DNA of 41,812 nt. Origin: a virus (lineage: Duplodnaviria; Caudoviricetes). The notes under the pieces are model-generated. The model was not told the origin of the DNA, did not search any database, and was given only the letters and a program-made list of their open reading frames with translations. The first letter of the stretch is position 1, and each line of letters begins with the position of its first letter. A program made the translations under genes and the position numbers. The stretch spans positions 1 to 41,812 of IMG/VR virus record IMGVR_UViG_3300032253_000009; one strand, written 5' to 3'. Shown here in pieces: positions 1-41,812 of this stretch.

Positions 1-127
1 TAAAAACTATGCATTAATGGACGGTGTAACAATTGAAAATCGTTATAACGCTGATCCAATTTATGTTCAGAAGTTATTTAATGGTGGTGTTCAGTTCGTT
101 AAAACTAAGTTAATGTTAGATTGGGAA
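1..127. repeat. Terminal direct overlap, identical to 41686..41812 (circular assembly)
   Basis: First 127 nt equal the last 127 nt and the capsid ORF reads in frame across the junction; 127 is a common assembler k-mer, so probably not a biological terminal repeat. Confidence 0.95.
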
Positions 128-715
128 AATCGCGTAGCGACTCAATCAACTAACACTGCTAACGTAGGTTCATCTACTGCGATTGGTTCAGCTTGGACAG
201 ATTACACTAACTCCGATCCATTAGGTGATTGCCAAACTGCTATTGATAATATATCAGATGCACAAGGTATCAAACCTAATCAAGTTACAATGTCTGAAGA
301 AGCATGGCGCAATTTCCGCCGCAATACTTCAGTACGTAATTTAATTTTCGGTGTTGATAATGGCGGTGGTTATCCTAATGCAGCTCAAGTAGCAAATTTA
401 CTTGAAGTTGATAAAGTATTAGTTGGCGGTGCTTATAAAAACACCGGTGCAGAAGGTTTAGCAGAATCACTATCTCAAATTTGGGGTGATCATGTTTTAT
501 TCTCTTATACAGCAGCAGCACCTTCAATTGTTGTACCTTCTTTCATGTATTCGTTCCGTTGGGAAACTGGCGGCATACCTAACATGCAAGTAGAACGACA
601 TGCATTTGATACTAAACGAAAAGTTGAAGATTTTGAATTGGGTTACTACCAAGACGAAAAAATTGCTTATCAAGGCGTGTCATTCTTATTAACTAACGTA
701 ACTAGCTCTACATAA
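1..715 (+). CDS. Major capsid protein, 3' part
   Basis: WTDYTNSDPLGD...GIKPNQVTMSEEAW resembles lambda-E/Mu-T-like capsid proteins; ends LTNVTSST. Confidence 0.88.
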   Translation, partial: KNYALMDGVTIENRYNADPIYVQKLFNGGVQFVKTKLMLDWENRVATQSTNTANVGSSTAIGSAWTDYTNSDPLGDCQTAIDNISDAQGIKPNQVTMSEEAWRNFRRNTSVRNLIFGVDNGGGYPNAAQVANLLEVDKVLVGGAYKNTGAEGLAESLSQIWGDHVLFSYTAAAPSIVVPSFMYSFRWETGGIPNMQVERHAFDTKRKVEDFELGYYQDEKIAYQGVSFLLTNVTSST

Positions 716-733
716 TCTTAAAGGAGATTTAAA

Positions 734-862
734 ATGGCACTAGCACCACACGCAGAAGATAAGAAAGCGCAAGAAATGAAGAAGGCAGGCAAGTTTAATG
801 TCGGCATTCCTAAATCCGCTTCTATCAAACGTGCTGAAAAAGCACTAGAAAATAAGAAGTAA
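734..862 (+). CDS. 42-aa basic hypothetical protein
   Basis: Strong AAGGAG SD; MALAPHAEDKKAQEMKKAGKFNVGIPKSASIKRAEKALENKK; below ORF-track cutoff. Confidence 0.7.
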   Translation: MALAPHAEDKKAQEMKKAGKFNVGIPKSASIKRAEKALENKK

Positions 863-869
863 AGTAATG

Positions 870-905
870 GGTGACTATATCAATAGTGGTGTAGTCACCT
901 TTTTT
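870..905 (+). terminator. Rho-independent terminator after capsid genes
   Basis: GGTGACTATATCA-atag-TGGTGTAGTCACC stem (with G-U pairs) followed by T6. Confidence 0.8.
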
Positions 906-934
906 AAAATGCCACTGGCTAACGGAGATATAAA

Positions 935-3900
935 ATGTATATAGTAATGCACTGCGGCGGTATGAGTTTTAATGGCGATACAATTAAAACTGAATCATTA
1001 GGTGGTAGTGAGTCTGCCGCTTATTATATGGCGAAAGAATTAGTATCTAAAGGACATCATGTAAGATTATTTACCAGTTCAAAAGAAGATGGTAAATTTG
1101 ATGGTGTTCAATATAATTATACTGGTGAAGCTTCAGAACAATACCCATTAGGCGAGTTATTCCATCACTATGCAGAAAATGTACCGAGTGACGTTGTTAT
1201 TATTCAACGACATCCACAAGCATTTTTAAGAAAGTATAATAGTAAAATTAATTTATGGTGGGTACATGATTTAGCACTTTATAGAAGTAAAGAAAGTGTA
1301 TCTGCACAATTTATGAATATAGATGGTGTATTAACTGTTTCAGAATATCATAAAGAACAAGTATGTGAAGTGTACGGTATTAATCCTGATATTGTTTATC
1401 CAATTACTAACGGCATTGACTTAAGCTTGTTTGAAGGTGATATGAGCCTTAAGGATTCCAAGATTCATGATGCTGCAATAGAACGTGGAATAAAATCTCA
1501 CTTAGGAGATGAAGTTAAACTCCTTTATTCATCACGTCCAGAACGCGGTTTAGAAAACTTAGTTAAAGAAGACGGTATTATGGAACGTCTTTTACATATT
1601 GATACAAAGTATCATTTATACGTGTGCATGTATGCTAATTTTCCACAACATATGGAAGCATACTATAATTACTTATTTAGTCGTATAGAAATGCTACCTA
1701 ATTGCACAGCTTTAGGTTCACTCACTAAACAAGAATTAGCAGATGTTATGCGTCAATGTGATGCAATGGTATATCCTACAAACTTTGAAGAAGTATCATG
1801 TATAACCGCTATGGAATGCATGGCAGCAGGCTTACCTTTTATTAGTTCTAATCATGCTGCATTGCCTGAAACGTGTGAAGGTTCAGGTTCAATATTAATT
1901 CCATTGCTAGAAGATGGTGAACCTGATTTAGATAATTTTGTCAGCAATATACTGAATAGATTTTCATTTAGCAGAACAGATTATGATGAAAATGGTTGGT
2001 ATGGAGATTTAGAATATAAGCAATTAGCGTCTGCTAAAAAGTATTCATGGTCAATAAGTTGTGACGGATTATTAAATCATGTAAGAAGTATTTTTAATAA
2101 GTGTCAAACTAATAAAGGATCTATTGCAGAACACTTTATGGCGCACAGTGATTTATATGCATTAAATCATTACTTTGATAATTATATTACTGAAGAAGAT
2201 ATTAAAGGTAGTACGATACTACAAGCTAAGTTAAATGAAATAAAAACTTGTTATAGCTTTATGGCTGAAGCTTCTTGGGATAAACATTACCAAGATTATT
2301 ATGATTACGAAAAATCAAAAGGTGTACAATATGGATACAATGGGCATGATAAAGAAAACGGTCGTGAAGATGTTTCAGGCAATCCTCGCTTTGAGTCTGT
2401 ATCTAATTTTGTTAGTACCCTTGATGATAACGCGACTGTTCTCGATTATGGGTGCGCTCACGGTCACTATACAATTAATTTGGCGAAGCGATTCCCTAAC
2501 CTCAACTTTATCGGCATTGACATTGCCGCTTCTAACGTTGAAACAGCCAAAATTTGGGCAAGTGAAGAAGGACTTGCAAACGTCAATTTCTACAATGCGA
2601 GAGTCAACCCAAAAACAGAATATATTGAAGAAGAAGGTACAGGAACAGCAATCAAACTCAATACATTAAATAGAGTTGATTTAATTATTGCAGCAGAAGT
2701 AATAGAGCACTTAGAAGATTATACAGGCACAGTAGATTCATTATGTACTTATTTAAAAGACTCTGGAAAATTTGTTGCTACTACTCCATACGGTACATGG
2801 GAAGCTTCAGGCTATAAAAAAGAATGGCCTTGGCGAGCGCATGTACATCATTTTGAACGTCAAGATTTAGCTGAAGCGTTTGGGCACCACCCATCATACA
2901 ACGTTAAAGTTGCGCCTTGTGGCAATGATTTAGGTTCCTATATCTGGTCGTTTGATAAACCTATTAATGATAGTCGTAATATTAATTATGATAGAAAGAT
3001 TATAGAAACTAAACCTGCTAGACAGACTGTTAGCTTGTGTATGATTGTTCACGATGCTGAAAATACAATTCGTAAATGTTTAGAAAAAGCTTTACCTAAT
3101 GTTGATGAAGTTATTATAGGATATGATAAAACATCTAATGAAGATACGCGCAAAGCTATTAATGGTTATATTAATAAGTATTGGCCTGAAAAACCTCTAA
3201 CTATATTTTATATTGATTCACCATTAAAAACAGGTTTTTCAGAAGCGCGTAACATAGTAATAGAAAAAGCTTCTTGTGATTGGGTTATGTGGTTAGATTC
3301 AGATGAAGAAATAACTGTAAAACAAAACTTTAAATTAAATTTAAGAAACAATCAATTTAATGGTTATGCTATACCTCAACACCATTTTGCAGTTGAACCA
3401 TTAGGCGTAATGCGTACTGACTACCCTTGCAAGATGTTTAGAAGCAGTATAGGAATTGAATTTAATGGCTTTGTTCACGAACATCCAGAATCAGAAATTA
3501 ATAAAGGTATTGAATACACAGCCGTTATAGGCAGTGCTGAAGTTATTCATCCTGCATATGAAAATGAAGAAGTTAGAATGCAGCGCTTTAATCGTAATAT
3601 TAATCTACTCGTTAAAGATCGCGAAGAAAATCCTAATAGAATCTTAGGGCGTTATTTATGGATACGTGATTTAGCACAAATGAATCAGCAGCAATATCTA
3701 TCTAATGGTAATCAAATTAGTAATGATATGCTAATACGTTGTAATGAAGGCATCCAAGAATTCGTTAATATGTTAGATGATAAAGATACGCCTTTAAGAT
3801 TGTTAGTAGATACAATACCTTTTTATAGTACGTTAGTAGAACTAACAGGTAATGGTTTTCAATTCTATGTAAAGACTGATTCAAGTAAAATGAATGGTGG

Positions 3901-4021
3901 TGTTCATCCAGAACATGCGGCTGATATAGTCGGACACTTCCTTAATAAAGCGCACGTTGAAAAACTAATGAAATTAATCGTTGATGAAAGGACAAAAAAT
4001 TATGAAAGCAGATACTTCTAA
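935..4021 (+). CDS. Tri-domain glycosyltransferase: GT4 (GT-B) + class I SAM methyltransferase + GT2 (GT-A)
   Basis: SLGGSE, WVHD, NGID, YSSRPERGL, EVSCITAMECMAAG (EX7E); VLDYGCAHG, GIDI, AEVIEHL; SLCMIVHDAE, FSEARN, WLDSDE, VHEH. Confidence 0.9.
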   Translation: MYIVMHCGGMSFNGDTIKTESLGGSESAAYYMAKELVSKGHHVRLFTSSKEDGKFDGVQYNYTGEASEQYPLGELFHHYAENVPSDVVIIQRHPQAFLRKYNSKINLWWVHDLALYRSKESVSAQFMNIDGVLTVSEYHKEQVCEVYGINPDIVYPITNGIDLSLFEGDMSLKDSKIHDAAIERGIKSHLGDEVKLLYSSRPERGLENLVKEDGIMERLLHIDTKYHLYVCMYANFPQHMEAYYNYLFSRIEMLPNCTALGSLTKQELADVMRQCDAMVYPTNFEEVSCITAMECMAAGLPFISSNHAALPETCEGSGSILIPLLEDGEPDLDNFVSNILNRFSFSRTDYDENGWYGDLEYKQLASAKKYSWSISCDGLLNHVRSIFNKCQTNKGSIAEHFMAHSDLYALNHYFDNYITEEDIKGSTILQAKLNEIKTCYSFMAEASWDKHYQDYYDYEKSKGVQYGYNGHDKENGREDVSGNPRFESVSNFVSTLDDNATVLDYGCAHGHYTINLAKRFPNLNFIGIDIAASNVETAKIWASEEGLANVNFYNARVNPKTEYIEEEGTGTAIKLNTLNRVDLIIAAEVIEHLEDYTGTVDSLCTYLKDSGKFVATTPYGTWEASGYKKEWPWRAHVHHFERQDLAEAFGHHPSYNVKVAPCGNDLGSYIWSFDKPINDSRNINYDRKIIETKPARQTVSLCMIVHDAENTIRKCLEKALPNVDEVIIGYDKTSNEDTRKAINGYINKYWPEKPLTIFYIDSPLKTGFSEARNIVIEKASCDWVMWLDSDEEITVKQNFKLNLRNNQFNGYAIPQHHFAVEPLGVMRTDYPCKMFRSSIGIEFNGFVHEHPESEINKGIEYTAVIGSAEVIHPAYENEEVRMQRFNRNINLLVKDREENPNRILGRYLWIRDLAQMNQQQYLSNGNQISNDMLIRCNEGIQEFVNMLDDKDTPLRLLVDTIPFYSTLVELTGNGFQFYVKTDSSKMNGGVHPEHAADIVGHFLNKAHVEKLMKLIVDERTKNYESRYF

Positions 4022-4523
4022 AGCTCGTAGTATTGTTAATGGGTTTTTCAACAAGAAAAACGAATCTATTAATATACAAGGAAATTGGAACTTTGAAATA
4101 ACACGCGCTAATGGTGATATTGAAAGTTTCGATGTTAAAAATACTCTAACCAGTGCAGGTTTAAACGAACTTGCGCGGTTAGGTGTTTCTAATGGTGTTG
4201 GTAGTGCGTTCTTATACCTTGCTATTGGCACACAAACGACAGCAGGTTCATTAGGTTCTGTATTAGGTGGTTTAGGTGAAGTATCGCGTAAGCTAGCCGC
4301 TACAGCAGCAAGTTCAGCAGAATATATGGTGCTTGTCATGACTTGGGCAGGTGCAGCAGATTCTTTAACGTCAGTAGATTTAAGAACAGCTTCTGCTATT
4401 AACCATGCTAGTTCAGGTTCAGGTATTCCTTTGAATTTTGTAAACTCAGTAGCAACCATTTTAGCGGCATCTGATTTCTTAAAGGTTCAAATGGATGTAC
4501 GTGTAGGTTCACACGCTCTATAA
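4002..4523 (+). CDS. Putative virion structural protein
   Basis: NTLTSAGLNELA...YLAIGT pattern typical of fibre/collar-associated virion proteins; probable ATG at 4002 (track start 3981). Confidence 0.55.
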   Translation: MKADTSKARSIVNGFFNKKNESINIQGNWNFEITRANGDIESFDVKNTLTSAGLNELARLGVSNGVGSAFLYLAIGTQTTAGSLGSVLGGLGEVSRKLAATAASSAEYMVLVMTWAGAADSLTSVDLRTASAINHASSGSGIPLNFVNSVATILAASDFLKVQMDVRVGSHAL

Positions 4524-4552
4524 TATGTTCAATGAAAAGGAGACTTTGATTT

Positions 4553-5116
4553 ATGAAAAGTTTTTTAAACCTAAAACAACGCGCAATAAAAGCCAGCATT
4601 TTTATTTTCGCGCTAATGTTTGCAGGGGTAATCCAGTCGGCACCAATAAGCTTGGAAGTGGGGAAGTACAGGATTGGGATTATATCGAGTCCATTCTCAG
4701 GCGCGGCATTATGGCGGAACGCTCAAAACGAATGGGAATGCCGCTTTGCAAATTCAAGCGAAATGCTTTCAATTCTCGCAGCCGTAGACACCAAAAACGA
4801 CTCGGAAGCTATCGCGTATGCCGAAAACTTAAAGCAAACAAGAAATTTAACGCCAGAAGAAGTTACATATTGCAAAGAGTTAATTGCGATTAGTGAAGCG
4901 CCAAAAGTATGGGCGGTGGCTAAAAACTTAGATAGGCCAGATAGACCAGTTTACCACTACTCAATAACTAACGGACTCTTTGCGAAAGGCAGACCGGCAA
5001 AACATAGAGAGCCGATTGGGAAAACTTGCGGTAAGTATCTAGCAGCTAGCACACGCGACAGAACGTGGCGCAAAATGTATTTTAACAGTCAACCTTATGC
5101 GGTGGTATGTGAATAA
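4553..5116 (+). CDS. Hypothetical exported protein
   Basis: Signal-peptide-like N-terminus (KASIFIFALMFAGVIQSA), four Cys, AAGGAG SD. Confidence 0.55.
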   Translation: MKSFLNLKQRAIKASIFIFALMFAGVIQSAPISLEVGKYRIGIISSPFSGAALWRNAQNEWECRFANSSEMLSILAAVDTKNDSEAIAYAENLKQTRNLTPEEVTYCKELIAISEAPKVWAVAKNLDRPDRPVYHYSITNGLFAKGRPAKHREPIGKTCGKYLAASTRDRTWRKMYFNSQPYAVVCE

Positions 5117-5562
5117 TGGGATTTGATAGAACAAACACGGCTAATTTATTAGCTCTAAAAACAGAGGAAGCTACTGACCCGATTGCTATGGGGTATGCTG
5201 CTGTTAGAGGCCAGACTAAAGGGACGTTGAACTTCTTTAATAGGGGCGGGAAAAACGTAGGTAATGAAACTACTCCAAGAAAATTAACAACGCGTAGGTT
5301 TTTAAACACACTTGTAGTTAATGATTTAAATGCTGCTGGTGTTTCTAATGGTGAAAAACGATTCCTTGAAAGTTTTTTAAACCGTGATTTAGATGAAGTA
5401 ATAGAACCTTGGAGAGCAAAGATTATAGCTTCTTTTGCCACAGGTTCAGCAACAGAAGCAGCAATTGCTACAGATGTTAGAAAACAAAGTCGTGCCGAGG
5501 TTCTATTTGGGCTTGGTACTGAGATAACTAGAGAAGACTGGATAACAGCGAGGGATTCATAA
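5116..5562 (+). CDS. Hypothetical protein
   Basis: 148-aa ORF translationally coupled (TAATG) within the operon. Confidence 0.6.
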   Translation: MGFDRTNTANLLALKTEEATDPIAMGYAAVRGQTKGTLNFFNRGGKNVGNETTPRKLTTRRFLNTLVVNDLNAAGVSNGEKRFLESFLNRDLDEVIEPWRAKIIASFATGSATEAAIATDVRKQSRAEVLFGLGTEITREDWITARDS

Positions 5563-6069
5563 ATGGCTGAAACAAAAATAACATACGGAACACCAACAGA
5601 TTTAGCCATAACATCGGCAGACGGAAACGGTGACGGGGTTTGGTGCTCATCGGCATTATTCAATAACTCTGTATCTTTATTTATGGACGTACTTGTGGGT
5701 GGCTCATTACAAGTGGGCACAATCGCGGCAGGGGGTGGCACAATAGATATTTATGTCGCGGGTTCATGGGATGGTACAGAATTCACAGGCGGCTGCGATG
5801 CAGGGGATGCTGATATAACATGGGGTACAACAGGGAGTACCTATGTTGGCGGTGAATTCGATTTAATTTTATTGAAATCACTTACAGTTGATGCAACTGA
5901 CGATGATAATGATATTGTTTTTGGCGCGTTTAGTATCGCTCAAGCATTCGGTGGCGTTATGCCTCTGGAATTCGCTATTATAGTTGAAAACAATACTGGC
6001 GCGGCGCTTCATGCAACAGGCGCAAACAATCACATTGATACTACTGGCATAACATACACAACCGCATAA
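5563..6069 (+). CDS. Acidic beta-rich putative virion protein
   Basis: Gly/Thr/Asp-rich 168 aa, coupled to the LamG gene. Confidence 0.55.
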   Translation: MAETKITYGTPTDLAITSADGNGDGVWCSSALFNNSVSLFMDVLVGGSLQVGTIAAGGGTIDIYVAGSWDGTEFTGGCDAGDADITWGTTGSTYVGGEFDLILLKSLTVDATDDDNDIVFGAFSIAQAFGGVMPLEFAIIVENNTGAALHATGANNHIDTTGITYTTA

Positions 6070-7643
6070 TGAGCTTTATTAAGCAAAAAATACGCTGGAC
6101 AAAAAAGCCTGATAGTGATGTTAGGATAGATTCATCACATCCATTCGCTGAAAATATTAAATTTGCGATGTGGACTGGTGATGGTGGCAACTTGCAGCAC
6201 TTTGATGCAGCAACGGGTAAGCTATACCCAAGAAGCAGCGCGACATATTCAAGCCGTAAAGTGGATATGCACGGAAGGTTTACTGATTTTGCAGGCACAG
6301 GGACATCAACTTTTGACGCTATCCAGTTAGGTGATCCGCCTGAGTTACAAATAAGTGAAGAAATAACCATATTAGCGGGCGTTATGCCTACAGCATTGCA
6401 GCCTTCCAATTGGGGGCGGATTGTTGCAAAAGATGATATATGGGGTTTAATTGTTCAAGATTACCCAAATGATGGACAGTTATCATTTAGAGTCAACGGA
6501 ACAGGGTTAAATGGTTCAGCACAGCTCGTCAATGATGTTTACTATGATTTAGCTGTAACCTATAAAAGTGGTGATAAAAACATCTATATCGACGGTGTTT
6601 TAGATGCGAACACAACTGGGCAAACTGGATCGATAACCACTGCCGGCGATGTCTCTATAGGTGAACGACCAGCGCAAACGAATAGACACTTTATCGGGGG
6701 CATATATTATGTAGTTGTTGTTGACAAAGCTTTATCTCAAAAAGAAATACAAGAGTTTAGGAGTAACCCCACTAAAATACTAGCGCCACAGGTACGGTAT
6801 ATACCGTTTGAAGTTTCGGCGGCAGGTGGAGTAATAAATAGTATAACTTTATCTGATAATTTAGATGTAACTGATCCAGAACTAAAAGCTTATCGTGAAC
6901 TTTTTGCTTTATTATCTAGTAATATAGAACTTGTCGATGTTGTTATTATATCTCTACAACAAACAGCAGGACAGAATACAAGATTATTAAATGATGAATT
7001 AGTTATAGTTGATAACTTAATTAAATTTGCAACGTTATTTAAATTAGTTAATGAAAATGTAGAGTTATCAGATTCATTAAGTAAGACATTAGAAACATTT
7101 AAGCTATTATCAGAAGGCATAGATTTAAGTGATTCATTAATATCAGAACTTACTGGTTTAATTGTTAGAAACTTAACAGATGATATAGAGATATCAGAAG
7201 AAGTAAACCACTATTCACAATTATTTAAATTATTTAATGATGGTCTGGATATAACAGATTCTTTATTAACTTTAACAGGAACAGTAGTAGTTAGACTATT
7301 ACAAGATGGTTTAGATATAACTGATGCTATATCTATAACTATTATAAGAAATAAATTAGTAAGTTTATTAGATAACGTAACTATATCAGATGATTTAATT
7401 AAATCATTAGAATCATTAAAAGTCTTAAGTGATAATTTAGATGTTAGTGATGCTTTAATTAAATCATTAGTACAAGCATTAAAAGAAAGATTGTTATCAG
7501 ATAATATAAGTGTATCAGATAGCATTTCAATAGCTTTGCAAACTGCATTAATTGCGGCTAGTTTAATTAAATCTGATTTAGAATTGAAAGCTATAATAAC
7601 TTCTATATTAATGAAAGATATTAATACAGATTTGGAGAATTAG
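6069..7643 (+). CDS. LamG/concanavalin-like lectin domain plus C-terminal repetitive stalk (putative adhesin)
   Basis: YYDLAVTY...NIYIDGVL...SIG...FIGGIYYV...KALSQKEI LamG pattern; repeated L-x-D-x-(L/I)-x-(I/V/L)-(S/T)-D units. Confidence 0.75.
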   Translation: MSFIKQKIRWTKKPDSDVRIDSSHPFAENIKFAMWTGDGGNLQHFDAATGKLYPRSSATYSSRKVDMHGRFTDFAGTGTSTFDAIQLGDPPELQISEEITILAGVMPTALQPSNWGRIVAKDDIWGLIVQDYPNDGQLSFRVNGTGLNGSAQLVNDVYYDLAVTYKSGDKNIYIDGVLDANTTGQTGSITTAGDVSIGERPAQTNRHFIGGIYYVVVVDKALSQKEIQEFRSNPTKILAPQVRYIPFEVSAAGGVINSITLSDNLDVTDPELKAYRELFALLSSNIELVDVVIISLQQTAGQNTRLLNDELVIVDNLIKFATLFKLVNENVELSDSLSKTLETFKLLSEGIDLSDSLISELTGLIVRNLTDDIEISEEVNHYSQLFKLFNDGLDITDSLLTLTGTVVVRLLQDGLDITDAISITIIRNKLVSLLDNVTISDDLIKSLESLKVLSDNLDVSDALIKSLVQALKERLLSDNISVSDSISIALQTALIAASLIKSDLELKAIITSILMKDINTDLEN

Positions 7644-7644
7644 A

Positions 7645-7923
7645 ATGGCAAACTATAAAAACGTAATTGCAGGCGATACTATAAAGTTTAAATTTGTTAG
7701 TAGTGGCGATACTTTTAACCCTATCTTTATAGATATTCGAGACGGTTCAGAAACATTAGTTCATTCTGCTACTATGTCCAGTTCAGGTAATGGGCATTAC
7801 TTCTATAACTATACTACAATTAACAGTGATGGGTTTTACTCTGGCAAAATGATTGGGTATATAAACAGCCTAGCCTATGTTCGGCCTGAATGGTATCGTA
7901 TAACACCTATGGAGGTGGATTAA
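7645..7923 (+). CDS. Small Ig-like putative virion protein
   Basis: GDTI...GHYFYNYT...GFY pattern; structural operon context. Confidence 0.45.
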   Translation: MANYKNVIAGDTIKFKFVSSGDTFNPIFIDIRDGSETLVHSATMSSSGNGHYFYNYTTINSDGFYSGKMIGYINSLAYVRPEWYRITPMEVD

Positions 7924-8373
7924 ATGAGTAAATACGCGAATTGGGCAGATGTTACTGCACGTTATACTCAAATATCAGAGTTAGGTGGTGCTAAATCAGT
8001 TGATAGTAGTTATATAATTTATGCAGAAGCTCAAATTGAAGGCGCGTTAAGTGCTTCATATACAGTGCCATTTAGCTCTAATAATTTAACGGTTAAAGAT
8101 TTAGTTATTGACTTAACATATGGCAAAGCAATTGCTTTTAGAGACTTAAAAAAATCTAAAGCTATAATGGATAGTATAGAACATCGAATTAAAATGCTTC
8201 GTTCTGGTACTATGAGCATGGTAACAAATAGCGGTGATGTATTAAGTAGTTCAGGGCAAGGTTCTATATGGTCAAGTACAGAAGATTATTCACCTTCATT
8301 TGATATGAATGATGCAGAAAATCAATGTATTGATTTAGATATGCAGCAAGACCAATATGATGATAGAAAGTAA
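7924..8373 (+). CDS. Head-tail adaptor (Mu gp36-like)
   Basis: YANWADV...AEAQIEGALSASYTVP pattern; position. Confidence 0.7.
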   Translation: MSKYANWADVTARYTQISELGGAKSVDSSYIIYAEAQIEGALSASYTVPFSSNNLTVKDLVIDLTYGKAIAFRDLKKSKAIMDSIEHRIKMLRSGTMSMVTNSGDVLSSSGQGSIWSSTEDYSPSFDMNDAENQCIDLDMQQDQYDDRK

Positions 8374-8825
8374 TGACTAAAAATACATCTATAAAAGTTA
8401 AACCACCTTTAAAAGTTGTACGTAAGAAACTTTTAGACGCGCGTAAAAGAGTTTCTAAATTAGCGTCACCACATAAAGACATTTCTTTAATGCTTGATAG
8501 ATGGGTACAACGTAATTTTAAAGAAGAAGGTAAAAAAGCAGGTGGTTGGAAGCCTTTAGCTTTAGGCGGTCGATATAAAAAAGGTTCTTTCGATTCTTCA
8601 GCTAAAATACTACAAGATACAGGACGATTAAGATTAAGCTTTACGCCTTTTAGTAATAAGAAAACAGCAGGCATAGGTTCAGAGTTAGATTACGCAGAAC
8701 AGCATGAAAAAGGAATAGGCGTACCTGCTAGACGTATGTTACCGATTAGCAAAGAAGTTAGAAAAGATATTTTTAAAATGTATTCTAAATGGCAAGATAA
8801 ACAAATTAAGGCTTTAAGAAAATGA
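8373..8825 (+). CDS. Virion morphogenesis/neck protein (Mu gpG-like)
   Basis: WKPL, ILQDTGRLRLS, GSELDYAEQHEKG, PARRML. Confidence 0.8.
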   Translation: MTKNTSIKVKPPLKVVRKKLLDARKRVSKLASPHKDISLMLDRWVQRNFKEEGKKAGGWKPLALGGRYKKGSFDSSAKILQDTGRLRLSFTPFSNKKTAGIGSELDYAEQHEKGIGVPARRMLPISKEVRKDIFKMYSKWQDKQIKALRK

Positions 8826-9268
8826 TTAATGTAAGTGATATAACTAAAGCTTTGAAAACACAGTTAGAAAATGATTCTAATTTAATTTCTAACGGCATTA
8901 CGAATATACATAGAAGTTCCTATGTAAACTACTCGCCTGATTTATGTCCTTGGATTGGTATTTATAAAGATGTATCGACTACAGAACCGTCTTCATTAGG
9001 TAGACATAGTTCAAGTTGGAATTCTACAATATCATTTAATATTGTTATACAAGCTTCAGACATGGGAAGTGGTTCAGCATGTGAAGACAAGTTAGATAGT
9101 TATATTAAACTTATTAAAGATGCACTATGGGCAGATTCAACTATAAATAATACCGTAGATATGATTAATTCATTTAGTATAGAATATAGTTATGAAATGA
9201 CTGAAGAAGATTCAATACATTTTCAATGGGCTATTTTAAAATTAACAGTGGAGGCACGAACAGGATGA
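8822..9268 (+). CDS. Putative tail terminator
   Basis: Acidic 148 aa between neck and tail-tube genes. Confidence 0.6.
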   Translation: MINVSDITKALKTQLENDSNLISNGITNIHRSSYVNYSPDLCPWIGIYKDVSTTEPSSLGRHSSSWNSTISFNIVIQASDMGSGSACEDKLDSYIKLIKDALWADSTINNTVDMINSFSIEYSYEMTEEDSIHFQWAILKLTVEARTG

Positions 9269-9441
9269 AATTAAAAAGAGTTAAATGGTTAGGTGAAAAT
9301 GGGCGTGTTATTCCTAACTATGGAGTTACAGAAAAAGGCGCAGAAAAAGAACTACCATTAGATATGGCAGATAATTTTATTAAACAAAATTTGGCTGAAG
9401 ATGTAAAAACTAAAGCCGTTAAAGAGAAGGGAGATAAATAA
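9265..9441 (+). CDS. 58-aa hypothetical protein
   Basis: ATGA overlap with upstream gene, GGAGG SD; small pre-tail-tube gene. Confidence 0.6.
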   Translation: MKLKRVKWLGENGRVIPNYGVTEKGAEKELPLDMADNFIKQNLAEDVKTKAVKEKGDK

Positions 9442-10403
9442 TGGCTTATGGTCAATCAAGTAATATAGGTATTAGTTTTCAAAATTCTTATGGAACATTA
9501 CTAACTAATTCAGTTTATTGGATGCCGCATTTAAGTGATAGCGTAGGTAAAAACATTGAGCAATTAATGTCTGAATCAATGCGCGGTATCTATGATGAAG
9601 GTGAAACTTATGAAGGCAAGAACACGTCTGACGGTGATTTAGAATTTGAAGTTCAACCTATTCCAGTAGGCGTAATTTTAAAAGCAATGTTTGGTGAACC
9701 TACCAGTGTTAATTCTGGTGCTATTTACAGCCATACATTTAAACCGCGCAATTCTGATTTTGATGAATTATCAGCAGCAGATCCTATTACGTATCATCAA
9801 TATTTAGATACTGGATCAGCGCAGCTTCATTATGACTTAAACGCTAACACTTTAGAAATGTCAGTAGCACAAGGTGAACTACTTAAAATGACTTGTGGCT
9901 TTGTTGGCGGTAACTTTCAACAAGTAGCAGGCATATCTCCAAGCTATCCAAATGAAAAACACTTTACATGGGATGCTACAAGTCTAAGCATAGGCGGTTC
10001 AGGTAAAAATGAAATACTTGATATTTCTATTTCAGTCGATGAAACGTTAGAAGCTATGTTTACTTTAGATGGTACTAAAACACCTAGCCGCGTTAAGCGT
10101 ACAGGCTTAAGAACTATTGAAGTATCTGGTACATTAAAATTTGATAATCAAAATGAATATCAAGAATTTCTTACGCAATCAGAACGTGAATTAATTGCAA
10201 CGTTTACAGGTGCCACTGAAATTCAATCAGGTTACTACGATACTATTGAAGTTAAAATGCCTAAACTTCGTTATGGCGAACTAAAACCGTCAGCAGGCGG
10301 TGCAGGTCAAATAGAAGCAAGTTTTACAGGTAAAGCTAAATACAGTGTATCTAGTGCTACTGCAATGCAAATACTTTTAGTCAATACACAAGCAGCATAT
10401 TAA
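9441..10403 (+). CDS. Major tail tube protein
   Basis: 320 aa, YSHTFKP, RTIEVSGTLKF; precedes chaperone and tape measure; no sheath gene seen. Confidence 0.8.
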   Translation: MAYGQSSNIGISFQNSYGTLLTNSVYWMPHLSDSVGKNIEQLMSESMRGIYDEGETYEGKNTSDGDLEFEVQPIPVGVILKAMFGEPTSVNSGAIYSHTFKPRNSDFDELSAADPITYHQYLDTGSAQLHYDLNANTLEMSVAQGELLKMTCGFVGGNFQQVAGISPSYPNEKHFTWDATSLSIGGSGKNEILDISISVDETLEAMFTLDGTKTPSRVKRTGLRTIEVSGTLKFDNQNEYQEFLTQSERELIATFTGATEIQSGYYDTIEVKMPKLRYGELKPSAGGAGQIEASFTGKAKYSVSSATAMQILLVNTQAAY

Positions 10404-10423
10404 TCTTAAAGGAGATTTAAAAA

Positions 10424-10819
10424 ATGTCTGGATTTCAAAGGAATTTTAAATACATAACCACCTTCGATGGTGACAATGTAGAATTTACCTTAACAGGTCT
10501 ATCACGTAAAGATGTAATCTTACTTACTCCACTTTTTGAAAAAGTAAGTAAAAATATTACAGATGAAGAAGCTAACAACATTGCTAATACATTTATGGAT
10601 GTAGCTAAACCACATGTAGTAAGTATGGTAGGTTTAAAAGATGGAGAAGGAAATGCTATTGATGTAGATACTATGTTATCTGAACAATATTTTTTTAGTT
10701 TATCTGGTGAAGTCGTAAATCATTTAATGGAGAAAAGTAACCCAGTAATTAAAAAGGAAGATGAAAAAAAGTTACCCGAGTCCTTACCCATTACTTCGAT
10801 TCAGGCACAGGGCGAATAA
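10424..10819 (+). CDS. Tail assembly chaperone (lambda G-like)
   Basis: Between tube and tape measure; slippery site near its 3' end. Confidence 0.75.
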   Translation: MSGFQRNFKYITTFDGDNVEFTLTGLSRKDVILLTPLFEKVSKNITDEEANNIANTFMDVAKPHVVSMVGLKDGEGNAIDVDTMLSEQYFFSLSGEVVNHLMEKSNPVIKKEDEKKLPESLPITSIQAQGE

Positions 10820-11055
10820 TAGATAATTATGTTATTAGCGGCTTACTTTTATCAGATTGGATTAGTATTTTTTCATCTTGCCATAACGTATCAGATAGCA
10901 ATAGATTAATGTTTATTGCTTGGCCTGATGGTAAAAGTTATTTTGAGCAAGATAATATCTTGTTTAGTATGTTTTCTATTATACGCGGTGCTTATATAGA
11001 CCACGTAAACAGAGAAGCTAAAAAAGCAGCTCGTAAATTAAAAGGTAGTAATTAA
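10765..11055 (+). other. Programmed -1 frameshift site and GT-like chaperone extension
   Basis: A AAA AAG at 10765-10771; -1 frame open (VTRVLTHYFD...WPDGKSYFEQD...) to TAA 11053-11055 overlapping the tape-measure ATG. Confidence 0.85.
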
Positions 11056-13130
11056 TGTCTAGTAATGTAATAGAATTTGTACTAAGTGCTAAAGATAAGA
11101 TGTCAAAGCCTATGGGCTTAGCCGCTAAATCTTTTAGAGGTGTCACTAGTTCTATCTTTTCATTAAAAGGCGCTTTAGGTGGTTTAGCATTAGGTGCAGT
11201 TGCTAAATCATTTATTGATGCTGCTAATACAACTGAACAGCTTAATATTCGTTTAGGCGTATTGCTTGGCAGTGTAGAAGAAGGTAATCGTTTATTTAGT
11301 GAAATGACTCAGTTTGCTTCTGAAGTGCCTTTTGAGTTTGAAGAAATAATGGAGTCTTCAACAGCATTAGCAGGCGTAATGAAAGGCGGTGTTGATGAAA
11401 TAAAAGAATGGATGCCTTTAATTGGTGATTTAGCTGCAACCACAGGGCTAGGTATCCAAGAAACGACTGAACAAGTTCAACGAATGCTTTCAGCAGGTGC
11501 GGCCAGTGCAGATAAGTTTAGAGAGCGCGGTGTAACTGCAATGTTAGGCTTTCAATCTGGTGTAAGTTACTCAGCAGAAGAAACTAAACAGCGTTTAATG
11601 GATGCTTGGAAAGATCCACTATCTAAATTTAAAGGTGCGACTAAACAACTAGCAACATCATGGACAGGTATTATGTCTATGATTGGTGATAAATGGTTTG
11701 CTATAAAAACCACTATTATGGATTCTGGTTTAATGGATTTCTTAAAAGCTATCGGTACAACGATTGACAAGTACATGGGTAATACATTAGCTAACGTAAA
11801 AGTAGGTGCTAAAGATTTAACAGGCAGCATTATTGCTTTTGCTGATTCAGTTGCTAGTTTTATGTCTATCTTATCAACGATAGCCAGAGGCGTTCAGATT
11901 GCATTTAAGTCTGTTTACATTGTTATACAATCTTTAGTTGCTGCATCTTATGCCGTTTTTAATGCCGTTGGTCAATCCTATGTTGATTTTAGAAAGTTAT
12001 TAGATGAAGATTTTAAAGAACCTACATTTTTAAGAGTGATAAAATTAGCTTCTATAGATGCTAGAAAACAGGTAGTCGATACTAAGAATGAAATAGTTGA
12101 ATTGGCTACTTCAGAATGGCCTGCTACTGGTATTGAGAATTTTAAAAATGAAGTTGTTAGCAGCTTTATACAAATTAGAGAGCAATCAAAACTAACAAAA
12201 AATGCTAAAGATAAAGCGGCTGAATCTGAAAAAACCTATTGGAAAACTTTAACAACTGAACAACAAAACTATTTAACTAAGAATTCAGAAGACAACATGC
12301 TAGAAGTTGAACAACTTCGTGAAAAGTTAGAAGGGAAAATTATAGCGCTTCAAGAGTACAACATGCTTGAAAGTGAAATTGTTAATGCTAAATATGTACA
12401 AGATTTATTAAATTTAGAAAACTATTACATGATGTCAGGTATGGCAGATGCACAATACGCGCAGCTAAAAGAAAATTTAGAAGCTAAACATCAAAAGAAT
12501 TTAGCAGCGACTAGAAAGAATGCATTGCAAGGTTCATTTGATTTTGCAGAAGCGATAAGACAAAAAGATTTAGCAGCAGGTCTAGCAGCAGGTATGCAGA
12601 TGCTTAGTCAATTAGCTACGCAAAATAAAACAGCTTTTAGAATTCAAAAAGCAATGGCACTTGCTAAAGCCGTTGTAACATTACCAAGTGCAGTTATGCA
12701 GTCATTTGATAATGGCGGTGGCTATCCTTGGGGTTTAATACCAGCAGGGTTGATGCTTGCAACTGGTTTAAAAAATATCAGTGATATTAAAAATACACAA
12801 TACGGTGGTCAAGCGCATAGTGGTTTAACAAATGTGCCGCGTGAGGGAACGTACTTATTAGATAAGGGTGAACGTGTTATACAACCCGATCAAAATAGAG
12901 ATTTAACATCATTTTTAGGCGGTAGCGGCAGTGAGGGTAGTGGTGGTAGTATCACCATTTCACAACTTAATATAAGTGTTTTAGAAAATGCAACAAGTGG
13001 AGATGCTTTGTTAAATATGGATTCGAGAGATTTAGAAGAGGTGATAGCCGCTAAATTTATACCTGCTTTAAATGCTTTATCTAATCGCGGCATAACTCAA
13101 GATGCAATTACACAAGCAGAGGATGTATAA
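11055..13130 (+). CDS. Tape measure protein
   Basis: IEFVLSAKD start, FASEVPFE tape-measure domain, helical body, C-terminal AHSG...LLDKGERV. Confidence 0.9.
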   Translation: MSSNVIEFVLSAKDKMSKPMGLAAKSFRGVTSSIFSLKGALGGLALGAVAKSFIDAANTTEQLNIRLGVLLGSVEEGNRLFSEMTQFASEVPFEFEEIMESSTALAGVMKGGVDEIKEWMPLIGDLAATTGLGIQETTEQVQRMLSAGAASADKFRERGVTAMLGFQSGVSYSAEETKQRLMDAWKDPLSKFKGATKQLATSWTGIMSMIGDKWFAIKTTIMDSGLMDFLKAIGTTIDKYMGNTLANVKVGAKDLTGSIIAFADSVASFMSILSTIARGVQIAFKSVYIVIQSLVAASYAVFNAVGQSYVDFRKLLDEDFKEPTFLRVIKLASIDARKQVVDTKNEIVELATSEWPATGIENFKNEVVSSFIQIREQSKLTKNAKDKAAESEKTYWKTLTTEQQNYLTKNSEDNMLEVEQLREKLEGKIIALQEYNMLESEIVNAKYVQDLLNLENYYMMSGMADAQYAQLKENLEAKHQKNLAATRKNALQGSFDFAEAIRQKDLAAGLAAGMQMLSQLATQNKTAFRIQKAMALAKAVVTLPSAVMQSFDNGGGYPWGLIPAGLMLATGLKNISDIKNTQYGGQAHSGLTNVPREGTYLLDKGERVIQPDQNRDLTSFLGGSGSEGSGGSITISQLNISVLENATSGDALLNMDSRDLEEVIAAKFIPALNALSNRGITQDAITQAEDV

Positions 13131-13483
13131 TGTCTTATCTTCTTTTTATAAGTAGTGGTATAGATGTCTCATTCAATCCGGAGTATGATTTTAGTGATAA
13201 GGTAAGGAAAAAAGAATCTAAACATAGAACACCTAGCGGGCGTGAATACGTTTATAAATGGGGTGATTATAGACAATGGAAGTTTTCAGTAATGTATGTA
13301 AACAGCAGCTTTACTTCGATTGTTAATAGTTGGTGGTCTTCTAATACTGAATTATTGTTTATGAAAGAAGGTGCTACAGAAGTGTACAGTGTTCGTTTAG
13401 GCGGTACAACCTCTCCAATCTCAAAGTTTATAGAGCCTTATGATACATTGTATAAAGGCGAAATAGAGTTAGGCACTTATTAG
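13130..13483 (+). CDS. Putative distal tail protein
   Basis: Directly after tape measure; HRTPSG motif. Confidence 0.55.
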   Translation: MSYLLFISSGIDVSFNPEYDFSDKVRKKESKHRTPSGREYVYKWGDYRQWKFSVMYVNSSFTSIVNSWWSSNTELLFMKEGATEVYSVRLGGTTSPISKFIEPYDTLYKGEIELGTY

Positions 13484-14662
13484 ATGGTACGACAAGTTAC
13501 ATCATGGTTTATAGACCAAGCTGAAAGCCATACCAGCGAGCCTGTTAGAAAGTTTTATATAGGGAATAGTGATTACTCAGATTATGTACACCGTTGGCCT
13601 TCTTTTAGCCGTACATGGGATTCAGTTAGACCAACTAATTTAACTGTTAACCTTTCTAATGAAGATAAAACATTTAATTTTTTTATTAGTGATAGAATTA
13701 ATTTAGTTAATAGTTGTTCTATTCAATTAGGATATACACATATAACAAGTGGTGATGAATTAATAGACTTTTATAACGGTATGATAACTAAAGTCAGTTA
13801 TGGTAATGGCACAGCTAAAATAAGTATAGAAGATAAATTTAAACCATTATCTGAAAAATTAATAGGCACACAAGATACACCAATAGATTACACAGGCTCC
13901 AACCATTTACCAAGTGATTTAGCTTGGTATATATGCACTTCTCATGGTGGGTTAGATGCGACACAAAGCTCTGCTAATACTGATATAGATTATGATAGTT
14001 TTCAAACATGGGCAGCTATATTTAGCAGTGATGCTGTATATTTAGAAGGGCGCTTTACAGGGCAGAAATGCACCGATGCTCTTAGAAGGATATCAAGAGT
14101 AACGCGATCGTCTATTAATATAAAAGCAAATAAAATAGCATTTCAACGATTTAGTTTAGTTGACTCACTGTCAACTGTAATAACAGAAGATAGTAACTTA
14201 GGTATTACGTTAGATTTAGATGATAAAAGTATTATTAATAAACAGCACATGTTATTTAATTATGATACGACTAGTAAGTACCATTCTAATAGTTTAATCC
14301 ACATTAATACAATGAGTGTAAATAGCTATGGGGCACATGAAGAAGTTGAAAAAGATAATAAAGTTTGGTATGTAGATTCTCCATCTGCTAACAATGCAGC
14401 GCAACGAACCGTATTAACTAAAGGCTTACCTTATAATAGTTTAGAAGTTATTACAGCCGCTAACGGTATAGTTAGTGAAATAGGGGATATGATTCAATTA
14501 ACAGAATCACATTTAGACATTAGTGCAGAAACTTATAGAATAATGAGTTCTAAATATAATTTAGATACTCTCAAATGCTCATTTAAAATAGATGCTTCAC
14601 AATTAAATAACGCATTCGTATTAAATACAAGCTCATTAAATGGTTCAGATATATTATCTTAA
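13484..14662 (+). CDS. Putative tail tip/hub protein
   Basis: 392 aa; EIGDMIQLT...YRIMS hub-like C-terminus. Confidence 0.6.
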   Translation: MVRQVTSWFIDQAESHTSEPVRKFYIGNSDYSDYVHRWPSFSRTWDSVRPTNLTVNLSNEDKTFNFFISDRINLVNSCSIQLGYTHITSGDELIDFYNGMITKVSYGNGTAKISIEDKFKPLSEKLIGTQDTPIDYTGSNHLPSDLAWYICTSHGGLDATQSSANTDIDYDSFQTWAAIFSSDAVYLEGRFTGQKCTDALRRISRVTRSSINIKANKIAFQRFSLVDSLSTVITEDSNLGITLDLDDKSIINKQHMLFNYDTTSKYHSNSLIHINTMSVNSYGAHEEVEKDNKVWYVDSPSANNAAQRTVLTKGLPYNSLEVITAANGIVSEIGDMIQLTESHLDISAETYRIMSSKYNLDTLKCSFKIDASQLNNAFVLNTSSLNGSDILS

Positions 14663-14674
14663 AGGAGATTTAAA

Positions 14675-14893
14675 ATGGCAGAAATAAGAACGTTTTACTG
14701 TGATGTTCCAGAGTGTGAAGGACATTATAAAGAAACAAAATTTGGTGAAGGTGCTAAAGATTTTGGTAAGTTTATAGGCATTATTTTAAATGATGTTGAT
14801 GCGCCTATATTTTGTGAAGGACATCGTGCAATGGTAGCTGATTTTGTTGATTCATTAAAAGGCAATCCTACAGCAATTGATATAAGTAAATAG
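14675..14893 (+). CDS. Small Cys/His-containing protein
   Basis: CDVPEC...CEGH possible metal site; strong SD. Confidence 0.6.
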   Translation: MAEIRTFYCDVPECEGHYKETKFGEGAKDFGKFIGIILNDVDAPIFCEGHRAMVADFVDSLKGNPTAIDISK

Positions 14894-14905
14894 AGGTAAC
14901 ATTTT

Positions 14906-16009
14906 ATGACTTGGACAGGTCAAAGTTTTAGTGTAGGCCAAGTATTAACAGCAGCACAATTAAATAATATGCAGGCTGATATGACCGCGTTGGCTAATGG
15001 TGATGCAGGAGCGCCTGAAATAAAAGAAGCGGCTTTAGCTGCCGCTGTAATTGCTCAACTCGTTACTAATGGAGATTCACATAATCACAGCGGAGGCGAT
15101 GGTGGCACAATACCTTATTCTGGTCTATCTTTTTCTAATAACATAGCGCAAAGCGATTTAGCGGCTAACTGCACTGGTCAATCTGAAATAAAAGAAGCGA
15201 CAGACGAACAATCATCATTTTTAGGTTCTACAGTCACGGTAGATTTTACTTTAGCAGGGGGTTACTGGACATTAGGATATCAGTTTAGAAGTTCTGTAGC
15301 AGGTTGGGAAGGTAAACAATTGCATAATAGTACAAGTACAAGTTATGCTGGAATGTTAGTTAGAATGACTAATAACACAACTACAAGTACAGGTTATGTT
15401 AATTCTTACTATATAAATTCATCGCCTCCTTATAGGCTAGGGTACGGTGACATAGAGCAATTTATATTTCTACTAATAGACAATTCAAGCGGTAAAGTTG
15501 TAAGGACTTATATCGCGCCTGAAGCTCCTTGGCACTATAATGGTGATACAGATATAACTCCAAGCGGATATAATAATAAGGGAGAGCCATACAAGATAAT
15601 GAAGGAAATAGAGTATGAAACTTTCATGCTAGGAATGACTAACAAAGAAAAATTCAACGAGGAAATGTTAAAAGGGAATAAAAATCTTGAAAAATATTTA
15701 GATAGAATTTACACAGACGAAAAAATAATTGTGCCAATTGACCAGTCATTTAAAAATAAAGATATGAGTAGTATCCCCCATCCATTTATAGGCGCAGATT
15801 TAACAGGAAAAACAATAGTGGTTTTAAATCCACAATCTAAATTAGTTAAGAAGATAGCTAGATTTAAAGATGGTTTATCTAATAGAGAGCAATTCAGTTT
15901 TTCTGATGAATTCTTTTATAGTAATGCAATAAGTATTAGAAACAATATTGTTACAGGGAACGGAGGATTTCACCCTTCAGTTAAATGCGTTGATGTGGTG
16001 TTAAAATGA
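14906..16009 (+). CDS. Putative tail fibre/receptor-binding protein
   Basis: FSVGQVLTAAQLN N-terminus, HNHSG metal-knot-like motif. Confidence 0.65.
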   Translation: MTWTGQSFSVGQVLTAAQLNNMQADMTALANGDAGAPEIKEAALAAAVIAQLVTNGDSHNHSGGDGGTIPYSGLSFSNNIAQSDLAANCTGQSEIKEATDEQSSFLGSTVTVDFTLAGGYWTLGYQFRSSVAGWEGKQLHNSTSTSYAGMLVRMTNNTTTSTGYVNSYYINSSPPYRLGYGDIEQFIFLLIDNSSGKVVRTYIAPEAPWHYNGDTDITPSGYNNKGEPYKIMKEIEYETFMLGMTNKEKFNEEMLKGNKNLEKYLDRIYTDEKIIVPIDQSFKNKDMSSIPHPFIGADLTGKTIVVLNPQSKLVKKIARFKDGLSNREQFSFSDEFFYSNAISIRNNIVTGNGGFHPSVKCVDVVLK

Positions 16010-16338
16010 GTTGTTCAGTTCCCTTTTTATCTAATTGGTATCACGCAAGAGGCTATAAACCTGCATGTGTAAAACACGATGAAAAGTATGAAGAAGCTAA
16101 AAGTTATACTCATAAACTTAAATCTGATTTTGAAATGCTACCTGATATGCTTGAAGAAAATAATTCTTGGTATACTTACTTGATCGCGCCTTTTACTGTT
16201 TTTGTTTTAACGTTTCAGCCTTCATCATATTACTTATATTTTAAGAACAAGAAAAATAGAACAGGTAAAGTTTTATCTTATTTCTATTTAGTATTATCTA
16301 TTTACTCTACTTATCAACTTTGGGAATACTTAAAATGA
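16006..16338 (+). CDS. Hypothetical membrane protein with CxxHDxxY motif
   Basis: ACVKHDEKY resembles the phospholipase A2-like catalytic motif; two hydrophobic segments. Confidence 0.45.
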   Translation: MSCSVPFLSNWYHARGYKPACVKHDEKYEEAKSYTHKLKSDFEMLPDMLEENNSWYTYLIAPFTVFVLTFQPSSYYLYFKNKKNRTGKVLSYFYLVLSIYSTYQLWEYLK

Positions 16339-16931
16339 TATTAATTAGCACAGGACATCACGCCTATAAAAAAGGTGCTAACTTTGAAGGGTTCTATGAA
16401 TTTGATGAAGCTAAGATATGGTCTTCATTAATCGCTTACTATATAGGCAATAATGTAATGGTTGTTCCTAATGGCGTGCTTAAAGAAAAAGTTGATTTTA
16501 TTAACTCTCAAAAAGATGTATCTATTGCCGTTGAAGTTCATTTTAATAGTGCCCAAAGAAAGATAGGCGAAAAAACAATAGTTGAATCAGATGGTAGTGA
16601 AGTAATAGAAAATATATATGAACGTATCGGTAATGGTTGCGAAACGCTACATTATCCAGATAGTGTTAAAGGCATTAAAGCAGCTAAGCTTGTTCAATCT
16701 GCTATGGCTAAAGTATTTAAACCAGATAGAGGTATTAAAGAAGGTTACTTCAGAATGGATTCTGCTAATGGTGTAGATTACTTTTTAGCACGTACTAATT
16801 GTGTATCACTAATTATAGAACCTGAATTTATACATCATAAAGATTTAATACAAAAAAATCGTGATGATTGCTGTGCAGTAATAGCACAAGCACTAGTAAC
16901 TTTTTCAAACAACAATAAGGCTTTAAAATGA
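16335..16931 (+). CDS. Endolysin, N-acetylmuramoyl-L-alanine amidase (Amidase_3-like)
   Basis: ILISTGH...E, VEVHFNS, IIEPEFI zinc-amidase motifs. Confidence 0.85.
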   Translation: MILISTGHHAYKKGANFEGFYEFDEAKIWSSLIAYYIGNNVMVVPNGVLKEKVDFINSQKDVSIAVEVHFNSAQRKIGEKTIVESDGSEVIENIYERIGNGCETLHYPDSVKGIKAAKLVQSAMAKVFKPDRGIKEGYFRMDSANGVDYFLARTNCVSLIIEPEFIHHKDLIQKNRDDCCAVIAQALVTFSNNNKALK

Positions 16932-17236
16932 CATCGTGGCACATGGATAAAAAATTAATGGTAGGTATTATAGGTGGCGTTGTTCTAAACGCTTTCGCGG
17001 CTATATGGCAAGGACTATATATAATAAAAACACTTGATACTAACCCACCTCTAATTGACAGATTAATAGCATTAGAATATCACGCTTCGTCACATGGAAG
17101 AACCAACGAAAAGATATTAGACAAACTAGATGATGTAGTGAAGTTAGTGCATGAATTTGGTGAAGAACAAGCCAGAAGGAGAACAACAGTACATGATGCA
17201 GCTAGTCACATGAAAGATAGAGGACTTCATAAATGA
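16928..17236 (+). CDS. Membrane-anchored lysis-region protein
   Basis: One N-terminal TM segment then a helical region. Confidence 0.5.
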   Translation: MTSWHMDKKLMVGIIGGVVLNAFAAIWQGLYIIKTLDTNPPLIDRLIALEYHASSHGRTNEKILDKLDDVVKLVHEFGEEQARRRTTVHDAASHMKDRGLHK

Positions 17237-17448
17237 ACGATAGAATAAAAGCGCAATGGAAAGTAAGAAGGCGTATGGCTATTGTTGCATATGTTTTTGG
17301 ACTTGTTGTGTTCCCTGCTATGTATATAAAATACCCTAGCCTTAGCCAAATAGCTATGGCTTACTACGGCTTAATAACAGTAGTGTTAGGTGCTTACTAC
17401 TCATTCGCAACGTATCAAGATATTAAGGCAGATAAAAATGATAGCTAA
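17233..17448 (+). CDS. Putative holin
   Basis: 71 aa, two TM segments, basic N-terminus, in the lysis cassette. Confidence 0.6.
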   Translation: MNDRIKAQWKVRRRMAIVAYVFGLVVFPAMYIKYPSLSQIAMAYYGLITVVLGAYYSFATYQDIKADKNDS

Positions 17449-17701
17449 AGTTATAGGCGGTTTAACTTTATTAGGTATGATTTTTTCATCGTACTTTTTC
17501 ATAGACTCACGTTATGCTAATAGTGATGAATTAAAACAATATCAACTATTCACACAAGAGCAATTTAAAAAAATTCAATTGAAGGAATTACGCCGTGAAA
17601 TAAGGCGCATAGAATATTTAGAAGCTAAAAACAGAGCTAGTGAATTAGATAAGCAATATAAAAAAGAATTAATGCGAGATTATGAGGAACTTAAAAAATG
17701 A
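17438..17701 (+). CDS. Membrane-anchored coiled-coil protein
   Basis: N-terminal TM, FIDSRYA, charged helix. Confidence 0.5.
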   Translation: MIAKVIGGLTLLGMIFSSYFFIDSRYANSDELKQYQLFTQEQFKKIQLKELRREIRRIEYLEAKNRASELDKQYKKELMRDYEELKK

Positions 17702-18018
17702 ATCCATATATAGTAGGTGCATTAATAGTAACTCATATAGCAGCAGTATCGGTAGGATGGTATAAGCGCGGAGAAAGTGAAGCTGAAGCTGTTACAAAAG
17801 CTTATCAATTAGCCGTTAAAGAGTCTGCTAGTGAATGGCAAACTAAACTAGATAGCGCTATTATTAATGCAAAAAAAGAAGCGTTAGTAAAAGCTAAATC
17901 AAAAGTAGTAATTAAAAAGGTCATTGAATATGTTAAAACTAAGCCTAGTAATCCTGTTTGCTATGATGATACAAGCTTGCAGTTCGTCAGTGAAGCTATT
18001 AGAAGTTCCAGAAACTGA
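17698..18018 (+). CDS. Putative i-spanin (Rz-like)
   Basis: N-terminal TM, coiled coil, KKVIEYV...PVC tail. Confidence 0.7.
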   Translation: MNPYIVGALIVTHIAAVSVGWYKRGESEAEAVTKAYQLAVKESASEWQTKLDSAIINAKKEALVKAKSKVVIKKVIEYVKTKPSNPVCYDDTSLQFVSEAIRSSRN

Positions 18019-18169
18019 ACTACCTGATAAGTATAAAGTAGCATCATTTGAAGCTTTACCTGACTTGCTATCAGGGCTATCTAACAATGTGCTATTACAT
18101 CATATAGGTGCTATCAATGCCTATAATGAATGTAGCACAATGTATAAAGGGTTATTAGACTTTTATTAA
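17930..18169 (+). CDS. Putative o-spanin lipoprotein (Rz1-like)
   Basis: Lipobox-like IQAC, overlaps the i-spanin 3' end in another frame. Confidence 0.7.
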   Translation: MLKLSLVILFAMMIQACSSSVKLLEVPETELPDKYKVASFEALPDLLSGLSNNVLLHHIGAINAYNECSTMYKGLLDFY

Positions 18170-18363
18170 AATCCTACATCATTTCCACAAGTTGTACATT
18201 TAAAATGTGGTCTTATTACACTAATAAATAACCATACTGGAAGCCATAAGCCTGCACTAAAAACAGATAATAACAAGTGTAGTAAGTGATTTATAGAATT
18301 CCTAATTGTTACTTTTTTACCTTCGCAGTGTTTACAAAATTGTATCTTTTGATCAATGGCCAT
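18166..18363 (-). CDS. Zn-ribbon membrane protein (LITAF-like layout)
   Basis: CKHC, hydrophobic hairpin NHLLHLLLSVFSAGLWLPVW, CTTCG; AGGAG SD before ATG 18363. Confidence 0.7.
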   Translation of the reverse strand: MAIDQKIQFCKHCEGKKVTIRNSINHLLHLLLSVFSAGLWLPVWLFISVIRPHFKCTTCGNDVGF

Positions 18364-18373
18364 TTTTACTCTC

Positions 18374-18520
18374 CTATGTAGTTGGGTTATCTTTTTCAAA
18401 ATCTTGTCTATCTTTTATAGCACATTTATAATGTCATAATTCATTATCATCTAAATCATGTACATGTAATACTTTTACATTAACTTTCTTTTTACAATAT
18501 GGGCAGATTACCACCTGCAC
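18374..18520 (-). pseudogene. Small CxxC...HxxC ORF interrupted by TGA
   Basis: VICPYCKK...NEL*HYKC...; in-frame TGA at 18434-18436. Confidence 0.4.
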
Positions 18521-18717
18521 GATAGACCGCCACTATTACCTTTATCTACGAACACGCACTCTCTACCACTAGGCGTTTTAAATTCATAAATTTCAGCTTG
18601 TAAATTATAATCATATTGAGAATGTGCAGATTTTTGAGGATTACAACTTAACAAAAACGCACAAGTAAACATTGCTAATAAACTACTTTTTACTATCATT
18701 TTTAAATCTCCTTTCAT
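18508..18717 (-). CDS. Putative small lipoprotein
   Basis: Signal peptide with LLSC lipobox; strong SD before the internal MIVK start. Confidence 0.6.
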   Translation of the reverse strand: MKGDLKMIVKSSLLAMFTCAFLLSCNPQKSAHSQYDYNLQAEIYEFKTPSGRECVFVDKGNSGGLSCRW

Positions 18718-18861
18718 TATTAAAAACTTGCTTTACTCTTTCAACATGTTTAGTGTACTCATGTAAAGTAAGTTCTTTAGCTTTAAATCTTTTTTCAAAG
18801 TGTTTAATTAGTTCTCTATATCGTTTTAAAGTCACTTATTCTTTAGCCTCATACATTCACC

Positions 18862-19077
18862 TTAATCATTGTTGTTATTCTGTGTCTGCTTGGTTAATTT
18901 CAAATCGTTTCTTATTTGAAAAGATAGCTCGTTATACATAAAAACAACTCCAACATGGATAGCTTTAATTCTGCCAAAATCAATGTATTTTAAAAATACT
19001 GTTGGCAATATGTAAAAAACTCCATTGCTAGACGCAGTTGATTGCGTGTGCCTTATATATCTAAACTTAATCTTCAT
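18862..19077 (-). CDS. Cassette ORF, 71 aa
   Basis: AGGAGGAG SD; ends NNNND inside the repeat. Confidence 0.6.
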   Translation of the reverse strand: MKIKFRYIRHTQSTASSNGVFYILPTVFLKYIDFGRIKAIHVGVVFMYNELSFQIRNDLKLTKQTQNNNND

Positions 19078-19117
19078 GTCTCCTCCTGTTTAATTACGTT
19101 ACCACTCATACATCACC

Positions 19118-19279
19118 TTAATCATTGTTACTTTTATCGGTTAAAATGTCACCAGTATCAACGTCAACTGTTCTGTAATTAAAATCATCATCACGAAGTG
19201 AAACCCATGCCATCATTTCTGTATACCATTCACTAACAAACACCCATTCACTACCGTTAAAATATTCTAAGTTTATCAT
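19118..19279 (-). CDS. Cassette ORF, 53 aa
   Basis: MINLEYFNGSEWVFVSEW...DKSNND; start and stop both supplied by repeats. Confidence 0.65.
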   Translation of the reverse strand: MINLEYFNGSEWVFVSEWYTEMMAWVSLRDDDFNYRTVDVDTGDILTDKSNND

Positions 19280-19307
19280 ACATCACCTCAATCATTGTTG
19301 TTTAAAC

Positions 19308-19586
19308 TTAGCTACCTTTAGCTATAAGTTCTTCTACTAATTTAGAATTAAAGTTAGGGTTTTCAGGGTCGGCTATTTCATAAATTGTTAAACGTAACAT
19401 TAAAGCATTTAACTTATCATCATTCAATTCAGCAGCACGTTCACCCACTAGATATAGTAACTTGCCAAATATGTTTAAAGGAACTTTTAAAATATTACAG
19501 TCATTGTTAACTAAAATCTCTTCTAGTAAATTAGCGGTATGTACTTTCCACAGCGCAGGTGGTAGTTCTTTTACTTGGTTATTCAT
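19308..19586 (-). CDS. Cassette ORF, 92 aa
   Basis: Starts at a repeat-associated ATG. Confidence 0.65.
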   Translation of the reverse strand: MNNQVKELPPALWKVHTANLLEEILVNNDCNILKVPLNIFGKLLYLVGERAAELNDDKLNALMLRLTIYEIADPENPNFNSKLVEELIAKGS

Positions 19587-19612
19587 GTCATCACCTTAAT
19601 CATTGCTGTTTT

Positions 19613-19798
19613 TTAATTACCATTCTCTAGTTCATCAATTAAAATTAAAACAGCATCCCAAGCGTGGGCATATTACTTGTAAAACTCTGGCTTAGCTTGT
19701 TCGTTTAATTCAAGGAACTGTGTAACGCCTAACTTGATTGCATTTATAGTTTCGGTTAGGTCTGTGTTTTCTCTGAAAAGATAGTCTTCTGTATTCAC
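19613..19798 (-). pseudogene. Cassette ORF with internal TAA
   Basis: GTG start at repeat; ...KPEFYK*YAHAWDAVLILIDELENGN*; stop at 19673-19675. Confidence 0.5.
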
Positions 19799-19807
19799 AT
19801 CATCACC

Positions 19808-19996
19808 TTAATCATTGTTGTTTACCTTGAAGTTTTGGATTTCCAAAACCTGAATCACATCGCCTAGTAGAAATGTAAGTTCGTCATAACTCCATGAATC
19901 TAATGTAACCTGACCATCTATTATTAGGTCTGACACATCAAAGCCCATTTCTTGTAAGGAATTTACATTTGCCTTATGCTCTGGAAAGCTACTCAT
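19808..19996 (-). CDS. Cassette ORF, 62 aa
   Basis: Repeat-to-repeat ORF ending VNNND. Confidence 0.65.
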   Translation of the reverse strand: MSSFPEHKANVNSLQEMGFDVSDLIIDGQVTLDSWSYDELTFLLGDVIQVLEIQNFKVNNND

Positions 19997-20015
19997 ATCA
20001 TCACCTTAATCATTG

Positions 20016-20174
20016 TTAAAAATACGGTTGTTCTTTAATTTCTTTTATTGCATATTCCTTGAGAGTTACTTGTTTAATCTCTCCATCCTCATCAATGATA
20101 ACGCAACAATTAAAAGTTGTTGCGCTGCACTCGTAGTCTGTTGAATGCTCAAAGCCGTATATGTCGCAACTCAT
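20016..20174 (-). CDS. Cassette ORF, 52 aa, Cys-containing
   Basis: MSCDIYGFEHSTDYEC...KEQPYF; starts at a repeat ATG. Confidence 0.6.
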   Translation of the reverse strand: MSCDIYGFEHSTDYECSATTFNCCVIIDEDGEIKQVTLKEYAIKEIKEQPYF

Positions 20175-20182
20175 GTATCACC

Positions 20183-20371
20183 TCAATTATTGTTGTTATA
20201 ATCGTGTAGTGGGTATCTATCTTCTATACTTTCCCACTGTTTCACGATTGACTCGAAATGCGTATTGGTCGCAGGAATATGAGCCGCTACAACCTTAAAC
20301 ATATCTACCATGACATTACTTAATATCGTCAATCTTATAGTTAAGTTTTTAATTTCTTCGTCTTTAGTCAC
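20183..20371 (-). CDS. Cassette ORF, 62 aa
   Basis: GTG start at repeat; ends YNNNN in the next repeat. Confidence 0.65.
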   Translation of the reverse strand: MTKDEEIKNLTIRLTILSNVMVDMFKVVAAHIPATNTHFESIVKQWESIEDRYPLHDYNNNN

Positions 20372-20384
20372 GTCATCACCTTAA

Positions 20385-20609
20385 TCATTGTTGTTTATTT
20401 AATAATCTAATCTGGCTTGCATCCCAAGCTTCTATGTATTCAGGTATCGTTAATGGTTTTTCACAGGGTTCTTGTGGTGCGTATTTATAAGATCCATAAC
20501 CTATAGATAAATCAGCTATATTTTTAATCCTATACCTCAATTGGCAGTTACCCTGCGCGGGATTTAATGCCCTACATGAACCGCATACTTTCTTTTGTGA
20601 TTTCTTCAT
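20385..20609 (-). CDS. Cassette ORF, 74 aa, four Cys
   Basis: CGSC...C...C; stop lies inside the repeat in an alternative frame (NKQQ*). Confidence 0.65.
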   Translation of the reverse strand: MKKSQKKVCGSCRALNPAQGNCQLRYRIKNIADLSIGYGSYKYAPQEPCEKPLTIPEYIEAWDASQIRLLNKQQ

Positions 20610-20938
20610 ACATCACCTTTAATTGGTGGAGTGGGTAAATCAAATAAAAATTCATCAGTAGTCGTATCCGTTCCACCTTTACTATCTAAATACCGAATAT
20701 ATATACCATCCTCAATTGTCGGATGCTCACCAAGTGTTTTAACTGGTCTTAATCTTCCGCAAGGCCAAGAGGTCAAAAACAACTTATCAACACTAATCCA
20801 TTCACTCTGCTTTTCTAGTTGCTCGATGAATTTACCTGCCTCTACTAGCATTTTTTCTAAATCAACTACGTCCCCTTCTTCTAAAACTAAACGTATTGAG
20901 TGGACTATTGTTTTCGCTTCATCTATTAGTTTGGTCAT
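20606..20938 (-). CDS. Hypothetical protein with DUF551-like boundary motifs
   Basis: EWISVD ... LPTPP. Confidence 0.55.
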   Translation of the reverse strand: MTKLIDEAKTIVHSIRLVLEEGDVVDLEKMLVEAGKFIEQLEKQSEWISVDKLFLTSWPCGRLRPVKTLGEHPTIEDGIYIRYLDSKGGTDTTTDEFLFDLPTPPIKGDV

Positions 20939-21257
20939 TCCGATAGCTCCTTGCTTTGTGATACGCAGCCCTTAGTGCGTCACGATTGGGGTTATATGGA
21001 TTTCTGCCGCTAGTATCCTCCCTCGCGTCAACGTCAATGCAAAGTGTACTCATATCATAATCAATATTATCATCTATGTAGATGTTGCCTTTCGGCTCTC
21101 CTCCCATGCCCGCTACCCACATCACATGCTCTGTGTTTTCTTGCTGCCATTTCGCGCATACCATACCAAGCAAAGAACATAGCACCTCCTCGAAACCTTC
21201 TGGAACAACTACGCCGCAAGGGAAATTTATTTTTATTTGGTTTAATTCTTCTGTCAT
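20919..21257 (-). CDS. Hypothetical protein
   Basis: 112 aa, GGGGA SD, MTEE start. Confidence 0.6.
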   Translation of the reverse strand: MTEELNQIKINFPCGVVVPEGFEEVLCSLLGMVCAKWQQENTEHVMWVAGMGGEPKGNIYIDDNIDYDMSTLCIDVDAREDTSGRNPYNPNRDALRAAYHKARSYRNDQTNR

Positions 21258-21545
21258 TTAACTATCCCCTATCTGGTTGAGTGCTTCAACTAGCGCGTTA
21301 AATCTCATTAAATCCCCTTTACACTCTGGAGGGTAGGATTCGCGCACATACCTAGTCGAGCATACTTCAATATCAAGTAACCTCTCATTCTCTCCCTTAA
21401 CCTTATCGAGTTCGGCAACCAGTTCAGCGTTTTTTGTTTCTAATTCGTTAATAGTATTACACACTGGACAATACCAATTATCTTCATGAGCGCTACGGCC
21501 ACCCATACATTCAAGCTCTACCTTATGCTTTCTGCACTTTCTCAT
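21258..21545 (-). CDS. Zn-finger plus coiled-coil protein
   Basis: CRKH...WYCPVC followed by ETKNAELV coiled coil. Confidence 0.6.
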   Translation of the reverse strand: MRKCRKHKVELECMGGRSAHEDNWYCPVCNTINELETKNAELVAELDKVKGENERLLDIEVCSTRYVRESYPPECKGDLMRFNALVEALNQIGDS

Positions 21546-21556
21546 TTATTTATATC

Positions 21557-21718
21557 CTATTCCAAATAGCTTTTAAGCTCTTCCACTAACTCTAAATTCT
21601 CTTCGAGTCGATCTACTACATGATGGAAACTACTAGAACCACGTAAAGATTCATCTTGGTCTATTTCTTCTTGTAAATCTTCTATTTGTTCTTCAATACT
21701 TTTATATTCTTCTGTCAT
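21557..21718 (-). CDS. 53-aa acidic coiled-coil protein
   Basis: MTEEYKSIEEQIEDLQEEID...; shares a 21-nt start region with the gene starting at 21257. Confidence 0.55.
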   Translation of the reverse strand: MTEEYKSIEEQIEDLQEEIDQDESLRGSSSFHHVVDRLEENLELVEELKSYLE

Positions 21719-21728
21719 TTAACTATTC

Positions 21729-22091
21729 TCACTTGTTAGCGTACGCATTAGCAAATATAACTGCGGGTTCTATATCCCAGAATCTACCCTTGCTTGTAAT
21801 TTCACCTTTAAATGGAACAAAGATAACCGTATAACCGTTTTTAACTCCGCTATATTTAGGGTCTGCTACTTTACAAATTAACAAACACTCCTTAACTCGT
21901 TGCTTAACACCTGAATAATTAGTGATGTCAAACGTAGGATTATTTTGCTTCGGTATTTCCCTAAAAGTTTTATCAGCGAAAATAATAACTTCTAATTTAT
22001 TTTTCATCATCTTTCCCCGCCCAAAAATGCTTGTATCTATTAAGTAATTCAACCTCTTCAACCAGTTCAGCGTTTTTTGTTTCCGCCTCAT
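21729..22091 (-). CDS. Hypothetical protein (true start probably internal MMKNKL)
   Basis: ORF track; GGGGA SD before the internal ATG. Confidence 0.5.
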   Translation of the reverse strand: MRRKQKTLNWLKRLNYLIDTSIFGRGKMMKNKLEVIIFADKTFREIPKQNNPTFDITNYSGVKQRVKECLLICKVADPKYSGVKNGYTVIFVPFKGEITSKGRFWDIEPAVIFANAYANK

Positions 22092-22251
22092 TTAGTTGGG
22101 CTTGGAGTTGCTCTATTTCAGGTATGCGGTATTTATTATCCAATTCAATGACTAGATCCATTAAATCGTCAACATTCCACTTAGTACACTGTATTCTAAC
22201 TTTTCTACCGATAATAAGTCGCCCTATAGAAAATTCATGTAAATCACTCAC
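21997..22251 (-). CDS. Coiled-coil hypothetical protein
   Basis: AGGAG SD; contains the same ETKNAELV block. Confidence 0.55.
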   Translation of the reverse strand: MSDLHEFSIGRLIIGRKVRIQCTKWNVDDLMDLVIELDNKYRIPEIEQLQAQLNEAETKNAELVEEVELLNRYKHFWAGKDDEK

Positions 22252-22262
22252 TTATTTATCTC

Positions 22263-22454
22263 CTAATTGATAATTGTTTTCTCACTACAATGCATATTAG
22301 TAATATTAGAGTATCCATTTTCTATGCAGTCTTCTACTACTAGGAATTTAATTAAGCTGCCGCCTAATAACATACCTAATACTACTAATAGAAAATAATT
22401 AAATATTAGTTTACGTTCTTCAATTATGATAGCTGTCATTTTAAATTCTCCCAT
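22263..22454 (-). CDS. Small membrane protein
   Basis: One TM segment. Confidence 0.5.
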   Translation of the reverse strand: MGEFKMTAIIIEERKLIFNYFLLVVLGMLLGGSLIKFLVVEDCIENGYSNITNMHCSEKTIIN

Positions 22455-22690
22455 GCATTTATTAATTCTTTTCTTTGGGTTTTTATAGCGTTAGAAGCGG
22501 AGGCTTTTTTATTTTCATCTATAGGAAAATCGGCAGAAGATTTTCTATAAAATTCGTAGACAGTCACTTGTTCACTAAGTTGTAAAGTGATTGAAAAAGT
22601 AAAACATATCGTATCTTCACATATAGGTCTTATCGCATTAATTCTTTCTAAGTCTATTATTGTGCCGTTATCAAAAGTATATAAGTTCAT
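22436..22690 (-). CDS. Hypothetical protein
   Basis: ATGA-coupled to the helicase; IIDLERINAI motif. Confidence 0.6.
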   Translation of the reverse strand: MNLYTFDNGTIIDLERINAIRPICEDTICFTFSITLQLSEQVTVYEFYRKSSADFPIDENKKASASNAIKTQRKELINAWENLK

Positions 22691-24027
22691 TTTCTTTTTA
22701 TCCTTTTTTTCATTGCATTTAAAAAACCTTTTTGTGATGAATCCTTATCTTCTTGTTGTGCTATTACGTCTCCATCTACTGAATTTAATATAATAGGTCT
22801 ATGTACTATTACCTGTTCTTCTTGGCCTTGTCTGTCAAGCCTGCCTATAAATTGATATACATCACCGTACTTGTCTAAGTGACTGTAAAAGCATAAATTA
22901 TACCCACCTTCTTGCATGTTATTACCATGCGCTAAAACAGAAATTTGACCGATTAAAACCTCATACTTCTTTTTGTTCCAATACTTTATTATTTTCTTAA
23001 CGTCTTTAGTACCTGAACCTATATGTGGCGCGTTAGGAAACGCTTGTTTTAATACATGATAATCATGCTTATATTCATAACCTATTAATAAAGGCTCACC
23101 TTCTAATTCATCAACTAAGTCTTGAACTGCCCATATCTTTTCGTCATGTATTCTAATTATCTTTTTGTTTTCATCATAGATACGACCATTACAAAACTGT
23201 TTTAATTTGCCGCGTTTAACGGCTGCATTAACAGCAGTAATAACACCTTCATCTAATTCAGTTATAAATTCTCTTTCAAGTTCATCATATTGTTTACGAA
23301 TAGCTTTAGGTAGTTCAATGTAAATATCATTATATAAAACAGGCTTTCGCTTACGCTCTCTATCAGGTCGATAAATAATATCACTTATTGCTTCGTGAAT
23401 TCTTTCTTTACCGTCTTCTTGTAATACATAGTCATAGCCCATATAACCGACTGGATTAAAAAACTTATTTCTATACGCTGTTATATATTGTCCTAATCTT
23501 TCACCTTCATCTAATATATAAATTTGTGAAAATAAATCCATATAAGACTGCGTGTTAGGTGTAGCTGATAATAAATATCGCCTACTAAACTTATGAAGTA
23601 TCTTTTTAAACGTTTTAAAGCGCCCAGTTTTAAAACCTTTTGCTTTGTCTGATTCATCTATTATTAATGTAGTAGCTTTTAAATGTTTTAAATTTTTAAG
23701 TAGCCAAGGTAGGCCGTCAAAATTCATAATATAAATATCAGCTTTCTTTTTTAAATTCTTGTCTTTATCTTTCCCATGCAATGATTGATAAGTAAAACCA
23801 AAATCCCATTTCTTGTCTTCATTTTGCCATACTTCACCATCTAGTATTTTTAATGTAGTAATAATAATAGCACCGTGAAACATATCTTTAGATTTTAATA
23901 TTTCTAAAACACTTTGCGTAGTTGCTGTTTTACCATCACCGACATCTAAGAAAGCGCCACTAGCAGGACGTTCTAACATGAACTTGATGCAATCTATTTG
24001 CATTTCATCTGCGGGGAAATTGCTCAT
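22687..24027 (-). CDS. SNF2-family (SF2) helicase
   Basis: LDVGDGKT, IIDES, LSATP, HGNNMQ, QFIGRLDRQGQ. Confidence 0.9.
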   Translation of the reverse strand: MSNFPADEMQIDCIKFMLERPASGAFLDVGDGKTATTQSVLEILKSKDMFHGAIIITTLKILDGEVWQNEDKKWDFGFTYQSLHGKDKDKNLKKKADIYIMNFDGLPWLLKNLKHLKATTLIIDESDKAKGFKTGRFKTFKKILHKFSRRYLLSATPNTQSYMDLFSQIYILDEGERLGQYITAYRNKFFNPVGYMGYDYVLQEDGKERIHEAISDIIYRPDRERKRKPVLYNDIYIELPKAIRKQYDELEREFITELDEGVITAVNAAVKRGKLKQFCNGRIYDENKKIIRIHDEKIWAVQDLVDELEGEPLLIGYEYKHDYHVLKQAFPNAPHIGSGTKDVKKIIKYWNKKKYEVLIGQISVLAHGNNMQEGGYNLCFYSHLDKYGDVYQFIGRLDRQGQEEQVIVHRPIILNSVDGDVIAQQEDKDSSQKGFLNAMKKRIKRK

Positions 24028-24287
24028 TTTTTAGATTCTACAAAATACGTTATTACCAAACCCATAGGGAATACAATTGATACAACTGCCATTGTAACAA
24101 GCACAGACATAATATTGTGAACCCTAAATAAAAGTCCTCTACCATTTACAGCTTCTTTAATAACGGATAGTAGAACTATGTTCCAAGTTAAAATAGAGCA
24201 AATAGCCCAAACATCATACATATTCATCATTCTACTCCTTTTTAATTGCTGATTTTTTGAGATCTTTATAAAATCTTTGAAAATCAT
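24024..24287 (-). CDS. Small two-TM membrane protein
   Basis: Two hydrophobic segments; probable start at MMNM after AAGGAG. Confidence 0.5.
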   Translation of the reverse strand: MIFKDFIKISKNQQLKRSRMMNMYDVWAICSILTWNIVLLSVIKEAVNGRGLLFRVHNIMSVLVTMAVVSIVFPMGLVITYFVESKK

Positions 24288-24395
24288 CCTCTAGTAATAA
24301 CGCCACCTGAGTGCCTACATAATAAATGGAATCTAAACCGCTAGATTCAAAGGCAATAATAATAAAAAGATTAATTAATATAAATAATAACTTCA

Positions 24396-24767
24396 TTAAT
24401 CTATACCTTCAAATTCTTTAAAGTTAGTGAACTGTTCAGTGATGCCTTTGCACCATGCAAGCTCATATTCAAAAATAGTTTTAGCTTGTTCTAAGCTATC
24501 GACTAAGTAAACATGAAAGCCGCGCTTTCTTAATTTATCATGCGTATAAGCTTGAAACTTTTCACCTACACGTTTACCAAATCTTTTATTATTACGCTTA
24601 AATTCTATGTAAAATCCATAGCCGTTTAATAGTGCAGTATATCTATCAGGCCAAGACCGTTTATTTATTTTAATAGCATTAAAACCTTGTTCTTCTACAT
24701 AATCAACATAAGCATTTTCAGTTACCGATTCTAGCTTTAAAGTTATTCTAGGTTTAACCGTTGCCAT
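24396..24767 (-). CDS. VRR-NUC domain nuclease
   Basis: E...WPDR...YIEFKR...Q...GFHVYLVDS. Confidence 0.85.
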   Translation of the reverse strand: MATVKPRITLKLESVTENAYVDYVEEQGFNAIKINKRSWPDRYTALLNGYGFYIEFKRNNKRFGKRVGEKFQAYTHDKLRKRGFHVYLVDSLEQAKTIFEYELAWCKGITEQFTNFKEFEGID

Positions 24768-25590
24768 AATTATATTCCTTTAGAGCTTTTTTAATACCTT
24801 TACCAAAATCACCTTTAGCTTTTGTAGCGGTAGCTTTTAATTCTTGTATAGTATTTTCTATATCAGATTTTGTAGTGTATTTTAAAATTCGTTTAGTATA
24901 GTCGTATCCACCTTTTAAATATTCAGATTTTTTAAACATTTCTAAACACGTACCATTTTTTCCCATGAATCTATCACACCAATTACAGAATTTATGTGGA
25001 GTAGGTTTAAACGTTTTATCGCTATACATTCTATTTACTCGGGCATTCCATGCGCTAATCATTTTATTTAATTCTTTTCTTGTATAATGAAATTCAGTTG
25101 TTTCGCCAGAATCTAAATACCAAAATTCTACAAAAACTTCATCTATATCTTCATTAAGTATTAATAATGCCATTGAATAAGCATGGCCTTGTTCCATATG
25201 TTCAGGGTATTTTTTGCCTGTTTTATAATCTATGACAGTTAACACTTCTCCAAAGTGTGCAAAGTCTGCAAAGCCTATAAAGTAATCTGTTTTAAATTTA
25301 CTAGAAGGTTCATGTGCAGAAGTAAATGAAATATCAGGTTCACAAAATCCTACTCCTTTTTTAAATTCTTTTTTAAGTACTTTAAACTCACTAGCAAAGT
25401 TTTCTAATTCTTTAGGCATTCCTTTAATATCACCTATTACATAATTTTCTGCTTTCTTATGAATATCTAACCCTCGTTCTAAAGCAGGGCTTGAACTACG
25501 CGGTTTCTTTAGCACATAGAACCATTCATATTGTGCAGGGCATTTTAAGTACATTGATACGCGACTATAAGACCATTTTTTAGTTTTCAT
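24754..25590 (-). CDS. PD-(D/E)XK Cas4/RecB-like exonuclease
   Basis: WSYS...CP, RGLDIH, GFAD, VIDYKTG, CNWC...C. Confidence 0.88.
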   Translation of the reverse strand: MKTKKWSYSRVSMYLKCPAQYEWFYVLKKPRSSSPALERGLDIHKKAENYVIGDIKGMPKELENFASEFKVLKKEFKKGVGFCEPDISFTSAHEPSSKFKTDYFIGFADFAHFGEVLTVIDYKTGKKYPEHMEQGHAYSMALLILNEDIDEVFVEFWYLDSGETTEFHYTRKELNKMISAWNARVNRMYSDKTFKPTPHKFCNWCDRFMGKNGTCLEMFKKSEYLKGGYDYTKRILKYTTKSDIENTIQELKATATKAKGDFGKGIKKALKEYNYGNG

Positions 25591-25780
25591 ATAGCACCAT
25601 AGCCTGTGAATATAAAGTTACTTCTACGTAATCTCCTGTGTTAGAATTTTCACAATTAGTTATACAAGTTGATAAGCTACCTAATGGCTGCCAACCATTG
25701 CGTATACCTTCTTTAACATTTTCTACTATTTGAAAATGGTTTATATTAGTTATTATTTCATAATTAACTATAGTTTTCAT
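25580..25780 (-). CDS. DUF1737-like protein
   Basis: GWQPLGS...YSQAMV signature. Confidence 0.7.
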   Translation of the reverse strand: MKTIVNYEIITNINHFQIVENVKEGIRNGWQPLGSLSTCITNCENSNTGDYVEVTLYSQAMVLYEN

Positions 25781-26007
25781 TTCACTACCTCAAGTTTAAT
25801 TTTCTTAGAATCTTTTATTAATTGGTCTAACAATATACTAGCAGTATAATTTATAGAATCATTACTGCCTTCTAAATAAGCTATAGCTTCTAAACTGCTA
25901 GGTTCAGTAATAATTATATTAACATAGTTAGGCGAAGCGCTTAGATATAATCCTCTATTTTGTTTTATACAAAGTTCAGTTAGTTTTTCAAAGTTTGTTA
26001 GTTTCAA
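25777..26007 (-). CDS. Hypothetical protein
   Basis: 76 aa, overlapping start/stop with neighbours. Confidence 0.5.
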   Translation of the reverse strand: MKLTNFEKLTELCIKQNRGLYLSASPNYVNIIITEPSSLEAIAYLEGSNDSINYTASILLDQLIKDSKKIKLEVVK

Positions 26008-26180
26008 TGCATTGTCTCCACTTCATTTTTAAAGAATTCATAGCTGATAGTTGTGTTATTATATTTCTTATCTAATGTGACTAATAAGCTATCAGAATAA
26101 GTATCTAGTACAGTACCTTTATCACCTACTTTATATAAATTTAATTCGCTTTCATCATTTATTTTTATCCTAACTCTCAT
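26004..26180 (-). CDS. 58-aa SH3-like hypothetical protein
   Basis: MRVRIKIND...YKVGDKGTV...LLVTLD; ATGA-coupled. Confidence 0.5.
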   Translation of the reverse strand: MRVRIKINDESELNLYKVGDKGTVLDTYSDSLLVTLDKKYNNTTISYEFFKNEVETMH

Positions 26181-26392
26181 AATACACCCATTGCCATTAA
26201 TTTTTGCTTAGTATCTTTACCATATAAATTATGAACTACTAAACCTAATGAACAATACTGATTAATTATATTATTATTTATATCATGGTTAGTAATTAAA
26301 GTTATGAATTGATAAGAGCCGCTACCTAAATAACGCATAGGCATCTGCCGAAGTTTTTTAATACCTTGTATATAACTTATTTCTTCTTTCAT
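26177..26392 (-). CDS. Hypothetical protein
   Basis: ATGA-coupled to the polymerase. Confidence 0.5.
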   Translation of the reverse strand: MKEEISYIQGIKKLRQMPMRYLGSGSYQFITLITNHDINNNIINQYCSLGLVVHNLYGKDTKQKLMAMGVL

Positions 26393-28260
26393 TGTCCTTG
26401 CTCCAATTTAATCATACTGCCCCATCGTTCACCTATCTTACCGTCAGTCAACATAGGCAAATCAAATAATTCATCATATTCCATTGCTTCTTTAAACGTT
26501 TTCATAATCTTTTTACTTTGCCGCTTTGCACCACTTAACATAAATTCATCATGTATCTGTAACATAATACGCGCATCCATTGCCGATTCTTTTAGTGCAT
26601 CATCTATATTAAGTAATGCACGTTTAGAATGATCGGCTGCACTGCCTTGAATTAAAGTATTTAAACCTACATATTCTTTATCATCTTCAAAATCATACCA
26701 CCGACCGCCTGCGGTTTTAAACATTTCACCTTTACGTGCCATTACTTGTAAATCTTCTTTAATCTGCCCTACTTCTGGTAATGCATCACTATGAAGTGCA
26801 AACACTTCTTTAGCTTCTTCTAATGATATTTTTGCATTATGCGCTAATGCTTTTGCACCGCCTCCATAAACGATTAAAAAGTTACAGCCTTTAACTACGA
26901 TATGTTCTAAAATAATGCCTGATTGTTCAGCGATTAAATCACGAACAAAATCATGGCCTGATAGATTATTATTGTTCTGATAAGCAATTAATAAACCACC
27001 ATCTGTAAAGTGTGCGAGTATTCTAATTTCTTGTTGACAAAAATCACGGTTATATAATTGATGTGATTTTTTATCCGCTACTATATAGTTTCTTAAAAAC
27101 GGCATACCTTTAAATACTTCATTAGGTTTTCTAGGTACTTGTTGAAAGTTAGAGCTAAATCGTCCTGTATAAGTACCTTTGTCATTTTCACCTTTTATAG
27201 TGTTGTACCACATAAAAAACTTGCCATTGTTTTCTAATGCGCTATCTAGCCAAGGCTGCATATACGTACCAATAAGTTTAGAATACTTACTGTATATTTC
27301 TAAGTTCTTTACTAACTTTTTATCTGTGCATACATTTATTAATGAATCAATAGATGTTTTCTTACTAGTACGTTCCCATTGATAAGTATTTTTATTAAAA
27401 TTTGTATTGTATTCCCATTGCTTAACTAAGCCTTTCGATTCAAAAGCGGCTATTTTTTGTTCATGACTGTTTAAATTGATATCACCTAATGTTTTTTGTA
27501 CTGCATTTTTTGCACGTTTTAACGTTTTCTTAGCTTTTTCTAAATCAGGTTCTAACGTTTTATAATCTACGTTTACGCCTTCACGTTCCATTTCTATTGT
27601 TTTTATAACACATCTTCTTTCTACGTCATACTGTTCTAACATACCCATTTTAAGAACGTGCTTATAAAATAACTTAATTAATTTTGTTGTCCTTTTAACA
27701 TCACCTTTAGCATATCTCATAACTAGTTTCATTGGTGCATATGCAATAAAAGCGCCTGTTTTAGTAGGAGGTATTTTAAAATATCCTTTGGGCTTTTTAC
27801 GATCTATTACTATTTCACCTTGCCCACTTTTTTCACTTGTGAAAACGTTATCTATAATCCAATTTTTTAATTTAGTTTGTTCGTCAGGTGGCATATTTAA
27901 ATACTTATCTGATAACGGTTTTAAACTTAAGCTTTGTTCTCGTGGATTATGTAAAAAAGCTAATAGCATTGAATCTTCCCAACCATTAGGCGGTGTTAAT
28001 GGCAGCTCGAAAAACTTTTCAGCAACTTCTAAATCGAATTTTCCATTATGACAGCCAATACGATAATTGCGGTATAACTCTTTTAATTTCTTTTTAGCTT
28101 GTGCAAATGTACAATTGTTTTCATCTAAATGACCCCATGACATATAGTAAGGCGCTTTATTAGGTTCTTCTATTGCCAAGCCTACTGGCTTTGGTGGGTA
28201 GTGTGCAGGACGTTTACCAATGCCTAATGTTTCAAAATCTATAACTGCTAATGGTTTCAT
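26389..28260 (-). CDS. polA: Family A DNA polymerase with 3'-5' exonuclease domain
   Basis: DFET, HNGKFD, YAKGD; TGRFSS, DFCQQEIRILAH, KGCNFLIVYG, NTLIQGSAAD, IHDE. Confidence 0.95.
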   Translation of the reverse strand: MKPLAVIDFETLGIGKRPAHYPPKPVGLAIEEPNKAPYYMSWGHLDENNCTFAQAKKKLKELYRNYRIGCHNGKFDLEVAEKFFELPLTPPNGWEDSMLLAFLHNPREQSLSLKPLSDKYLNMPPDEQTKLKNWIIDNVFTSEKSGQGEIVIDRKKPKGYFKIPPTKTGAFIAYAPMKLVMRYAKGDVKRTTKLIKLFYKHVLKMGMLEQYDVERRCVIKTIEMEREGVNVDYKTLEPDLEKAKKTLKRAKNAVQKTLGDINLNSHEQKIAAFESKGLVKQWEYNTNFNKNTYQWERTSKKTSIDSLINVCTDKKLVKNLEIYSKYSKLIGTYMQPWLDSALENNGKFFMWYNTIKGENDKGTYTGRFSSNFQQVPRKPNEVFKGMPFLRNYIVADKKSHQLYNRDFCQQEIRILAHFTDGGLLIAYQNNNNLSGHDFVRDLIAEQSGIILEHIVVKGCNFLIVYGGGAKALAHNAKISLEEAKEVFALHSDALPEVGQIKEDLQVMARKGEMFKTAGGRWYDFEDDKEYVGLNTLIQGSAADHSKRALLNIDDALKESAMDARIMLQIHDEFMLSGAKRQSKKIMKTFKEAMEYDELFDLPMLTDGKIGERWGSMIKLEQGQ

Positions 28261-28265
28261 TTATC

Positions 28266-28532
28266 CTAGCCTTTTAATAGTAGCGGTAAATCTTTATAGC
28301 CGCGCGTTTTGTTATTATTTAATCTATCAACTGTTTTTATAATTTTCTTTGTTAAATTTTCTAAATCAATTTCTTTAGAAACTTTGCAAGCACTATAAAC
28401 TTTATTATTACAAGTGATTGTGTAACTATAAAAATTACCATCGTCTATAATACTTTCTACTTGATATAAATTTTTCATTTTATTTTCCCTTTTATATGAG
28501 CGGGTGAGTGGATGGATTTGAACCATCGACAT
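28266..28532 (-). CDS. Hypothetical protein (true start probably internal MKNLYQ)
   Basis: AAGGGA SD before the internal ATG; track N-terminus overlaps the tRNA-like element. Confidence 0.5.
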   Translation of the reverse strand: MSMVQIHPLTRSYKRENKMKNLYQVESIIDDGNFYSYTITCNNKVYSACKVSKEIDLENLTKKIIKTVDRLNNNKTRGYKDLPLLLKG

Positions 28533-28602
28533 AGAGGTACTTGCATATACCTTTTTCTATACTAGAATCTAGCGCGTTTAACCTGACTCCGCCACACTCA
28601 CC
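28503..28602 (-). ncRNA. tRNA-His-like RNA with collapsed anticodon loop and long extra arm
   Basis: 8-bp acceptor GGTGAGTG/CACTCACC, D arm GCG-GAGTCAGGTTAAA-CGC, T arm GATGG-TTCAAAT-CCATC; no encoded CCA. Confidence 0.8.
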
Positions 28603-28645
28603 ATAAATTTTTACTTTGTAAAAAACACTTAATAAAATGCCTTTT

Positions 28646-28680
28646 AAAAAGCCCACTAGCCAAAATAAAAAGCTAGTGGG
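28646..28680 (-). terminator. Rho-independent terminator after the SSB-like gene
   Basis: CCCACTAGC/GCTAGTGGG stem followed by CTTTTT on the minus strand. Confidence 0.7.
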
Positions 28681-28709
28681 AATGCTCAACTAAGAGCTAG
28701 GGAACTTAC

Positions 28710-29501
28710 CTAACTAAATTTACTACGTTTCTTTTTACTTGCTTTTTTCTTAGATGTTTTCTTTTTACCTTTTTTTGGTGCTGTATAGTTACTAATATCA
28801 TAAGGCTGTTCTAATAGTTTAGTTGCTTCGTCTAAAGTATTAGCCATTGCTTGCAATGTTTTTTCATTTGTAATTTCATTTACGAAGTCAAAGATGATAG
28901 GCGGTATACCTGAACCTACGTGCTCTTCATCAAAATGAATATTTACAGCGCATTGCATAACGTGCAAGCCTTGAGTTTCTACGGTATTTACAAAGCCTTT
29001 CCAGTTCTTTAATGATGTAGGGGGTATGTTTAGAATCTTTAATTCTACTTTGCCGCTTTCACCTTCTACGACTAATGCTAATCGACGTTTATCAGCACAA
29101 GCTTTGCCTTCACCTCTACCTGATCCCCATTCGTTAAATTCACAGCCTGCACACATGCCTTCATCACCACCTTGTAGATTAGGTGATATGCTATCAGGTG
29201 TAAGTTCATCTTCTGAATAGCCGATAGCAAAACAAGCAGGGGAAGTTTTAGCGCCTTCAACATAATCATTATCATAATATACTTTTTCAAGTACATAGCC
29301 TACGATAACACAGTCTAATTCACGGCCAAGCACTGCACCACCTAAACTAAACTTACCACCTTTAATAGAAATGTAGTCACCTATTAATGCTTTTTCTTTA
29401 GGAACTTTGCCTGTTTTCGCATGTTGTGCAAGTTGTTGTTGCCAAGGTAGTGCTAATGCTTTACCTGTTTTTTTCTTACTTACTTTTTTCTTTGCAGCCA
29501 T
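28710..29501 (-). CDS. Putative ssDNA-binding/annealing protein
   Basis: YY...SPACF...CAGCEFNEWGS...GKAC...RRLAL...IPPTSLK pattern seen beside phage PolA genes; Lys-rich ends. Confidence 0.6.
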   Translation of the reverse strand: MAAKKKVSKKKTGKALALPWQQQLAQHAKTGKVPKEKALIGDYISIKGGKFSLGGAVLGRELDCVIVGYVLEKVYYDNDYVEGAKTSPACFAIGYSEDELTPDSISPNLQGGDEGMCAGCEFNEWGSGRGEGKACADKRRLALVVEGESGKVELKILNIPPTSLKNWKGFVNTVETQGLHVMQCAVNIHFDEEHVGSGIPPIIFDFVNEITNEKTLQAMANTLDEATKLLEQPYDISNYTAPKKGKKKTSKKKASKKKRSKFS

Positions 29502-29506
29502 TTTAA

Positions 29507-29719
29507 TTACTCCTTATTTAATAATGCGGTATCATTAGATACTGCAATAGATGCTTTTAAGAATACAGAGAATGCAACTCGCGCTTCTTTCGCATCAAAA
29601 TCTTGTATCTTATTAGCTTTAGTCATTTCATCTTTAACAATTTTAGCATTAAGTTTCATAATTGCTTTATTGTCTTTAATGCGTTCTTTTACTGCTTTTG
29701 GATCGACTTTACGTGCCAT
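29507..29719 (-). CDS. Hypothetical basic protein
   Basis: AGGAG SD. Confidence 0.6.
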   Translation of the reverse strand: MARKVDPKAVKERIKDNKAIMKLNAKIVKDEMTKANKIQDFDAKEARVAFSVFLKASIAVSNDTALLNKE

Positions 29720-29749
29720 TTTTACTACTCCTATGTAGTTGTTATTAAA

Positions 29750-29947
29750 TTAAGGGCGAAAATTACGTCTTACTACGGGTTCATATAAACATATTTGGCC
29801 GTTAGCTGTTTCTAATCGTCTTGCTAATATGTGAACTAAGTATTCCATGCCTTCTAATTCATCGTCTGGTTTTAAGAAGGTGCAAACTTGTGTTAATTCA
29901 GAATCGGTTAAGTTATCTAATATTGCTTTGTTGAATGTTTTAATCAT
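29750..29947 (-). CDS. Hypothetical protein
   Basis: ATGA coupling. Confidence 0.55.
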   Translation of the reverse strand: MIKTFNKAILDNLTDSELTQVCTFLKPDDELEGMEYLVHILARRLETANGQICLYEPVVRRNFRP

Positions 29948-30162
29948 TTTTTACCTTCTTTTAACTTTAGTAGGTTTTTATTACGTGAAATATTGTCATC
30001 TTCTCTTAATTTATATGCTAATTCATCAGGCATTTTAAAAACTACGGTAGTATACATTCCAACAACATCCATAACTATTACATGTTCAGCTAGACCTAGT
30101 TTATTGATTGTAATTGCCGATTCGTGTAAGTTACCGCCGTAAGTTTGAGTATATAGTTTCAT
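29944..30162 (-). CDS. Hypothetical protein
   Basis: ATGA coupling. Confidence 0.55.
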   Translation of the reverse strand: MKLYTQTYGGNLHESAITINKLGLAEHVIVMDVVGMYTTVVFKMPDELAYKLREDDNISRNKNLLKLKEGKK

Positions 30163-30539
30163 CTTTTAACACCTTTAGTCAGTGATTTTTTAGTAAACGG
30201 TTTAATGAAGGTAAACTTAGTGCCTGCTTCTATCATTTCTCTATATGCACCTTGTGATAATCGCAAGTCTAAAAGCTGCATAGCATCTTTATCTTGTGCG
30301 TATTTTAAAAGCTTGGGCTTATCTTTTGCAGCGATATTACCCATAACCGTTTCAGAGATATTAACGCTACCTAGCGCTACTTTTGTGCCTGTTTGCTTTT
30401 CAGCTTCAAGCATTTTAATTATTTCTTTTTCAAGTTCAGAAGCTTGTGATTTTAAATCAGTTACTTTTTTATTTTCTTCTGCAATCTTAGTTTTAAGTTT
30501 TAAATACTTTGTTACTACTGTTCCAATTTTATTAGCCAT
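30159..30539 (-). CDS. Coiled-coil replication-module protein
   Basis: N-terminal coiled coil; GGCTAGGAG RBS. Confidence 0.65.
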   Translation of the reverse strand: MANKIGTVVTKYLKLKTKIAEENKKVTDLKSQASELEKEIIKMLEAEKQTGTKVALGSVNISETVMGNIAAKDKPKLLKYAQDKDAMQLLDLRLSQGAYREMIEAGTKFTFIKPFTKKSLTKGVKR

Positions 30540-30568
30540 TTTAATTCTCCTAGCCTATTAAAAGTTTG

Positions 30569-30584
30569 CCTGCCCGAAGGCAGG
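30569..30584 (-). terminator. cUUCGg hairpin (terminator or RNA-stabilising)
   Basis: CCTGCC-TTCG-GGCAGG then CAAACTTTT. Confidence 0.5.
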
Positions 30585-30590
30585 GCTTTG

Positions 30591-30851
30591 TTATTTTACT
30601 AATGTGCAGCCTTTATTATCACTGTTATTTTTAAAATCATATAACGTGACATCACTATTATACCCACCACCGCAATTAACGGTAACTGACTTAAATAAGT
30701 CAGGGCTTTGGTTTTTATCAGCATGAGCAATTAAAAAGCCCATACTCATTAAAATGCCCGCTGGTGGGATAGTAGGCAAAGACATTGAAGAAGCTGCATT
30801 AGCAACCCCTACCGATACCATCATAATTAAACCTAATATTGCTTTTTTCAT
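30591..30851 (-). CDS. Putative exported protein
   Basis: MKKAILGLIMMVSVGVANA signal peptide; AAGGAG SD. Confidence 0.65.
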   Translation of the reverse strand: MKKAILGLIMMVSVGVANAASSMSLPTIPPAGILMSMGFLIAHADKNQSPDLFKSVTVNCGGGYNSDVTLYDFKNNSDNKGCTLVK

Positions 30852-31020
30852 TTTACTTTCTCCTTTGGCTGCCTGTTATTTTGTTTTAGCTAACAGGCTT
30901 GGCTAATTTTATTTACTATCTTTTAACGTTCTTAATTCTAAACAAATTAATTTATATAGTTCAGTATCTTTAGTGATGAATAAAAAATGCTGAAGTTTTA
31001 GTATTACTTTATCCATTTTC

Positions 31021-31140
31021 CTAACCCCACTTATGAAATGGGTTACTAATACAGAATACTTTTCCTGCTACTCTAATAAATATAGCAAACAATCTGCCGT
31101 TTGGTCTGTAAAAATTAATATTTATAAAATTACTATTCAT
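31021..31140 (-). CDS. 39-aa early peptide
   Basis: MNSNFININFYRPNGRLFAIFIRVAGKVFCISNPFHKWG behind a promoter and GGCTAGGAG RBS. Confidence 0.55.
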   Translation of the reverse strand: MNSNFININFYRPNGRLFAIFIRVAGKVFCISNPFHKWG

Positions 31141-31147
31141 TTTAATT

Positions 31148-31207
31148 CTCCTAGCCGTTGTTGTTTAAAATATGTTTATTATAACCTAATTAATTATTAA
31201 ATGTAAA
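31148..31207 (-). promoter_or_regulatory. Sigma70-like promoter and leader, copy 1
   Basis: TTTACA-18 nt-TATAAT, then AAACAACAACGGCTAGGAG. Confidence 0.7.
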
Positions 31208-31208
31208 G

Positions 31209-31424
31209 TTATTTATTAATTAAATGCATCTCACCTTTATAAACTTCTTTGTCTGGTGCGGCATTAGTTTTTACTGATATAATCTTAATTCCTCTATACC
31301 CTTCTTCTAACCATTGTTCGCGCTCTGCTTCAATTTCGTCTGCACAATCTTGACGAACAAAGCTGCCGTATAGCTCTACTTGTTCTTCATCAATATCTGC
31401 TACTACTCTATAATATGTGTTCAT
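31209..31424 (-). CDS. Acidic early protein, 71 aa
   Basis: Lies between the two promoter copies; GGCTAGGA RBS. Confidence 0.65.
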   Translation of the reverse strand: MNTYYRVVADIDEEQVELYGSFVRQDCADEIEAEREQWLEEGYRGIKIISVKTNAAPDKEVYKGEMHLINK

Positions 31425-31425
31425 G

Positions 31426-31488
31426 TTCCTAGCCTTTTGTTTGTTTCGATGTCTTTATTATACACTAATTAACTATTAAATATACATT
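31426..31488 (-). promoter_or_regulatory. Sigma70-like promoter and leader, copy 2
   Basis: TGTATA-TTTAATAGTTAATTAGTG-TATAAT, near-identical spacer and leader to copy 1. Confidence 0.65.
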
Positions 31489-31854
31489 TAATTAACAATT
31501 ATTTGATTTAATTTTGAAGTGCTTAAAAATTGTACAATAATTAACCAAAAACTATTAAATTAATGCTTTACTTTTATAGGATACGCTTTTAAACGTGTCT
31601 AGGGCGCGATAATTCAAGCTATATAATCGTATTAACTACTAGTAGAAAACGTCTAGGAAACGTTGTAATAAAGTGTACTATTTAACTATATTATAAAATG
31701 CTAATAAACAATAATCCTAAAGCACACATGTTAATAGCAGTATAAGAAACTGTTAATATAGGAATTTCAAGTTCTGATAATGTCTTATTTCCAAATTGTA
31801 AATAAATAAAAGTAATGTTTAAAATCATAACTATTATAAAAATATATTCTGGCT

Positions 31855-33867
31855 TCATTTTATATCTCCTTTAAACTTACGTTTTTTAGTTGCGTCGAAT
31901 AATGCTATTTTAGATTTATCAAAATGTTCCTGCTTCTCTTTATGTGATGCTTTATCCCATTTATCTAAATTTCTTAACGCTCTTACTCGTTGTGTGCCTT
32001 GTGATGTGTTAATAATCGTAATAGCGATATCACCGTATACTTTATTAAGTGCTTTACCCATTGCGGTGTTAGATACGTTCGCTTTAGGGTTTAATCTTTG
32101 ATATAGATTAATAACTTGAGTTGTTGTAAATAAGTCGCGGTCTATTTTTGCACCGTCTATTGATAATGAATAATCAGGATTATCTTTTACATGTGTTAGC
32201 CAACGTTCTATGTCCGTTAACGAATGGTCGATTAAATCAGATTTAGCTTGTGTCATTGGTGGCCTAGCTCGATGGTCAAAGCCTTTCGATATTTTATGTT
32301 CATAAGCGAAGTAATGTAATAGATGTGATGTGCCTTTACCTTTTCTGAATGCTTCTAATGCAATACCTTCTTTTAATGTTAAACCATTTTCTTTTTTAAT
32401 ACTGTGCACAAAAGCGCGTCTATCGTCAGGTTCTAAAAACCATGCATCTACATGATTTGATGTTAGTAAATAGTTAATACAATCAGGTATTTTATAAGTA
32501 GGCGCATATTTTTTATTTATCCATATATCTTCTTGCGTCACAATGTTTTTTATAAAATCAGAATCACTGCGGCTATCTTTACCTGATACTTCATCCCCTA
32601 GAATAAATTGTTTATTAATAGACCATTCATTAAATGGTGCGTGTAGTTGTTTATCTGTTATTACACCAAAGTTATTGCCGTACATTGCACCGACACATAA
32701 GCCTAGTGAAGATTTTCCTGTACCTTGATAGATTGATTGTAGTAATACTGCGCTTAACATTTTAGTAGCAGGATTCTGAATAGGGTATGCTACCCAATTT
32801 AAAAACCATGTTATTAACTTCTTATCGTTATTAAAGATTTTCTTAACTGCACTCATAAAAGGCTTAACACTTCCTTTTACTGGTTCGTGCGCCCAACCTT
32901 CCCATAAATTAAATTCATTGTCTTCTGTTATCTTAGGCTGTGCAGGTTTATATGTTAGTCTTTTATGTGAACGTCTATTGATACTTGTTATCCATTGCGC
33001 GGCTATGCTGATACGTTTACCATCATCTAATACCGTTCTATTAGCAAAAGTTGCTTTAACTAACGTTGAATCAGATACAAATAATTTAGCATTAAATATA
33101 TAAAATTTACCAACTTCTTCTATATAAGCCACTTCACTATCTAGTTCATTTAGTGCTTCTATATTTTCAAACGATTCAACTTTTATTTTATCATAATCTT
33201 TTTTAGTCTTATCTAATAAGTAATCATCAAGACCAATTTTTTTATAAGGGTTAAACGGTAGCGGCTTATTAAATACTTTAGCTTCTTGATTATTTAATTC
33301 TAAAGCAAAAGCGCGAATAGCTTTCATTACATCTTCATTTGTTTTTGCATCGTTATCAAAACAAATATAAATTGTTCTGCCTTTAAATACGATTGATTTA
33401 AAATCATCTATTAATGCTTTGTTAAGTTTTTTAGATTTAAACGACCACACACCACCTAAGCCAATAGTAGGGATGCCTGCTTTACAAGCTGCATAGGCTT
33501 TCTTTTCTCCTTCAGTAAATGTTATTGCAATAGATGGATCTTTTAAAATCTTTTTCCAATTCATATTTGGGGGGAAGTACAGACGCGGTTCAGTGCCTTT
33601 AGGTTGTGAGTATTTTACTATTTTATTTTTCTGATTTCTTAATTCATCTAAAAATCTAAAACGTACTGATTCAGTTACTTTACCTTTATAATCAAAATAC
33701 GGTAGTGCATAGCCAAGTGTTGAAAAGTTAGAATTTAAAATAGCTGCGGCTTCATCTTCATCACAGCAAATTAATTTCATTTTAGTAAAGTCTTTAGCAT
33801 CTAAACCAGAACGCTTTAAATCTTCTAATGCTAATTGTTTTAATTCTTTTTTATTCATTCTATGCAC
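31855..33867 (-). CDS. Primase-helicase (Toprim/DUF3854-like plus SF3/DUF5906-like NTPase)
   Basis: KYSQP, TEGEKKA, GLGGVW, ICFDND, GLDDYL; QGTGKS, LGDE, LTSN, DDRR. Confidence 0.9.
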   Translation of the reverse strand: MHRMNKKELKQLALEDLKRSGLDAKDFTKMKLICCDEDEAAAILNSNFSTLGYALPYFDYKGKVTESVRFRFLDELRNQKNKIVKYSQPKGTEPRLYFPPNMNWKKILKDPSIAITFTEGEKKAYAACKAGIPTIGLGGVWSFKSKKLNKALIDDFKSIVFKGRTIYICFDNDAKTNEDVMKAIRAFALELNNQEAKVFNKPLPFNPYKKIGLDDYLLDKTKKDYDKIKVESFENIEALNELDSEVAYIEEVGKFYIFNAKLFVSDSTLVKATFANRTVLDDGKRISIAAQWITSINRRSHKRLTYKPAQPKITEDNEFNLWEGWAHEPVKGSVKPFMSAVKKIFNNDKKLITWFLNWVAYPIQNPATKMLSAVLLQSIYQGTGKSSLGLCVGAMYGNNFGVITDKQLHAPFNEWSINKQFILGDEVSGKDSRSDSDFIKNIVTQEDIWINKKYAPTYKIPDCINYLLTSNHVDAWFLEPDDRRAFVHSIKKENGLTLKEGIALEAFRKGKGTSHLLHYFAYEHKISKGFDHRARPPMTQAKSDLIDHSLTDIERWLTHVKDNPDYSLSIDGAKIDRDLFTTTQVINLYQRLNPKANVSNTAMGKALNKVYGDIAITIINTSQGTQRVRALRNLDKWDKASHKEKQEHFDKSKIALFDATKKRKFKGDIK

Positions 33868-34181
33868 TCACAAGTTATATCTAACATATAATAACTATCA
33901 TTATAAGAATGCGAAAAATCTCTAATTTTAAAATTTAATGTAGACTTATTAAATTTGAACTTTTCACTTCTTAAAGCAATTACTTTATTATTTAAAAATA
34001 TACTTGTTAGCTGTTCTACAAGTGTCTTTTTTATAGGAGTTTTAATTACTATACAAAAAGTAACTTCTAATTTAGATAGTGTGGTAATTTTGAAATGTGT
34101 ATCTACTTCATACTCTATTAAATATGATTCAATAAATCTCTTATCATCTAGGTTTAAGTATGTAAAATCTTTAGGTGTCAT
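33855..34181 (-). CDS. Hypothetical protein
   Basis: 108 aa, ATGA-coupled. Confidence 0.5.
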   Translation of the reverse strand: MTPKDFTYLNLDDKRFIESYLIEYEVDTHFKITTLSKLEVTFCIVIKTPIKKTLVEQLTSIFLNNKVIALRSEKFKFNKSTLNFKIRDFSHSYNDSYYMLDITCECIE

Positions 34182-34363
34182 GATATGCCTATGAATCTAT
34201 TGCCCAAAAATTCATCGTCACATTCAATAGCATATAAATATTCTAATGGTCTTACTAATTTAGAGAAGGATCCTTTCTCAGTATCAAAAACACCTATCTC
34301 TAATTCACCATATCTAATACGCATTGTTTCAAGCTCTTTTATTAGTTGCGTTATATTCATCAT
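34178..34363 (-). CDS. Hypothetical protein
   Basis: MNITQLIKELE...YGELEI phage-typical N-terminus. Confidence 0.55.
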   Translation of the reverse strand: MMNITQLIKELETMRIRYGELEIGVFDTEKGSFSKLVRPLEYLYAIECDDEFLGNRFIGIS

Positions 34364-34535
34364 GAAATACCTATGAATGGGCTATTCAATTCATCACGTT
34401 TATTACATTTTCTATTTTCTATATTTATATCTTTAGCAGGTAAGTAACAATCATATTCTTCTAAGTAATACCCTACTTCTAAGTCTCCATGTTGATGTAT
34501 TAAAGCTTGTAAGTGGCTTAATAGTTCAGTTGCTT

Positions 34536-34739
34536 TCATTCTTTATTCTCCTTAACAAAGTTTCTAATTAATTCCCTAATAACTTTAGAACGATTGTTAG
34601 ATGATATTTGATAAACTTCTATTTCACCGCGATTAAACTTTTCAATATCTAAAATATTTTTATTTACAATAGCAGAATCAAAACTTTCTAAAAGACTTTC
34701 TTCTATTGCGATTTCTAATCGTTTATTTCTGAATGCCAT
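34536..34739 (-). CDS. Ribbon-helix-helix (CopG/Arc-like) regulator
   Basis: KRLEIAIEESLLESFD ... NRSKVIRELIRNFV with an insertion between the helices. Confidence 0.65.
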   Translation of the reverse strand: MAFRNKRLEIAIEESLLESFDSAIVNKNILDIEKFNRGEIEVYQISSNNRSKVIRELIRNFVKENKE

Positions 34740-34935
34740 TTTGAATCTCCATATTATCTATCATTTCCTTGTATTGAAGTATTATTTCCTCACTCATATA
34801 ACTACTAGCGATATTCGTTAAAGCTATAACGAATAGTAGAGTGAATGCGAAATTAGAATTAACGTTAATATATAGCCACCATATTAAAACGATATTGTAT
34901 ATCTGAAATAATAAATAAATTCTTTTCTTTTTCAT
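34723..34935 (-). CDS. Small two-TM membrane protein, first gene of the leftward operon
   Basis: ATG 34935 (MKKKRIYLLF) preceded by AAGGCTAGGT. Confidence 0.6.
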   Translation of the reverse strand: MKKKRIYLLFQIYNIVLIWWLYINVNSNFAFTLLFVIALTNIASSYMSEEIILQYKEMIDNMEIQNGIQK

Positions 34936-34964
34936 TTTATACCTAGCCTTATAATAATTTGGGC

Positions 34965-35041
34965 GAACAATTGCCAACGATGCATCTATCTAAACGGCTA
35001 GGAAAAGGAAGGGATGCATTTTTTAATGTCGGCAATTGTTC
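34965..35041 (-). ncRNA. Leader stem-loop, candidate antisense RNA
   Basis: GAACAATTGCC/GGCAATTGTTC outer stem, ATGCATC/GATGCAT inner stem, 26-nt loop containing UUUCCUAGCCG. Confidence 0.65.
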
Positions 35042-35074
35042 ATAGAGTTTTAACAATTTCCTAGCCTGTGCTAA

Positions 35075-35103
35075 ATATATACTCATTAAAAAGTGTTGTA
35101 AAC
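35075..35103 (-). promoter_or_regulatory. Leftward sigma70-like promoter
   Basis: TTTACA-17 nt-TATATT. Confidence 0.65.
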
Positions 35104-35251
35104 CTCTATTTTTTGATGATTTTAGGGTAAAAACGATTAATTTTTAATGATTTTCGTTAAAAAACGATTAAAAACAGCTTAATTTTAGTCGTAAAAATAG
35201 CGAAAAAAGCACTGTTTTTTGTATATCTAAAAACTCTAATATTGAAATTAA

Positions 35252-35521
35252 TCAAAAATGGTCATTTTTGAAATTTATTACACGTTTATTACACGTTTTA
35301 TACACGTTTTGAAATTGATATTTTTTAATGTAATCAACGGCTTATAATTAATTACACGAATTACACGTTTTCGGGCACAAACTCTTTATATAACTTACGT
35401 AAGGAATATATATATATTTTTATTAAAAAACCTGTAATACCTGTAATTATCTTATAACTTATTGATTTTAAAAAGGAATTTTAATTACACATAACCTGTA
35501 ATACGTGTAATAACGTGTAAT
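35252..35521. repeat. Iteron-like array, candidate replication origin
   Basis: ATTACACG at 35277, 35288, 35351, 35360 facing C(C/G)TGTAAT at 35431, 35440, 35495, 35504, 35514 across an AT-rich core. Confidence 0.7.
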
Positions 35522-35653
35522 TCTTATACTTATCAATAACTTAACTATTTTTAGCGGCGTTTATGGTGTTTTTAGGCATTAACGGTTTCGATAAGTGGCT
35601 GAATGCACTATAATTAATAACAATGTTGTGCTAATGGGTTTGGGTGTAAAGTT

Positions 35654-36172
35654 TTGGCTACTAAAGAAAAAAAGAAAACTCCTATTAAGAAGAAAGCGAA
35701 AAAGATTCCGCGCAATAGTTCTTCCATTGCAGCACAAAATAGACGCGCACGATTAGAAGCTTTAATAGATGAAGCAACGGCACGACAATATCTAAGGCAG
35801 ATAGAAGCCGTAGTAGTTGATTCAATAAGACTTAAAAAAACAATTGATGCAGCAAAACTTAAAAGTGATGTAATAAAAAAAGCTTTAGGTTTATTTGATT
35901 TCACAAATGATAAAAATTTAACTAAGAAACAATTTAGAGAAAGTTTAGCTATTGCAATAGATGATATTATAAGAATGCAACAAAGCGAATTAAGCACAGT
36001 CGTTATAAAAGCAGAAACACAAAACAAATTAAACACGACAATACTAAATGCAAACTTTAAACGATTAAATAAAGTTTTCCCTGACGTTAAATCCGTTGAG
36101 TTAAAAGACCAAGACGGTGAAAACCCATTTAATAAATTAGCTGAAGCATTAACAGAGGCCGCTAAATCTTGA
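35654..36172 (+). CDS. Putative terminase small subunit
   Basis: Directly upstream of and overlapping TerL; C-terminal PDVKSVELKDQDGENP; start codon uncertain. Confidence 0.65.
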   Translation: MATKEKKKTPIKKKAKKIPRNSSSIAAQNRRARLEALIDEATARQYLRQIEAVVVDSIRLKKTIDAAKLKSDVIKKALGLFDFTNDKNLTKKQFRESLAIAIDDIIRMQQSELSTVVIKAETQNKLNTTILNANFKRLNKVFPDVKSVELKDQDGENPFNKLAEALTEAAKS

Positions 36173-37689
36173 GCGCAGTCTTAGACACTGTTCAAGTTAT
36201 GGCTGATTCAGTTCATCAATCGCGTTTAAGTGGTGAATGGTTTATTAAAAATATTCTTAGGCAGTTAGATGAATGCGACCCTTGGCAAATAGAAGTCGTT
36301 GAAGCGGTTCTGGATGTTTGGCGCAAAGAAAATGGGTATCCTACGAAGTTTAACCATGAAGGTTTAAACCGCATAACTATTGTTAGTTGTCATGGTACAG
36401 GTAAAACGCATGTACTGGCATTAGTGCTTCATGTTTGGAATTATTGTTTTTATGGTTTAGTTGTTGGCACCGCACCAAAGCAAGATCAAATTAAAACACG
36501 CTTTATGCCACGTTATAGAAAAATACGCAGTGCATCACCAGAAGCCTATCAAAAACTTTCTAAAGTCGATACATTAAAAATTTCTAAATATGGTGTTGGT
36601 GGATGGGATGCTGATTGGGGGTATGTTGGTGAAACGGCTACTGATCCTGATAATATGTCAGGCTATCACGATACACCACAACTTGTTTTAGTTGATGAAG
36701 CAAGCGCTAAAGGTTTAGATCCAATGTTCCCAGTTGTTGAAGGTGCAATTACAACTAAAGGTTCTATGATTGTTCAGATAGGAAATCCTACACGCTCACA
36801 GGGGGAATTTTGGGCAAGTCATAATAAAAAAGGTACTAAAGAATTATATTATCGAATGCATGTTAAACCTTCTGATTCACGTTATATAACGCAAGAATGG
36901 TTAGACAACATGAAGATTAAATATGGTGAACAATCACCTGTTTATCAAGTGCGTGGATTAGGAAACTTTGTAGAACAAGATGAAAACCAATTAATTGCTT
37001 TATCATGGGTAGAAGAAGCTAGGCATGAATGGGAATCAGACGGTTCAATACCTACTCTAAAAATATCGGCTGATATAGCAGATGGTGGTGAAGATGAAAC
37101 GGTTATTACAGTAGCACTTGAATATGATACCTTTACAGTTTTAAAATCAATACATCGTTTTTCATTCCCTCCTTCTAAGTCAGTTATTTTGGCAGCAGAA
37201 GCGGTAATGAGAATAGCAGAAGCTAATAACTATTCTGCTACTAATGGTGATTTACTTATAGTTGATGGTATTGGAGTAGGTTCAGGTACAGCAGGCTATT
37301 TACTAAAACAAAATAAATACAATGTTATTATTTTTAAAGCAGGCTCTACTGAAAATGTAGACACTAAGAAATGGCGTAATCAGCGTGTACGTACAGCTAT
37401 GGTTTTTAGAGACGGTTTAAGAGATGAAACTATTATTATTGATCCTAATTTTTGCAGTGAATTAGATTGGGATGATTTTACAGCACAAGTATGTAGTATT
37501 AAAACTAAAAATGATGACGAACGCATAGAAGATTTAGTTAGTAAAAAAGATATGAAACGTGAAGGTATTAAATCACCTGATATGTTTGATAGCCCTAGTA
37601 TGGCCTTTGCAAACCAAGCACCTCAACTATCACAAAGCTCTTCTTTGGAAGTTATAGGTGAAATGGAGACAGTTAATGCAGTTTGGTAA
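36169..37689 (+). CDS. terL: Terminase large subunit
   Basis: SCHGTGKT, VLVDEA, IGNP, SADIADGGEDET, KSPDMFD. Confidence 0.93.
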   Translation: MSAVLDTVQVMADSVHQSRLSGEWFIKNILRQLDECDPWQIEVVEAVLDVWRKENGYPTKFNHEGLNRITIVSCHGTGKTHVLALVLHVWNYCFYGLVVGTAPKQDQIKTRFMPRYRKIRSASPEAYQKLSKVDTLKISKYGVGGWDADWGYVGETATDPDNMSGYHDTPQLVLVDEASAKGLDPMFPVVEGAITTKGSMIVQIGNPTRSQGEFWASHNKKGTKELYYRMHVKPSDSRYITQEWLDNMKIKYGEQSPVYQVRGLGNFVEQDENQLIALSWVEEARHEWESDGSIPTLKISADIADGGEDETVITVALEYDTFTVLKSIHRFSFPPSKSVILAAEAVMRIAEANNYSATNGDLLIVDGIGVGSGTAGYLLKQNKYNVIIFKAGSTENVDTKKWRNQRVRTAMVFRDGLRDETIIIDPNFCSELDWDDFTAQVCSIKTKNDDERIEDLVSKKDMKREGIKSPDMFDSPSMAFANQAPQLSQSSSLEVIGEMETVNAVW

Positions 37690-39970
37690 TTTTGAGTTTA
37701 ATTTTAAAAAGAAAGCGGCCGCAGAAGCGGTTAATCCATCCACTGTAAGTTCTGTAATTTCAGAATCTTCTTTATATACTTCAAACGATTTTAGAAAGTA
37801 TAACCCTGATGATCTAATAGGTCGGCAAGGTTATAAAGTTTATAAGCGTATGATGAATGATGAACAGATTAAAGCGGCTGTTAGATTCAGACGTAATTCA
37901 GTTACATCTCGTGGATGGGCTTTTAAGTTTGAAGATGCTGAAGAATTAAGTAATGAAGAAAAAGAAAAGCGTATTAATGTATTAACTAAATCTTTAACTT
38001 CAATGAAAGGTAATTTACGCGGTGCGCTCAATGGTATTATGTCTTCTATGTACCATGGCTTTTCATTAAGTGAGAAAACATTTAAATCATTCAATTATAA
38101 AGGTACTCCTTATTGGGGTGTTCAATCAATACATTTAAAGCCCTTTGAAAGTTTCCATTTTAATTCTAATTCGTTTGGTGATTTAGAATCTATTACACAG
38201 GTGATAGGCCAAGAAACGGTAAACGTTGATCAAAATAAAATGATTCACCATGTGCATAATCCAGAAGTAGATTTATACTTTGGTCAATCAGAACTACGTG
38301 AAGCCTATCGTGCATACTATTCTAAAGACGTAATTATTAAGTTAGAGAATATATTTTTAGAACGTAGTGCAGGCGGTTTTATTTGGGCGCAGCCTAAAAC
38401 AGAGTCTACAATAAGTTCAGGTAGTGTTCAGGAAACTAATTTAAAAAGCGTATTAAAACGTATTCAAACTATCACATCTATTTTATTACCTAAAGATGTA
38501 GACTTACATGTCGAAATGCCTAAAGATACACAAGCATTTGATAGAGCAATTGCAAAACATAATAAAGCATTATCTAAAGCATTATTAATGCCTTCATTAT
38601 TAGGCTTATCAGAACAAGGCAACGTAGGAAGCAACGCACAAAGCCAAACACAATTAGAATCCTTTTTATGGATGCTTGATAGTGAAGCAGAAGATTTAGC
38701 AGAAACAATTAATGAACAATTAATACAAGACTTAGGAGATTTTAATTTTGGGGATGATATTTATCCCACATTTTATTTTAAACCGTTATCGAATGCAGAG
38801 TTAGTTAAAACAATTGATAACTGGACTAAGTTAGTAGAAAAGAATGCAGTCGTGCCAACAGAATCAGATGAAGAATATTGGCGCGAAGCTCTTGAACTTC
38901 CTGAGAAGGGGGAACCTATTCAGACTGTTCCAAGTGAATCAGATGCCATAGGTAGTGGCGCGAATGTCGAAGACACATTGCCTATTAAACCAACTGATGA
39001 TATTAAAACTTTGGATAGTGATCGCCCCTCTCAGGAACCTAAAAAAGAAAAGGCTAAAATGTCGCGTGATACTATGCTATTTAGCAGAGCGGTTAAACGT
39101 GTAGACTTTTCTCAAATAGATAGAAGCTCTGGTATAGCCGAATACCAAGGTGAAGTACATCTAGCAAATATAATGCAAGACATCGTTGAATGGTCTTCTA
39201 ATGAAATAAGAACAGAGTATTATAATTTATTAACAACACCTTCAGAGGTTAAGAAGTTTAAATTTAAGCCTGAATTTAAAGCAGACTTGAAAAAAGTATC
39301 TAAGCGTATTCTTGTTAATGGTTGGCGTATAGGCATGGATAACGGCAAGCAAGAATTAGCTAAAGCAGATAGTTTAAGAATGTCTAAGCTTAATTTTGCA
39401 GCACTAACAGAACAAGCGGCAAAAGAATACTTTGAAGCTAAAGCATTCACAATGGCAGGCAAACTATCAGACGATGCATTAGCTATTATTAAAAATGAAT
39501 TAATGGTAGGTATTAAATATAGTAAAACGACTGACGATGTAATTGAATCAGTTTATACAGCGTTTGGTAAAGCAGGTTTACTAACTCGTGAAGTATTAGA
39601 AGAACTATTAGGTGAAGCGTTAAATGTTAAAACACCTACAGCACGATTAAAAACAGTAGTAAGAACGAATCTTTTTGAAGCAGTGAATGAAGCACGTTTT
39701 TCTTTATTCACAGGTAAAGACGTTCAAGGCTTTGTTACTAAATTAGAATACAGTGCAATATTAGATAGTCGTACTACTGATATATGTAAAGCGCTTGATG
39801 ATAAAGTGTTATTAGCTGATGCAAGTGAGTGGGATAAGTACAGACCGCCTAACCATTTCAATTGCCGTTCTTTATTAATACCAGTAACAGAAGCAGACGA
39901 TGCAAAAGTTAAGTTGTTTCCTAAAAGTGTTTTAGATGGTGAAATACAACCTTTGGATGGATTTAAATAA
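37676..39970 (+). CDS. Portal (DUF935/Mu gp29-like) fused to Mu gpF/SPP1 gp7-like domain
   Basis: YHGFSLSE, FGQSELREAY portal motifs; YSAILDSRTTDICKALD...PPNHFNCRS. Confidence 0.85.
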   Translation: MQFGNFEFNFKKKAAAEAVNPSTVSSVISESSLYTSNDFRKYNPDDLIGRQGYKVYKRMMNDEQIKAAVRFRRNSVTSRGWAFKFEDAEELSNEEKEKRINVLTKSLTSMKGNLRGALNGIMSSMYHGFSLSEKTFKSFNYKGTPYWGVQSIHLKPFESFHFNSNSFGDLESITQVIGQETVNVDQNKMIHHVHNPEVDLYFGQSELREAYRAYYSKDVIIKLENIFLERSAGGFIWAQPKTESTISSGSVQETNLKSVLKRIQTITSILLPKDVDLHVEMPKDTQAFDRAIAKHNKALSKALLMPSLLGLSEQGNVGSNAQSQTQLESFLWMLDSEAEDLAETINEQLIQDLGDFNFGDDIYPTFYFKPLSNAELVKTIDNWTKLVEKNAVVPTESDEEYWREALELPEKGEPIQTVPSESDAIGSGANVEDTLPIKPTDDIKTLDSDRPSQEPKKEKAKMSRDTMLFSRAVKRVDFSQIDRSSGIAEYQGEVHLANIMQDIVEWSSNEIRTEYYNLLTTPSEVKKFKFKPEFKADLKKVSKRILVNGWRIGMDNGKQELAKADSLRMSKLNFAALTEQAAKEYFEAKAFTMAGKLSDDALAIIKNELMVGIKYSKTTDDVIESVYTAFGKAGLLTREVLEELLGEALNVKTPTARLKTVVRTNLFEAVNEARFSLFTGKDVQGFVTKLEYSAILDSRTTDICKALDDKVLLADASEWDKYRPPNHFNCRSLLIPVTEADDAKVKLFPKSVLDGEIQPLDGFK

Positions 39971-41046
39971 TGAGTTTACACACAATTGATAAAGTAGAAG
40001 TTTTTGCTACAGGTACTTGGCATGGTATTAAATTTACAGAACGCGATTTAGACAAAATAGTAGAAGCGTTTAATGTTACTAAAGATAAGTATAAAGCACC
40101 TTTAAAGCTAGGGCATAATGACGAACAAGCGTTAGCAGATGGTGCTTTGTCACTAGGTTGGGTAGAATCAATCTGGAAAGAAGTCGGTGCAGATGGTGGT
40201 ATTAAGCTAATGGCTAAATTCATTGATGTGCCTAAAGTTATATTTGAAGCAGTTGAAAAGAAACTATTCAAACAAATTTCTATTGAGCTATATAAAAATG
40301 TATCGTTTAATAAGAAAGTTTTTAATTTTGTACTTTCTGGAGTAGCTATTTTAGGTTCCTACTTACCAGAAGTAACAACCCTAGCTGATATATCGCACTA
40401 CTTTAAGCGTGAAGGATTCGGTACTTCCGAACTGTTATGTTTTAGTGCATTAGATCAAAACGGTAATTTAATCAAGGAGGCATGTGAAATGTCAATTACT
40501 AAAGAAGAATTAACCGCACAACTTGCGGCACAAAAAGCAGAGTTAGAACTTAAGTTTTCTAAAGATGATAAAACATCACAATTAGAAACGCAGCTTGAAG
40601 AAGCTAAAGCAAAAGTTCTAGCATTCACTAAAAAAGAAGAAGATGAAGCTAAAAAAGCTGAAGCAGATAAAATTGAATTTTCTCGTAAAGCAGTAACCGA
40701 GTTATTAGATAAATCTGTTACAGATATGTTAATCACACCTGCACAAAAAGAAACATTTTCTAAATTGTTAGGTGTAGATACTGATTCAATTGCTAATGTA
40801 GACATTGAAGATGTTAAAGCATTAATCGGTGATGAAAAAGCTTCATTCTCTAAAGATTCAACAAAGAATGATAAAGATAAAACTGGAGCCACAGAAATGA
40901 CAGCAGGCGAAGAACTAAACTTCAAAGTTCAGGAGTATATGGATAGCCATGAAAAAGTTACCTATACAACTGCATTAGAACGTGTAATGGAACGTAATAT
41001 TGAACTTGCTAAAGAACATATTAACGCAACAGCAGGAGAAGAATAA
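39970..41046 (+). CDS. Mu-I-like prohead protease/scaffold
   Basis: VFATGTW, PLKLGH, LGWV, ISIE, GVAILG..P; charged helical C-half with an internal SD+ATG (MSIT). Confidence 0.8.
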   Translation: MSLHTIDKVEVFATGTWHGIKFTERDLDKIVEAFNVTKDKYKAPLKLGHNDEQALADGALSLGWVESIWKEVGADGGIKLMAKFIDVPKVIFEAVEKKLFKQISIELYKNVSFNKKVFNFVLSGVAILGSYLPEVTTLADISHYFKREGFGTSELLCFSALDQNGNLIKEACEMSITKEELTAQLAAQKAELELKFSKDDKTSQLETQLEEAKAKVLAFTKKEEDEAKKAEADKIEFSRKAVTELLDKSVTDMLITPAQKETFSKLLGVDTDSIANVDIEDVKALIGDEKASFSKDSTKNDKDKTGATEMTAGEELNFKVQEYMDSHEKVTYTTALERVMERNIELAKEHINATAGEE

Positions 41047-41408
41047 TGTCTATTTCAAATAAAACAATTGACTACCCAATAGTCGCAGGAGAAGATTTAT
41101 CTTCTTTTCAATATCATGTAATTGAGTTAGATGGTACGTTAGCTAATTCAGCTAATGCAGCAATTGGTTCTATTACTAATAAGCCTCAAAATGGTGAAGG
41201 CGTTCAAGCAGCAGCTATCGGCATGATGAAAGTTAAAGCAGGCGCAGCAGTTGCAGCTAAAGCATTAGTTACTGTTACTACTTCTGGTTGGTGTATTACT
41301 GCTACTTCAGGCACTACTATCATCGGTAAGAATACTAATACAGCGGTAGCGAGTGGTGAAACATTCCCTATGTACGGTAATTTCTTCAATGGCCGTGCGG
41401 CTACATAA
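41046..41408 (+). CDS. Capsid decoration/cement protein
   Basis: Ala/Gly/Thr-rich 120 aa between scaffold and capsid genes. Confidence 0.7.
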   Translation: MSISNKTIDYPIVAGEDLSSFQYHVIELDGTLANSANAAIGSITNKPQNGEGVQAAAIGMMKVKAGAAVAAKALVTVTTSGWCITATSGTTIIGKNTNTAVASGETFPMYGNFFNGRAAT

Positions 41409-41419
41409 GGAGTATTAAA

Positions 41420-41812
41420 ATGAAAAATGAATTATTAAAAGTAAACTTTGCCGCAGTAGGTAAAGACATTCACATTGACGTACCATTATCTAATGTGGCA
41501 ATTGATTTTACACCTACTGGAATGATTGCAGATATGATTGCACCAGTTGTCGGTGTTCCTAATATCAGTGGTTCTTTTCCAACTTTCGATCGTGCTGATA
41601 CTTTCCGAGTTGATAACACTGCGCGCGCACAAGGTACAGAAGCGAATCGTGTTAGTCGTAATGTGTCAAGTGATAACTTCTTGTGTAAAAACTATGCATT
41701 AATGGACGGTGTAACAATTGAAAATCGTTATAACGCTGATCCAATTTATGTTCAGAAGTTATTTAATGGTGGTGTTCAGTTCGTTAAAACTAAGTTAATG
41801 TTAGATTGGGAA
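41420..41812 (+). CDS. Major capsid protein, 5' part (continues at 1..715; 326 aa in total)
   Basis: ATG 41420 with AAGGAG SD; MKNELLKVNFAAVGKDIHIDVPLSNVAI... in frame with ORF 17..715; follows protease and decoration genes. Confidence 0.88.
   Translation, partial: MKNELLKVNFAAVGKDIHIDVPLSNVAIDFTPTGMIADMIAPVVGVPNISGSFPTFDRADTFRVDNTARAQGTEANRVSRNVSSDNFLCKNYALMDGVTIENRYNADPIYVQKLFNGGVQFVKTKLMLDWE

What the first reader, a model, noticed from the sequence alone, without database searches (positions are those of the whole stretch)
18850..20620. Minigene cassette array delimited by a stop+SD+start direct repeat
Seen: nine copies of minus-strand AACAACAATGATT(A/G)AGGTGATG-n(1-2)-(A/G)TG spaced 256, 170, 308, 212, 198, 177, 198 and 237 bp. 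Each interval holds essentially one unrelated 52-92 codon ORF. The repeat carries stops in two frames (ORFs end ...NND*, NNNN* or KQQ*), the AGGTG SD and the next start codon, so any cassette placed between repeats is expressed and coupled. No integrase, attC-type hairpin or Cas gene is evident. Inference: a plug-in gene library shuffled by short-homology recombination, possibly using the phage exonuclease and annealing protein, plausibly holding anti-defence or host-takeover peptides.
Basis: partly seen in the sequence, partly recalled or inferred. Interest (0 to 1): 0.8.

Follow-up and report, generated by a model that had tools for sequence, protein, structure and literature searches.

The report
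Shared linker across three unrelated phages
A 17-base stop-and-ribosome-site linker joins a row of tiny unrelated genes in this uncultured phage and recurs almost letter for letter around different genes in two unrelated phages found with it, so it likely serves as a common joint through which phages that probably share a host swap accessory genes.

Summary
The repeat is real: eight intact copies plus a degenerate ninth, at the stated spacings, at the far end of the early operon of a circular 41.7-kb tailed phage. Six of eight intervals hold one clean gene; two are broken or composite. The genes are not paralogues, and four have homologues in other phages or metagenomes.

The 17-nt core AACAATGATTAAGGTGA also occurs six times intact (plus one truncated copy) in an unrelated 46-kb phage (G001), around different genes, and once in a third phage (G002). 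Both occur in the same sequencing run. It is absent from 34 related records. All seven window sites sharing an exact 20-mer with G001 lie in this island, including mosaic gene pieces.

Best reading: a promoter-less translation linker that likely doubles as a short-homology crossover site for a shared accessory-gene pool. This is a variant of the published 'linker' idea (PeSL, boundary sequences). No excision, circle or same-backbone variant was seen. Anti-defence cargo and a window-encoded annealing protein are unsupported. The scan has noted similar linker arrays on other DNA.

The parts
20607..20624 (-). degenerate linker copy 1 (SD half and start only)
20385..20609 (-). cassette gene, 74 aa, four conserved Cys (predicted Zn-binding), ends KQQ* in the linker
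   Evidence: 42 homologues at E<=1e-3, most matching from residue 1-6 to about 60-67; Cys pattern in 7 fetched homologues
20374..20395 (-). linker copy 2 (24 nt exact with G001 20816-20839)
20183..20371 (-). cassette gene, 62 aa, GTG start, ends NNNN*; no family hit
20176..20197 (-). linker copy 3
20016..20174 (-). cassette gene, 52 aa, stop at the linker's 5' edge; no family hit
19999..20020 (-). linker copy 4
19808..19996 (-). cassette gene, 62 aa, ends NNND*; homologue is ORF45 of Vibrio phage vB_VpaM_R16F, 71% nt from the ATG on, with no linker seen there
19801..19822 (-). linker copy 5
19613..19798 (-). broken cassette: 41-aa ORF, in-frame TAA, then 19 more open codons; no homologue found
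19589..19610 (-). linker copy 6
19308..19586 (-). cassette gene, 92 aa, predicted all-helical; widespread unnamed phage family
   Evidence: 20 homologues at 55-66%; 20 viral loci; model pLDDT 88.7
19281..19313 (-). linker copy 7 with a 12-nt 5' extension identical to the coding end of an unrelated G001 gene
19118..19279 (-). cassette gene, 53 aa, predicted beta-beta-alpha-beta-beta; family conserved to LTDKS, with the NND* tail supplied by the linker
19111..19132 (-). linker copy 8
19074..19109 (-). 11-codon ORF (MSGNVIKQEET*), likely a deletion remnant, coupled to the next gene by ATGA
18862..19077 (-). 71-aa gene with its own AGGAGG, ends NNNND*
18850..18877 (-). linker copy 9, G001-type 3' side, 28 nt exact with G001 20639-20666
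18832..18852 (-). 6-codon ORF (MRLKNK*) overlapping the GTG of a 50-aa ORF at 18683-18835
20606..20938 (-). mosaic gene (110 aa): blocks 20911-20939 (97%) and 20787-20833 (94%) shared with a G001 gene, with weakly alike or unrelated sequence between and after
21245..21267 (-). second linker type (ATAGTTAAATGAC: stop plus start); copies also at 21706-21726 and twice in G001
21416..21441 (-). intragenic module (ETKNAELV), 25 nt exact with 22059-22083
22046..22124 (-). intragenic coiled-coil-like module shared with G001 (87% over 79 nt) and in part with G002

Best explanation
The repeat is a promoter-less 17-nt stop/ribosome-site linker that joins unrelated small genes here and different genes in two unrelated co-occurring phages, and it likely acts as a short-homology crossover point through which accessory genes would be swapped, gained and lost among phages that probably infect one host.

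Steps. (1) Shown: the core holds stops in two frames and an AGGTG(A) SD a few bases before the next start, with little local structure. (2) Inferred: a gene placed between two copies is translated from the early operon's transcript. (3) Shown: the linker and a few near-identical intragenic blocks are nearly the only DNA shared between the window and G001, and they flank non-homologous sequence. (4) Inferred: crossovers at these 17-79-nt homologies, during co-infection or infection of a lysogen, made the mosaics. They were probably carried out by phage annealing proteins such as G002's recombinase or G001's Gp2.5-like protein, or by host recombination. (5) Inferred: crossing in register keeps expression intact, so the linker is retained and copied within each genome. 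The cargo is dispensable and turns over (broken cassettes in both arrays). Its function is untested; host-interaction roles are a guess.
For: - Core columns are 13-15 of 15 identical across 15 intact copies in three phages.
- Backbones are unrelated: window vs G001 TerL 27.5%, helicase 28.5%, primase 20%. G002 has a different capsid and portal family, plus NinG and a recombinase.
- All 13 blastn matches window-G001 lie in 18.8-22.1 kb. 7 of 7 window sites with an exact shared 20-mer, and 11 of 12 with an 18-mer, lie there; the reversed-genome control gives 0.
- The genes next to the linkers are non-homologous within and between phages: of 153 pairs, those with the highest z (4.2-4.9) score only 34-36 raw.
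- The linker does not follow backbone descent: 0 of 34 related records (14 at least 90% complete) have it within 2 mismatches, and 0 of 12 G001 relatives with at least 3.4 kb at the syntenic place have an array. The G001 island is 35% GC against 40% for the rest.
- Flanks are reassorted: the two longest shared 5' extensions (12 and 8 nt) are cross-phage pairs with no shared 3' extension, and the longest 3' extension is another cross-phage pair.
- Gene bodies end at the linker: the 53-aa family is conserved to LTDKS and the linker supplies NND*.
- AGGTG stands before 9 of 9 linker-associated starts but only 2 of 50 hand-picked other window genes.
- The window and G001 are both whole contigs in run X1. 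A loose end in X1 matches G002's sequence.
Against: - No two genomes of one backbone with different cassette content were found, so no swap is caught in the act. No intact cassette gene is shared between the window and G001.
- Runs X2 and X3 show the same order wherever they cover it, with no deletion joints (low-depth contigs only).
- Exact identity is only 17-28 nt, short for RecA-type recombination (recalled minimum about 23-27 bp). Very short homologies recombine rarely (PMC2327257, passage).
- 5' and 3' flank similarity is weakly positively correlated (rho 0.24 over 105 non-independent pairs), so copies are not freely reassorted.
- No annealing protein was identified in the window.
- A shared host is inferred from co-occurrence and shared DNA, and was not tested.
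Confidence: 0.66

Rival explanations
1. The repeat is only a start-associated translation element (A-rich leader plus SD, like the SAS of Cluster K mycobacteriophages). It came in once with a transferred island and is kept by selection on expression. Genes are replaced by illegitimate recombination, and only recombinants that keep the leader survive.
For: Strong SD pairing and little structure. Single orientation and position right before starts. A degenerate copy follows a sigma-70-like promoter in G001 at 23772-23786, and G001 has AGGTGA before several starts outside the island. No recombination product was observed.
Against: 11 of the 17 core bases lie outside the SD and are near-invariant although read in different frames. 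Identity extends into coding DNA shared across phages. Mid-gene blocks with no translational role show the same patchwork.
Confidence: 0.2
2. The core is a binding site for a protein (site-specific recombinase, translational regulator or anti-terminator) supplied by the host or by one of the phages, and that is why it is invariant.
For: Near-invariance of non-SD bases across three phages. A loose likeness of TAAC-AATG-ATTAAG to half an attC site (recalled, not from a call).
Against: No integrase among 75 window ORFs or among the 56 G001/G002 ORFs scanned (56 of 115 called). No dyad symmetry or hairpin: 1 of 16 folds had z below -2, and 0 of 8 copies had RYYYAAC or GTTRRRY boxes. The flanks show graded homology, not a fixed crossover base.
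Confidence: 0.09
3. The array arose by tandem duplication of one gene followed by divergence, or is an assembly artefact.
For: Similar interval sizes.
Against: No pairwise homology. Four cassettes belong to four separate families, and the two modelled ones have different folds. An independent assembly gives the stretch in one piece with 0 differences, and contigs from two other runs bridge four copies.
Confidence: 0.02

Closest known systems
Linker or boundary sequences of the modular theory of phage evolution (Botstein 1980; Clark et al. 2001; not read, known through passages of PMC2839356, PMC2327257 and PMC6466182)
   Same: Short conserved sequences at gene boundaries, shared between phages, that place and express the exchanged module.
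   Different: Described for related lambdoid phages and mostly for functional modules. Here one 17-nt linker is repeated before each single mini-gene and is shared by three backbones with under 30% identity in the core proteins that align at all, while their own relatives lack it.
PeSL cassettes of T4-type phages RB49/phi1 (PMC2839356; abstract and Discussion read)
   Same: Repeated elements between non-essential ORFans; no dedicated integrase; recombination between copies shuffles single genes.
   Different: A PeSL is a promoter plus terminator stem-loop that isolates each gene, and mini-circles were shown. This linker has neither part, couples genes in one operon, and circles are untested.
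Start-associated sequences (SAS) of Cluster K mycobacteriophages (PMC3203893; passages read)
   Same: Asymmetric short repeat in the RBS position, one orientation, before non-structural genes, conserved beyond the SD, sometimes holding the upstream stop.
   Different: Different sequence. SAS is confined to one phage cluster, dispersed over the non-structural half of the genome, and proposed only for translation.
Mosaic ea22 genes of the lambdoid exo-xis region (PMC10834534; passages read)
   Same: Early accessory genes built from shared coiled-coil blocks and unrelated C-terminal parts, like the window's 110-, 95- and 84-aa genes.
   Different: No Ea22 or DUF551 family hit here; the likeness is in architecture only.

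Membership tests
Linker/boundary sequences (modular theory) | Short conserved sequence at gene boundaries shared between phages, flanking non-homologous genes | tested here: met
Linker/boundary sequences (modular theory) | Exchange occurs by recombination within the shared sequence | tested here: inconclusive
   Flank reassortment fits it; no recombinant seen
PeSL | sigma-70-like promoter within each element | tested here: not met
   None at a copy among the 60 of 70 promoter-like sites listed; the conserved core is only 17 nt
PeSL | Stem-loop terminator within each element | tested here: not met
PeSL | Excised mini-circles | not testable with these tools
   Only assembled contigs were available
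SAS (Cluster K) | Asymmetric repeat in RBS position, one orientation, non-structural genes, conserved beyond the SD | tested here: met
SAS (Cluster K) | The 13-bp SAS consensus, with or without the extended inverted repeats | tested here: not met
   The core differs from the consensus quoted; no hairpin at the copies
Integron cassette array | IntI tyrosine recombinase beside the array | tested here: not met
   No integrase family among 75 ORFs; a sub-threshold Int_N hit (E 0.037) lies on 35654-36172, far from the array
Integron cassette array | attC: R''/R' boxes and a bottom-strand hairpin (consensus recalled) | tested here: not met
   0 of 8 copies with either box; no consistent fold
CRISPR array | Short non-coding spacers and cas genes | tested here: not met
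   Intervals are 150-290-nt coding genes. Only a PD-(D/E)XK exonuclease with a sub-threshold Cas4 score. No Rfam CRISPR hit
Anti-defence proteins (e.g. AcrIF9 fold) | Sequence or fold match of a cassette protein to a known inhibitor | tested here: inconclusive
   The 53-aa model's top match is AcrIF9 at Z 3.7, rmsd 3.6, 52 aligned, tied with unrelated folds. Only 2 of 8 cassettes were modelled; no anti-defence library was available

The most novel reading that the evidence does not exclude
Phages of unrelated families that share one host have converged on a common 'standard part': a host-tuned 17-nt translation linker, plus a few intragenic joints. It defines a cross-family cassette exchange network, an integron-like gene library without an integrase, driven in trans by a lambdoid neighbour's annealing protein or by a protein that recognises the core, and stocked with counter-defence peptides such as an AcrIF9-like fold.
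Probability: 0.15. Interest if true: 0.8.

Novelty: new variant of a known kind. Interest (0 to 1): 0.48.

Why it matters
Whether phage mosaicism arises at dedicated short linkers or by random illegitimate recombination plus selection is an old question. This case gives a compact test system: one 17-nt sequence, three unrelated backbones that occur together, and 34 related records that lack it. If linker-directed exchange is confirmed, shared linkers could mark phages that share a host and could delimit small accessory genes for counter-defence screens. The concept itself is published, and neither the mechanism nor the cargo function is shown here.

Tried and rejected
- Exact-pattern scans: IMG/VR 20-mer gave 1 chance hit. 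JGI metagenomes gave 45 stretches, with an array only in the window's own contig. GTDB genomes gave 8 single hits with no array. Two looser IMG/VR scans (90 and 25 stretches) gave G001 as the only array. The pattern ends in GATG and could not have found G001-type copies.
- No close relative of the window's helicase in IMG/VR. The best PolA match among isolates was 33%.
- tblastn of 4 cassettes against phage isolates: no match. Broken cassette read through with X: no homologue. The 62-aa (20183) and 52-aa cassettes were not searched in the large protein sets, and the 71-aa gene only against isolates.
- Pfam, PHROGs, NCBIfam and PADLOC: no hit above cut-off for any window cassette. G001's island genes were not scanned against Pfam.
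- Fold searches of the 53- and 92-aa models: nothing at E<=0.001 or Z>=5. PDB sequence searches: nothing convincing. ESM Atlas: no usable hit for the 92-aa protein.
- No RNA holder was listed, so expression is unknown.
- Contigs of X1-X3 show no linker-precise deletion joints, but contigs drop rare variants.
- Literature: ten full-text searches listed no paper on this sequence or on a promoter-less linker shared by unrelated phage families. The library lacks most subscription papers, and no supplements were read.
- Integron, CRISPR, tandem paralogy and assembly artefact were rejected as set out above.

Full report
Context. The window is a circularly complete tailed-phage record (127-nt terminal repeat). 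It has head, tail and lysis genes on the plus strand and a leftward early/replication operon: primase, PolA, PD-(D/E)XK exonuclease, VRR-NUC-like nuclease and a helicase. No integrase family was hit among 75 ORFs. The array sits at the distal end of the leftward operon, where it meets the lysis genes.

Observation. Eight copies lie within 3 mismatches of the stated 22-mer, against none in 100 shuffles. A ninth is degenerate, and the spacings are as stated. Six of eight intervals hold one clean ORF. One has an internal stop, and one is an 11-codon remnant coupled to a 71-aa gene with its own SD. Across 15 intact copies in three phages the conserved unit is the 17-nt core AACAATGATTAAGGTGA (13-15 of 15 per column; three degenerate or truncated copies were left out of that count). 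It pairs with a recalled anti-SD and folds weakly. AGGTG precedes only 2 of 50 hand-picked genes elsewhere in the window.

The cargo includes real, unrelated genes. No pair among 18 island proteins from the three phages shows homology beyond a shared coiled-coil block (153 pairs). Four of eight window cassettes have homologues: 74 aa (42 hits), 62 aa (Vibrio phage R16F ORF45), 92 aa (20 hits) and 53 aa (8 hits). In 20 and 11 viral loci of the last two families the linker is not beside the gene. The 53-aa family is conserved up to LTDKS and then varies; here the linker supplies NND*. Four of the 20 loci (L162, L163, L164, L168) and one of the 11 (L229) carry other intergenic repeats, so these gene families recur in repeat-punctuated arrays. 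No function could be assigned. The 53-aa model's best structural match, AcrIF9 at Z 3.7, is tied with unrelated folds, and the 92-aa model has no clear match.

The key result is cross-phage sharing. An IMG/VR scan found a 46,149-bp record (G001) with six intact copies and one truncated copy, and a 36,528-bp record (G002) with one. G001's backbone shares only 20-29% identity with the window in TerL, helicase and primase, and G002 shares no core protein by blastp. G001's nearest isolates by primase are Vibrio phages (55-66%). G002 encodes a recombinase (Rad52-like by recalled motif), NinG and a Lar-like gene in its small-gene string; G001 encodes a Gp2.5-like protein. The window and G001 are whole contigs in run X1, and a loose end there matches G002. 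All 13 blastn matches between the window and G001, and 7 of 7 window sites with an exact shared 20-mer, lie in 18.8-22.3 kb. They comprise the linker and 25-79-nt blocks inside mosaic genes; a second stop-start linker is shared over 16 nt. G001's island is AT-rich relative to its backbone (35 vs 40% GC) and also holds a frameshifted cassette and a remnant. A 10-nt stretch after a linker in both phages suggests remnants of one ancestral cassette; this was noticed post hoc, by eye.

The linker does not follow descent. It is absent within 2 mismatches from 34 records: 20 of the 80 listed capsid relatives of the window, 8 of 16 primase relatives of G001 and 6 carriers of cassette homologues; 14 of the 34 are at least 90% complete. 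At the syntenic place 0 of 12 informative G001 relatives have an array; 4 were too short. These relatives are distant (42-66%, plus one 6.5-kb fragment at 89%), so this shows lineage-restricted acquisition, not its date. Of two window relatives examined downstream of the helicase, one has a different 72-nt repeat ending in SD plus ATG and one has none.

Mechanism. The longest shared 5' flanks are cross-phage pairs with no shared 3' flank, while the base after AGGTGA is mostly phage-specific (T in 8 of 9 window copies, 0 of 6 intact G001 copies). This fits crossovers in or next to the core, copying within each genome, and one G001-type copy at 18862. I infer short-homology recombination by phage annealing proteins or host functions. 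Against this: no recombinant was seen, runs X2 and X3 show the same order where covered, the homology is short, left and right flank similarity is weakly correlated, and the window's candidate annealing gene is unverified. A purely translational, SAS-like role remains the main rival.

Comparison. It works like the linker or boundary sequences of the modular theory and like PeSLs (PMC2839356: abstract and Discussion; PMC2327257 and PMC6466182: passages). It is not a PeSL (no promoter or stem-loop), an integron or a CRISPR array. It shares the position and asymmetry of Cluster K SAS (PMC3203893: passages) but not the sequence. The mosaic neighbours recall lambdoid ea22 (PMC10834534: passages). 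Ten searches listed no paper on a promoter-less linker shared across unrelated phage families; coverage of subscription journals is poor and supplements were not read. Earlier notes of this scan describe similar linker arrays on other DNA; these are unchecked and are not counted as evidence, and none matched this sequence.

Verdict. Real, and a clean new variant of a known kind. The cross-family sharing among co-occurring phages is the noteworthy part; active shuffling and cargo function are unproven. Interest 0.48.

Noticed in passing
window 935-4021 (+): A 1028-aa gene right after the major capsid gene fuses a GT4-type glycosyltransferase, a methyltransferase and a GT2 domain; it may modify the virion or the DNA.
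   Followed up: no
window 28503-28601 (-): Rfam tRNA hit (42.8 bits) that ARAGORN does not call; it overlaps two small ORFs upstream of PolA.
   Followed up: partly
window 713-734, 10401-10422, 14654-14675 (+); 30537-30555 and 31138-31156 (-): The window has its own AGGAG-type junction repeats before structural and early genes, and twin promoter-like repeats at 31158-31222 and 31437-31501.
   Followed up: no
G001 23772-23786 (L146 about 7772-7786, -): A degenerate linker copy directly follows a sigma-70-like promoter (hexamers 17 nt apart, read by eye); the linker may derive from an early-transcript leader.
   Followed up: partly
G001 10759-13353 (L145): DNA polymerase gene split in two by an HNH gene; G001 also has two more HNH genes and a peptide deformylase.
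   Followed up: no
G001 5632-5677 and 6161-6303 vs G002 16165-16827: G001 and G002 share near-identical DNA next to their lysis genes (98% over 46 nt, 78% over 143 nt), a second sign of exchange between them.
   Followed up: no
L229 about 3460-4270: A homologue of the 53-aa cassette lies between copies of another repeat that starts at the stop codon and carries a small hairpin-like part (3-4 copies).
   Followed up: partly
L162, L163, L164, L168: Homologues of the 92-aa cassette sit in small-gene arrays with 4-10 copies of longer leader or promoter-like repeats.
   Followed up: partly
L314 2009-2080, 2345-2416, 3032-3103: A distant relative of the window has a 72-nt repeat (two exact copies, one partial) ending in SD plus ATG downstream of its helicase.
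   Followed up: partly
L225, L232, L231: The 53-aa domain also occurs at the end of a 563-codon open frame and at the start of a 179-aa protein.
   Followed up: no
L146 6471-6598: The stretch just upstream of G001's island matches a contig that continues into tRNA-like sequence; ARAGORN and Rfam call nothing there.
   Followed up: partly
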